Source of the DNA: Sphagnum compactum
Taxonomy: Eukaryota
Assembly: GCA_965153455.1 (NCBI GenBank)
Contig: OZ234493.1
Coordinates: forward strand, 23,860,213 to 23,924,212
DNA: 64,000 nt
Direction of reading: 5' to 3'
Under the pieces are notes generated by a model. That model was not told the DNA's origin, searched no databases, and saw nothing but the letters and a program-made list of their open reading frames with translations. Of the stretch, positions 1 through 64,000 are shown one piece after another. Positions within the stretch are counted from its first letter, which is position 1, and every line of letters begins with the position of its first letter. Both the position numbers and the translations under genes were made by a program.

Positions 1-1994
1 GGAAAAAAAAAACCCATCAAAACATTTGTGCTTTGAGATGCACCATAACTAATTAATTTAATTAATATGAATCATAATAAGTACTTAAGTTCTTACAAAA
101 GCTTAGGCCAAAAATGGTGATGAACAATGTTAGGAATAAAAAAATTATTTGAGCAACGAGGTGAGACAAAATGTGCATTCAAGATATTCCTTAGAATAAC
201 ACCACCATGGTCCTATATTGGTAGAAAATTTTAATGTTTGGGGAGTATCAAAGTATCATGATTTTTTGTGAAGGGCTAATCAAAGTGGCCCATTGCACAT
301 AAACATTTAGAGCTTTGGGATGCACCCACAACTAATTAATGTGGATTGCAAAAAGACATGGTCATTAAAGGTATATAATATATACACTTACATTTACACA
401 CCCCACAACATTTTACACGAGGCTATGTAAATGTATTTAACAAATATTTACGAGTTGAATTCGTGTAAATGTGAATTTAAAATGTTTTTATACAAGGCAA
501 TAATAGAGGTGTAAATGTAAAAAATTCATATGTGTAAAAGTAAACGATTTACACTTACATGAAATTTACACACCATATATTCGACTATTGACATTTAGAT
601 GCACAACACTAGTTGCAACATCACCTCCATCACCAAAGAGGAGAAGATTTCACGTGCAATAAATTGTTCAATTGTAGAATGAGTTGAAGTTCACACCAAC
701 CACTCGCACAACCATGGATGAAGAATTAATGTGGGAAAATATTCAATTTTTTAAATTTTGATATCTTTTACATGGTAGTTAAAAGAACAAACATTTATTG
801 CTTAGCCTGAGCCTCGATGGTTATTATCATTTTGGGATTTATGTAAGAAAGAAAGAATATTACTTTTGGTGGGACCCAAATGCATGCCCCCAACTTACTA
901 AAGGTTGGGTTTAGCGGACGAAACTAACCATGAACCTTCGAGTGTTTTGAAAGTGGAGTGGGATGATGAATATGACTTAGACCCCTCTAAGGAGAAAAAC
1001 CCACTTAAACATGCCAAAGAGCCACTAGCCACACATACATAAGGGAGGGGGTTTGGTTTGAACAAACAAAACAAGTCATTGTAGAATGGGAACACCAAAA
1101 CACCAACATCAAAGCTTAGAACAAACACAAAGATCAAAAGACCATGATCACGAATAGTAATGTGAAAATCAAAAGAACATAAAAAACCCCAACTTGAACA
1201 TATCAAAAAAATCAAGAACACCAACATGAAAACCATAAGAGCACAAGGTCTTTGATGAACTAGAAGAACATCAAGAACGTTAGCTTAGGAAGACTAAAAA
1301 ACATCAACATACCATAAAAACAAAAATTTGGGAAGACTGTAAGAACATTAAGAGCACTTGCTTAGGAAGGTTAGAAGAACATGAAAGTTAAAACACTAGT
1401 TCGAATGAACTAGGATAACATCAAAAACACGTGGTCAAATGGACCATAAATTTATGAAAAGCACCAATGTGAAGACCATAAGAACACTAAAAACATTAGG
1501 TCAAATTATAACACCCAAATTATGGATTTTCTTAACCATAATCATAATTTTAAAAATGTGTTTATTTGATGAATAATGTTCATTATATTATTTAGAGTGG
1601 TCAATTGAAGTTGAAGTTCATTATGCTTTTGTAGGGAAAATTTCCTTTTGGCTACCCAAGTTTGGATAAGTTCATCCATTATTATTCATTTTTCATCAAC
1701 TAAGTATAAAATTGATTTCTCATCATTCACTTTTGTCCATAATGAAATAATTGAAAGTTTGTTCAATAATGTACTTTAGATAATGGGCCTTAAGGAAGTT
1801 TGTACAAAAACTTTAATGAAAGTTTCATTGAGGTAGATCTAAAAATTGTATAAATTAGAATAATTTCCCCTTTTGACTTTGAATTTGTTCAACACAAGAA
1901 TAGGTATGACTTTGCATCATAACTTAATTCATTTTATCTCATGCATATTTTTTTAGGTTATTTGAAGAAAAAAAATTTTAAAAAAGTTTTAAAA

Positions 1995-2029
<35 letters not shown>

Positions 2030-2389
2030 ATATGCATATTTCATGTCCTTGTTTAAATTTGTTTCTTGTGTGAGGTTTAGGTTCCTTTTGTTATTGTTTG
2101 TCCTAATTCCTAACCCTTATGAACCATTACAAATTAAAGTCATAGTAATTTTTGTGTTCGTAACAATTAGTTTAGTCTAGACTAAGTTTTAAATTGTTAG
2201 GTCAATAACATCTACTTTCCGTTGTGAATAGTGAAACTAAGATACAAAGAGTTTTATTCCAAAAGTTTCTTATATGTATCAATTAGAAGGCATGACAAAT
2301 AACATCAATATAACCACTTTTAATTCATCAGAGGAAAAAAGAAATCTAAATTAATCCCATTCCTTGTTTGGAAAAAAGATTATTTGATG

Positions 2390-2910
2390 CGGTGGATGAA
2401 ATTGATTTCAAAGTTTGAAATGTTCAACGTAGTTATATCAATGAACATATGGATGTGAAATTGATGACATTATGAAGTTACTTAGATGAATGAAACTTAT
2501 ACAAAAAAAGTGAGAGGCATGGAATTTTATTTGGACCGTTATCAATTATCAAACAAAGAAAGGTATGGATGAAAGTCACAATAAGGATGAATATGACAAA
2601 TTCTCTAAAAAAGTATTGTCAACATATATCATAACTACCCAAATGAAGTTTGATAACCTGGAAACAAATGACATCTGATATGGATGAAATTATACCCATG
2701 GATCGTATCATAAAATGAAGACAAACCCTGATGACATGGATGAAAATTGAACACATGGAAACCAATCATGAAATCAGAAAGATGACATGTATGAATTAAA
2801 CACATGGATTGAAGCATGAAAATGAAGATGGAAATTATGACATGGATGAAACTAAAACACGTGGATTGAATCATAATAACCATATCCTAGCCTGGGTCAA
2901 TTTCCACATT
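2390..2910. repeat. Degenerate repeat tract rich in ATGGATGAAA motifs
   Basis: About ten irregularly spaced TGGAT(G/T)AA-like motifs. Confidence 0.5.
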
Positions 2911-3274
2911 GACAAAACAAATAATAATTATTTTTTCAAAAAATTAATTCATTTAAAACTTTTTGAATTTTTTCTTTTTCCCCATGATCTGCTATGAAAT
3001 TGTCATATGAGTAATGAAATTATTTAGAGTGTAGCGTATCATAATTATGATGGATTTTCAACATGTCAACTTCATAAATTTTCACAAAAATTCATTTCAT
3101 TATTTTAAGGATTATTTAACGACGAAACTGACCTTAGGGTAAGGTGGTTAGAAAATCCAGTCAAGTGGAGATTGGTTAGGCCAAAATCCAGCATGACCTC
3201 AAGGTAATGGAAACCACCCACAAGTTCAACACTTGCAAAAATGGGTCTTAAAGATTGATTTGGTCGAGTGGGAA

Positions 3275-3890
3275 CTACTAATAACAAACCACCTGGACCA
3301 ATCATTAGGATTGGCCAATCAAAAAACAGAGGGCAGCAATCAGATCATATTTATCACACTCTTCTCTAGCAGGTACACAGATTTGCTGTGCTTTTCACCA
3401 GCCTCAGCAGCAAACTGAGCAAAATATGCAGGAGAAAAAACCATTTTCCTAAGCCAAACCGGCATATGTTGACTTGCCTTCACCCTACTGTTTTTAATGT
3501 GCAGGGTACCATACTGAGCACGGTGGGGATGCTCGTAGAGCATCTATCTCCGGGGAAGTGCTCAGTAGTAACCCTGCAAAAGTATTTTTCACATCCAAGT
3601 TTAGTTACGTACTGTTTTGCAACCCCACCCATAAAACTGAAACAGGGACATCAAATAGGTGGGGGGGGACTACTAATAGCAAACCACCTGGACCAATCAT
3701 TATGACAAACCAATCAGAAACAGTGACCAGCAGTCAGTCTGATCTGATCATATTTTATTACACTCTTTTATTCAGGTGCACAACAACGCTACTGCGCCTT
3801 TCATTGCGCAATTATGCTGAGCCAAAACTATTTTCCTGAGCGAAACCGCCATATTTACACTTTTCTTCATCCAATATTGTGAATCTTAGG
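3275..3890 (+). mobile_element. Head-to-tail pair of partial PIF/Harbinger (Tourist-like) MITE copies
   Basis: A right TIR (...ACTGAGCAC...GATGCTC, ending 3534) is followed by GTA and then a left TIR (GAGCATC...GTGCTCAGT, from 3538). The internal block ACTACTAATA.CAAACCACCTGGACCAATCATTA is duplicated at ~3275 and ~3669. The same left end recurs at 42308. Confidence 0.65.
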
Positions 3891-5567
3891 AGTTGATGGT
3901 TTTTGATGAGTTGATGGGTTTTTAGACCATGACTTGATTATCATGGGGTGATCCCAATTAGCGCAGGCTCGGTTAGGCCAAAATGCATCATGACCTAAGG
4001 TGATGAATACACCACCCACAACTACTACTAGTTGCAAAAATGGTGATTAGTTTGACCTTTTGAACCATTGGCTTGATTGTGGAAGATTATGGAAGATCTT
4101 TAGAGAGTTGAAATTATAATTTTGGAATGTTTATAATTTAGGAGTAGTATTTTGGAATGTTGGAAGTTTTAGAATAATTTCACAACAATATTGCAACATT
4201 TTATTTATGAGACACAAAATCCTGAATATAATTGGGACCTTTTGTTATGAAAAACTTTTAATTGAATTTTGTGTTTTGTTTCCCTATTTCCATGCTTATC
4301 GGTTCCCGAGCTGCCCTCAATTGTCGACATTCAAATATGACAAATTTTAAGACCATGGAACTAGCTTTTTGTTAAACCCAGAACCAAAACTTAAATCCTG
4401 AAAAACATCTCTTCAACACTAGTTCAGGTTCTTTAGGTAAACAAGTTGAGAAGTTTGAAGTGTTCACAAGTAAATTGAATTTTATAGGGGTAAATGATTA
4501 GTTTTAATTAGTTGTAGAACTCCATACTTATACGAAATTTGTTCTGAAACTTTTGCATATATATATATACACTTTGATCTTGGGACGTGTGTAATGTATA
4601 CATAAAACCAAACTCAATTTTTCATAGGATTCTTGAATTTGAAAAAAATATATATTAAAATCAAAAAATTGCAAGATTTAGAAATTTGAATAATCGAGCT
4701 AAAACTCACATTTAAAGAACCTATTGAGAAATTAAATTGTCTTAAGTGGGACTAAAGGTTCTCTCTCCACAAGGAAGAACTGGCCCACATTGTTTCAAAC
4801 TTCAAACAAAAGCGTTCCTTACTAGATATATAGAACATCTCATTTAGATGCATCCATTTTTATGAAACATGCCCATATCAACAAATAATATTGCAAATGT
4901 CATTCACACATTATGATCAAGTTCAAGCCAATTTTTTTGGCCCAAATCCTACACTAATGTGTAATCTCTTCCCTATGGATAGAGCCAATAAACCAAGGCA
5001 ACTAGAAGGTCGGTCTTCACAATTGATAGATATCAAGAGTCTCAATAATGGGTCCAATTAAAATGAAATGTATTCTACAAGAACATACATCATTTGGTCG
5101 TCACTTGACAAATTATTTGTGCTTCATTTTTGCTTTCATGGAAACCCAAAAAATAAAATAAAATAAAATGGCAAGGCTTAATTGTTGTCATTATTCCATC
5201 GATGATCAAATTAAGACCTTTAATTAAGAACAACATATGGGTGTTACATAATTGGGCAAAACATCAACATTTAGTTTTTGTTTGATTTCAATTTCTTTGG
5301 CAAATTTAATATTTGCATTTGTCATAGTCCAAAGAATTAAGGCACATTGTTGAACAAGTGGTATTGTAAAAGACTTTGCTTTAAACAAGATCTAATGAAG
5401 CTTAATCGCGCATCATAGTTGGCCTCCAAATTCGAAATTGCTATGATGTTTGGTAACTACGATCCGAGGTTTGAAGTCAATCTTCAAGGTATGGTGTACA
5501 AGTAAGATTGCGTAGGAAGACAAATTTGAACGAGCCATGAGTGTTTCTATAGTAAGCATCTATATGA

Positions 5568-6201
5568 CTAGTGGTAACCTGTGCCTGCAAGGCACGACAC
5601 AATGATATTTCATCCACATAATCATCCATTCAGAACCCCTCAGTGGATAGAATTATATAAATACATAATATTTCATCCACATCATCAATCCATCCAGAAC
5701 GCCTAATTGGACGGAATTACAAATACATGATATTTCATCCAAATAAATCACCATGCAAAACTTATCATTAGACGGAACTTACGAATACATAAATATTTCA
5801 TCGACATAATCAATCCATCCAAAACTCTAAGTGGACAAAACTACAAAATCTTTAATATTTCATCCACAAATCATTCCTCCTAATTGGACGGAACTACAAA
5901 TACATGATATCTCATCCTCATAACCACCCATCCAGAACTCTGAGCTCATTGGACGGAACTAAAAACGTATAATATTTCATCCACATAATCACAGAACTGC
6001 CGGGTTTTCGTGCACAGAACTGCCGGGTTTCACGAAACCCGGAAAAGAGGAGCCAGGCAGGTTTTTGGGTGGTTATTTTACTTTTACAATTTGGGATCTG
6101 GGTTTCAGGACCTCGACCAGACGGACGGACAGGCGGGTCCCGATCTGGGTTTCAGGACCTCGACAGACGCACGCACGCAACAAGTGACTTTATATATAAG
6201 A
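5568..6201 (-). mobile_element. Non-autonomous Helitron (634 bp)
   Basis: The minus strand starts A|TCTTATATATAAAG and ends with hairpin GTGCCT-TGC-AGGCAC, about 9 nt, then CTAG|T. It is inserted between A and T with no TSD, as expected for Helitron termini. Confidence 0.8.
5603..5992. repeat. Minisatellite of ~60-bp units (~6.5 degenerate copies) inside the Helitron
   Basis: ATAT(T/C)TCATC... unit starts at ~5605, 5668, 5729, 5793, 5855, 5907 and 5973; most units carry TGGACGGAA-like and AAATACAT motifs. Confidence 0.85.
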
Positions 6202-6211
6202 TTTGCACTCA

Positions 6212-6242
<31 letters not shown>

Positions 6243-6940
6243 CACACTCAATGGAAGGAATAAACGGTATTATTATTATTATTTCGAGTACCAAAAAAAA
6301 GGAAATATGAGTGAGTTGTGAGGTAATACTTCCCACTAAAATTCTGAATAAAAAGAGGAATTGTAATACGTTTTCATGATTGGCACACAAGATTGTGAAA
6401 AATCAACAAAAAATCACATAAATTTAACAATACAAAGAGAAGAGTACAACAACAACATCAACAACATCTTCTTCTTTCTCTATATAAACCCTCCAACATG
6501 AAAATGCTGGAAAGTAATCAAAATCCGCATTGAATTCGGTTGTTCTAATTTTTAGAAAGGAATCCTACCCAAGAAAACATGGGTGTCGTCGGGCTAGCTA
6601 GCATTTTGCATATTTCACTAATAACCGCCGGTTCTGGGCTTGGGGGGAACCCCATGATCAAATAACCGCTGGTCCAAGTTATAATTCAAAAACCTCAAAA
6701 GGTTCACCCGTTTTCACAAGAGATAACCGGCGGGTTTCTGGGTGGTTATTTGACTCTTTTGAAAGAAAAAAAACACTTGAGAACCATGCCGGTATAGTAA
6801 ATCAAAACCACGTATTTAGATGACGATTTCCGAGTGCCCGGGTTATGAGCCTTGAAGAACTGCCCTGATACCCGGAGGGAGGGGTCTGGGTGCATCATTT
6901 CGGTATTGCCCTTGCCCCGCATGCTTCACCTTTACACTAA

Positions 6941-6986
6941 TAACCCTAAACCCTAAACCTTACATGCCCTAACCCTAAACCCTAAA
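6941..6986. repeat. Short interstitial telomere-like repeats (CCCTAAA)
   Basis: TAACCCTAAACCCTAAACC...CCCTAACCCTAAACCCTAAA; a similar short tract at 36601-36616. Confidence 0.7.
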
Positions 6987-8679
6987 ATACTCAACCCGTA
7001 GTAGAAGTGTACCTAACTCATGATGAATTTTTTCTGCAAACTTTAAACTCGGTCTGGTCTGGCAACCGAGCCAGCCAGTTCTTACTTACTTACTTACTTA
7101 TTTACTTACTTCACACCTTCATGCATGCCGGTCGCGCAGCCGAGCCGGCTAGCTTCATGGGGCGTTGTTCAGGTTTTTGCTCATTGCGCCTATCGCACTT
7201 GAATTCACACATGCGCGCGCACACACACACACATAAACCCTCTTTCATGACTGATTTGCATTTGAATCTGAAACTGGAACCGGAATCATCCATCTCATCA
7301 TTGTCGAGAAGTGGGTTTCCAGAAATTCCATCCAATACACTGGGCAAAGAGCAATAAAATTTGATCATTTGGATGAACTTTTTTTTCATTTCTTTTCTGC
7401 CCTCTTCTTGGCAGGACATGAAACTAACTCAAGTTTGATGATCTTCAGGCGCATGTAAACTGGCTCCCCAGTGCACCGCATCATCCATTGGAAGCCCATT
7501 ATGACTCACTCGGTTGTGGATGAACTCTCACCTTGGTAACCTATTCTATGAATAATAACTCCTTAGGAGGGAGGGAGGTAGGTAGGTAGATAGGTAGGTA
7601 GGTAAGTAAGTAGGAGAGTAAAAGGTACCTACTAAAGAACTAGATGCATGTAAATGTTTCATATGCATGCATGTAGATGTTTCATATGCATGCATGCACG
7701 AGCTAGTGGGTAGGTATTAACTTGACTCAAACCCACCATGGTTAGGCTAGGAAACTAAAAGCCATTGGAAAAGTGTTTCACATCCACTTACCGTCCCATC
7801 CCGTCTTTCATGGTGCATTTGGTGGCTGTTGGTTTGCCCTCGCCATCTAGCTACGCATGAGCAAATTAAGTGCGGATCGTGACCTCGGCCGGACACCCGA
7901 TCAACCACTCACCACCCGTGCACCTCCGATTTAGGCCAAAACATTGTACACTAAAAATGAACATGTAGGCTGGTTAGGCACTAATCGGCTTTTTTTTTTT
8001 GGTCAATTGCCAAAAATGCTGAAAAATATGTGCTTGCCATGCCAAAAATCTGAATGAATCTCTAAAGCACAATAGCTTCATTATTTTGGTATAGTGTTGA
8101 ATTGCATATTATTATTATTATTATTATTATTTTCATTGCCAAACATAGCTGAGAAATTTTATTTAAAAATTTATTTCGCACCTTGCTATTGAATCAGCTA
8201 ACCGAGTCGTCAAAACCTCTAGAGTTTTTGGTTGTGTAAATGAGGGTGCCTTCCCTGAAGTAGTTGGTGCTTGGCTATTGCCTCATGTGGGCCCTTATAT
8301 TGGTAATACACTCATCCTAGGGCCTTACCTTACACATAAAGAGCTCGTCGGATTTTCCTATAGTATTAAGGGGGCATCTTCCTAGGTGTAATTATGCATG
8401 TAAGAAGGGCACGCATTTCAAAAAACATAATGCTTGCACACTCCTACATGCACTATGATTTTTGCAATGTTTACTCTTCATTTTTTTGTGTTTTTTCTTG
8501 TGATACCCATTGAGTAGCACATGAAAAATAAAAAAATTGATGGGTCTTCATGCATGATAAAGCCCTTAGCCATGGGCTTTACCAAAATTTGAGCTTTACC
8601 GAAATTGAGCTTGTGCTCTACTTTGTGGAGCCCCTTATTCTAGTAAAGTGTGTGGCCTTGGGCTTTACCTATCACATAA

Positions 8680-10600
8680 AAGAAGAAAAACCTTGTATAT
8701 AAAAAGGCAGGGATAGAATCCATCCACAAAAAGTACAAGGCAAATAAAAGCCCAAGAACACATGTCGTAAAGAACATAACAATCAAGAAACCACTAATAC
8801 ACAAATAAAATAGAAGATCATAAACTAAAAAGGTGTCTTTTGTCACAAATCAACTACCAAAGGAGGTGCATTGACTCTGATGTGTGAAAGAATGAAAACA
8901 ACCATAAGTCTTTATGGCAAGAATAATCAAGTCATTTCATGATGTGTGTTCCTTATATGATAATGTTTTTTTTTGAGTCACAATTGTCATTGCATGTGCT
9001 GTTATGACAATCCACGTTGTACCATATTTGGGTGAATCAAATTAGCTATGACAATGTCCACTAAGGTCTAAAAGCAGTCTCTAGTGATAAGAATATCAAT
9101 TTGTTGTCAAGTGTGGTAAAGGAAAAAGTGGGAAACCTCTCTTTGTACATGTGTTCCATTCTTCAAATCAATAGTTGCAATGGTATCCTAAAGAGTATCA
9201 TGGGCTATAATGCGTTCACTCTCACACAATCGTTGAAATAAACGAATACTTAAATCATCAATGGTATGTCCATATTAATAACATAAAAAAAGTGCAATTG
9301 TAGGATGTGCCAAGTTAAGGCATGTATGCAATATTGTAAAGAAATGAATTGAGTACAAATGAAATGCAAATGTGGTAGGATGGGATAATAACCAAACACC
9401 TATGGCTTGACTTGCACAAGATTGATGACGTGTTCACATGGCGTTCAAAGGAGCGTACACTAAATATGTGAAAAATTCTTGCTCATATGAGTAGTCCATT
9501 AAAGAAGCCTATAAATGAATATATGACTATACCATAAGATTTCCAAAGGGGGGACATGAAAATGGACAACTTGGGGTAATAAAGTGTGGGTATCCCACGA
9601 TGTTAAATGGAAGGGAAAAGCGTCGATTTTAACGTGTCATCACATAAAAAAAACTAGGGTGATCATCTGTTGGAAACAGATGATAAACAAAAAATTGATC
9701 AAAACCCAATATCCCAAGAAGGTAGAGGCAACAACCACTAAAGGAAGGCCAAGCCCTCTTGGAAAAATGGGTAAAATGACCTAACTACGAACCAAATGAC
9801 CCACCATAGTGCCAAAAGGTCTCATGCCCAATAATGTTTCCAACATAACCATGGTATGCAAATCAAATTTAGTGTACTATTACAAGATACTTCGATTGCA
9901 AACATTGGGAAACTAACTATGTTGTTGAGATCCTCTTGAAGTGCCTATGTGACAAAGGACTCCATGACTAGCATAGGATATATTAATGCACTTAAAACAT
10001 AGAATCATGTGTCAAATGTAAGAACTAAAGGAAATGATATGGATGGGTCTAATCCTTATGGAAACCAAGTTATGCACCGCCAATTGAATGGAAAATTCTA
10101 ATGCCGCAAACTTTGCTTCTAATTGTACAAAGGCGGGTACCACATCTGAAACAACACATGTCACCACACCAAATTGGTGAAGACTAAAATGTTTCGCAAA
10201 TCAATCTCTAAGCTAAATGGCGAGTGTGCAGGCAATTAGCCAATAGGTAACTTCTCCAACCATGAAGGTTCATATGTTGTGGTTTACTTCTCCAATGTTA
10301 ATAATCATGTTGCTGCAAACAAATGTGATATGGATGGGGGAATATGACCATGAGCAATGTGCCCACATACTTATATCAAAACAAATGATTATTGATTTAA
10401 AATAACCTTTGTATCTGGATGGAAATCATCAACATAAAGGGGGACATTGACCTCTATCGATGAGCAAAGAAGGTGAAGGTTTTATGGTTTCATCAAATGG
10501 GATTGCTAGAATGTTGGAATCAATGTAAACATTATTCAAACGGCAAACCCATCCTTGGATGGTACCACTAGGAACATCACACTTTGATTTTCCTTGACCC
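8680..10600 (-). mobile_element. Highly decayed CRE-like non-LTR retrotransposon on the minus strand
   Basis: Reverse complement of ~10160-10280 reads VGEVTYWLIACTLAI...FAKHFSLHQFGVV (RPIAVGE...PHQFG RT region). The 3' end CAAGGTTTTTCTTC resembles the other copies. Boundaries approximate. Confidence 0.65.
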
Positions 10601-13600
10601 ATTGGGATTTGAAAAATCATAAGAATCATTTAAATAAATATTCTCATAACTATTTTTTCATGAATACATTCATTAAGTTTTATAGATTTTTCAAATTTCA
10701 ATAATATCAATAATATTATGTACTTTAATATTCTTAATAATTGCAGTTAGAAAAAAAATTAAGGAATGTAATGTTAGTTTTTTTCCTTAAACTTTTTGGT
10801 CAAGAACACAAATTTGAAACATGATTTGACATTTTTTTTATGATTTTTTTCCTAATGTAATTTTAAAGTCATTCTATTTTTAGGTTTTTATTAGGTAATT
10901 AATTAATTAAATATAATTTAGTTATGAGTTTTCAAAGTTAAACCTATTTATTTTTGAAGGAATATAAATGGTTACTATGTAAATAAGTAAATAGGTAAGC
11001 AATTAGTGTTTATTAAGTAGGTAAACACTAGTGTAGTTCAATTTTTGATTTCAGAAGGGTCTTTTTGTTCTAATTTTAATTGCTTTTGTTTTTTATGGAA
11101 ACTTTGGTATGGTCTTAAATTAAATTTTTTGGATTTTTAAAACCTTTTAATCATTCTCACCTAGAATTTAAAGCTAATCTGATTTAAAACAAGTTCCAAT
11201 TCCATCTCCGATACATGAAATTAAACAATTTTTTGAAAAAAATTAGTTTGTTCAACTAATGCATAACTCCAAGATAAATATTATGTACAATCAATCAAAT
11301 GTAATAACTTGTCCAAGATGTAGGGCCAAGTTTAATATTTTTTTCAATAAAATTATACTTGTGTACCTTGAAAACCCTAACTTTAAAAAAATTAGGGCAA
11401 CACCCCTAGTTCAAGTTCTAATTCAATTTAGAAAATAAGTTGATTATTTGATTGGGTTCTAATGGCAATTGCAACAAAAACTTGGAACCTTCAATTTGGA
11501 AACCTGAGAACCTAACCTCGCAACTTGACTTAAACTTATTAAAATCCAAGAACCTACCAATATTAGTAGATACATATGGACCCTTAACATTACATTTGCC
11601 CATAGTTGTTGATGCAATCAATATAAAGTATTGTTGTAATTTTCTTCCCTCCATTTGTTGTTCGCCACATGTCTTTTTACATTGCCATTTCTAAACATGT
11701 TTCAAGTCCATGTAATACATGTTTTGGGCATGTTATGAGTGATAAGGTGTATGTAACATGTTATAAGACCCTTGGCACGTGCTACCTGGCATGTTAAATG
11801 CCCCTTGATACTAGTAACATGGGAGGTTATGGGTGCAAAACATGACAAGGTGAAAAAGAATAGGGCCAAATGCAAATTGAGGGTAAAACATTACAACAAT
11901 ATTTCTGTATTGATTGCATTAACAATTATGGATGGGCAAATGTTATGTTATGGCATATGAATGGTACGTACATGCTAACCACCATAGTTAGTTATGGGGA
12001 TTGAAAATACAATGAAAAAATGTATCATCATGCTTGCATAGTGCATTAATGAGTGTCAATGTATTTTAGCCTTTGCATGGTCTTGCATGACTAACAATGA
12101 ACTGATTCAACAATATGAAAAGAAAAGACCACTCCCTTAAGGTGTCCAAATGTTGGTGGCTTTACTTGATTAACTATAAATATTGTTTGTAATTTCACAT
12201 ATACCTATTGTATCATTTGGGCTAGCACTTAGCTATTGATTTTTTGTTTTTTTGAAAAATGGAATTCAATAATAAAAATGGTAATTTACGGAATTTTTGA
12301 CTTGATATTATGTTGAAATCAAATTATTGAGCAATGGTGATGTTGATTGCATTAATTTCCATGAAAATATCTCATTAGAAAATAAATATTACAACATTTC
12401 CTCTTTTCATCATAAAACTCTTGGTTGCAAGTGATAGGGTCTCCATTTTATCCAACAATTTAAGTGAGTCAAAGTCGAATGTTCACTAAAATCATTGATT
12501 TCATTTGAGGTAACTTTTCACCATTTTATGAAAAAAAACATTAAAAAACGATTTCTACTACAAATGTTTTAATAAAAAATCACCATAAATTGTCACAATT
12601 GCCCACAACATGAAACAGTGCACAAGATTTTTTTACTTTCCTATTTTGAATATGGGAACATTTTTATGGATGTTTGCCATGTGGGCAAACATCACAAAAT
12701 TGGAAAAAAAACACTTATTGGAGTTGTTGTTAAACATAAGCAAATAAATGATTGATAAATCACCTTTTTATTAGATATTGACTAGTAGGACAAAAGAAAA
12801 CCATAGACACTAAATAAAATCTACATGCATTGTGTCAAATTCCCAAAATTGCAACACCAATGGGAAAATAGTTTCCTTTGGCAAGTAATTTCTAAAAAAA
12901 TTGATATTTAATTTTTTTGAAAATGATGGTTGGATGTGAAAAGGTATTATGATATGTAATTTAACAAGGAAGAAAGTTAATTGATAGAATTTTTTTGACA
13001 GCAAATACTTATTATATTCTAGGTCAAATAATCATGGAGGTTTTCATTTTTGGTTGTGTGTGTTTCCTTGACTATTTTTTGTTTATGTTTGGGGTGTCTT
13101 TAACTTTTGTTGTCTTTTCATTTTTAATGATGTATTTTTTTTACATTTCTCTCCATGTTTTTTTTATTTTTTTCTCTACTTGTGTAAGTTTTTGTTTATA
13201 ACTTTTCACATTGTTACCAATGTTGTGCATGTATTTTATATTTTAAAACTTTGGTTACCCTTTCAAGTAAGGTTTTGAATTTTATAGAAAATATTCTAAA
13301 ACCATTTGGTAGTTCAATTTATTGTGCTTAGTTCATAGCAGTTATCGGACATAGGGTTTAGAGTTGTTGAAGTGGATATGGTTCCGAGTATGGTTAGGAT
13401 TTAAAGTTCTGATTTAAAAATAAATACATACACTAGAGGATTCAAAGCATCAACAAAATTGACATTTAGACAAACAAAAATAAAAGCACATACATTAGAG
13501 TAATTGAATAGAAAAAATCAAAGCTTGCAACTTATACACAAAAAAGAATCTCAAATGCTCAAACTCAAAATGATGGGAAAAACCCCGAACCTTAATAGTA

Positions 13601-15564
13601 TTGGGCATATTAATAGTTTGGCTACCACCACTTTTTGAACATATGATTCAAGGATTTCATTTTTACTACCTACCAAATACAAAATCTGTATGGAACCAAC
13701 TAGGTGTGAAAATTTGGATAATTCAAATTATGACAATTCACATGGTGGTGGTGAGTTTTTACATGCATATGTGATTATGTATTAATAATTTGGTAAAAAA
13801 TCAGAAATGCACAAAATGAGGATATAAGTTTTTATAGACAACTTGACATGTTTTCTTGCATAATTTTTTCTTGCACATGTGATTGGCACTTGGGGCCACA
13901 AATTTTAACTATAATGAATACAAATAGTCAACCAATTGGCCAAAAACAATAGTATTTTTCCTTGTAACCCTTTTAGAATAAATTTAATGAAATTGCCAAA
14001 TATAGATGTAAACATTGTTTATCCATGGTACGAAATTGAAGTCACTTGCGTTGCTTAATGCATTTTAAAAATTCCTTTAAGATGAAAATTATAGTTAAGA
14101 TAAGGATTCAAATGGACATTTATATTGTATCCAATATATTATTTAGATTTTAAAATTAATTTAACATGACATCATTCTAGTCTTAGGCATACAACAATCC
14201 ATTATATTATAAGGAAATAAATATTATAAAAATCCAAAACAGTCGTTTGCATTCCTTTTTCCATTAAACAATCCTTTTGGGTACCTTGATTGTGAATATG
14301 TCCACCCATTTAAAACACTAAAACCTAGGTAGGTTTTTAAGGGTTTCTTCCATTGAAAATGGGTTGGTCAAAGTTCCAAAGTTTCAATTAATTTTTATCA
14401 TGACTCGTGGGTAAGGGTTTAGGTTGAATTTTTAATATTTAGATCCAGTTAGGTTTGGTTATTGATACTTAGATCCAGAACCACCAATTTAAACACTTGG
14501 ATTTTAGTATTCACACAACATTGATCGATATATCTAGATTGAATTTGTGTGTAAATGAATTGAAGGTAATGAATCCATTGAAACAAATTTCAATTTGGCC
14601 AACAAAAAAATTGATGCACAAGTTTTTTTGGGGGATTCATTTTTTATTAATGGTGTTCACCTCAAATTAATGAATTTTAAAGATGATTGTAAATGGCTTC
14701 CCAATGGATGAAGGCATAAGAAATTTTAAAAGGGTGTAAACCAATGTTGGTATTTCTTTGATTCTAGGAGGAACTCCCTTGTTCCAATTCATAATATTTT
14801 CAAGCATCAATTTCAATTCAATTCCAATTTATTTATTTTCACAAAAATGGGATTCGATTTTTGTTTTGTTTTTTAAACTTAGGGGGGTGGTTTAGGTTCA
14901 AGTTTTTTTACTATTTGCAAGTTAGATTAGTTGCAATTCCTAGTACCATAATCTTGGGTTTTAGGTGACCTTTGGTTCCAATTCCAATATCCAAAACATC
15001 AAAATGGACAATGTAAAAAAAAAATTGAACTTTTAATCCAAGGGGAAAAAAAGGTTGTAAAATGTCAAACTAATTCAAACTAACATATTTTAAAACATTA
15101 ATCTATAGTATATGTTTCTAGAGGATTATAACATTCTCTTTTATTGCAATGTGGTTTCATGTTTAAGGTTCTTGCAATTGTACCTACCACCTTGAATGGC
15201 CTCTTGTCACTCTTGAATTTAGCCCTTGAAGACCCCCAATTTAGCCCTATTTCAAACCCAAAAAAACCTTAATTCAACTCCAAAATCCCCAAACACCTTA
15301 TTTCAACCCAAATAAAACCCTACAATATCCTATTTGACATCCAAAGATCAAAATATACAATTCAAGAATTACATGACTCAAAGGTTGGAATAAAAACCTT
15401 TTCCCGCATCCTTTTGGCAATCCTAGGCAAAAAATCACATCTAAACTATTGTTTTGATGAAAAATTTAACCAAGAATTTTGCTTTAAAATTGATCTTTTA
15501 ACAAAGAGTGATTCAACAAATGATCTAGAAGTATAAACTCCTTGGTAATAAACAAAACTAGATC

Positions 15565-16383
15565 TGTCGCAACCCCACTTTGTCCAAGTGTGGGGGTTAA
15601 GCTCAACACTTGGAAAAGTTGCAGGTTTGGAGTCCTCCTGGACTCTCGAATGTTCAGAGCTCGACAGCAAGGGCAAAACACCTCGCATTGGAAAGTTCTT
15701 GGTGTCATTGGAAAGGTCTTGAAACGTAGATATCGAAAATGGCCTCGCATTGGCCATTTGGACATCTGCAGCCCAAGTTATGGGCAAAAGAAGGGCCGGG
15801 AGTCAAACTGGCAGTTTGACTTCCGACCACTAAAAGTCGGGAATCGACCCTTTCCCGACGTCACCTCAGAGAGTGCGACATGGTGTTGGAAAGATCTCGA
15901 CAAGGGCTACAACTTTGGTTTAGACCTCGTCGCGATCGAACTTTGGAGTCGGGAGTTATGACCGTTCAAAGTCCCGAAAGTCCCGCCGGGACAATTTCGG
16001 GACTCCATTTCGGGAGTCCCAACAAAATGTGCCATTTGGATGTAGCCTTCGTGGTGAGCTGCAGAGATAACTATAAGGGGGAAGGTGGTGGCTTCCCCCA
16101 AGTCCGGGTCGTGGTGAGTCAAGTAGTCCGAAGTGCCCGTGGCTTGTCCCAACACCCAAGGGTGTTCCCGAATGTGAACTAACCCATTTGTGGTTGGTTT
16201 TGGATGCAGATTCGTGATTGATCTACTAGTCCATCTTCTTAGTCTAATCCCGGGGCTTCCAACTCGACCCTCTACCCCTTTCTAGAGTTGGAAGTTGGGA
16301 GCGTGCCCTTCGGTCCCCATTTTCCGCAACTTCACATTGGTGAACCCTCAAGTGGGTTCACCCCGGGACCAAGGAGCGCGTCA
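15565..16383. mobile_element. Solo LTR (819 bp) of another LTR retrotransposon family
   Basis: GC/CpG-rich island in AT-rich DNA; termini TGTCGC...GCGTCA (imperfect inverted repeat, TG...CA); perfect 5-bp TSD AGATC at 15560-15564 and 16384-16388; no internal domains. Confidence 0.85.
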
Positions 16384-19200
16384 AGATCCTCTTCAAATTA
16401 TTTTTAATGAGGATCATCTTTTCTATAAGGAACACAACCACCAAAGAAAGAAAAAATAGTGTTAAGGGTGCCAACCTCTTTTTTGCAACCCACCTTTCTT
16501 CTTTAAACCCAACTTTTTTTCATTCATTCCATTTAACTTAGAGTTGTCAATGATTGATTTCCAAATGTTTATGAAGTGAAGAGATCCCATTAGTATACCT
16601 ATATGCTATCATGCCCCTTTTCTAACTTCCAAGTCCAACAATCAAATAACATAAAACACATTTTAATAATTTTTGTGAGGTTGAGTTTAAACTTGAATTC
16701 ACATCAGTTGAAGAGAAAGCCATAGGTGCATAAAAAGCCCAACTTTGGCAACATGGTTTTTATTGCTTTTCAAAAGTCACCTTTGTTGAAAGCTCTCCTA
16801 AACCTTCCATGAACGTAAACCTTGAAAAGAACACAAGCAAAAGGACGAAGGTTAGGAAAACAACAACCATCACAATAGGGGCAACAATAAGAGGATCATG
16901 AAGATGATGACCATTGCAAGAAACAAAATAACAAGAACATCACAAAAACGATGACCATTACAAGAGGGGCAACAACAAGAATGTCACGAAGATGATGACG
17001 ACCATGACCATCACAAGCTTACTAAACCACTACAACCACCATCACCATCATGAGCACTAGCTACTACTAAAAAGACCAACATCATGAAGACCACCACAAC
17101 AACAAATGTTAATTCAAAGAACACTAAGATGACAACCCTCGCAAAACAAGCAACAATATGAAAACAATGAAGAAGAGTTAGAAAACAACCTACCCATGAG
17201 GAGGAAGATTGCCACACATTGAAATATAACCACACATGAGGAGGAAGATTGCCACACGTTGAATTTTATATGTATTTTTTATAACCTGTATAAAGCAACC
17301 CAAATGAGGATATTATAACATATGTATTTTGGGACTGTCCAAAGATTGATTTTTTAATTTTTTTCTTCATGGTGGGCCAATAAAAGGTGCCAATGACAAA
17401 AGAAAAAAAAAAACCATTTGGGGGTCCCCACGACTAATTAATATGAATCAATGGCCTAACGCTCACCCATGGTTTGTTCACTATGGGCAAGCATTTCAAA
17501 AAATGAAATGACCCCCCCAGTGTTTTTGCATTTTTTTCCAAATGATACCAAGTGGGGGGGATTTTTTGAGGGAGGCTTTATGAACAGTAAAGCCCTTGGC
17601 CATAGGCTTCACCAGATGTAGGCCCATGGTTGGTTTTGCCTCACACAAGCCCTTAAAGCCTACAACCTTGGGTTTAACTATCACAAAATGCCCACCCATG
17701 AGGGCATTGTGTGTAGGGCAATGTAGCCGGAGGATTGGGGCATTCCTGAAATAAGCTCTTGCCTCTCAAAGTAAGGTCCTCACCATACTTAACTTCAAGT
17801 TGAGCCAATTTCTTTTGACAATGGACAAGGATTTGCATTTTGTTGCTTCTTTTCTAAAATTCCCTTGATCCTCAAAGCCCCAATACATCAATCGGAAAGC
17901 ACTCAAAGAAAATTTGTAGTGTATGTGAAGGGCACCTTTATGTCCATCAATTTCTCTCCTAGAAATTGGAAGGGATGTTATGCCTACTCTTCAACGATTG
18001 GAGGGAAATTATGTTTACTTGTAGGTGTAAGAACCCTCTCACTATTGAGGAATAAGCATAAGAACCTTCCCATTCATATATATACCTTGTGATCTACATA
18101 GGTTTGGTTCCCTTTGCCTCGTGCTTTACCAAGGGTAAAGCCCTAAGGTGGAGGACATTCCCAAAATGCGGGGTCAGACTCAGCTAACGCCTCATCCTAG
18201 GCCCCTTATTTCGAGAATGCCCCATCCCTAAGGCTTCACCCTACACTATCACAATTAGCACTTAGCATCCCCCCCACATGACCCTAAAAAGACCCAAAAG
18301 CTGTGCATTTGACAGCCCTCATATTGTCATGTTGTGACTTCTTCTATTGCAAATGTTTCTCTTGTTTTTGGGGGGTGCTGTGTCTGAAGTACATTGGAAG
18401 CCTTTTTTGCAACTTGACAAAGTTAGCTGTATTATTCTTTCTTCCCAACACCCTAAACCTGCTCACAAGGCTTCCAGTTCCATAACTTCCAAATGCAAAA
18501 GCAAATGACTGAAATTCTTTCTTTCAAAAAGTGTGCACTATTGGAACTTTTTTTGGGCATAGAATCCAAACAATTCAAAAGAGCAAAACAACCGAACATG
18601 GACAAATCCACTGACTGGCTTCCTTCCAGTCTCCATCCAGTAATGGGTTCCTACGAGGGAGGATACAGATTTTCAACCTGATTGGGTGATATGAGGAATT
18701 GGATCCAGGAAATTTGGGAATTAAGAAGAGGTGACAAAATTTGAGCCGATTGGGTGGGTATATATGGACGGACAAATGGGGGAAATCGAAGGTGTCAAAT
18801 TTTGAGCTGATCAAGTACGTATTAAATAAATAAAAAAGGGGGGAATTGTGCCAAAAATAAAATAATTCAATAATTCAATAAATAAATAAATGGGGGAATA
18901 AGAGGCGATGCTTTTTGAATTGATTTGGGTAGATACGGAAAATTGGGGGAAAAAATATTAAGAGGTGACAAATTTTTAGCGGGTTGTCCAACACCCATCA
19001 TAAAGCACTCGGAGAAAATTTGTAATGTATTTGGAGGACACATAACAACTTAAGTTAATTGTGGATTACATTGCTCTACCCATCCTTTCACAACTTTCCT
19101 TCCTTTTCACTCGGAGAGAAGGAAACCATTTTCAATTCAAATTTACTCTTTGTTTTATGTTTAAACACATGTTTTTAGGAAGGGGACAGACAGGGAGGGG

Positions 19201-19613
19201 GTCAGGCAGGCTGGCGAGGCTCTGAAGACCCCCTAACGAGCTCTGTCCCGCACTGTTTCAGCGTCACTGCCCCCACCACCTGACCCCACAGGCCCCGCCA
19301 CTGGACCCCATGCTTTCTTTCGACGTCCATGTCATTCGGTGAAGCCACCTACACCTTCTCCATGTCATCAGACGGACCCACCAGTTTTCGTCCTCTGTCC
19401 ACCCATGCAGACCATCGTCAATGACACTCATTTCATGTTCATCGTTGAACCTCGCTGCTTCATCGGTCGTCATCGATTGCATCATCAATGATATCTGCAA
19501 CATGATCTGCATTTTGCAAAACAAGGTATGTGTTTTGCAAAAAATGGCGCTCGTAGATCATGTTTGAAATTTCCCTACAAAAGGATGAGTTACACAGTGC
19601 ATTTCACGAGCAA
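19201..19613 (+). repeat. Left terminal inverted repeat of the MULE-like element
   Basis: GC-rich block that aligns by eye with the reverse complement of 36625-37072, with substitutions and small indels. Confidence 0.85.
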
Positions 19614-22152
19614 CAACCTTTGCAATCTGAACCTAAAAATGGCGTTCAAAATCTACCTAATTTTAGATGTAGATGGATAAACTTCATGGCACACCAAACA
19701 CCACAAATTGTGGTAACCCTTACACCACTAGGTTTTCGATGTTCTTTAGCACATTTGAGGTTTCTTCCTCAATGAATAACTTCACTCTTGACACATTTGT
19801 GTTCAACGTTTTTTAGCATTGCAAGATTATAATTTGTTCCTTTATTATAGAAAGAATTCAGGTAGATGTTTTTGAGCTCTACAAAAGTCTTAGGTCTTCT
19901 GGAAGGTCAATCACGTTTTTCGAAGAAGCTGTCTCTTGCCATATACCTGCAAAAATTCAATTTGTTCTACAAGGTCCATTACATTTCAGTCGAAACTTCT
20001 ATTTCCATGTATTGTTTCATAGTTCATTAATTGGGGTCAACATATATAAGCTATGGAAAAGATCAATGTGTTCTGCAAAGACTTTGTTTTTCAGATTTGT
20101 TATCATCTTGCATATGTATAAGCTCTACTGGAAAACTGTATCTTTTAGAAGATCCTCCCTTCTACTGTTCAAATTTCAACGACGGTGTTTTTTCCATACA
20201 ACTTGCATAAAATTGCAAACATCAGTACCATATGCACACCACATTTTTTACTTAAAGTTTATGTAGTTCAAACAAGTATCAATTTCATTTTCTAATATTC
20301 ATATGTAAGAGGTTCTGGTTTGAACTTAATCCATGGCAAGCCCGAGCTACACAATGGTGATGGATGATGCAAGACTAAAAGACAGGGTTAAAAGCCTAGA
20401 TTCCATTGTTAACTTGGATGGTCTTGCGTTCCTCGAAATAATGTCAAGCCCAAAGTACAATGTATTAGTGGATGATCCAACAATCATAAACGATGTTCCT
20501 TCAAGGGAAAGGGACCTTTTCCATAAATTGAAGGCCACAATTCAAGATCCTCCTCTTGGACCTTTTTTAAAAAATGATCTCATGTGGTTGCCACATCTCA
20601 CAAGTGGCCATGGTTTGTATAAGGAAGTTGAGGTTATAGTGATACCATGGAGTCAACTGGAGGATTCTGTTGAAGGGGAACAAAACAATCTAGATTTCCC
20701 TTGCAAGTTTACAAGAACAAAAGACCACATTAAGTCATCTGCCCCAAGCACGTTGACACACCTAAGAACAAATTTTGTTATTCTTATTTATAGGTGCAGA
20801 TTATAAAATGCACAGTTCATCCATTTCATTCCAATGTTAACATTTTATGGATGCTCAATGTATTGAGGCATGCAATGTCTTCATTTCTATCTAATGTTTT
20901 TTTCTAAATATCACAATATGATTAATTTTATGGCAATTTCATAATTTGAAGAATGTCCATGGAAATTTTCATTCCATAACAATTGTTGTGTTTGTAGGTT
21001 TTTTTATAACTTCGGACCAAAAGATAGAACCCATGTTCTTCCAGGAGACATGCAAAAGCTTCTACTATCTATGCAACAAAAACGGAAGTGAAGGAAGGTC
21101 AATGATGCATCCATGAGATGAGACGAAAGGGAAAGAAACCGTTGATAGAGATACATGAATCCACTAATTTGTCAAGGCAAAGCACAAGGATAGGGAAGAT
21201 GATGTCTGGGATGTTAATTAAGCATGGGCGTCAAAGGTCTTTCATTGCAAAACAACCATATTTGGACCACAACTTATGTCAATTGATCTACCTCCATGCA
21301 AAACATACAAACAAAGAAGGAGTGGTTTGCCATGGGACAGCTGTGATTGGATACCGACATGCATTGGGTTCACAATTATCCGATGCCATGAAAGCACACC
21401 TCATGCAACTTTTAAGGCACGGGTTGTCCCTTGCGCAAGTCATGACACGTCATAAATCATATGTCAAGGAACAAGCACAACAGAATGAGCTTTTTACCCA
21501 TGACATATTTGTCTTACCATTAGATGTTAGAAACCTAGCCACAAAGAGAGCCGATGAATTATGGCAAAAACATCTTAAGGACCCAATTAGTGTGAGAATG
21601 TGAGTTTTGGAAAACCTGGAATTGGTGTTCTTTTATTTTGAACATGCCCCTTTGGATCTCAATTTACTGAAGCAAGATGAAACCCTTTTCACATTAGGGA
21701 TTCAAACCACTTGGCAATCAGAAATGATGGCAAAATTTAGACATGGGAGTTGCTTCTCATTTTATGCTACATTTGGAACAAATCAAACCAGGGTATGTCA
21801 TCATCCTCCATTATCCCAATTCCAACACATTGTCTTTCTATAACACAAATTTGATTGACATGGAATACAAATGTGTTTTCATACTAATCATTTTGAACAT
21901 GTTTTCTATGTTTCTCCAGTACCCTTTGTACACCATGATGGTGTTGAATGAATGGCAAAATGGAATACCAATTGCATTCATAATAATTGGGAAAACTTGA
22001 GAATGTGACTTAGACCACGTATTGAGAGCATTATCACAATGAATGCCTAGTGGCTAGATGCCAAACACTATCATTGTGGACAATGCATAAGCTGAAATCA
22101 ACGTTTTGAAGTATGATATGTCACTTCCCTACCTCTCAACACATGGTCATTG

Positions 22153-22382
22153 TGTCATGGCCTAGGATATTTTGGGATACTTTTGGCAATATCATGGCGT
22201 AGGATATTTTGGGATACTTTTGGCAATATCATGGCCTAGGATATTTTGGGACTAGTATGGCTCAGGGTTATAAAAGGAGATAGTCTGGGGAACAACCCTT
22301 TAGCAGATCAACACCAGTTGATGGGTCAATAAATCTTGTCTTGTCTTGTAATTCTCCACTTGTTTGTAGTCGGTCCATAACA
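22153..22382 (+). repeat. 5' LTR (U3 with ~2.6 copies of a 37-bp repeat, TATAAAA at 22269-22275, AATAAA at 22328-22333)
   Basis: Direct repeat of 27920-28149 with about 7 mismatches counted by eye; TG...CA termini. Confidence 0.97.
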
Positions 22383-22525
22383 GTTTGATCTGCTCCTTCT
22401 TCTTGTTTGTTTGTTTTGTTGTTTCAGTAAGTAGCTAGAGGTATATTGGAGTGAAACTTGGAAAGGTTATAGAAGACTATAGGACGCTTCTACTCTCAAA
22501 GTTTCAAAAGAAAAATATATGTTTT

Positions 22526-23176
22526 GAGAGAGATCCAAGCATCTGAAGTTTCAAGTGCAGATCTGGTTTTTTGGTCATATCTCCTTTGTGTAAGCTTTTT
22601 TGGGTCTGTAACTTTGTGATCTTATAGATCATATAGGAATATATGTGTGAGAGAAATTTCATGTCATTTGGACTTGTATTGAGAGAGATTCAAGCATCTG
22701 AAGTTTCAAGTGCAGATCTGGTTTTTTGGTCATATCTCCTTTGAGTAAGCTTTTTTGGGTTTGTAACTTTGTGATCTTATAGATCATATAAGAATATATG
22801 TGTGAGAGAAATTTCATGTCATTTGGACTTGTATTGAGAGAGATCCAAGCATCTGAAGTTTCAAGTGCAAATCTGGTTTTTTGGTCATATCTCCTTTGTG
22901 TAAGCTTTTTTGGGTCTGTAACTTTGTGATCTTATAGATCATATAGGAATATATGTGTGAGAGAAATTTCATGTCATTTGGACTTGTATTGAGAGAGATC
23001 CAAGCATCTGAAGTTTCAAGTGCAGATCTGGTTTTTTGGTCATATCTCCTTTGTGTAAGCTTTTTTGGGTTTGTAACTTTGTGATCTTATAGATCATATA
23101 GGAATATATGTGTGAGAGAAATTTCATGTCATTTGGACTTGTATTGAGAGAGATCCGAGCATCTGAAGTTTCAAGT
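22526..23176 (+). repeat. Tandem array of 155-bp units (~4.2 copies) in the retrotransposon 5' leader
   Basis: GAGAGAGAT(C/T)C(A/G)AGCATCTGAAGTTTCAAGT recurs at 22526, 22681, 22836, 22991 and 23146 (exact 155-bp period); copies are nearly identical. Confidence 0.95.
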
Positions 23177-23214
23177 TTGAAGATTGAAAGCGCAAAAGTG
23201 TGAGAACTACCACC

Positions 23215-24189
23215 ATGGACTACTCAGAATCCAACATCGATCTCACTCAAATCCTCGCCGCCCTTCAGCACCTTCAACAAGAAAATGCCGTGCTTAGAGA
23301 CTCGGTGACCCGCCTACAGAATCAACCACCACCTCCTACCCCAGTACTTCCTGCTCTTGCAATGGCCGCCCAAGAGCCCAAGATCAGTCTGCCAGAAAAG
23401 TTTGATGGAACGCGCCTCAAATTTCGACGCTTTGTCAGCCAGGTACGCCTGATCATGCAACTACACCCTCGTCGTTATTTTGATGACACCACTCGTGTAG
23501 GATTCGTTGGAACCCTACTCACTGGGACAGCTGCAGCATGGTTTGCTCCCATCCTGGAAACATCATCCCCTCTTCTACAAGATTTCAACGCCTTTATGGC
23601 GAAATTTGAAGCAGTATTTGGGGACAGTGATAAGGCCAGGACTTCAGCCAACAAGCTGCATCGCCTCCAGCAAGGGACACGTTCGGCCATCGTCTACGCG
23701 TCAGAATTCAGGCAGCTTGCCTATGACGTCAATTGGGGAGAAGCTGCCTTGATTGATCAGTTTTGCTATGGGCTTCGTGATGATGTTCAAGATCTTTTGT
23801 TGACACTCGCAGACCCTTCTTCCTTCAGTGAAGCCATCACCCAGGCAATTCGGTGCGATAATCGTCTGTTCGAACGTCGCTAGGAGAAGAAAGTCACCTC
23901 CAACGCCCAGCTTTGGAACAGTCGGCCTACTACGCTCCCCTTAGTTCCCCAAACAACACCAGTTGCCCGACCTGCCTCTTTTGGACCTGCTCCGATGCAG
24001 ATCGACACAGCTAAGTTTAAATCTTTGACAGAAGCCGAGAAACATCGCCGAAGGACAAACAATCTATGTCTTTACTGTGGTAACCCAGGGCATATAGCTC
24101 GTCAATGCTCTCAAAAGCTTGTCAAACTTCAGGTACAAGCTGTGGAAACTCCCCAGGAGTTGGAAAACAAGAACATCCAATCACAGTAG
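23215..24189 (+). pseudogene. gag: gag (PEG10/Rtl-like capsid plus CCHC zinc knuckle) with a premature TAG at 23881-23883
   Basis: PEKFDG..KFRRF, LLTGTAAAW, L.QG..S...YASEFR.LA, ..GLRDDVQD; continues in frame after the TAG to PMQID and [14 protein letters not shown]. Confidence 0.9.
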
Positions 24190-27100
24190 GAGCCGTGCGA
24201 CTGGATCTCACCCAACACCACCTTTGCAAAGGCTCCTGTTCCACTGTTGGTCCCAGTCCCAGTTTCACTCAATATGTGGACATCATTCGTATTCCAGAAG
24301 ACATACCACAAGTGTCAGCTTTGGTGGACTCCGGCGCCACCTCTTCTTTCATCGACCAAACATTTGTCGTCCAACACAACATCCCTGTGGTCAAGAAGTC
24401 AACCCTTGTTCCGGTAGAGGTTATTGATGGGAGAACCATTGCTTCTGGTGCAATCACACACGAGACAACCCCTCTAGAACTCTGTATCGGCAAGCACACG
24501 GAGAAGATTGTTCTCAACATCATTTCCACCCCTCACCATCCCATCATCCTTGGTCTGCCTTGGCTAGAAGCACACAACCCTATCATTGATTGGCGATCTA
24601 GAACCCTCACCTTCAGCGCACAACGATGCACCTCTCAAGAACCCCACGCTCAGAAAAACACTTTGTCCAGTCCTGCCAAGAACCCTGTGGTCGAGAACCC
24701 AAAGAGGGTCGGAACCAATTCCAATTTTATCAAGTCTGTTATGTCAAATCCTGCAGTCAAGAACCCCCGGTTGGTCAGAACGAAACCTTGTCCTGTCAAG
24801 AATCTTGTCAAGAATCCTGCCCAGAAAACCAACCCTGTCCAGATCTTCGTTGATAGAGCTGTCCCTTTCTATCGGGCTGCTAAGAATCTTTAAGTCTTCG
24901 CCATCCATGTCAACCCAGCCAACACCACAAACCCCCAATTAGAACCAACACCTGTCAAACTTCCCAAGAAGTACAAGGACTTTGTTGATGTTTTTTAAAA
25001 GATTAATGCTGATCAGCTCCCTGCCCATAGTCCATATGACTGCCCGATTGATCTAGAAGAAGGACACTCACCACCCTTTGGTCCTATCTGTGGCCTATCG
25101 GAACCGGAACTCCAAGCCCTGCGTGATTACCTTACTGAAAATCTTGCCAAGGGGTTCATTCAGCATTCCAAGTCTCCAGCCGCCGCCCCAATTTTGTTTG
25201 TCAAGAAGAAGGATGGCTCCCTTCGACTCTGTGTGGATTATCGTGGACTCAACAAGATAACCAAAAAGAATCGATATCCTTTGCCCTTGATTTCAGGTCT
25301 TCTAGATCGACTACGTACCGGGAAGATCTTCACCAAGCTTGACCTCCGTGGAGCCTACAACTTACTCAGGATTCGCCCTGGTGATGAATGGAAGACAGCT
25401 TTCCGCACACGCTATGGCCACTTCGAATACACTGTCATGCCCTTCGGCCTCACCAATGCACCCGCAGTCTTTCAGCATCTGATGAATGATATCTTCCGGG
25501 ATTACATGGACGAATTTGTCGTGGTCTATTTGGATGACATTTTAATCTTTTCCAAGGACCAGGAAACCCACGACAAACATGTACGATTGGTGCTTGCAAC
25601 GCTGCGGGAGCATGGCTTATACGCCAAGTTGGAAAAATGTGAATTCGATAAATCTTCAGTGGCGTTCCTCGGCTACGTGATCTCTCCAGATGGCATTTTC
25701 ATGGACAAGTCAAAGGTCGAGACCATCCAGTGTTGGGCTACTCCATCCTCGGTCAAGGACGTTCAACGCTTCCTAGGGTTTGCCAACTTCTATCGTCGAT
25801 TTATCAAAGGCTACTCCAAGATCACAACACTGTTAATAACCCTGACTTGCAAAGACAAGCCCTTCTCGTGGAATCCAACGGCCTAGGCTGCTTTTGATAC
25901 TCTTAAGATGGCATTCACCTCTGCACCCATCCTGATACATCCCGATCCTGCCAAGCCATTCATTGTGGAAACGGACGCTTCAGATTTTGCCTTGGGAGCT
26001 ATTCTATCTCAATTTGGAATAGATGGGTTGCTGCATCCAGTTGCTTTTTATTCACGGAAGTTAACCAGTGCCGAAATCAACTACCAGGTCTACGGTAAGG
26101 AACTTCTGGCAATCATCATGGCATTCGAGCAATGGAGACCGTATCTTGCCGGAGCTCAACATCGAGTCCAAGTTCTGACAGATCACAAGAATCTCCTTTA
26201 TTTCACAACTACTCGGACCTTAAATCGTCGCCAGGCACGCTGGTCTATCTTCCTAGCTGATTTCGACTTTGAGATTCAGTATCAACCCGGCACCCAGCAA
26301 GGGAAAGCTGACGCACTATCTCGTCGTTCAGAATATGAACTTCGAGCGGGGGATGAGGCCTACAGCCAGCAGAACCAGACTTTACTCAACCCCAAGCAAT
26401 TTCGAGTTGCAGCAACAATCAGCACCCTCCCAGACTCATACCTTGTCAGGGACATCAAGATGGCAACTGAGGAAGACACCTGGGCTACCAACATCAAGAA
26501 GGAACTCCAGGAACGACCAAGGAACCCAAATCGTGATGACTTGGATCAATTTGAGCAGCAAGACGGACTTCTCCTTCGAAATAACCTGATTTATGTACCC
26601 GAAGGACCTATACGCCTAAAAATCCTGAGGGAATGCCACGACAACACCCTGGCAGGTCACTTTGGAATGGCACGGACTCACGAACTAGTGTCAAGGACTT
26701 ACTGGTGGCCCAAAATGAACAAGATGCTACGGGAGTATGTCAAGTCTTGTGATACATGTGCTCGATCCAAGGCTCCCAGGCATCGCCCGTTTGGACTCCT
26801 ACAGCCTCTGTCGATTCCTAACCGACCTTGGGATCTATTGTAATGGACTTCATCACGGACCTCCCTACTGTCAGAACCAAGAATTCAATACTGGTTGTGG
26901 TCGATCGACTCACCAAAATGGCCCATTTCACCCCTTGTTCCAAGTCAATCACGGCAGAAGAGACAGCTCAGTTAATTCTGGACGGGATCGTCCGACTGCA
27001 TGGACTCCCCGAGGAAATTGTGTCCGACAGAGGTCCTTAGTTTGCATCCAAGTTCTGGCATCGTCTATTCGAGCTTCTTAGAGTTGACATTCGGCTATCT

Positions 27101-27919
27101 TCAGCTTTCCACCCTGAGACAGATGGACAAACCGAACGGACAAACCAGACACTCGAGCAATACCTTCGCTGCACTGTGAACTACCAACAAGACGACTGGC
27201 TGGACCTACTATCTCAAGCAGAGTTTGTTTATAATAACACAACACATGCATCGACCGGGGTCAGTCCATTCTTTGCCAATTACGATTTTCATCCCAGGTT
27301 CAGCCTTGAAATTCCTAGAGACTCTGTAAACCCCTCGGCTGAAGAAAGGGCCACGAGGCTTGGACAGGTTCAACAGAACCTTATGGCAGAACTCAAGCTA
27401 ACACAGGAGTGGCAAAAGAAGCAAGCAGACCGCCGACGCAAGGACCATCCAAACTTCAAGGTTGGAGACAAGGTCTGGCTTCTCAGAAAGAACATTGCTA
27501 CCACTCGCCCATGTGCCAAGTTGGATTACAAGCGCCTTGGACCTTTCAAAATCGCCAAATTGGTTGGTCTAGTGGCTTGCCAGTTGGAGCTTCCACCCCA
27601 GTTCAAAATCCACAATGTTTTCCATGTCTCCCTGCTTGAGCCCTATCATGAAAACCCGATCCCAGAACGTCATCAAGAACCCTCAGCTCCAGTCGAAATT
27701 GAAGGCCAGAAAGAGTTTGAAGTTCAGGAGGTCTTGGACTCCAAGAAGATTCGTGGAAAGCTCCTGTACCTTGTCTTTTGGCGAGGTTATCCTCCTTCTG
27801 AAGCTACTTGGGAGCCTGCTGGAAACCTAGTTCATGCCCAAGACTTAGTTAATCGGTTTCACTAACGATATCCTAACAAACCGGCTCCATCTAGAAGATG
27901 TCGCTTGAGGAGAGGATAA
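24162..27919 (+). pseudogene. pol: pol (aspartic protease, RT, RNase H, integrase, chromodomain) in the -1 frame relative to gag
   Basis: ALVDSGATSSFID (PR); [35 protein letters not shown] (RT); ETDASDFALG, TDHKNL (RH); HD...GH...CDTC, MDFI, SDRGP, TDGQTE (IN); FEVQEVLD....LYLVFWRGY....TWEP (chromodomain). Stops at 24891, 24996, 25884, 27038 and 27863; 1-nt frameshift near 26831. Confidence 0.95.
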
Positions 27920-28149
27920 TGTCATGGCCTAGGATATTTTGCGATACTTTTGGCAATGTCATGTCCTAGGATATTTTGGGATATTTTTGGCAATATCATG
28001 GCCTAGGATATTTTTGGACTAATATGGCTCAGGGTTATAAAAGGAGATAGTCTGGGGAACAACCCTTTAGCAGATCAACACCAGTTGATGGGTCAATAAA
28101 TCTTGTCTTGTCTTGTAATTCTCCACTTGTTTGTAGTCGGTCCATAACA
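27920..28149 (+). repeat. 3' LTR
   Basis: Follows the PPT, is a direct repeat of the 5' LTR and is followed by TSD CATTG. Confidence 0.97.
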
Positions 28150-29363
28150 CATTGGGTGACAATGTACATGGATGTTCATATCCTATTCCATCCATTTCAT
28201 TATTGTTTGGGGCATCCATCTCCAAAATATTATTAATGTTTGCAAATCATTTCCATTCATTATAAGTGTCACTTTGTTTCCCTGTACACTTATTTATATA
28301 TGACCATTGTAATTTTAGGGAGTTGTTTCATATCTTTCCACCATTGCATAGAATAGAATGTTTTTAGGAATGTTGTAGAAACTTGTAGGTTTGCTCTAAT
28401 GTTCAATATCTCATGTTATTCTTGTTATTTTCTATTGTTATTTCAACATAGGAATGTTTGGCCAGATGCCCAAATTATATTGTGCTTGTGGCATGTCCAG
28501 AAAGCTTGGGCTAAAAATATTGTCAAGAAGATTGTAAATCCACAAGAAAGACCCAACGTCCTATCAATGCTTGGGAGGATTATCTATTCTTGAAGATGTC
28601 CCATTGATGCTGACCCTATTTTTTGGGTAGAACAAGAAATTGAAATGCTCGCAACAAATTTTCCCAATGTAAGACTTTTCATTCAATACCTTAAAGAACA
28701 TTGGTTGCAAAAGGTAAGAATGTGGTGTGTTGGAAACCATAATATACCACTGCAGGGTAAGGACACAAATTTTGCGGTGGAATCATTCCATAGCAACCTT
28801 AAGCAAATTTTGTGTTCTTCACGAAAAAAAGTTATAGAGTGTCGAATGGATTAGCTCATTTACCACCTAGTTGGTGATGTCCTTACTCACTATTGGTATG
28901 GTGTGCAATGCAAGATCTTTGGTTACATCATGAACAAAAAAAGTGAAGGAATTGTCGTTAGTGTTATGCTTCGAGCCCGTGACATCTTATCCACCAATGT
29001 TTTGTTATACCCAAATGGGGATGACATTGCTTTCGTGGCGTCTTGTAATCCACCCAAGGTCTGGACCATGCATGCCCTGGGTTCTGAATGGCTTTGATGC
29101 GACTGGCCTCTTGCAGCACAAAGGATTATTTGCAAGTTGTTATAAAAATTTACAAGATGCTCTATCCAACCATTCTTAATGGTGCGATTGTTTGAGAAAC
29201 AAGTATTTTTCATGGGGTGCAAATGGGATCCCTAGTAATAGACTTGCCAACTCTTGAAGACTTGTTTCTTAAAGAGGAACACAACCTTCCACAAATCGAG
29301 GACTTTCCCACCTCTCAAGATATAGAACATCATGATCTCTTGCAAACAAGCAACATCAGCAAC

Positions 29364-29517
29364 CACTACTACAAAATGTGGGTGCAATTCACTAGTCCCC
29401 GTTCACTAGACCAATGAATTCACTGCTTCTTCACTAGTCCCTGTTCATTATAACTAGTGAATTCATTCAAAATCCAGTGAAATCACTTGGCGTACGGGGA
29501 CACCTTTTGTTGTAGTG
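29364..29517. mobile_element. 154-bp non-autonomous CACTA (En/Spm) element
   Basis: Termini CACTACTACAAAA and TTTTGTTGTAGTG (12/13 inverted match); 3-bp TSD AAC (29361-29363, 29518-29520); internal TTCACTAG/CTAGTGAA subterminal repeats. Confidence 0.9.
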
Positions 29518-30472
29518 AACCTGATTGAACTAATGTGGCTTGAAGTATTAAACACAACAATGGAAATTCCAACCTTGCAACGACATTTGTTCTTGTCATT
29601 GAAAGTTATTAAAGGCAAACAATAGGACATGCTTACATGCGGATTGGCTAGGTTGGAGCATTCGAACGACTAGCATTTGTTCCCAATGAATCCTAGTGAT
29701 AATAGTTTGAAAATGCACAAAGGTGTGCTTGAACCTAAAGGTGCTAATTTTCACAATTTAAAAGACAAAACAACCATGTTTATTTGCATTTAATTGGATG
29801 TTCACGCTTGTAGAAATCTACTTTGTTAGTAGCAAATCTCAATTGTTTAGGCCTTACCATGCATCTATTGGTGACAAATGTGCATTTCCTAGTAATTGGC
29901 TATACACAAGCCTCCAATAAAGAATCTATGCCTTTTAAGGTTCTCAGCATATACTCCCATCAATAGCCTAACATTATTTTGAGCTCGCAACTATGGATCT
30001 TACTTTGTCAATTTAAAGCACACAAACCACCATATTACAATGATGTTCTCTAGTCCATGCTAGTTTTATTACTTTGATTGTCTCTATAGTGGTTGCCTGC
30101 TTAAGAAAGTTCATTGATACCAAATTTATCTACATACTTATTGCTAGAACAATTAGTTGGTTAGCATATGTGCATCATGTTTTTAGAGAATGCAATACCC
30201 AATCACCTAATCCACAATTCAAGTCAAGGGCAAACATGTGTATTTTCATGTCTATGAAGCACATATGCAAAATGTTCTAAAATCAAAAAAGGAATGAAAG
30301 GTATAAAATTCAAGGAAAATATGAGAACATTGCATAAATTACAAATGTTTATGTACATATGTTTGTTACATAAAGTCCGGTCTACAAAAACATAGTGAAA
30401 AGCCATATAGCCAATGGTCAACAAACTACAACAAATGCCAGAGGCACTTATAAACAGGAACACACATGTAGA

Positions 30473-33400
30473 CTAAGAAACGTTGGAGGACTTTGAAACA
30501 TAATGGACGTGCTTTCGAGTTCTACCACTTCTTCGAGTTGTAACACCACTCCCAGATGCTACAGAGGTCAATTCAATGCCCTCATGTTGTTCTTCCAAAT
30601 CAACAACCCACTTTGTAGATTTGTCTTCAGAACCTTTTATAATTTGCACTGGTACTTCCACTAGTGTGGCTCGAATTGCCAATGCATCACACCTTGAAAA
30701 CCATGTGGGGGTCATCTATAAGAAAACATGTATAACGACATAAATTTGTGTTTAATACATTTGGAAAAAAACTTGCGCATGGAGAGAACGTAGTTTTGCA
30801 CTTAAAGGCTTAAACGCACATACTTCAATGGACGATTCCAGGTCTTTTACAATGTAGTCACAAAAGTTTTATATGAATTTCATAACATAAAAGTAGAAAT
30901 CCCCAATCCGATTGTTGTTGTGGACTATCAAACCACACCCAATTGGATTTTGAAAGTGTTTGTTTCCACGCACATGACCCTGAAAAGTTGCCTTCTATAA
31001 TTGCCCATACTTTTGTAAAAAAATAATAAGATGGCATTATGAAATAGGTTTGCATAGGTGAAAGGATCATAATGAAACAAATGTTTTGCACTCAAGATCA
31101 AAAGACTCGAATGATTAACATCTTGGATTGGGATAAATATTGCCTTCATTGTCGCAAGCAACTAAATTTTTTTGTGGAGGAATTGAATGACACTATGCTC
31201 AAACTCCCCTTTTTTTTTTCTCCAGTTCTTAACAATCTTCCACGTAAGGGGATGTGTGATGTATAAATCACAAAATGAAGATGTTTGTGCATAAACCACA
31301 ACTTGAAAAAATCCATAGCGTAAGTGGAAAGGTGACCTTCATTACAGTCGAAGAGGGTAACATCTGCATCAATTCTTAATCACCTAAAATTACAAAAGAA
31401 ATTGCAGAATCTATCATCCCACCTCTGGAGTCAATGAATTTTTTCACCATTATCATCAACTTGTTTCACAATTATAGTTTCAGCTACAAGTGTCAGTGAT
31501 GGCTTTGCTTGAAGATTGAGAAACAAAATCCAATATTGTAGCATGTTGATAGTTGGCATATACAACTTAAGGTCTATGCTTGGAGGTCAAAAATATCATC
31601 AATGACAAAATATGCCATTCCAAAAATACAAGAAAACAATGCTTAAAACAATTGCATTGCAAACTTAAAATTTTGATAAATAACCCCATTATACAACTTG
31701 TACATGAATTGTTTGCTAGTTGGGCTTGTCTATGTGGGAAAAGGTATACAATCTTACAAGACTCGATACATGGATTGAAGCAAGTAAACCCTAAGTCCTT
31801 AACACATAATTGTTACTTACTTTTGCTTTGTAAGAATGGTTGCAACTATAATGTCCAATTGTTCAATTGTTGTGTCTTCCTCATGCTTTGCAACAACCTA
31901 TAGGGTCACTGTATTTAACTACAACTTGCATGTCTAAGGTTGGCTGCAATTGCAGTGTTTTTGCTTCCACACCTCATAGTTCAAATTGGGTATTGCTCTT
32001 AGAGGGTTATGAAAGCAATCCCTATGAGGTCGGAATCCTAAGGACAGTGAAGGTGTCTGTTTGAATCCAGTGTAGGTCACTGACATTATTGTTGACTGCA
32101 ACGAAATGGCCAGGCTTAGATTGTTGACATAGGATTATAGATCAAGTTCAAACTCCTCCTTCATGCCTTGCCTATGATTTTTAGTGTTGATAATCTTACC
32201 AAACAACCCAAATGGCATATGTTCACAGGTTGTTTTTTGCAGCACCTAAGAGGAAACATTTGGGAGAATGGAATCTTCAACTTGTAAGGGCACAAAATCA
32301 AGCGCATTTGATGAACCAACACTTGCAAAACATTGTAGAACCATGATTGATCTCTTTAGGAATCTAAATTTAATGGTTCAATTGGGTTAGTATTCACCAT
32401 GGACTGAAAGAACATTAAAAACAACAAACTTGGAAAACATAGTCCTAGATGGTATTTGTTGTGGTGTTGTCATTTCTTTCTGATGTGTTGTTCTCATTTG
32501 TTGCAACTGCCAACTGGGGTTTGATTCTGCTGAACTTCACATGCAAAGCAAGGACTTGACTATCCATGATTTCAACCAATGCAGTGGTGCATTTAAGATG
32601 TTGGTTTGAAATAGTTCCATTAGCAACAAGGGAAAGCTTCCCAAGGAAGACCTAGCCAATGTTTATTTCTTCCTAAATAAGCAAAGCTTCAAAAACCACA
32701 TGAAGGCACTAAGTTCAAGGGTTAGGTTTCTATAATGCAAAGGAACTTTAAAAGGGATCTTTCTATTACAAAAATGAAAGATTGGCAGTTAAGATGGCAA
32801 CAAATTAAATCAGATACTTGCTCCAAATGATTTCAGTCATCATGGCCATTTGGGAAAACGCACCACATAGCTTTCAATTCCAATGTCATTCCCACTTTTT
32901 GCATGTTTGAGATTGCTCTATGAGCAATTTTTGACATGAACCCAATAACCTTTTCAATAACTGGCTCCTGTTGTTGAAGATCAAATCCAAGAAGGCCCAA
33001 CAAGTCTTGGCAACATTGCTTAACTTCTTCAATGCACTGCTATTGTTTTAGAAACCATAAAAATCCATAATCCAAAATGTCTTAGACTACTATGGTTAGT
33101 TAGACAAAATGGGACTGATCCTAATAGTAATGAAGGATGTTGCGATGAGTCAACCCCATAATAGCATGAGTAAGTGGATGTAGTCTCCCAAAAGTGTTTT
33201 TACAAAATAACTTGAATGCACGAATGATGTGAGGGCATTCCATGTTAAGTGACAATGGATGCAATTCTTTATCCATTTCTAACATGATGGTTTGTAGCTC
33301 CTTTTCAGTGTGCTCCCAATGGCATTGAGGTCCAACTTGTAAAGGAAATCGTTTCAACAAATGGTATACTGGTGACCAACCCCATTTTGCCCTCTCTTTT

Positions 33401-36400
33401 GTGGCCTTGACATGTTTGTCAAATTTGTGCAATTCCTCTTGAACATAGTCTTCCTTCTTTTTTTTCAAAGTTTCTGTAGCTCCTATCTTCTTTTCATCAT
33501 ATTCCTTTTTTAGTTGTAGGGATTGCAGGTATTCCTAGAGGCACTTCATTTGATTAAACCTATTCACTGTGTTTTCTCCACCCCCTCTAGATGTCTATGC
33601 ATTGAGGGATGACAATGTCACTAATGTGGCTTATCCTTTCAATCCCTCCACCAACTTGCATGGAAAAAGAAAAAGGTAAAAAAACATTGTTTAAAAATAA
33701 GAACCAAAGAAATTATTTTTTTGCAAACTTTATAATACTTACAAGTGGATAAAGTTACCATTGGCTAAATGCAGAAACTAGCATGTTACCCATAGCGCTT
33801 CTATTTCCATGTTCATCAAAAGTGCCATAGTCTTTTCAGGCTTTTCCAAGATCTTCCTATCCATCACAATGTCTGTTTCTGATAAAAGAACATAAAGTCC
33901 ATTGATTTCCACTTTTGTTGGGGAAGGAGGCAGTTCACAGGAGCTCTCAACTATGAATTTTTTTGCCATTGCTTTCACCTTTGCTTATACATTAGCTCTT
34001 GTGAAATGCATTGTATTCCTTGGCGGCGTAAACCCAAATGGGAATAATGACAGGAGGGGGGGGTTGTTCTATTTTACTTAATAGACGGTTTATTGGGTTT
34101 TGCATGCTACAATGATTATTTTGTACGTACATTATTTTATGTTCCTTGCTTGTTTGCAATAGACCCTGAAAAGCTCCAAAATACCAATGTTAGAAAAGAA
34201 ACATGCCAATATTTGCCATTGCAAATGTCAACTTGTAGCCAGGAAATAAAATGTAGGAGAGATGAAGAATTGTACATGCTTTCACACTACAACTTGATGA
34301 GAAATCTTCATCGCTACTTAGTTCATATACTTCTCTCTGCTTTGGATGTATGGGTCTTGGAGGTGGCATACTAGATGGCTACTTTTATAATTTTGGTGGT
34401 GCAGCCTTTTTTGTGGTCTGTTCTGCCACATCATCAATTATTCGTTTACTTTGGTTTGGGAGTGTTTTCCCAAACTTCTTCCCTAACTTATTGAGCTCTT
34501 TAAGCTCAATTTTTGTCATTGTTGGATACATTTTGAACAGTTCATCGCCTGTGTAATGAGGGCACAAATTCATCATTATGTGGTAAGACAAAATACTTTT
34601 GTCTTTGAATATATATCCACATAACTTGTATTCAAATGATGGCCTATTACTTATAAGCACATCAATGCATTAAATGTCAAAATATGCTTCCAAGGCCAAT
34701 TACTCATACTCGTTTTCAAGGTACAAGGTGACACAATGATGTTTATTTTGCTGCATTGTGGACTTGTAAGTCTTGCTCTTCCCTTGCGGCTCCAAATATT
34801 TGCGATGGCAAGATCATTGGTTGTCATTTCCCACTACATCAACAACCATGTATTTTGACACAACAACACACATTGTACCTCATGGCAAAACTCAGCAAAA
34901 CAACCATCACATCTATAGTTGCAACATCATGATATTGAAACATGAAGCAATGAGACACAAATCTCATCACATGCACAACACATTTCAATACCCACAAAAC
35001 TACTAAAATGCAATCCCAAACCTCTTGTTTTAATTTCTTAAGATTTACAATTGGGTTGTGTTCTGCATGCACTTATTTGTTTATTCTCGCAAGGATTGGC
35101 TATTCACTAAAAGGATCATGGGCACAACGGACTACTACCACAACAACAACAACTACTACAATTACTAGTTTGGAGGGAAATTGGATAAGTACCTACAACA
35201 TTGTTGCAGTGACATAAGATTCAGCTACAATAACAAGTGCAAAAGATTCAACTATAATAAAAAGTGCAGACAAGGGGGAGGAAAGTATGTACCTTCTAAG
35301 ATTTTAAAGGGATTATGTGGAACCAAGACCTAATGTCAAATAATAACCTTGATGCTCCTTCTACTCAATCTTAATTGATTGAGGGACTGGAAGCAATGGC
35401 AAAACAAATTGAAATGCATAAAAAAAAAAGACTAAACATGTGAAATGCAACCAAGAGATTTTGTTCAAACAAAAATGAAGAAAAAGTCATAAGAAGCTGT
35501 TACCTACATTGAATTCCTCTTGTATTAAAAGCATAACACCAAAATCCTAGATCGTAAACAAAGTTATACTATGTTTAGAATTGAACTTCAACTTGGATTC
35601 TACTTAAATTAACAATATTGTTGACAATATAATTTAACCTAGCATGCTTAGGCATGCTTGAGAAAAGCCCATGAATGGTCTTATTGTTGCAACTATGAAT
35701 TCTGGTAGAAAGTACCATGTACGTTTATGAATAAAAAAAATCTAAACTCACTTGACTTGCAAAAAGAAAATATTGTAATAGATAGTAGCTACTACTCGTG
35801 CTCCGTAACTCAAAACCAAACATCTCACTCATCACATATTCTAGACATGGCAATCAAAAGCTTACAACACAACTTACATAAAAAGGACAACAAAAGCATG
35901 TATTAAACAAGAGAGAAATCAAGCACCCATTGATTCTTGGTTAGTCAATGTTTCCAAATTCTAGATGGATTGTCGGTGAATCAAGGTTTTTAAGTATGCT
36001 ATGTACTTGGATTTTCCCAACAATGAAACAACAACTCCAAGTGACTACATTCTAACACACACAATGAAAGGAAAAACAATAATGAAATGGGAGACTCACC
36101 CTTTCTAGCCATCTTGTTGCTGCTGACTTTACAATATCCATGTATTTTTATTGACCAAGGAGGCAAATCATGTAGGGGTCTTCTTGAGCAATTATCGGCA
36201 AAACCTCTTGTAGCAAATGTTTGCGCTTTCCTTCATTGTTTGTTGCCATCACCATGACTTCAAAGTCGTCAAGCTTTAAGATGTCTTTGGTCCCCAATGT
36301 AACAAATTCAATGGTGTGGGCGTTGTCCACAACTGTGATATTCGACTCAATTTGTGCAAAGTTTGCAGTGATTTCATAAGGCGTAAAGTTGTGTTGTTCA

Positions 36401-36453
36401 ATAAAGCTTATAGCTGCAGATTGCGTGTTCTCTTTGGGAAAAACACCTTCCAT
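30473..36453 (-). pseudogene. Decayed multi-exon accessory gene of the MULE element, with a Ulp1/peptidase C48-like domain near its C-terminus
   Basis: Minus-strand fragments at 36148-36453, 34385-34660, 33778-33978, 33121-33468, 30858-31161 and 30473-30715. IFIPIQDVNHSSLLIL..FHYDP and PQQQSDWGFLLL resemble Ulp1 motifs (IPI..xHW.L...YDS; QQ..DCG). Minus-strand splice signals: GTGAGT near 36099, GTAAGT near 33743, TTTTCTTATAG acceptor near 30716. Confidence 0.6.
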
Positions 36454-36624
36454 GATTGACGAAGCTTAATAATGCAACACAAGTAAATACAACACAAGCT
36501 TGTTACGTGCTCCAGTATTGAATTTGTTAAACTTGTCATTTTATCAATCAATGTAACACTCGTAGTATTGGAAGTACATGACGAAATTGTTGCAACTCAA
36601 CCCTAAACCCTAAACCTTCATATT

Positions 36625-37072
36625 TTGCTTATGACATGCACTGTGTAACTTATCCTTTTGCATTTTAAAAAGGGAAATTTCAAACATGATCTGTGAGTGC
36701 CATTTTTTGTAGAACACGTACCTTTTTTACAAAATGCAGATCATGCTATAGATATCGTCGATGGTGTTGCAGTCGACGATGACTGATGAAACCGATCGAT
36801 GAAGCAAGTTTCGATGACGAACGTGAAATGAATGTTGACGATGGTTTGCATGGGTGGACGGAAGACGAAAACTAGTCGGTCTGTTTCATGACATGGAAAA
36901 GGTGTAGGTTGGGTCACCAAATGACATGGACATTGAAAGCGTGGGGTCGAGTGGCAAGGCATGTTTTGGAGGTGGAAGGCATGAAAGTGTTGTAAGGTGG
37001 TGGGGCAATGACGTTAAAACAACACTGGATATAGTTCGTTAGGGGGTATTTAGCGCCTCGCGGCATGCTGGG
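36625..37072 (-). repeat. Right terminal inverted repeat of the MULE-like element
   Basis: Reverse complement of 19201-19613. The spurious ORFs 19264-19524 and 36741-36962 are just readings of these TIRs. Confidence 0.85.
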
Positions 37073-37699
37073 CAAAAGGAAGAAGGGTGGGGGGGTATGA
37101 AGGAAATGTTAATTTTTTCAAAATACCACCCCACCCTTATCAAAAAAATTATCAAAATAGGAATCCAAAGTTCAAACCCTAAACCTGAAAAGCCTCATAA
37201 GAACTAAGAATTTAGGAAGATTTAAAAAACAAACCTTAATCAACAAACTTTTTAAAGTTCTCCCATTCCCCCAATCACTTTGAAACCCAAGTACTCAAAC
37301 CACAAAGAAAACATGATTAGGTATGAAAAAATATAAGAAGAGGGGAAAAAGGGACTTGGGGGTTTTTTTTTTCTTGGGTCCAAGGAAATGGGTTTGTGTA
37401 TAATGGTTTGGCACATGTTCTTGTTGTTTCTTCGGTGATGTCTTTTTTTTCCCCCTTTTGGGGATTAGTTAAATATAAAAATATTGAGCATGTTTTTATG
37501 ATTCTTTTTAGTGATTGGGAAGAACTTTAAATGAAACACCTTTTGTGGGCATGAGCACAAGCGATAACCTTATTTTCAATTATGGGTGCATCAATAGTTT
37601 TGTTCAATTTTGATTTTGTCCATATGGCACCTCTTCATGTTGGTTGACATGAAGTTTAGCCATGGGGTGTGTTGGGGAATTTGTGTGTGTTTCCAAGGT

Positions 37700-40257
37700 T
37701 TTTTTCCTTCTTGCCCTAGCTTTGGCGTCCTTAAAGATAGTTAACGAATTGCTAGCTTTGCACTTGCTAAACATAGATTTCCTTGCTTGGATTATTTGTT
37801 GGACTTTCAATTAGACTCAAATCTTGAATTTTTTGTGGATTCTTTCAAGTCGACATTTTTGTGCATGTCTCATTTGTTAATTGGTGGTCCATTTAGCATG
37901 GTCTTTGAACATTTTCAATATTTTTTTGACCATGAAGATTTAGTGAATGGCTTCATTTAGCTCCACCAGTTATGTTCCCATGTGGTTGCCACCCGCATCC
38001 CTAGGTCTATGGCTTGCGTTTTTGGGGCTAATTAACTTTTGGTTTTGGCCTGGTGGCATTTATTTGATTGTAGTTGGAGAGACATTCTATCAGTTGGTGA
38101 ACAAGGTTTTATGTTTGTAGTTTCATGATGCATTTGTTTCTCATTTGTCACCATATTAGTTCGAGTTGGCAATTATAAGAAGTTGTGAGGCCATGTCCAT
38201 GGTATTTGGGCCACTTTGGATGCCCATCCTAATTGGGTGGTGTTTCAAGTAAATATTGCAAACATTTTCAACACCATTTCACATAAGGCTATTTTAAAAA
38301 AACTTTGGGCAATGGAGGTTAGTTATTCTAGTTTTTCCCATTTGTTTGTTCTATGGCCTTTAGGTTCCTTTGTATTTCAATCATCATTCTTCCTTGGGGG
38401 CCTTGTTATCGTAATTCTATTTTTGGGGGACATGCATTAGGGTGACCCGGTTGCCAGACCTTTCATTTACACTAGCTCATTTTTGTGTTTTACGTTGTTT
38501 TTTTGGGGTTTTCCCTTCCTGTCTTTTCCTTTCCTTGGCTAACGACACCCATATCTTCAGCCCTACCCATGTCGTTTTTTTCACATTTGATCATTTTGCT
38601 TCCCAATTGGCTTTTGTGGGGTTGTTTATTCAACCTTGCAAGTGCTTTGCATGGGCTTCATCTAACTTACTTCTTGGGTTCGTCCCCTTTGTCAAGTTTT
38701 TATTGCCTCCTTAATAGCATTAAGATCCTTGGTGTCCCCTTTGGCTTTGCTTCTTTCGCTTCTTATTTTTTGTAGGAGGTTTTAGGTGAAGATGTTCGGC
38801 ATGCAAACATGCTTTCAAGATTAGAAGGTGGTTTTGTTATCATCTCTTGATGTCTCGCCCAAAAGCCCTCCTTTTTGTTTCATTGCTTCGCCCCTTCTAG
38901 GTTTTTGGAGTTAACTCGTTGTTTTTAAATCCACCTTAATGGGAATTTCTGAGAGACTTTTGGGTGTGGGCTCATTGGATTGCCTTGAGGTCCTTTTAGT
39001 CCATTTGTAGGTGGCTTTCCCCATTTCTAATGGGGGCGTATGGTTGATTTCCTTGGAGGTCATTATTCTAATTGCTTATTTAAAGAGTTGGGCCGTAATA
39101 ACCCCTATCATAATTTCCAAATTTTTGTTGGATTCTCACCCATTCTTGTTGGAGGTGATAGGTGTGAGTAGTTCAAGGCCATTCCTTTTCTAGGCGCATT
39201 TTGAGATTAACATGAAAGCTTATTCCCCTAGGGGCTATAACATGTGTCCCCCCTTTTGAACAATTAGATGAAAGAGGCGCATAACGCTTTCATGAGAATA
39301 TTTTTAAAAAATTGCATGACCATTTTTTTACTAGCATCTTTTCTAATTTACCTTCTGATTCATTTGAGGTTGTGTGCAAGGCCAGGTGTGAATGTTTGAT
39401 TGTTAGCTTACCCAATCGTTCTTTTCTACAACTTGCCTTTAGATGTTTTTTCCATCACATTGCACATTAGGTTGGGTCTTTCCCATAAAGTCCTTGGGGT
39501 GTCACATTATATTCATAGCCAACCTTTGGATCCTATGTGCATCCACCTTTTTTGCTATACACGTGGTGGAGGAGAAGATGACTTCGCATAATGTTATGTG
39601 AAATACTTTTGCGGCCATTCTGAAAGATGCAAAATTTCATGTTTCGCAAAGGTAGACCCATGTCATTTTGTCCTCTGCCTTACAATTTTCGCATCATCAA
39701 GTCGACATTGTGTTATCAATTGATGATGTTTGCACATTGGTAAACATTGTCATCATCGACCCCACTTGAGTTGATTTGGTTTTGTAGGTTGTTTTTTCTT
39801 GTGAGGTTGCTACGATAATCACAATTCAGGTGAAAGATGGTCTTTATCATGATTGATTCTCGATGAATATGTTTCTCCCTCTAACATTGATGTGCCAACA
39901 TGGTGTGGGGGAGCGAAAGGCATTGGAGGCCCTCCTTTCTCAAATTTGTAGCATTTTATAGGCAAAGGGTGTTAGTGACGTTACAACGTGCACATGTGAT
40001 CTTTATTTTGAGATGTGCTATTGCAATAGGTGAGGGTTTTTCTGGGCTAAGCATCCTTTCAGGAGGTCCTCCCCTTTTTTTATTTGATATGCTTCTCGTG
40101 ACAAGAAAGGGTTCAAAAACTGGATGTTCCCCTTGTGATTCAGCCTCTTAGGTGATTCCTTTTGTCTTCTTGGACGTGGATCCTTCCATTTTGTTCCTTG
40201 TATTCCCCCTTTCTTGGATGGGTTGGTTTATTTATGATTGGCAAGGTTTCATCATCT
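37700..40257 (+). mobile_element. Decayed non-LTR retrotransposon with RT, zinc knuckle and restriction-like endonuclease (CRE-like)
   Basis: Fragments VGETFYQLV, LDAHPNWVVFQVNIANIFNTISH (D..NAFN), GDP, LANDTHI (xADD), GVP, RLGL.H, VDIVL...DP; 3' end CAAGGTTTCATCATC. Many stops; 5' boundary approximate. Confidence 0.75.
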
Positions 40258-41148
40258 TAAGTTCATACCAGTGTTGGGTGATTCTTGACTTTTATGAAGA
40301 CCTTTTGGTTTTGATGCTATAAAGCAAATTAGAGCATTTCCAATTTCGGGTCCAGTTCTTCAAAAAAGAAAAAAAAAAAGAAAAAAGAAAATCCCCACTC
40401 TGGTTCTGGTTTTGATTCTGAAAATCAGACCCAGTTCTCATTTGGTTCCTAGTAACCTGGACCAAAACCAGTGGTTAACTGCTGGTTAACTTCTGATTAG
40501 TCCTCAGTTCCTGTCATTCCAAGAAAAATAAACTTCTCCAGAATCCCGGATCGGGTTCTTAAAAAATGAGAATCCCAGTTTCAGTTCCATTCAGTACCAG
40601 TGCTTTGAAAAAACAGAAACCCCAGATTCGGTTCAAAACTGGGTTCAAAGCTCAATTCTGGTTCAATTTTTACTTATGAAATTTGAAAGCTGCAATTCTA
40701 ACCCTCTAACCCTCCAAACTGGGTACCTGCCCCACACTGGTCCATAGTCCATACCTACAAAACTTCTCAGAACTAATATAATTGCCACAAAAATCAAAGG
40801 AAAGGAGAGCAAACAACTAAGGGGTGTGTCACACTGTGTGGCCTTGCCATTTATGTTAAATAGTATCTTAAGGCAAAAGAAGTTATGGAAACTCAAATAT
40901 TTCACCATGCAAAAGTATAATCTTCAAAAAATTCTCTAAAAGAAACCAAAAACCTTCAAGATATTATAACTCTGTAACTAATCTCAAGTTTGAGCACAAG
41001 CCAACATATCATCTTTCAAAAATCCTCACATAAAAATATATTACCTAGGTGCCAAAATCCCTTAAGCTACTATACTCTATAATGAATATAAACACAATAG
41101 ATTTGCCTTGGTTGGCAAGGCCAATAAACAAACCCATATTTGTACTGC

Positions 41149-41181
<33 letters not shown>

Positions 41182-42115
41182 ATTGCACTGGCATTTTGGA
41201 GCTTGGTGTATGTGTGTGTGTCTCTCCCACCATGATCAGATCTGGTATGGCAATTGCTGATCTGCTGCTGGCTAGCTATTTGGGTATTTGAGCTCTACCC
41301 TTTTGACAGAGTAAACAAAGCAACAAACAAAAATGCTCTCTTTCTGCCTCAAAAATGCTCTCTTTTCCCTTCTTTCACCTACTGGGTGGCTGGCTCTTTA
41401 ATATTATGCCCAAGACACCCCCAAAAAAAGATTAGCATTTGCAACCAAATGGTCCCATTTCCAAATATTTGCATTTGAAATGCCCAAAAAAGAAAAAAAA
41501 GAAAAACTCCATAACCCTAATTTTCACTCCAAAAACAAAGGAATTTGTGATTTTTGGTATTTCCAAATTCTTGTATTGCAAAAGTGGGATTTGAAGCAAA
41601 AAAAGGGAATTTCAAATTTGCTCTTTTATTATGTGTGTCACTCTGTGTGTCACTCTGTGTGTCTCTATGTGGATGTCTCTCTGTGTGTGTCTGTCTCTAT
41701 GTGGATGTTCTCTCTCTCTCTGTGTCTGTCTGTCCTCCACAAAGTCTGCTGCTGGGTCAGTAAGTATGTCTGGGGCCCAGTCAAGGAAAAACTTTTTGGC
41801 AAATAATTTTTTAAAAAGTAAAAAGTTCCAACCCCACACAATAATCTGTAGCTGCTGCAGCACTAGTTATAGCAGCAGCAGCAGAAGCAAATGGAGGAAG
41901 AGGAGATGTTACAACAAACAAACAACAAATACATAAACAATAAACGAAAAAACACAGGAGAAAAAGAACAAAAACACAGTGCACTGCAATTGCAATTGTT
42001 GCAGCAGCAATGGCAGCAAACCCAACCAAAAAGAAAACAATGGTTTCTCTCTTTTCATTGTTGTTGTTTTTCCTGGTGCTGTAAGTGTTGTTGTTTTTGT
42101 TGCTGAAATTGTTGG

Positions 42116-42876
42116 CTCTGCCCTTTAGGGTAGGAGGCTGGAGACATTGTGATGCACCAGGCCAAAGTTTGGTATCCCTACATTTTAGGATCATGTGGAG
42201 TTCACTAAGAAAGATTTTCCACATAACTCAAGGACCACCCACTTGGGTTTCACCATGCTAACCACCATGTGTTTCCAATGTAGTATTTTGAATATTTATC
42301 ATCAGTAGAGCATCTCCAGCAGTGCTCGGTATGTGACCCTGTAAAAGTATTTCTCGCATCCAAGTTTTGCTATTTGCTTTTTTCCAACCCCACCCATAAA
42401 ACCAAAACTGAGACTGCAAATAGTGTTGTTGTTGATGTTTTATTCTAAAAGAATCATAAATTAATTAATTAATTTTGGTGTAAGTTTTGTTATTGTGCAG
42501 CCTTGTGCAATTACAAAATGCATCACTTGAGAAAACAGAAAACTACACGAAAAAAAAACTCTAGAGTTATTCAGAAAAAGCTTCAGAGACCCTCTGTCCT
42601 CCTTCTGAATTCACTCACAACATCTCGCAAATAGAAACAGAGGGAAAAATGCCTCTCTCTGCACTTGGAATGACATCATAAGGTTGATAAACAGTAAGCA
42701 TACTAAAAAATCAACAACACATGGTGGTTAAGCATGGTGAAGCCCTTGAAGTGGGATCCTTGGGGTTGCTACAAATGTTTCTGTGGTGGACTTCACATGA
42801 CCTTGGAATGTAGGGACACCAAACTTTGGCCGGTTTTGTGGGTGCATCACAAATGTCTTTACCTTGAAGGCCAGAG
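42116..42876. repeat. Long imperfect inverted repeat (arms ~42116-42273 and ~42716-42876)
   Basis: TTGTGATGCACC/GGCCAAAGTTTGGT/CCCTACATT/TTCACCATGCT/AACCACCATGTGTT on the left have reverse complements, in mirrored order, on the right. Confidence 0.85.
42308..42424 (+). mobile_element. 5' fragment of the same PIF/Tourist-like MITE
   Basis: GAGCATCTCCAGCAGTGCTC...CATCCAAGTTT...CAACCCCACCCATAAAAC matches 3538-3660; also preceded by GTA. Confidence 0.65.
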
Positions 42877-43198
42877 TAAAAAAAACAGCCAGAAAAAGAA
42901 GGATAAAACACACACACAAACACACACACAAGAGTCCGCAAGAAGATTTGAGGGAAAAAAAAAGCAAAAAAATCCGTAACAGTAAGACGTCGTCATAGTG
43001 CGTCGTCGTCGTCGTCCTCCTCCTCGATCGCTAAGTACGTTCTTCCCCACAAGAGGACAAAGCGCGTTGAATAGATAGGTACAGATTTGCGCTGACACTT
43101 GCTGCCCATCGATCGATTCCCGTCCGTCCGTCCGTCCGTCCGTCGTCTCTCTGCCCCGGACCCGAGTCCCTGCTGTGTTTGTTTTGCCTTTTTCTTTG

Positions 43199-43530
43199 GT
43201 CAATTTTGCCAAAGTGGCGATGATCCACAGGAAATACGATTTAGCCAAATTTGGCTTACACGCTAAATACGAAAGTAAACATCCTTCCTCTGTATTCTGT
43301 GGCTACCTACTTGAACCAAAAGTGGTAATGTACGATCCATAGGAAGCAACATTTAGCCAAATTTGGCTACAAACTAAATATGGAAGTAAACATCCTTCTT
43401 CTGTATGTTGTGGCTACCTCCTTAACCGAAGTGGCGATGTATTATCCACAGGAAGGAAGGTTTAGCCAAATTTGGCTACACACTAAATATGGAAAGTAAA
43501 CATCCTTCTGGATTTGTGGCTAATACCTAC
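43199..43530. repeat. Three tandem ~108-bp units, each containing the palindrome TAGCCAAATTTGGCT(A)
   Basis: AAGTGG...ATCCA.AGGAA...TTTAGCCAAATTTGGCT...CTAAATA.G.AAGTAAACATCCTT at ~43213, 43320 and 43429; related motif at ~49696. Confidence 0.8.
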
Positions 43531-43631
43531 TGGAATCGATGTCCAGAAATCTGACGATTTTTCTTAAATTTGTTCGAATTATGGCTATTGAAGATTTAAC
43601 AGCAGTTTTATTTTTCAATACAGATTTTGGC

Positions 43632-43682
<51 letters not shown>

Positions 43683-44336
43683 CCAGAAAAAAAAGTGGTA
43701 GAAGAAGAAGTGGGGACCACCGGCAGCAGCTCCTCCTCCTCCTCCTACTCAGAGCAGGAACCACAAGAGTCAGGCCATCCAATTGCTGCTGCTGCTGCTC
43801 CCTGCCTGCCATGGATCCACATACTACGGCATCATGCTCCCCCTCACCACACTCTTCTGTAAAGTCCTTTGTGGAGGGCCCCAGGGTCCCAGTGCAAGAA
43901 GAAAAGAAAAAACGACAAAAAAGAAAGGAAAAGACACACCCCCACACTCACACACACACACAGATCCAGACACACATACCAGACACACACACACAAACAA
44001 AAGAAAGGAAGAAAGGAACAAGAAAGAAAGGACACAAAGCTAAGCTCCCCACCACTGACTCACTGACTCACAGTCTCAGACTACCCTTGTACGCCATCCA
44101 TAGCTTTTTTGTAGTAAGCTCCATCGCCCATTTCTACTGCTGCTGTTTGCTACCAAGCTACCAAGCTCCTCCTTTGGCCAGGTCCCAATCTCCCCTTTGG
44201 ATTCTCACTCTCTCTTCTGCTTTTTGTTTTGTTTGTCTTCTTTTGCGTTTTCTGGGTGGGCTTGCAAATAAACCCATCTGCTTCCTCTCTCTCTCACTTC
44301 TTTTTTTCTTGAAAGATTTGTTGGGTTCTGGTCTCT

Positions 44337-44372
<36 letters not shown>
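43632..44372. repeat. Microsatellite-rich IDD upstream region: (TA)n(GA)n 43632-43682, (CA)n ~43945-43995, (GA)n 44339-44372
   Basis: Read directly from the sequence. Other SSRs: (TA)n 1998-2026, (GT)n 6214-6242, (GA)n 41153-41180. Confidence 0.9.
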
Positions 44373-44378
<6 letters not shown>

Positions 44379-45111
44379 TGGGTGGGTGGGTTTGTTGTGT
44401 GTTTGGTGGTTTTTGTTTTTGTTGTTGTTATGATGGTGGTGGATGGACTGACTGGCTGACTGACTGAGGAACAGGAGGGCGAGCTGGGTGGGGGTTGGGA
44501 ATGGGGTGTGGGTGTGTGCAGACGAGAAATGAGAGTGCAGGGACATGGATGTGCCGATCACGACGCGCGCATTTCCGCTTCTGGCAGCTGCAGCTGTGAA
44601 GAACTACGTGGTGTTGTTGTTGCTGCTGCAGGTGAGTATGAGTGCTAGTAGGAGGATCGTCAGCAGCAGTAGAAGAAGCGGAGGAGCCGAGTTTGGAGCG
44701 GAGGAGCTCTCCTGGGAGCGGGAAGTAGGGAAGGCGAGTATGGGAGTTGGGGACGGCGGCAGCAGCAGGAAGAACCGTCCCTGATGGGTTTGGTGGGAGC
44801 TTCTTCAGCAGCAAGCTGCTAGAAGTCAGTGAGGGTGGTGGGTGGAGGGGAGGGGGGGGGGTGGAAGGGAAGGGAGGGGGAGGAGGATGGCAGGGAAGAA
44901 AGTGGACATTAAAGTGGAGCTCCAGAAGGCTTTCTTCTTCTGCTGCTCCTGCTGCTGCTTCTTCTTCTTCTTAGCTTGTTAGTTTCTCGGAGGAGGGAAG
45001 AAGGTGGCGGAAGGTGAGAAGTAGTAGTATGTGGTGGTGGTGGCGGCCGTAGCTAGAAGCTGGGAAGGCTGGGGGGGAAGGAAGGAAGGAGGTCCTGAGG
45101 AGGAGGAGGAG

Positions 45112-46910
45112 ATGACATTGTCCAACATAACCAGCGCATCAGCTGGAGAAGCAAGCTTGTCATCGGGAGATGGCAACAACACAGGGCTGCCGCAGACGTC
45201 CCACCCGGCCACGCCTGCCACCACTACCACCACCGTCTCCAGTGGCCAGCCTCCTGGGCCCAAGCGGAAACGGAACTTACCTGGGACTCCGGGTATGTAG
45301 TGTTGTTCTGAGATTTTGTCTTTTTGAAGCAGCCGTTGCAGATGGATGGATTCCCAGAGAGACAGAGACAGAGACATAGAGATGACATGGTGGATTTGGT
45401 GGGTTTGTTGGGCTTTGTTGTGCAGACCCAGAAGCAGAGGTGATAGCGTTGTCGCCGAAGACGTTGATGGCGACCAATCGCTTTGTATGCGAGATTTGTA
45501 ACAAAGGGTTTCAGCGAGATCAGAACCTGCAGTTACACCGACGGGGCCATAACCTGCCCTGGAAGTTGAGGCAGCGGACCAGCAAGGAGATTCGCAAGCG
45601 CGTGTATATCTGCCCTGAGCCCTCATGTGTGCATCACGACCCGTCGCGCGCCCTGGGGGACTTGACTGGCATCAAGAAGCACTTCTGTCGCAAACATGGC
45701 GAGAAGAAGTGGAAGTGCGACAAGTGCTCTAAGAGATACGCTGTTCAATCCGACTGGAAAGCTCATTCTAAAACCTGCGGAACTCGTGAGTACCGCTGTG
45801 ACTGTGGTACCTTGTTTTCCAGGTTTGTTTGTCTCTCTCTCTGTCTTTTTTCTTCAGTCTTTTGCTTTTGTGGCATTGCATTTTCTGTAAACCCTAAAAG
45901 ACAAGTGTTTTGCTCCACAAAATGCATGCTGATGGGGAAGAAATGGTGGCTGCCATGTGGGGGGATGGGGTATTTGGGGTAAGGGCAGGCGAGACAGTTT
46001 CATCACCCACCGAGCTTTCTGTGATGCTTTGGCAGAGGAGAGTGCTCGAGTCTCAGCAGGAAAGCAGCATGGTGGAGACAGCAGCAGTAGTCTTTTGGTA
46101 GGTCCATCCATGTCAGTCATTGGCGCACCCTCCTCTCCTCATAGCAGCAATTTGGGACGGATGAGTGGAGATCATCATCCTTTGGCATCTGTCGGAGGAG
46201 GAGGAGCAGGAGGAGGAGGAGGAGGAGGATCAATGAGACCAGCAAGTCTGCCACCCTCCATGGCAGGCTTAGGAAGGCTAGGTGAAGGTGGGCTTTCATT
46301 GCTGCCACCACGCTGGGGTCAATCTGTTGTTGGCAATGCACCTGCAACTTCAGGTGCAGCAGGTACAAGGTTGTCATTGTGGTTAGGACCTGGTCCTGGC
46401 AGTGGTGGTGGTGGTCTGGGGGGGATTCCTGGCTCACAGCATGTGCAGTTGCTTCCTGGCTCAGACCTTTCTTCTTCATTTCTGATGCAACCCCCCAAGG
46501 CTATGCAGCAGCAGCATGGGGGAGGAGGAGGAGGTGCAGCAGGAGGAATGGGTGCTGGGATTCTGAATCCTCTTGAGTATGATGTTCCACAAGCTCCCAG
46601 GCCGCCCTCCAGTGGACTTCTACCAATGGTTTCATCTGGAAGTGGGAGCTTGTTTGCACATCTGTTTTCTTCTGCTGGGACAATGCCAGGATTGCATGGC
46701 ACAGCACCTGCAAACACTAGTGGTGCAAGCATGGGGATGGGCATCTCTGGGTTTTCAGACTTCACTGCAGGTGCCAATCAAGCAGAGCGCAGTGGTGGCT
46801 CTGCAACAGCAGGATTGTCTTTGTCCTCCTCAGCAGGCCTGTCAAGTTGTTCCTCGGTTTATAATGATGTGGTAGGAAGTTTATCTTCAGCATCCATGCT
46901 CTTTAATCAG

Positions 46911-46942
<32 letters not shown>

Positions 46943-47792
46943 CACAGCTACTGCTCAAATGTCAGCCACAGCTTTGCTACAGAAAGCAGCACAGATGGGT
47001 GCAACTGCCAGTAATTCCTCATTGCTACGAGGCTATGGACTAGGTGGTGGAGATTCAAGCTCTATGTCAGTCTGGCAAGGCCAACGACAAGATCAAGGCA
47101 GGGCAATTGAGATTCCAACAAACAAGACAAACATAGTTCAGCCCTTGCAGATGAGACGACCAGTTGAAGTGGCAGCAGGTTCTCCGGTAGGAGGTACATC
47201 AATGGGTCCATCAAACTTTGGAGGCAGTCAGGGCAGGCCAAACAACGATCATCATCATCATCAGCAGCAGCAGCATCATTCTGCAGCAGCAGCAGTGGGG
47301 GTGCAGGACTTCATGAACTCATTATCAGGAGGTGCTGGTCTCTTTACAGCAGGACCCTTGGGCAATATGCCATCATCCATGTTTGGACCTAATTCTGGGA
47401 ATGTGGGAGGAATGATGCCTCCGAGCAATCGTCATCACCATATGTCATCAACTAACAGTGTCCTGGGAGGGCATAGTCCGTATCCGGGAGGTCCAGTTTC
47501 TCAAGGTATGGGCCCGTCAATGCTGCCTGGCCTTGGCAGTGGTGGTTCAACAAGAGGGGAAGACGGAAGTGACAGATTTACACATGACTTTTTGGGTGTT
47601 GGTGGAGCTAGTGGAATGGCTGCTGCTGCTGCTGCCGGAGGCATGGGCTTGACGCTGTCTCAACGAGATTTGGCTAGTATCACATCGTTAGGTCCAGGGG
47701 TAGACCTCGGAGCCTTCTTTCATCAAAGAGAGAACTTGCGGTCAGTTGGTGCAAGTGGACATTCTCCAGGGAAATCATGGGATGCTTCCTAG
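45112..47792 (+). CDS. IDD: INDETERMINATE DOMAIN (IDD/BIRD) C2H2/C2HC zinc-finger transcription factor; exons 45112-45292, 45426-45822, 45989-47792 (793 aa)
   Basis: Spliced frame is continuous: 2382 nt, GT-AG introns 45293-45425 and 45823-45988 at the typical IDD positions LPGTP|D and FS|RRDSF. N-terminal LSNITSASAGEAS motif; NLS KRKRNLPG; ID domain FVCEICNKGFQRDQNLQLHRRGH...CPEPSCVHH...CDKCSKRYAVQSDWKAHSKTC...CDCGTLFSRRDSFITHRAFC; MSATALLQKAAQMG motif; C-terminal THDFLG (TRDFLG-like). Start ATG chosen by motif homology. Confidence 0.95.
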
Positions 47793-49252
47793 GTTATGTA
47801 CCTCTCTGCCTGTGGTGGTGGTGGTGGTTGTGGTGGTGGACTCCTCCTGTGTGGCTCAGGTTATGTGATTGCTGTGCAACTGGAGACGAAAAGAGTCAGA
47901 TGCAATTTTGGCTTAAAATTTTACTCTTTTTTTTATTTTTAATTGTGATGCAATGTTGTGGCTTGTCAGTCAACATCGAACCTTTGCTATATGTTGTTGG
48001 ACTTGCCATAAACATTCAAACAACTATCCATTACTTTCTGCTGCAGGTGCGTTGAATTTGTAACATAAAGCTCAATTAGCGCCTCAAGGTTTTTCTTTCT
48101 CGCCACAATATGGGCGCCAAGTTGTTGAACTGTTGTTGAACAAGTTGTTATTGTTATTTAAAGGGGGGTAGTACGACCTCATACTGTTAAAATTCCCAAG
48201 CATTGCGGATTTCTGTGTGTGCACAAAGAAGGCTTTCTTTCTCTGGGAGATGTTGGTGGTGGCTGGTTTTCTCAAGGGGGAAAAGGAGCTATACTTGGAC
48301 TTGCTGCTGGTGCTGGTCCCTTTCCTGATTGTTGGGCCTTGCTCTCAGCTGTCACTCTGGTTCTCTCTACTACCATGTCTTGTTTGGCCTGTAAGTCTTT
48401 TTGCTGCTTGTCTGATTTTTCTGCTGTTCTCAAGAGGATATGTTCATGTTGTGGGGAACCCAAACAAGTATCCTCTTATGTAGGCATCTCTCTGCCCCTT
48501 GGTCTTAGACAGGGTTGAGCTAGAAAAGGAAGCTTTAACCTGACGATGAATGAGGATAACTGTTGACTTTGTTTTAACTAGCAAATGCTTCTTCTTGAGT
48601 GCTAGCCAACATCATGAGTCAGAGTCTTCTTCCCACTCACTGCCCTTTCTTCCTGCTGAAAGTGACAGCTCGATACATTGTGAGTGATACTCACAAAAGT
48701 TTATGACTGCAGTGTTTCTTGTCATGTTGGTTCTGGTTTGGCTGGAGTTTTGGTATTGTGAGTTTTTTGGTGGATTTTTTTCCCTCTGCAATCATGTTTT
48801 GCTTGATACCTCTTGACCTTAAGTAGCTCATGTTTGGCCATCTCCTGAATGACCTTCACACCATTCAATTCGATGCTGGTGAACAGGTCTCTCTCCTTAG
48901 ACCTGCCATTTGGGTTTGTCTTTTTCTGTGTCTAACTGCCAAGAACATTGTTTTCACATGCGGAATTCCTTCTCCTGCTGTTATTGAGTAGTCAGTATAA
49001 TTGCAGTCAGCTCCGTTGCTCTCCATTCTGTTCTTGTGACAATCCAACTGTTTCTAGTTCAATCTGAAACTTCTGATTTTGTCTTTTGAAAACCCACTTG
49101 GATGAGCTGAACTCTTCTTAGTGGTAGTAAAGTACGTTTTTTGCTGTCAAATCTCTACTGTAAATACCAACTTTGTGAATTTTGGAACTGGTGAAATTGA
49201 GGGAATCTATTTATCTGTGCAAGTTTGTCATTCACTGTCTTACAGCTTCTGG

Positions 49253-49475
49253 ACCAATCCCCTGCCAGGTTACGAGCTAGTGTAGCATCAACAATAACTG
49301 GGACTGGATTGCTTCAGCACCCATTCCTGCCAGGTTCAGAGCTTCAGTAGGATGATCACCCATAACTGGAGCTGGGAAGGCTGACAATAACTGGAACTGG
49401 ACTGCTTTGGCACCAATTCCTGCCAGGCTCAGAAGCCAATGTAGATCACCCATAACTGGAACTGGAACACCAATT
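49253..49475. repeat. Degenerate tandem repeat (~3 copies, ~70-95 bp) downstream of IDD
   Basis: CCTGCCAGG...ATCA.C.ATAACTGG..CTGG is repeated. Confidence 0.6.
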
Positions 49476-50759
49476 CACATTTTCATCAGTATTATTACTA
49501 TCAGCCTTTTTTTTTAACTGGCGAAAATGAAAATTCAAAATTCAAAAATGAAGTGGTTTTTTTGAAGGTTTTTAATCACCAGAAGTGAGGGAAAAAATGA
49601 GAAAGATTTGGCCAAAAAAATTTTATTTTCGTTTTTGGGTGTGTAGCCAAAGATATAGAAGGATGATTAAAGTTTTCTACTTCACATCTGGTTTATAGCC
49701 AGATTTGGCTAAATCTTCCTAAGTAGGTTTGCCATTTTGGCTACAAACAAAAATTCCTTTAAAAAACACTGATTACTATGATCCCATCAATTGTACATTT
49801 GGAAAATGCACGTAGAGAAAACTCAAGTCTTTTGTTGTTGTGTTTGTTTGTATGAGCAAAAAATGATGTGCTATTGTCTAATACTGTACCTTCCAATCAT
49901 TTTAATTTTTTTTGTATACACTTTTTTTTTGAAAATAAAAAATTTCTAATATAAAATTTGACAAAAAGTTGGGGGAAACTTTTGGATAGATGTGCTTTTC
50001 TAGTGTAAACTCAATTAATTTGGCTAATTGTTTTTGGAAAATTTAGCCAAAATTTTTATGTCAAAACTTCAAAGAAAAAACCCTGGTACGTGCCACTGAT
50101 AATCAGCATGTCAGGTCCATGAAATTGAATTCCTTCATTGGAGAGCATTTCAGGTGCAAATGGGTGAATTGTAGGATGGACGAACCCAAGATGAGTTTCA
50201 ATGGATGGAACCTTGATATGAATCAATTACAATGAACAAAACCCAGGTCAGTCACCAATGGATTGGAACTCTTTGCTGACTCCATTGTGGATGAATCTCA
50301 GCTGAGTTGATAGTAGGATTGATCCATCCTTCCACCATTCATCCATCCATCCATCCATCCACCCCTCATGTTGTGCCATAGCAGTTGGGTTCACTTTCAC
50401 TGTACTCCACAGTACGTGAAAGTAAGTGTTGTTGTCGGAACAACAAAGGGATGTGCACAAAGGAACAAAAGGAAGCCGTGCAAATTTGCTTTTGAAAGGT
50501 TGCTACATGAAAGAGAGTACAATAGTGATCACGAAACTTTGTTTTTTTCCTTTCGGGAAGGAGCCACTTTTGATTGGCCCATCTCCAAAAAAATTATTGA
50601 GGACATTAGACATGCCCCCCAAGACCATGAAGCTTTTGGTGTTGTAAAGGTTCTATGCAAGAAAGAAAGTCTCCTTGTTCTGCACAATCTGGGTGGCATT
50701 CCAAGAGGGAGACTTTGGCCAATGCACTTGGGAGTTGAAGAGTTTTTAGTTTATACGGT

Positions 50760-50894
50760 TTAGGGTTTCAGTCCCTCTTTTACTAATGTGTACCTGTTTT
50801 AGGGTTTAGGGTTTTAGTTGATGCACAAACCCTAAACCCTAATGTGAAACCCTAAACAGGTAGGTACACATTAGTGGATGGACTGAAACCCTAA
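50760..50894. repeat. Fold-back (hairpin) element built from plant telomeric TTTAGGG/CCCTAAA repeats
   Basis: TTAGGGTTTCAGTCC (50760-50774) is the perfect reverse complement of 50880-50894; ACTAATGTGTACCT pairs with AGGTACACATTAGT; inner TTTAGGG units pair with CCCTAAA units. Confidence 0.8.
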
Positions 50895-53344
50895 TAAGTC
50901 CATGCCTAAACCCTAATGTGTACCTGTTTTATTGTTCAGATGGGGAAGGGCTGTTAGACCCAGTTAAAGGGGTGAAGTACAAATGGGCCACCACAAACAA
51001 CAGAAACTTACAAAGCAAGTTCAAAAGATTTGCTTGTCTGAGCACCCCACGAGAAAAGATCCCTTCCCACACAAAAGAAGACTATTTTTTGCACTAGACA
51101 ACAAAAACAACAAAAGCATACATATACTATTTGGTTTGGTTTGGTTTGGGGAAGAGTGATAAGATGTCATACTCCCCCAAGATCATCAAACTTCATGGGC
51201 TTGTTGTATTGTGCTTTGCATGGTTTTGTGTAAAATCAAATGGTTCATATTCTAATGACTTGCATTTTTTTTAAATGATAGGTTGTGACTTGCAAGTCCC
51301 CCACCACCACCGCCGCCACCGAGGTAAACTAGGATCCAGTTATTATCACTAGCTTATTATTTCTTGTTTATTTCTTACTATTCAAAACAACTACATGTAT
51401 TGGATTTGCAATTTCTTTTTACCGTTTCAAATTATTAGTCAAACATTACAACATAACTGCACAAGGCACCATAGTGCTTGTTCTAACACTTTTTTTGCCA
51501 CCTTTGCAAAGTTTGGATGGGGTGTTTAGTATCTTGTGCAAGAGTGAGGAGGAGGGGGTAGAAGAAGCTCCCAAAACTTCCTTTGTTGCCTCCAATGTTC
51601 AAAGTTCAAACAACATTGCACAAGATTAATTGGCTTAGTGCCAAGAAAAAAATGGGGGTACTTAGAGCCATCATATGTGTCAAAGCTTTGTCAACTTTAC
51701 ATTGTTTGGGTGGATGCAATTTTGGGGCTGAATGGGGGACCAATTTGTACATGAGAGCTGAACACCTAAGTTGTAACTCTCCTCTGAGATGTTGCGATTT
51801 GCAATTAAAGTTTCATTTTGGCATCCAAAATTACCTAACAATAGTGTAAGCCAAAGGAGGAAAAAAAAATTAATTCGAATTTTTTAATAGAAAATTTCAC
51901 AGAATTTTCCCCAAAATCAGCAAAATTAGTTCAATTACACTAGAAAAAATAATCCAAACTTTTTTCAAACCCTTTTGTCAAGAAAAAGAAAATAATTTGT
52001 CCAAAACCACATCACGAGTTACTTACAACAAATGTTTCATCATGGTCACTCATGATTTTGTTTCAACTTGCCAGGACAAGGCAGAGCTATTCCGCACTAT
52101 GGAATGGTGAAGTCCCTACCCATTATGTTGGGTAAGGTGACAAGCAAGCCTATTAAGCAATGCACTCAACATAATGGGCAAGGGTGGGGCCATAACATGA
52201 CATAATGGTCTAGGGTGGCAGATTCAACAGTTTGGAATTTCAAAAAACCTTGTTCAACATATATTTTGGTCACCGGTGTGAATATATATGATCATCAGCA
52301 GAAGGTTACAACATATAATGTCATCAAGAAAATGACATAATCGGAGCCATAATGTCTTGTGCCATTATGGACATGAGAGGTGTATCAGTTGTCGATATCA
52401 CCCACGAATCCATCCATCCATCCTTCCATCCATCCATTTATCCACAATGATGATACTGCACATCCTTTGAAATTGCACAATTTGCACATCATTCTTCCCA
52501 CAATCCTTTCACATGGATTCTACCCCCAATTTATACATACACACGTCTCATACCTATGACTACTAACTACTCATGTTTGACACAAAATAATTCTCAAAAG
52601 GTCTACCCAAAAAAAAAGAAGAGAAAATTGTATTGATGTTTGTTGAAATCGTTAAGAATTGAATTCCCAACTTGTGAAGGAATATTTATTGCCTCAACCA
52701 TTGGGTTATATTACAAATACACAACACAAGGTGTACTTTGCATATCCATTCTTCAATTGTTGAAATTTTGGAAATAAAATTTGAATTGTTGAACCTTGTT
52801 TTCTAAAATTTTAAAAAAATTTGACAAAGAAATGCCAATTATCAATCATAGGCACATTATTATATATATATATATAGATATAGAAAAAAATCATCGACAC
52901 CAACAACAACAATCCTACCCCATCCCCCTACCCACCTACCCATCTACTCCTACAACACACAACTTGTTTTCAGTATTAAGGAAAACATAAGAAAAGACAA
53001 AGGAGACCTACATCCAACATGAGCACTAGTGATGTTGTTCTTGTTGTTTATGCAAGCAGAAGAAGCTCTCCCTAACCCCCCTCAATCTGATAGGTTTTTT
53101 CATATTTAAGAAACCTACTTCCATCCACAGAGGATTAGAACCTTAAAGCTTATGATCATGTCTCCAGGGTTGATGGATGGATGGTTCACTGATATATCCC
53201 TAGGACCTCCAACTGGTCCTCCATTCAAACCTGGTGTTGTGTAGCTGAAACTCCTGGCTGGCCCTCTCTCTGCCAATGAGCTTGACCTGGGGTTGCCAAT
53301 GGCTTATCAGGTCAGGGCTTTTGTCAAGTGTGGGAAAGCCATTT

Positions 53345-53690
53345 TTGGGTTTTTTTTCAAGCTGTTCCCAATGTGTTCTCATAATGTTTCCATGGGGTTC
53401 TCCAAGTTCCCAAGTTGTTGCGCCAAGATGTTCTCAATAGCACCTTAGTTTTATCCCATATGGTTTGCCCAAAGTTCAACTCCCATGTATATAATTGAAA
53501 AGGTGACACATAGGGGAGCACATTTGCTTCTATTTTACAACTTGAGGTCCAAAGAGATGTTTCGATTGGGGAGTAAACAATGTTAAAAAAAATAAAAATG
53601 GTTATGGGCCCAATTACTATGGCCCCTTCTGAAAAAGAAAAAGAAAAAAAGTGTGAGTGCACCTATGAACTCTCATTAATATGAATCACA
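53345..53690 (+). repeat. Copy of a dispersed SINE-like repeat ending ...GCACC..AACT(..)ATTAATATGAATCA
   Basis: The same 3' module (GGGC.AAT.A...GG..C...A-run...ACTAATTAAT..GAAT) recurs at ~1-80, ~270-350 and ~17370-17450. Class not determined. Confidence 0.5.
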
Positions 53691-54939
53691 TTATATCACA
53701 CAATTCACAAACAAAGATCAAGACACAATGAAGAGAAATTCCCAAGAGGAAAATCCTTTTCCAGGGAGTTCAACTCAGTGCCCTAGAAACTAAAGAGAAT
53801 ATCACAGGCATATGGTTCTGGTTTGGGATCACAAGGATCCTTTTAGTGTACTAACCTCATTATGCAGGAGGACAAAAGAAATAGCATGACAGGTTAGAGG
53901 TAATAATGCTAAGCATGGGTATCACTTATGGGTAAATTGGCATCAAATAAACATGATCTAGGTTATCAATCTTGTATAGAGTTTTAGAGTAGTTCACCAT
54001 TCTCTTCGGTAGAAATATCACTTTTTGTGTGAGTTTAGATTGTTAGCTTGCCTATGGCACTATTAATTAGTGTATAATTCATTATCAAATAGTGTGTGGC
54101 ATTATCAAACATGCTTATAGTCCAACCTATGGCACTATTGGCCAAATGTTGTATAGTGCCAAGGTGTTGATAGCAAACTATTTAAACCAACACAAATGCC
54201 AACATGGTTAAAGAGAACTAGGGGTTGACAAGTGGCAAGTGGGGGGGGAAGCCCATTCTTTTAGAAGTTTCTCAAGAACTTTGAGTGGAGCTTCTCCACT
54301 TTGTTCAATGTTTTGTGAAAATGATTTTTGGCTTAGTGAAAAGGAGGCGATGTGGAGATAGTGATGGGGGAGAAGTTGCTCAAGCTTTTGGAGGTGAGGG
54401 TGATCCTTCATGGTGGCCAAAGAAAAAGAAAACAAGTTTTATGAAAATGACAAGAAAAGGAGATAAAGAAAAAGGTGTAGGGATTTAAAAGTTTTTTTGT
54501 TACAAGTTTTGTGTACATAATTTTCTTAAGATGGCAAGAGGAGGAAAGAAACTCCCAAAATGTGCATATGTAGATGGTATGTTTGAGTTCTTTCATCTCT
54601 AATTTTTATGTTTTGAAGATGAAAGAAAGAGGGGAGGAGAAGAAAATGAGGGTTTAAATTTATGGGGTTTCTGAAATCCCTTTCTCCAATCAATCAATCT
54701 CTTTCTCTCTTTCTTTCCTCTTGAAAAACACCCAATATGCCAATCCTTTTTGTCTTTGAGAACAAAGTTGAAAGCAATATGCAAAACCCACCACCCACTT
54801 CTTGGAATGGCCCAATGCATAAGTAGTGATAACAAGCGTGGGCATGTCTAAACATTTCATTTCTACCATGAGGGGTAGAATCTCGTAGACATTTACTACA
54901 ACTACAATAGGAGAAAACCACATTGACATTGGGAAGTTT

Positions 54940-57135
54940 CAAAAGTTTGTCGCCTCATTAATTCGGTGTGGCAATCAGAGGTGGACCATTCAAAGTAATG
55001 ATTTGTGGTGTCTGAACTACTTTAAACATCCATCATGAGTAGGTGATACTACAAGTGGACGTTGGAAATGGTTTCAACACCATATTCCAAAGAGCCATAT
55101 TTTAAGAGCTTTGTGTGACAAAAGGTTAATTGTCTCGGCTTTTACCCTTTGTCTAGTCTTTTTATGTTTAACAAGTTCCTTTTTATTTCAATCACCACTC
55201 CACTTCCATAGAATTGTTTGTCATCCATTCTTTGGTGGGCATGCACCAAGGTGATCCATTCACTAAACCTCTTTTTGCTTTAACCCACTTTTGTGCATTA
55301 CAATGTTTTGCAAGGGTTTTCCCATCTTTCATTTTCCTTTCCTTTACCAATGACACTCACATCATTGGCCTTTCTTCTATCGTTCCTTGCACTTTTCAAC
55401 ATTTTGTTTTTTAGTTGGCATCTATGGGGCTTGTGGTCCAACCTTGCAACTGCATGGCTTGGCCACCTTTTGGTTTGTCTCCCAACTTTTTACCTCTTAC
55501 CAATTTTTGTTGTCATTTTAATGGTATCAGGGTTTTGGGTGTCCCATTTGGTTATACATTTTTTACTTCTTCTTTTTTTCAAAACGCATTAGAAAAAAAT
55601 GTTTACCATGTAGACATGATTTCAACATTAAAGGATGTCTAGGTAGCTTTTTGGATCATTTTTTAGTGTTTCACCCAAAAACCTTCCTATTTGTTTCGTT
55701 TTTCCCTTCATCTATCAATCTTTCAACACTAACTCACATATTTTGACATGACCTTCATGCAAACTTTTGGGAAGCTCCTATTAAGCTCAAGCTCTTTGGA
55801 CTACCCATAGGCCCCTTTTAGTGTGTCGACAAAAAAAATTCCCCCATTTCTTGTTGGGGATCGACCTCATTTCCACAAAGTTCAATGTGCCAATGCGCTA
55901 CTTGGGGAGTTAGGCATTTGTTGTAGCTATCATTGCCACCATGTTCTTATCAAATCATCGCTTTTTTTTATAAGAGGCAATAGGTGCTAGTAGTTTTGGT
56001 TCAGTCCCCTTCCATGCCCACTTGAGGTCGATGTGGGAACTCCTTCCTTTGGATATGGTGGTTTGTGTTCCCCCTTTGGCACAATTGGAGTAAATCGACT
56101 TCAAGAGAGCATTTTAAATAGATTGCAGGACCTTTCCTTCTCCAACATCATCTCTAACATGGCTTTTAATTCACATCGGGTGTAGTTGAAATATTGTGTA
56201 GGCCTAGAGGTGGGTGCGTGGCTTTTTGCCCACCCAACCATTCCATCTCTCCATTTGGCCTCAGATGTTTTCTCCTTTACACTACGCACTAGGTTAAGCC
56301 TCCCCCATCCTTTAGCCCTCAATTTAACTCATTTCAATTGTGGTCAATTTTTAGATCTAGTGAAGACCTACCCTTTCCATTACGCCCATGGTGGGGAATT
56401 GATTGTTTCTCATGACACCATTCGGGATGGCTTCACATGCATTGTGAGAGACATGAAGTTTCATGTTTCACATGAACAAACTCATGTCCTTCTATCACCT
56501 TCCTTTCAAACTCTTCATTAGCAAGTTGACATCGTATTATCTATTGATGGCACTCACACCTTTGCCGATGTTGTCATTGCCACTCTCATCCAAATCAATT
56601 TGGTTTTTTATGTTGTTTCATTTCATGGGGTGGATATGATATGGCAACTCAAGCAAAGGAAAGACCTTACCATGATCAGCATTTGACAACTTGCATTCTT
56701 CCCCTTACAATGGAGGTTTTTGGTTGCCAACATCAACAAATGGATGGTTTTTTTCATTGATGTGCTAACATGGTGTGGTAAGTAAAGGCCTTTAGTGGCC
56801 CTCCTTTGGCCATTTTGTGCACCTTTTATAAGCAAAAGGTGTCAATAGCTTTGCAAAAAGCATAAGGCATTTTTATTTTGAGATGCATTATCGTTGCAAG
56901 TGAGGACTCTTCTAGGCTTACTATTATTTCAAGTTTTCCATCCTTTTTTTGGTTCTAATATGTTTTTTGCAACTAATGGGGGCTTTGGAACATGATTTTT
57001 TCCTTTACCCTTTTTTTATCCTTCTATGGGTCAAGTTCATTGTTTTGGCTCGGACTCAAGTCCTTCACCTTTGTCCTTTCTTTTTGCACTTTGTTGGATA
57101 TTTTGTTTAATGGAGTTTGCCAAAGTTTCATCACC
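54940..57135 (+). mobile_element. Decayed CRE-like non-LTR retrotransposon (5'-truncated)
   Basis: QVDVGNGFNTI, GMHQGDPF..PLFAL, FTNDTHI, VLGVPFG, AGAWL-like VGAWL, LRTRLSLPHP...CGQ.LD......HGGE....HD, VDIVL; 3' end CAAAGTTTCATCACC. Confidence 0.8.
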
Positions 57136-60100
57136 TTAAAGGGTTTTTAGAAGTTCTTAGACATGTTGTTTCTTAGTTGGAAGAAACTAGATGGGGAGAA
57201 GAACCTTTTGATTTTTGTCATTGTGGAGTTTGAAATTAGGGTTTCAAGTTGGGGTGTTGTGAGATGCTCAAACAGAACATGTATTTGACATTTCAAAATG
57301 AAGTAAAGCAAAGGGGAGGTTGTTGTGGGTATGTGGAGTAAGTAAAATTAATAGATATCACAGTACAGTTATTTTGGTAAATTTTCTTGTGGTTGTTGAT
57401 TGAATGTTGAAGATTTGAAGACTATCAACATTTGGACAAATAATAAACAACGGTAAAAAAAAGGATCCATGGTGGTAATATTTTGGATTCAATTCAAGTA
57501 GGTTAGAGAGAAAAATCCTTCAAGTTAAACATTGGGTTAAATCCACATCCAACAAATGACATCATCTTATAATAAAATTTGGTTGAATTTTTAAGGCGTA
57601 TTTGGAGGCTACATTACAAAACACAAATTTACTTCCAAGAGGCAAACAATTTGAAAAATGAATCATTTTTTGAAATGTTCACCTCTCATTTTAAAACATT
57701 TTTTAATGTGACCACCACTACTATCATTGAAAAAACTGGACCAAGTTTTTACACTTGGCAAAACTTTTGGCAACAAGTTTTACCAAAATCAATTAAACCC
57801 TAAACCATTTATCAATTGGACCATAATTTGTCTTTATTAATCTACTAATCCACATAATGATTCCATAATTGAAACACAAAAAATAATATAAGAAATTATA
57901 TTGTATTTGCAAATTGCATTATAAAATGTAAAAATTCATGAGGCATTTCAAAAGATGGAATGCTTACAAGAATTGATGTTCTATTTTTCTTACAAGCATT
58001 CCATTTTCCAAAATGACTCACATAATTTTTTTCTTTTTTCCTCATGCATGATATCCTATGGGTACCCATCGAAAACAACAAAAACCAATTTTTTATTTTA
58101 TTGTGGCACTTTATTTCAAATTAATGCCTTTGGAACAACATGTGGCCAAAATAAACACCCTTCAACTCCACTCAAGTGTTGCTTATTTGGGAACACCCCA
58201 CTCCTTGGGCTTTATTTACATATTACAACATGACTCAAGACATACATCACAAACTTACCAAGCTTCACAGGTTCATACAAATTTTGTGCAAAATCTTGTT
58301 TTCACAGGTTTGTACAAAAATTGCAATTTTGTGTTATGGTTAATATGAATTATATTTGTATGTATTCAATATCTTAAATATTCAAATGGATGAGAATTTT
58401 TTTTTGAATGACATACATGAATGCTTGTGTTTAATACACAAAAATCACATAGTTTTATTCAAAATTACATCATGATAACTGTACAAATTTAGTTAAAATG
58501 TAAATCATACATACTTCATATCAAAACATCACAAGTAAAAAATATCATTTATATAAAAGTAACATGTATTTTTTCGTGCCATCTTTACTGTTTGAAACCT
58601 ATGGATTTTGCACGGACATATTGTTTTACGATTTTCACATGGATTCTATTGAAATTTTGTGATATTGTAAGTTTGTGATGATTAATCTTTTAATTCAAAT
58701 ACATAATTCCCAAAACCATAAGATTACATTACCTATGTTATGTGATGCATTTAAGGATGTGAGAACCAAACCAAAGCACCCCAAAAAAAGTTTTTATTCA
58801 CACAAAATTCAAACTCAATAATGTCATCATGGAATCACAAATTGATAAGCTTAGTTGAGCTATAGTTAAACCATTTTGTTGATTTTTGGTTTACATCATT
58901 TGTTTTACTTATATTATAACATGAAAATCACATATGGAAATTGTTCATCTTATTTTGTTTCTCAAGATGGATTGCTCATTATTGTGGTACTAGTTCTCAA
59001 AGAAGTAAAAATAATTGATATTGGTTTTGCCATTGATATTGAAACAACAATATCAATTGTAAAATTTTGTATCCCCATGAGGGAAACAAAATTAAATTAT
59101 TATTGTAAATCCCCTTAAATAATGTTGTGAAGGCACTTTGAGATCTTGCAAACAATCACAAACACAATCCTTTCATAGTTATTTGTCAAAGGAAGTTATT
59201 TCCATTTTTTTCCAAATAATGCGCAAAAAATTAGGATACAATCTATTGAAAAATATATAATTTATAATTTCTTTACATGTAAATAAGGGTGTTTAAAATT
59301 GCAGTATGATAATGTGTTTAAAATATTATCAATTATAATTTTAAAAAATGACCTTGAGTGTGGATTTGGTTTTTAGAAAAACTTGAAAGTGAAAGTTTCA
59401 TGTCTCCCCCCTTTTTTTCATGTGTAATGTTGGCCTCCATTCTTGTCTTGCCTTTTTTGTTTTGTCATGTGATGTTTCATCAAGTTCATGTCCCAATTAA
59501 TTTGTTGATTATTATTAGGAATTCAAGTGTGGCCCTTCCCCAACATAAGATCCCATGTTTTGCATGCGAGGCCTTATTTATGCATCTAGGTTTAGCTCAT
59601 CACCAAAAGCATTATTGGGCTTTTTGTATTTTAGCCTCAGGTGGTGGGGAGGTGCCCTTAGTTCCTTTTTAGGCCCCTTCCCCTCCCCCATTGTGAGCCA
59701 TACCGACACAACCATGTGTAGTAGTCTCAATTTTTTAGAATTGCATCAGGGTTATTTGACTGGAGTAAGGTTGTTAAGGGCTTTTAGCGACTTCATTGGG
59801 AATGATGAATGCCCTGGGTGCATAGGGGGTTTGTTTTCTTTTCTGAAACGCGTTATTGATGAATAAGGAGTTGGATTAGTTCTTTCTTCAACGAAGGCTT
59901 ATAACCATAGTTTTAGAAATTCTGTTGCGTAATTAGGGGTGAGAAATCTCTAGAGGGTCGAGGGTAGAAGTAGACACCAAAGTTAGCGGCGTTCAACACA
60001 ACATTAGTTTTGTTATGGAATTTAGGGAGTAGCAAGCCTGTTAGAAATTCTCGAAGCAATTGAAAGGGTGTTAATGAAAGGTCTGATAGAGATAGAACAA

Positions 60101-60280
60101 TCTTCAAGCCGTTGAACATAAGGTTAATTCTAGGCAACTCAACGATTAAATAGATAGTATGATAGTGTGCCAGTGGCAACAGGAATCTAACGATAACTGA
60201 AACATTTATTTAGAATAAGGTTAAGCTCAGCGAGGAGTTGCAAGTACATTTAAAATTCTGGGCTATGCCATAGTGATAGT

Positions 60281-60703
60281 TCACAACTGCAAGAAATCTA
60301 GGATGCGTCGGATGGTGTGAACTAGGTAGTCCGCCTTGCTATTAGGAGACAGTCGACGAATCGGACCGCGCAACCAACGATAATGTCCAACACCGGGAAC
60401 TGAAAACCATGCGAAGATAGAAGTATCTTCAGTTTCGTAACAACCTTCACAAACGGTCTCGGGTTCGTCACCAGAAGCGGGGTCGACTTGCAGCAAGATC
60501 ACCAAGGTGCAAGAGTTCGGAGAAATACGATAGTACCAGGCTCGAGGGGGTTCAACTTCAAGACGAGCACGCACCTCTCAAGCTTCGGGTTCTTCGTCAC
60601 GAGGATGTTGTGTCAGGGTAAGATCTAGAGATGAATCCAGAGGCAGTTCTTCATTCGCTTGTGCGGCTTGCGGCCCGTAAGATGTGACCGTGCGCGATGC
60701 CAT
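60281..60703 (-). pseudogene. Orphan 140-codon ORF with one in-frame TGA (60578-60580); product unknown
   Basis: ATG at 60703 is in frame with ORF 60281-60574. The single TGA can be explained as CGA>TGA. CpG-rich, protein-like composition; upstream TATAAAT (minus strand, 60797-60803). No family recognised. Confidence 0.4.
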
Positions 60704-60943
60704 AATTTCAAGGAGGGAAAAAAGGTCAAATCTTCAACCAAATCAAATCAACAATGAAGGTGCGAAGGACTTGATACATTAAAGTGCATAGTCGCAATTT
60801 ATAGATCGAAGAAAAGGAAAGAAGGCGTGAATAACTGCTTAAGGCCATGGTAAAGTAAAACCGTGAGGTCGACGAAAAAAATTGAAGGTTTAAGTAAGGT
60901 TGTTGGGGGGGAAATGGAAGAGGTGAAAAGGTATTTCTCCTTT

Positions 60944-61047
60944 ACCTTCCATTGGCCACCAAGCATGGAACCTTCCATTGGCCACCAAGCATGGAACCCT
61001 CCATTGGCCACCAAGCATGAACCTTCCATTGGCCACCAAGCTTTGAA
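60944..61047. repeat. Tandem 26-bp repeat x4 (ACCTTCCATTGGCCACCAAGCATGGA)
   Basis: Units start at 60944, 60970, 60996 and 61021; no spacers. Confidence 0.95.
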
Positions 61048-61300
61048 TCTACCTTCACCTCCCTTCTCCTTCTTTTTAAAAGGCGGACTCGGATCATTGG
61101 GGTCTCTTTCTTTGTCTCGGAAATAATTTTCATTCAATCTTGAATACTTGTTCTCACGAGCTTCTTGAAGAGGAAAAGAATGATTAGTCTTAGGAGAGGG
61201 GAGAAGGAAGGAAAGTAGAATGAAAATCTTGTAATAGTTTTGAAGGAATGGGGGTAGGTAGTGATAGTGTTGGAAGATTGAAACTTTAGAGAAATCTCAT

Positions 61301-61860
61301 AAATCCTCTCGGGTTTCATAGCATAATTTCTTGCTGGTTTAGCTGCAGAGCTTAAGATTTGGTAACAAAATGCGCCTTGTTGTTAGCTTTCTAATGAGCT
61401 ATAGCAAGCCGGATTTGGATACCATATGTGTTAGAAACAATATTCGGAGTGACTAGAGGTCTGTAGTCAAGTTGAACAACTGCCTTCGTAAAACCCTCTT
61501 GGGTTTGGTGGTATAACTCCTCACTGGTTTAGCTACAGATCTTGAGAGTTGGTAGAAAGGTGCACCTTGTTGTTAGCTTTCTAATGAGCTATAGCAAGTC
61601 GGATTTGGATACCATATGTGTTAGAAACAATATTCTGAGTGACTAGAGGTCTGTAGTCAAGTTGAACAACTGCCTTTGTAAAACCCTCTCGGGTTTGGTG
61701 GTATAACTCCTCATTGGTTTAGCTGCAGATCTTGGGATTTGGTAGGAAGGTGCGCCTGGTAGTTAGCTTTCCAATGAGCTAAGGCAAGCTGGATTTGAAT
61801 AATGTATGTGTTAGAAATGATGTTTTAAGTGACTGGTGGTCTGCAGTTATGTTGGACATG
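61301..61860. repeat. Tandem 190-bp repeat (~2.9 copies)
   Basis: (C/T)TGGTTTAGCT at 61334, 61524 and 61714; the first two units are nearly identical and the third decays. Confidence 0.9.
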
Positions 61861-62599
61861 GTGTTGAGTCTTGAACATTTGTTTGAATGAATGACAATTT
61901 GACACAAAGTCCTAGAATGTGTAGCGTGTGAGCTTGGAAAAAATATATCTATCAGTCCTAATCGTGAATGATGCATAGGAAGCAGGCTACTTAATTTCAA
62001 CTACAAACGCAATTTAACATATAGAATTACTCTTGCATCTTTCCTTCACCAATAGCTTTTGTGCTTCAAAGCATAGTCACCTTGTAGAACCGGGAGTAGA
62101 GGGACGAGAAGTCGCCTCACACCCATCAGCTTGGGTTTAGGTTTCAAACGCACATGGGCAGCAAAAGGGCGCATATGCTCGGACAAATGGAGGGCATGAG
62201 TTCGATAAGGACAACACACCAATCTAAACTCACTTGGGACATTCCATTTAGGATTCCCTCGACAATGTTTACATTCACATATCTTAGTGGTTTTGAAAAG
62301 TGATGTGTAAATTGATTTTTTTCCCCTTAAATTAGTGCCTAGTTTGATACCTTTGAAATGTTGTTGCTAAACATTTGTTTTTTTTTTTCCCACAATGTTG
62401 TCTTCTCCTCCCCTCTCAAAAATGAATTGTTGGACATATAAAGTCTAAGGCATGTTTGCAACATTTTCTTTTAAGAAATTAAGAGGAGTTTCAAGTGGAT
62501 CATTTACTTTGCACCCAAGCATTTATTGCATCATTATACTTTGAAACAAGCCCCTTTCAAAAGGTGTATCCCCTTTGGTTTCCACCCTATCCGAACCTT

Positions 62600-64000
62600 T
62601 TCCGCAAATGTGTAGTCTTTTCCCCTCCGAATGGATTTTGCACCCTTAAGGATGGTATTAAGGTTTTAGGAGTGCTTTTTGGTTCACTTGCTTTTACCTC
62701 TTCCTTTCTTCAAGATTCTTTGGACAAAGATGTGCAACATGCAAAAACATTCCTAAGGTTAAGGGACATCTTTGGGGTCTTTTCACAATGTTTTTCCCAA
62801 AGGCCTTCACATTTGTTGCGAATTCCCCCCCTTTCCAAGCTTCCAACACTCACTTTCATCCTCTAATTCAACTTTCATCCAAGTTTTTAGGAAGTTTTTA
62901 GGTCCAAGCTTGTTGGAATATCCTAAAGGCTCTTAATTTGTCAACAAACTTCACTCCCCATTTCTAAAGGGGGTGTAACGTTCATTTTCATTCAAGTCAT
63001 TGCCTAACAACCTATTTGGGGCATTAAGTTTTTGTGGCCCCAATCATTGCCTTGTGATTCTTGTAGGACCATCGCCCATTCTTAATGGAAGCTATATGAA
63101 CACGTAATTTAGGTGTGCTTCCATTCTAGGCACAATTGAAGATGATAAGACTTATTTCCCCTTTTAGCACAACCTTGCATCTCCTCTCTTGATTAGTCTT
63201 TGGATAGAGGAACAAATCACCTTTAGGAAAACATGTCAGAGAGATTGCATAAGCATACATTTTTCAACATCATCTCAAACATGAATTTTGATCCTCCTTG
63301 TGCTCATTTGAAATCATGCATAAGCTTGGGTTTAAGGGCATAATTTTCTACATGCCCATTCATCCCATTATTTCATATGGCCTCTAGCATCTTTTCTTCA
63401 ACATTGCACACCAAGTTGGGTCTCCCCCACCCAATGGCTTTAAATTTAACACATTGCACCTATGGTCAACCCATAAACTGGATGGGGATACACCTTTTGG
63501 AGGGTTCTTGTGGAAGGGAATGTACTTCTTCTGATGATGTTGTTCGAAACACCTTTACTTCCATTGCCAAAAATGTTGGGTTTCATATTTTTCATAAACA
63601 AACACATGTTCTCTTCATGTTTTCACCCTTGCTTCAATCCTCACAGCAACAAGTTGACATTGTGTTATCCACAAATGGGGTCCGCACTACGGTTGATGTT
63701 GTCATTATCGATCCCACTCAAGAAAATCTAGTATTGAAAGTTGCTATTTTTAAAGGAGTTGTGACAATTATGACCCAAGTAAATGATGGGCTTTATTGTG
63801 ATCCACACCCATGGGATATGTTTTTATTTCTTGCTATGGACATATTTGGTTGTTTGCACCACCAAACAAACAAATTCCTACATCAATGTACAAATATGGC
63901 ATGGTCAACTATAGATAAGTAGAAGCCCTTCTTTGTTAGTTTTACAAGCATTTTATAAGCAAAAGATGGCAGTAGCCTTGTAAAGAGGCCAAGCCTCATC
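62600..64000 (+). mobile_element. Decayed CRE-like non-LTR retrotransposon (5'-truncated, runs off the window)
   Basis: DGIKVLGV.FG, KLGLPHP...THC..GQP....G.HL, VDIVLSTNG....DVVIIDPT, ..FG.LH; homologous to the 37.7-kb and 55-kb copies. Confidence 0.8.

Follow-up and report, generated by a model that had tools for sequence, protein, structure and literature searches.

Does an 18-kb, two-gene Mutator-like element (MULE) in the moss Sphagnum compactum represent the mobile lineage from which the angiosperm SWIM genes At1g60560 and At4g13970 were domesticated? A sequence-only reading of the window (the whole 64,000-nucleotide stretch of DNA analysed here) suggested as much. We find that the element is a real Mutator/MULE, bounded by terminal inverted repeats (TIRs) and a target-site duplication (TSD), present at several sites and autonomous-type in layout, and that the copy in the window is a dead, non-mobile relic. 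We consider it likely that this is an old TIR-type MULE insertion, about 11.7 kb long and carrying a convergent gene pair, which later died and whose transposase is a cousin of the At1g60560-like genes.

The two ends form an inverted repeat (19214-19613 against 37061-36625) that is 72.9% identical over 446 columns (E 1.8e-73, alignment within the window), so the diverged TIRs previously read as about 410 bp hold up, at about 400 bp and 73% identity. The left TIR (19214..19613, + strand) begins with GCGAG and is 78-81% identical to the TIRs of sister loci; the right TIR lies at 36625..37061 on the - strand. Immediately outside stand the 9-bp TSDs that the earlier reading had sought, GGCAGGCTG at 19205..19213 and GGCATGCTG at 37062..37070 (both +), which match at 8 of 9 positions; the junction letters of the left one are identical in the orthologous loci L013 and L024. 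Five sister loci share this register at their left ends, as does L029 at its right end, and the TSD directly adjoins it; the element therefore ends at 19214 and 37061, and the earlier ends at 19201 and 37072 were wrong. Alternative TSDs at 19202/37083 in the window and 6190/18082 in L029 were discarded as being of low complexity or outside the common terminus. The 18-kb span proves to be inflated, since an LTR retrotransposon (22153-28149) and a 154-bp insert (29364-29517) lie inside it. The two genes of that description stand, but its size does not: the MULE core without the nested inserts is 11,689 bp, and the full-length sister copy L029 (TIR identity 80.5%) measures 11,855 bp.

The family was recovered at four insertion sites (window/L013/L024; L003/L035; L011; L029), and four different left flanks occur among the seven left ends compared. 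A related family, represented by L041, has a perfect 9-bp TSD; inspection by eye gave a match of only 7/9 at L009 and found no TSD at L029 and L019/L021. The complete catalytic set of D, D, C, H and E is present in L011, L012, L017, L020 and L028, with L017 being a near-intact relative of the window transposase, and no intact copy of the window's own family was found among the recovered loci. The proposed autonomous-type layout, comprising TIRs, TSD, transposase, convergent second gene and several insertion sites, is therefore borne out.

The transposase gene and its decay

The + strand gene is spliced, as proposed, with three frame-consistent GT-AG introns: the first follows a Tyr-Arg that precedes the FGP motif, the second comes ahead of YPL and the third ahead of the exon with CxxH. 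Exon 1 (20333..20793, in the ORF 20330-20806) has an inferred start codon, carries the QDPP module and ends at a donor site; it is 31% identical to the angiosperm SWIM protein P0265. Exon 2 (20998..21792; 27% to P0265, E 4e-19) holds the FGPxD, HxNKxGxxCHG and LGIQTxWQ motifs and is interrupted by stops and a frameshift. The second catalytic Asp lies in exon 3 (21920..22110), which contains four stops. Exon 4 (28452..29793, end approximate; 28% to P0265, E 1.6e-20; 51% to P0004) includes CxxH, the catalytic Glu, a damaged SWIM finger and the C-terminal tail, along with stops and a frameshift. The MULE CxxH (CLWH) and TNxxxE motifs are present as previously read, but the 'D.TFG' motif is not: the window reads YATFG, Tyr having replaced the first catalytic Asp in exon 2. 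With at least eight in-frame stops (four in exon 3), at least two frameshifts, this D to Y change and two nested insertions, the frame is not intact, and the description of the window copy as a mobile relative has to be abandoned.

The Pfam MULE domain (PF10551) that the sequence-only reading anticipated is above cut-off in close homologues (P0031, E 3e-11) and below it in the window, where exon 3 gives E 1e-4, together with a match to ZSWIM1-3_RNaseH-like (E 4.5e-5) that is likewise below the curated cut-off. The three larger transposase pieces of the window matched no Pfam family at E up to 1. None of the window's own pieces, from the transposase or the second gene, reaches any Pfam cut-off for MULE genes, and none has a PF03108 or PF03101 DNA-binding domain; with an E limit of 0.05, the two domains are likewise found in 0/34 relatives, about half of which are fragments that lack the N-terminus. 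A search with the N-terminal transposase piece found no homologue among 504 candidates, and a PDB sequence search with the transposase profile gave no match. The Atlas clusters nearest to P0031, which combine plant SWIM/MULE proteins with animal and fungal MULEs, offer a lead only.

The convergent second gene and its possible role

The convergent, spliced - strand gene of about 6 kb was confirmed at 30473..36453. It is broken, with inferred start and stop and an estimated length of about 1,200 codons, and shows 32-51% amino acid identity to divergent families. Its product is predicted to combine a zinc-finger-like motif, a middle region without a recognised match and an Ulp1/Peptidase_C48 protease domain. 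The Ulp1-like domain (30820..31460, -), with H/D/Q/C motifs, is recognised as Pfam PF02902 in sister copies: two of five sister fragments exceed the cut-off of 20.7 bits (L024, 33.8 bits, E 4e-8; L046, 22.1 bits) and two more fall just below it, in keeping with the earlier hint of an Ulp1 domain as in KAONASHI. The H and D are invariant in all eight rows of the domain alignment (A4). In the window itself the domain is frameshifted, carries Trp at the Cys position (read by eye from the alignment) and gives no Pfam match, and the best PDB sequence match to the protease profile, SENP8 (E 0.17), is a lead only. The finger-like motif, C-x2-C-x12-H-x5-C (34555..34640, -; alignment A5, pieced together from several copies), has just a weak Pfam C2H2 match in L029 (E 0.023). 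Neither the finger nor the middle region has a meaningful PDB sequence match, and the middle-region ORF gave no usable Atlas match. AlphaFold predicted the protease and middle regions with low confidence (pLDDT 33 and 39, respectively), insufficient for structural comparison.

Codon positions show that the second gene has been under purifying selection between families. Between families with a transposase identity of only 51-55%, a third-position excess was seen in 8/8 segments tested, with mismatch of 0.24-0.42 at position 2 vs 0.48-0.66 at position 3, similar to the transposase (0.26-0.28 vs 0.50-0.52). Of 26 loci that extend over 5 kb downstream, 18 carry parts of the gene, on the opposite strand, and 11 carry the Ulp1 part; the profiles behind these counts were built from some of the same loci, and a number of the loci represent a single site sampled more than once. 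The profile search found no trace of the gene in the other eight, the TIR-bounded L019/L021 among them, so that it appears to be dispensable or to have been lost.

Such absences, extending to still more loci for the protease part, would suit a passive cargo: a host gene fragment, captured as in Pack-MULEs, that contributes nothing to transposition. Gene capture is indeed common in MULEs (PMC2528002). We nevertheless regard this as very improbable, given the third-position excess in every segment between such divergent families and a place and orientation that are the same in many of them. Alternatively, the second gene could specify a sequence-specific anti-silencing factor like VANC/KIU, whose binding sites would be arrays of short motifs within the element. 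Its finger-like motif would suit such a role, and the KIU-type VANC genes of VANDAL MULEs do bear an Ulp1 domain (PMC13317346). What makes this unlikely is that the window holds no clear or dense VANC-type array (the best 8-mer, with 6 copies and z 7.9, was equalled in 2/40 simulated sequences) and that the finger and middle regions match no solved structure by sequence. VANDAL elements, moreover, lack TIRs, as do KAONASHI and the KIU-VANC type proper, whereas the moss element has them.

We favour an accessory function within a conventional MULE cycle, in which a DDE transposase binds the TIRs, excises the element and generates a 9-bp duplication on reinsertion. In its active days, the family would have drawn this enzyme from the + strand gene, and from the - strand gene an accessory protein with a C-terminal Ulp1-type cysteine protease. 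The protease may most plausibly have acted on the transposase or the element chromatin, stripping off SUMO or a different ubiquitin-like modifier and so aiding escape from silencing or repair control; we give this role about an even chance. The copy would then have died before taking in a chromovirus and a mini-CACTA.

Each ingredient of this system has a precedent. MULEs that combine a transposase with a second gene carrying Peptidase_C48 (Ulp1) are described in Arabidopsis, melon, rice and grapevine, with reverse-orientation and TIR-bearing forms both on record, and those published belong to angiosperm MuDR-like and Jittery/FAR1-like clades (PMC2528002, PMC4948706 and PMC13317346). Literature searches found no C48-MULEs of mosses, the reports found covering angiosperms. 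The moss element shares its transposase and Peptidase_C48 second gene with these C48-/KAONASHI-MULEs, but its transposase relatives are without FAR1 or MuDR DNA-binding Pfam domains, and its second gene differs in the finger-like motif and in a middle region that matches nothing compared. The maize MuDR (mudrA/mudrB) has long TIRs, a 9-bp TSD and two convergent spliced genes, all of which recur in the moss element, whereas the moss relatives lack PF03108 and the second gene, with its protease, is far from the short mudrB.

Kinship with angiosperm SWIM genes

The transposase is collinear across four exons with P0265 from Hibiscus (27-31% identity), which its source record labels 'like AT1G60560'. 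The proposed match to At1g60560-type SWIM proteins thus stands for At1g60560-like ones, except for the CxxH motif. P0265 belongs to a group named 'SWIM zinc finger family protein', together with P0120 (Perilla), P0246 (Acorus) and P0267 (Magnolia), whose members are 67-88% identical to one another across monocots, magnoliids and eudicots. The homologue searches retrieved no protein labelled At4g13970 and no MuDR, FAR1 or MUSTANG sequence. In the angiosperm set, the catalytic residues are kept almost throughout (D 118/120, D 120/120, E 120/120) and CxxH is found in 0/120. Likeness to the moss element therefore covers collinearity, the N-terminal motifs, D-D-E and the SWIM region; the angiosperm group is conserved, whereas the moss element is multi-copy, decayed and TIR/TSD-bounded.

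The N-terminal motifs, shared by many of these proteins (FGP[ED] 120/120, HxNKxGxxCHG 112/120, QDPP-type 72/120), could be taken to mean that the donor lineage survives in the moss family, as sister of the At1g60560/At4g13970 genes. Forcing the two into one clade was neither favoured nor rejected by the AU test (p-AU 0.116), and if P0061, P0101 and P0141 are domesticated genes too, as they could be, the moss family would count among the closest mobile relatives. Against this, in two unrooted trees the moss sequences and the angiosperm genes each form a clade of their own with full support, the backbone being unresolved, and the sister relation appears in neither. In one of these trees P0056/P0131 are sister to the At1g60560-like clade. 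Four other lineages (P0101, P0061, P0141 and P0031, 313-371 bits) score 1.4-2.2 times higher against P0265 than the window (169) or L017 (222), and among the 150 matches listed for P0001 the angiosperm protein comes at about rank 115. A donor origin is accordingly improbable and the earlier suggestion of one is not borne out; because the two are not sisters in either tree and other MULE proteins score higher, sequence comparison makes the moss transposase a distant cousin of the At1g60560-like genes and not a demonstrated donor. Under this cousin relationship, a broad plant MULE branch that includes the moss transposase would have given rise to the At1g60560-like genes through an independent, much older domestication.

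Hoen and Bureau reportedly listed 67 exapted genes in 2015, which may include At1g60560/At4g13970. Our literature search on these two genes found no relevant paper, and neither identifier occurs in the main text or 10 supplements of PMC5715367. The moss element provides a TIR/TSD-bounded mobile reference for this unstudied angiosperm gene family, in which a DDE triad kept across monocots and eudicots makes it testable whether this is another exapted MULE family and whether its products are still nucleases. With it, the range of MULEs that carry Ulp1 widens to take in a moss and a distant branch of transposases, which bears on whether Ulp1 capture was repeated or ancient. More speculatively, and with rather low confidence, a deep, undescribed plant MULE branch may have supplied a conserved, DDE-intact seed-plant gene family (one that the papers checked do not list as exapted) and evolved in mosses an accessory system of zinc finger, middle domain and SUMO/NEDD8-type protease independently of angiosperm KIU/VANC. 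Protease-based anti-silencing would then be convergent, or far older than KIU's monocot-eudicot date.

Insertions within the element

Transposase intron 3 houses a full-length Ty3/gypsy chromovirus (22153..28149, +) that itself carries stops. Its 230-bp LTRs (22153-22382 and 27920-28149, TG...CA) differ at 7 positions and are flanked by a 5-bp TSD, CATTG; between them lie the Pfam domains Retrotrans_gag, RVT_1, SH3_Tf2-1 and Chromo, and a 155-bp tandem array at 22520-23176. Runs X2 and X7 show the site empty, as do 12 close sister loci. The chromovirus (about 6 kb) and a second, CACTA-ended insert had both been missed in the earlier reading. The latter (29364..29517) is a non-autonomous element of 154 bp with a 3-bp TSD, AAC; it is missing from sister loci and has a high copy number. 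Its depth is about 50 times that of the MULE around it, and both borders show numerous loose ends.

Ends, nested insertions and age of the element

The element spans 19214-37061 and is bounded by the only long inverted pair in a self-comparison of the window (19214-19613 / 37061-36625; 72.9% identity, E 1.8e-73). A search of metagenome contigs, with exon 4 aligned to two homologues as the query, yielded 52 loci, 13 of which show 83-89% DNA identity to the window element, and L029 contains a full-length copy (6218-18072). Seven left ends (window copy, L003, L011, L035, L029, L013 and L024) and two right ends (window copy and L029) share one register, which opens with GCGAG or a near variant. 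The flanks differ, which defines four sites (window/L013/L024; L003/L035; L011; L029). Directly outside the shared register lies a 9-bp TSD with one mismatch, GGCAGGCTG / GGCATGCTG, within the 9-11 bp anticipated by the sequence-only reading; its TIR-bounded element stands, but its exact ends, 19201 and 37072, are moved to 19214 and 37061 by the register. A perfect 9-bp TSD flanks L041 from a related family, and none was found at the ends of the full-length L029 copy. At window position 20144, upstream of transposase exon 1, the element lacks approximately 155 bp that every close sister locus has, and a TIR-bounded relative in L021 measures 9.3 kb (L019/L021, 4754-14061).

Two later insertions, both overlooked by the sequence-only reading, interrupt the element; without them its core is 11,689 bp. 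A complete Ty3/gypsy element (22153-28149) lies inside transposase intron 3, with 230-bp LTRs carrying 7 differences (97% alike), TG...CA ends, the TSD CATTG and domain matches to gag, RT, SH3 and a chromodomain; it appears akin to the Tcn1-type chromoviruses of mosses. Since it is missing from all 12 close sister loci spanning the site, and 22147 is directly continuous with 28150 in contigs from sequencing run X2, which bears the same species label, and run X7, which bears another, the insertion is recent and unfixed. The retrotransposon family is high-copy and is transcribed in run X22 (one RNA library, 12% read); behind its 5' LTR, a 155-bp unit is repeated in tandem about 4.2 times. The other insertion is a high-copy, non-autonomous CACTA-ended element of 154 bp (29364-29517) with the 3-bp TSD AAC.

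The MULE family itself spread long ago. L013 and L024 share the window copy's left junction, with matching flank (83-89%) over ~1.7 kb and ~0.8 kb, respectively, so this insertion is common to diverged hosts; a run X7 contig crosses the right junction. Orthologous and paralogous copies are about equally diverged (10-16%, transitions predominating), and all close copies recovered are decayed. In L013 and L024 versus the window, the transition rate is 0.05-0.06 in the stretch including the flank, about half that of the interior (~0.10), a difference that methylation of the element would be expected to produce.

Transposase and second gene

The window transposase (+ strand) comprises four exons joined in frame across three GT-AG introns; it carries at least 8 stops and at least 2 frameshifts, and its first catalytic Asp is changed to Tyr. 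D, D, C, H and E are all retained in L011, L012, L017, L020 and L028, and the L017 copy, which belongs to a more distant family, is close to intact and, as judged by eye, apparently has the same three introns. A library search for homologues gave 441 matches at E up to 0.001, of which the best 150 were considered. The anticipated Pfam MULE domain is borne out by full-length homologues, which exceed the cut-off, but only weakly by window exon 3 (E 1e-4); neither a FAR1 nor a MuDR DNA-binding domain was found in any of 34 homologues scanned. No X22 reads (one RNA library, 12% read) fell in transposase bins 19874-21784 and 28155-28791. Short contigs L017, L018, L020, L006 and L028 hold related transposases whose catalytic residues are intact and whose aligned parts contain 0-1 stops; these younger families could supply an active element.

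The convergent second gene, conserved on the - strand from ~36260 to 30480 in translated comparison with divergent families, has evolved under selection, as has the transposase. Across 8 segments, the families differ from one another at 0.36-0.48 of first, 0.24-0.42 of second and 0.48-0.66 of third codon positions, a pattern equal to the transposase's and somewhat favoured by picking segments on protein similarity. HW, YD, PQQ and CG motifs lie near the C-terminus. The suspected Ulp1 domain (PF02902) scores above cut-off in sisters L024 (E 4e-8) and L046 (E 1.5e-4) and slightly below it in L013 and L014, but neither the window fragment nor L009 matches it. A C-x2-C-x12-H-x5-C motif, assembled from several copies, matches Pfam weakly, and the middle region matched nothing in the atlas or PDB. 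In 26 non-independent loci whose downstream sequence exceeds 5 kb, some part of the second gene occurs in 18, the protease part in 11 and all three parts in 8, and 8 show no trace of it. L019/L021, which are among these last 8, and L031-L033 hold transposase relatives lacking the second gene altogether.

The element would have moved by cut-and-paste, as is established for DDE transposases. The second protein may have been a protease acting on ubiquitin-like tags, an activity that would have promoted transposition or lifted silencing. A search of the element for motif arrays of the VANC type found none. Three papers describe the function of such Ulp1 domains as unknown (PMC4948706, PMC13317346, PMC2836005). 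Among ULP-carrying MULEs of Arabidopsis, melon, rice and grapevine, forms with TIRs and forms with a reverse-oriented second gene are described; they belong to MuDR-like and Jittery-like clades, and repeated capture or repeated loss has been proposed (PMC2528002; PMC4948706). Others occur in hydra and lancelet (PMC2836005), and a 2026 review places capture in non-TIR MULEs at the monocot-eudicot split (PMC13317346). No moss example was found in the mainly open-access literature searched.

Relationship to angiosperm SWIM proteins

The likeness to At1g60560 put forward by the sequence-only reading proved right, whereas no protein found in the searches bore the label At4g13970: Hibiscus protein P0265, named 'like AT1G60560', aligns in order to all four window exons (27-31% identity), and the acidic columns are kept (D 118, D 120, E 120) in the 120 angiosperm proteins resembling P0120. 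The latter, a Perilla 'SWIM zinc finger family protein', was among the best 150 of 441 matches (27%, E 6e-14). In a profile search, the best 120 of 648 matches all lay near P0120 (67-88%), a listing biased by its inclusion in the profile, and their named sources are monocots, magnoliids and eudicots. Within these 120, CxxH is mostly replaced by SxxR; near-invariant D-D-E alongside lost CxxH raises the question of whether catalytic activity might be retained.

The sequence-only reading had further suggested that this transposon lineage may be the source of the At1g60560 and At4g13970 genes. Two unrooted trees (41 rows under LG+G4, 10 of 51 having been dropped as short or duplicate; 24 rows under a mixture model) recover the moss family (support 100/99 or better in both) and the angiosperm proteins (100/100 or 100/99) as separate clades, with P0056/P0131 sister to the angiosperms in the 24-row tree. 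The backbone is unresolved and includes at least five other lineages; when moss rows are forced into one clade with the angiosperm rows, the fit drops by 12.1 log units (p-AU 0.116). Against P0265, homologues P0101, P0061, P0141 and P0031 score 313-371 bits, L017 222 and the window 169, the last depressed by decay. The comparisons thus support the moss family as a cousin of the At1g60560-like proteins within the same broad branch, but not as their source. The papers searched do not name At1g60560 or At4g13970 among exapted genes.

Other features of the window

An IDD/BIRD C2H2 transcription factor gene (45386-47792, + strand; Pfam) has a low-complexity C-terminal exon, and its match at 45389-45979 identifies the host as a land plant. 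Two short inverted-repeat pairs (11570-11962, 42142-42858; ~76%) are probably MITE-like. A dispersed repeat has three degraded copies (38364-40094, 55175-56965, 63214-63802; 65-70%), and the ORF at 63347-63919 had no match in a Pfam scan. Tandem arrays occupy 61301-61858 (unit ~190 bp), 5602-5992 (~62-125 bp) and 43209-43535 (~112 bp).

Follow-up and report, generated by a model that had tools for sequence, protein, structure and literature searches.

In the Tf1 retrotransposon of Schizosaccharomyces pombe, the primer-binding site (PBS) next to the 5' LTR pairs with the first 11 nt of the element's own RNA, and RNase H was found experimentally to cut between nucleotides 11 and 12 (PMC7175516); the PBS of Tj1 from S. 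japonicus was read as self-primed likewise (PMC4600332). Such self-priming is a mark of the Tf1/sushi group. In plants, Neumann et al. 2019 (PMC6317226) reported that most elements of the Tcn1 clade, found in mosses and club-mosses, are without a tRNA PBS, with 83% of the elements predicted to be self-priming on the criterion that a stretch beginning 0-5 bp past the 5' LTR be complementary to this LTR over at least 10 bp, and with a tRNA-Met PBS in 5%. The same source describes priming by half-tRNAs for some copia lineages of plants, and uses self-priming as one argument for an old transfer of Tcn1-like elements from fungi to plants. Self-priming in the plant Tcn1 clade is thus already known as a prediction and is not new, and the novelty implied by the original prediction for the element described here was overrated. 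What is new is a family with compensatory changes and an invariant spacing between TATA box and primer, a sister family with a primer/PBS pair of its own, and evidence of transcription.

The element was found in a stretch of 64 kb of Sphagnum compactum DNA, hereafter the window, to whose numbering all positions refer unless stated otherwise. Self-comparison revealed a complete LTR retrotransposon of 5,997 bp, present as a single copy within the window, with the following features:

22148-22152, forward strand: left copy of the target-site duplication CATTG, with an identical 5-mer after the 3' LTR
22153-22382, forward strand: 5' LTR, 230 bp, TG...CA (direct repeat, LTR alignment, blastn)
22153-22301, forward strand: U3, 149 nt (LTR divided at the predicted RNA start)
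22302-22382, forward strand: R from 22302, about 50 nt, followed by U5, about 30 nt, to 22382 (from the position of AATAAA)
22155-22251, forward strand: 37-bp tandem repeat in U3, 2.6 copies (Tandem Repeats Finder)
22269-22275, forward strand: TATA box TATAAAA (sequence)
22302-22311, forward strand: predicted self-primer AGCAGATCAA, exact complement of 22385-22394, at the putative RNA start
22317-22326, forward strand: R arm of a predicted second helix, with its partner at 22373-22381 (RNAalifold consensus)
22328-22333, forward strand: AATAAA polyadenylation signal, in R (sequence; sense RNA depth minimum at 22332-22353)
22373-22381, forward strand: U5 arm of the predicted second helix (RNAalifold)
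22385-22394, forward strand: primer-binding site TTGATCTGCT, 2 nt past the LTR end (sequence, covariation, RNAalifold)
22520-23176, forward strand: 155-bp tandem repeat, 4.2 copies with 97% matches, in the 5' leader between PBS and gag (Tandem Repeats Finder, direct repeats)
23188-24186, forward strand: gag with a CCHC knuckle and an in-frame stop at 23881-23883 (ORFs, Pfam)
24084-27862, forward strand: pol, with protease, RT, RNase H, integrase, SH3_Tf2-1 and chromodomain (ORFs, Pfam)
27907-27919, forward strand: polypurine tract GAGGAGAGGATAA, abutting the 3' LTR (sequence)
27920-28149, forward strand: 3' LTR, 230 bp (direct repeat, LTR alignment, blastn)
28150-28154, forward strand: right copy of the target-site duplication CATTG (sequence)

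Pfam domains were detected for gag, its CCHC knuckle, protease, RT, RNase H, integrase (with its zinc domain), a Tf2-1-type SH3 and a C-terminal chromodomain. The pol frame differs from that of gag and overlaps its end, so that gag and pol occupy two overlapping frames, whereas Tf1 has a single ORF. Apart from the stop in gag, damage was found in pol, where a stop separates RT from RNase H and the frame changes near protease/RT and integrase, and the two LTRs differ by 7 mismatches (96.96% identity over 230 bp by blastn and LTR alignment). With these stops and frameshifts and an LTR divergence of 3%, the window copy is dead, and the PBS seen in it is therefore a relic of the priming mechanism; gag relatives with an intact reading frame of 324 aa do exist. 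The number of units of the 37-bp repeat in U3 varies among copies of the family, other copies having more of them, and 111 RNA reads showed a joint going back 37 nt, corresponding to an extra unit. The distance from PBS to gag is about 780 nt in one further copy (L027), measured by hand, vs. 815 nt in the window, and given this similar distance the 155-bp array in the leader may be a feature of the family. Around the insertion site (20300-22152 and beyond 28155), intron-like gaps were seen together with pieces of ORFs resembling, by eye, a decayed transposase of the MULE/FAR1 type; Pfam searches on four flanking ORFs gave nothing above the cut-off.

The original prediction had started from two observations around the 5' LTR, the lack of a TGG-type tRNA PBS after it and a 10-mer complementary to the LTR itself, and both were borne out. 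TGG is absent from the 64 nt past the 5' LTR, the first one appearing at 22447, and ARAGORN detected no tRNA gene either in the window or in the window together with 81 family and relative loci. Reading and a script both reproduced the complementarity (10/10 nt) of TTGATCTGCT to AGCAGATCAA, the coordinates of the two 10-mers, and the start of the latter 33 nt after that of TATAAAA. Pairing in the window is exactly 10 bp long, the adjoining base on either side being mismatched. As a control for chance, 17,994 random 30-mers were drawn from the window, of which 34 (0.19%) had a complement of at least 10 nt in the LTR; when the LTR was shuffled instead, such a complement arose in 15 of 20,000 shuffles (0.075%). 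In both controls the k-mer could start 0-8 nt into the 30-mer and its complement could lie anywhere in the LTR; they were thus generous to chance, as the match did not need to fall at the expected start site.

By its domains, the element is a chromovirus. Its chromodomain (Pfam Chromo, E 2.1e-13) has F, W and Y at the three positions that form the aromatic cage in HP1. Three metagenome proteins are 89-93% identical to its RT and the remaining ones aligned 67-77%, with identities of 59-64% to the best matches from frog and Ustilago vs. 46-54% to angiosperm proteins. In an unrooted RT tree, the clade of the window element (support 96) came together with frog, fish and Ustilago sequences, and a branch with support 99 parted this side from the angiosperm and charophyte sequences; in a second tree, a translation with 14 stops (L083) spoiled the rooting. 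The RT phylogeny proposed along with the original prediction set the element apart from angiosperm and charophyte chromoviruses and among fungal and vertebrate ones, in a comparison with frog, fish, Ustilago, angiosperm and charophyte sequences that does not fix the order among the groups. The placement of the RT, the cage residues of the chromodomain, the 5-bp target-site duplication, the length, the overlapping gag and pol frames and the self-priming together point to membership of the Tcn1 clade.

In order to follow the two 10-mers through the family, copies were collected by protein, with 438 gag relatives at E of 1e-5 or below, and a search with the gag alignment gave 80 metagenome loci of the same family (77-91% gag identity). 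The junction between LTR and leader was spanned by 35 of these 80 loci, which with the window made 36 alignment rows. Two loci were left out of the pairing count, L002, from which the PBS is deleted, and L065, in which the contig end cuts the site, leaving 34 rows (33 loci and the window); among them, L026, L031 and L061 are identical to each other, and so are L024 and L063. The 10-mers pair by ten Watson-Crick pairs in 11 of the 34 rows and by nine plus one G-U in six, whereas a single mismatch was found in 11 rows, one mismatch plus one G-U in two, and two mismatches in four. At least one true mismatch is therefore present in 17 of the 34 copies, as expected for decayed copies.

Despite this decay, 94.5% of the 311 cells in the 33 distinct rows are paired, vs. 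23.7-53.4% when the 3' partner is slid by 1-3 columns. Changes on both sides were found at three of the ten pairs, in 13 cells. In 500 shuffles, the values of the real alignment for percentage paired, double-change cells and covariation score were never reached, whereas the count of pairs with double changes (equalled in 221 of 500 shuffles) and the pair types (420 of 500) were not unusual. The cleanest case is a pair changing from U-A to C-G (23:8), with both sides changed in eight copies and none of 31 unpaired. On a copy tree built without the primer and PBS columns, this double change corresponds to two events, one in a divergent subfamily and the other in L021, and two events are too few for a sign test on independent pairs to be able to reach significance. 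In the main subfamily the primer and PBS read AGCAGATCAA and TTGATCTGCT, and in the divergent subfamily (seven loci) and L021, with both sides changed, AGCAGACCAA and TTGGTCTGCT. At the second pair, in contrast, changes were never matched, three cells being unpaired and five G-U. Many changes in primer and PBS are C-to-T or G-A transitions at CAG/CTG, as in the decay of methylated DNA, and some of the variation is therefore noise among dead copies. A local hairpin in R (ATCAAC...GTTGAT) is disrupted by the primer's T-to-C change, which is nevertheless compensated in the PBS; this suggests that it is the long-range pairing that was kept.

No indel was found between TATA box and primer in any of the 34 aligned copies, and positions -1/+1 are pyrimidine/A in all 34 (C|A in 28, T|A in 6). 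R and U5 together measure 81 nt in the main subfamily vs. 137-142 nt in the divergent one. The divergent copies (L069, L071, L073-L076 and L080) carry two insertions in R/U5, of about 26 and 30 nt, and in five of the seven AATAGA replaces AATAAA; primer/PBS pairing is kept in them by the change on both sides.

A different matching pair was found outside the family. Scanning prokaryote genome assemblies with the RT alignment gave four stray eukaryotic contigs (L082-L085), none of them with two LTRs; they come from MAGs labelled cyanobacterial, deltaproteobacterial, Nitrospira and Methanosphaera, where they are probably binning contamination. The RT of L082 is 72% identical to that of the window element and belongs to the same RT clade (support 97), outside its family. 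In this contig's own numbering, CAGTCTCGACAA at 128-139, 31 nt after a TATA box at 97, pairs with TTGTCGAGACTG at 282-293 over 12 nt. The PBS is preceded by ...GACA GT in L082 and by ...AACA GT in the window. This is the sole inverted pair of at least 9 nt in the 470 nt upstream of gag, a length of 12 nt being reached by 2 of 1000 shuffles, and the duplex appears in both the MFE and the centroid folds. The layout is thus common to L082 and the window family, whereas most primer letters differ, which argues against a common host RNA as primer and, judged from the two sets of letters, amounts to covariation at the level of families. Together with the compensatory changes among the copies, the L082 pair bears out the covariation of the two 10-mers that was expected if they pair.

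Further away, a locus from a search of viral contigs (L081; RT 58% identical, GC-rich), probably a fungal relative, has a 9-nt pair lying 35 nt after TATAAATA and 2 nt after ...GACA. As one of four such pairs in 2 kb, it is not significant, and it is suggestive of a self-primer pair by its position only. For the other prokaryote-assembly contigs, the 5' sequence of L083 and L084 is too short for a pair search, and that of L085 gave only AT-rich, low-complexity pairs. The motif TATATTGGAGT occurs in the leaders of both the window element (22442-22452) and L082 (about 313-323), which are otherwise unalike; as a tRNA PBS it was rejected, being too distant from the LTR and too short after TGG, and it may be a packaging or dimerisation signal. 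In addition, one metagenome protein with 72% RT identity (P0062) contains dUTPase Pfam domains inside pol; a dUTPase has been described in some fungal Tcn1-like elements (Novikova et al. 2010, PMC2864245).

Folding of the RNA was examined in two ways. From the sequences only, reaching from the primer to just past the PBS, RNAalifold found the primer/PBS helix de novo, together with a second helix of 9 bp (22317-22326 with 22373-22381) just inside the primer/PBS duplex. The latter helix, a candidate for the U5-IR-like stem expected beside the duplex in Tf1-type elements, showed one-sided changes only and stays a prediction without covariation support. The primer/PBS duplex was also present in the MFE fold of 22302-22420, although the energy of this fold is ordinary (z -0.88, with 35 of 200 shuffles folding as well).

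To follow transcription, four data sets were mapped to 22200-22520: raw reads of a poly(A) RNA-seq run bearing the same species label, contigs from two metatranscriptomes, and a run that is probably DNA. About 12% of the raw run yielded 183 placed RNA reads. Read pairs whose first mate is on the minus strand reached depths of 19-89, vs. 0-12.5 for the opposite direction, which in a usual stranded library means sense transcripts. The reads cover U3, R, U5, PBS and leader, their depth being lowest at 22332-22353, immediately past AATAAA, and eight of them leave the LTR end at 22382 into unrelated flanks. Contigs of runs labelled as moss or plant metagenomes cover 22206-22449 with 12 differences; in sets X8 and X9, contigs reaching from U3 to the PBS could stem from DNA, from read-through or from joins made in assembly.

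As for the start site, in this 12% of one poly(A) run no pile-up of read starts was seen anywhere on 22200-22520, there was no step in depth at 22302 (27.6 to 26), where sense depth continues from U3 into R, and no loose poly(A) ends were listed among the RNA reads. Such a flat profile can be explained by reads from the 3' LTR, which would also lie over U3 and R, and by read-through transcripts; it is compatible with a start at 22302 and gives it no support. Only a minority of copies share the T at 22301, C standing there in nearly all the DNA contig depth and in 8 of 26 RNA reads. From the position of the TATA box and the conserved pyrimidine/A, we infer that the RNA of the family starts at the A of 22302.

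Our results make it likely that the site past the 5' LTR is a PBS primed by the element's own RNA, that is, self-priming of the Tf1 type in a Tcn1-like (Tf1/sushi-group) chromovirus of a moss. This was also the reading of the original prediction, a plant element with Tf1-type self-priming from a fungal-like Tcn1 lineage, and it is supported by the covariation of the pairing, the sister family, the domains and the grouping of the RT. In the steps we propose, the RNA would begin with the A of 22302, some 33 nt downstream of the TATA box; its first 10 nt, whose pairing is present in the sequence, conserved and co-varying, would fold back onto the PBS 2 nt beyond U5; RNase H, by analogy with Tf1, would cut just past the paired stretch; and the freed 3' end would, by the same analogy, prime minus-strand DNA synthesis through U5 and R.

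That the two 10-mers of this decayed element match by coincidence, and say nothing of how it was primed, seems highly improbable. A single 10-mer match can arise, at 0.075-0.19% per trial, and the z-score of the fold is unremarkable; however, the match falls at the expected start site, it is conserved in 34 copies that show two-sided changes, and L082 has a counterpart of different sequence. Alternatively, the helix could be real and selected, but structural, holding the leader closed for packaging, for dimerisation or for strand transfer, with priming left to a host RNA, for instance a tRNA half or a fragment without its CCA end. The half-tRNA primers of some copia lineages and the tRNA-Met PBS of a minority of the Tcn1 clade give this some precedent in plants (PMC6317226), and the predicted second R/U5 helix would fit a larger structural domain. 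Against it, the primer must anneal beside U5, where the only conserved and co-varying complement is the start of the element's own R, and the site of L082 differs and yet matches its own LTR, so that no single host RNA could fit the two. TGG is likewise absent within 64 nt past the LTR, and it is only by this absence and by the covariation that a tRNA half or fragment would be excluded as primer. On balance we regard a structural helix with a host primer as unlikely.

A further possibility touches the cause of the covariation. If the primer were copied into the new PBS in each cycle, the two sites would stay matched by the mechanism itself and not by selection. In the general retroviral model, plus-strand strong-stop DNA copies the primer while it is still attached to the minus strand, and the Tf1 self-primer is reportedly, as a 2006 title by Atwood-Moore et al. 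has it, not removed. Such copying presupposes self-priming and leads one to expect the same data as selection does; it is a refinement more than a true rival, and as the sole cause of the matched changes we think it quite improbable.

Returning to self-priming by the element's own RNA, a broader proposal can be put forward tentatively, its parts falling, when taken jointly, somewhat short of an even chance. The family and its sister family would provide the first comparative evidence, in the form of compensatory changes, that Tf1-type self-priming operates in land plants. The layout would be fixed, with TATA box, 31-35 nt, primer, and then the LTR end CA, 2 nt and PBS, and would be common to the fungal-like L081; the transcribed family could serve as a plant model, and the match may be renewed each cycle by copying of the retained primer. 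The picture of how such elements work is unchanged by these results.

The family may already stand in the element list of Neumann et al. 2019 (PMC6317226), and our literature search gave no paper joining Sphagnum with a chromovirus and none of relevance joining it with Tcn1. Among the known systems, Tf1 and Tf2 of Schizosaccharomyces pombe and Tj1 resemble the window element in being Ty3/gypsy elements with a chromodomain integrase and a PBS complementary to their own RNA, with no tRNA PBS (PMC7175516, PMC4600332). In contrast, Tf1 pairs over 11 nt, vs. 10 nt in the window family and 11-12 in L082, its host is a fungus and not a moss, hence of another kingdom, and its RNase H cut is backed by experiment, whereas here self-priming is predicted from comparison of sequences. 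Predicted self-priming also occurs in plants in the TAR lineage of Ty1/copia, for 89% of its elements (PMC6317226); these belong to another superfamily, with the copia domain order and no chromodomain.

SM-Tcn1 of Selaginella moellendorffii is a Tcn1-like chromovirus from a non-seed plant, likewise with TG...CA LTRs, a 5-bp duplication, a TATA box, a polypurine tract and a thymine-rich stretch past the 5' LTR (PMC2864245). For that element neither tRNA priming nor self-priming was evident to Novikova et al. 2010 (PMC2864245), whereas the self-primer of the window element is plain, so a clear positive case now stands where the study of the Selaginella relative found no primer site. With the Tcn1 clade of REXdb (PMC6317226), the window element shares the moss host, the chromodomain, the 5-bp duplication, the overlapping gag and pol frames, a length of 5,997 bp inside the clade range of 5,466-9,444 bp, and the kind of complementarity from which self-priming was predicted there. 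The prediction made for that clade was based on complementarity alone (PMC6317226); the compensatory changes in an abundant, transcribed moss family, together with its sister family, strengthen it with comparative support.
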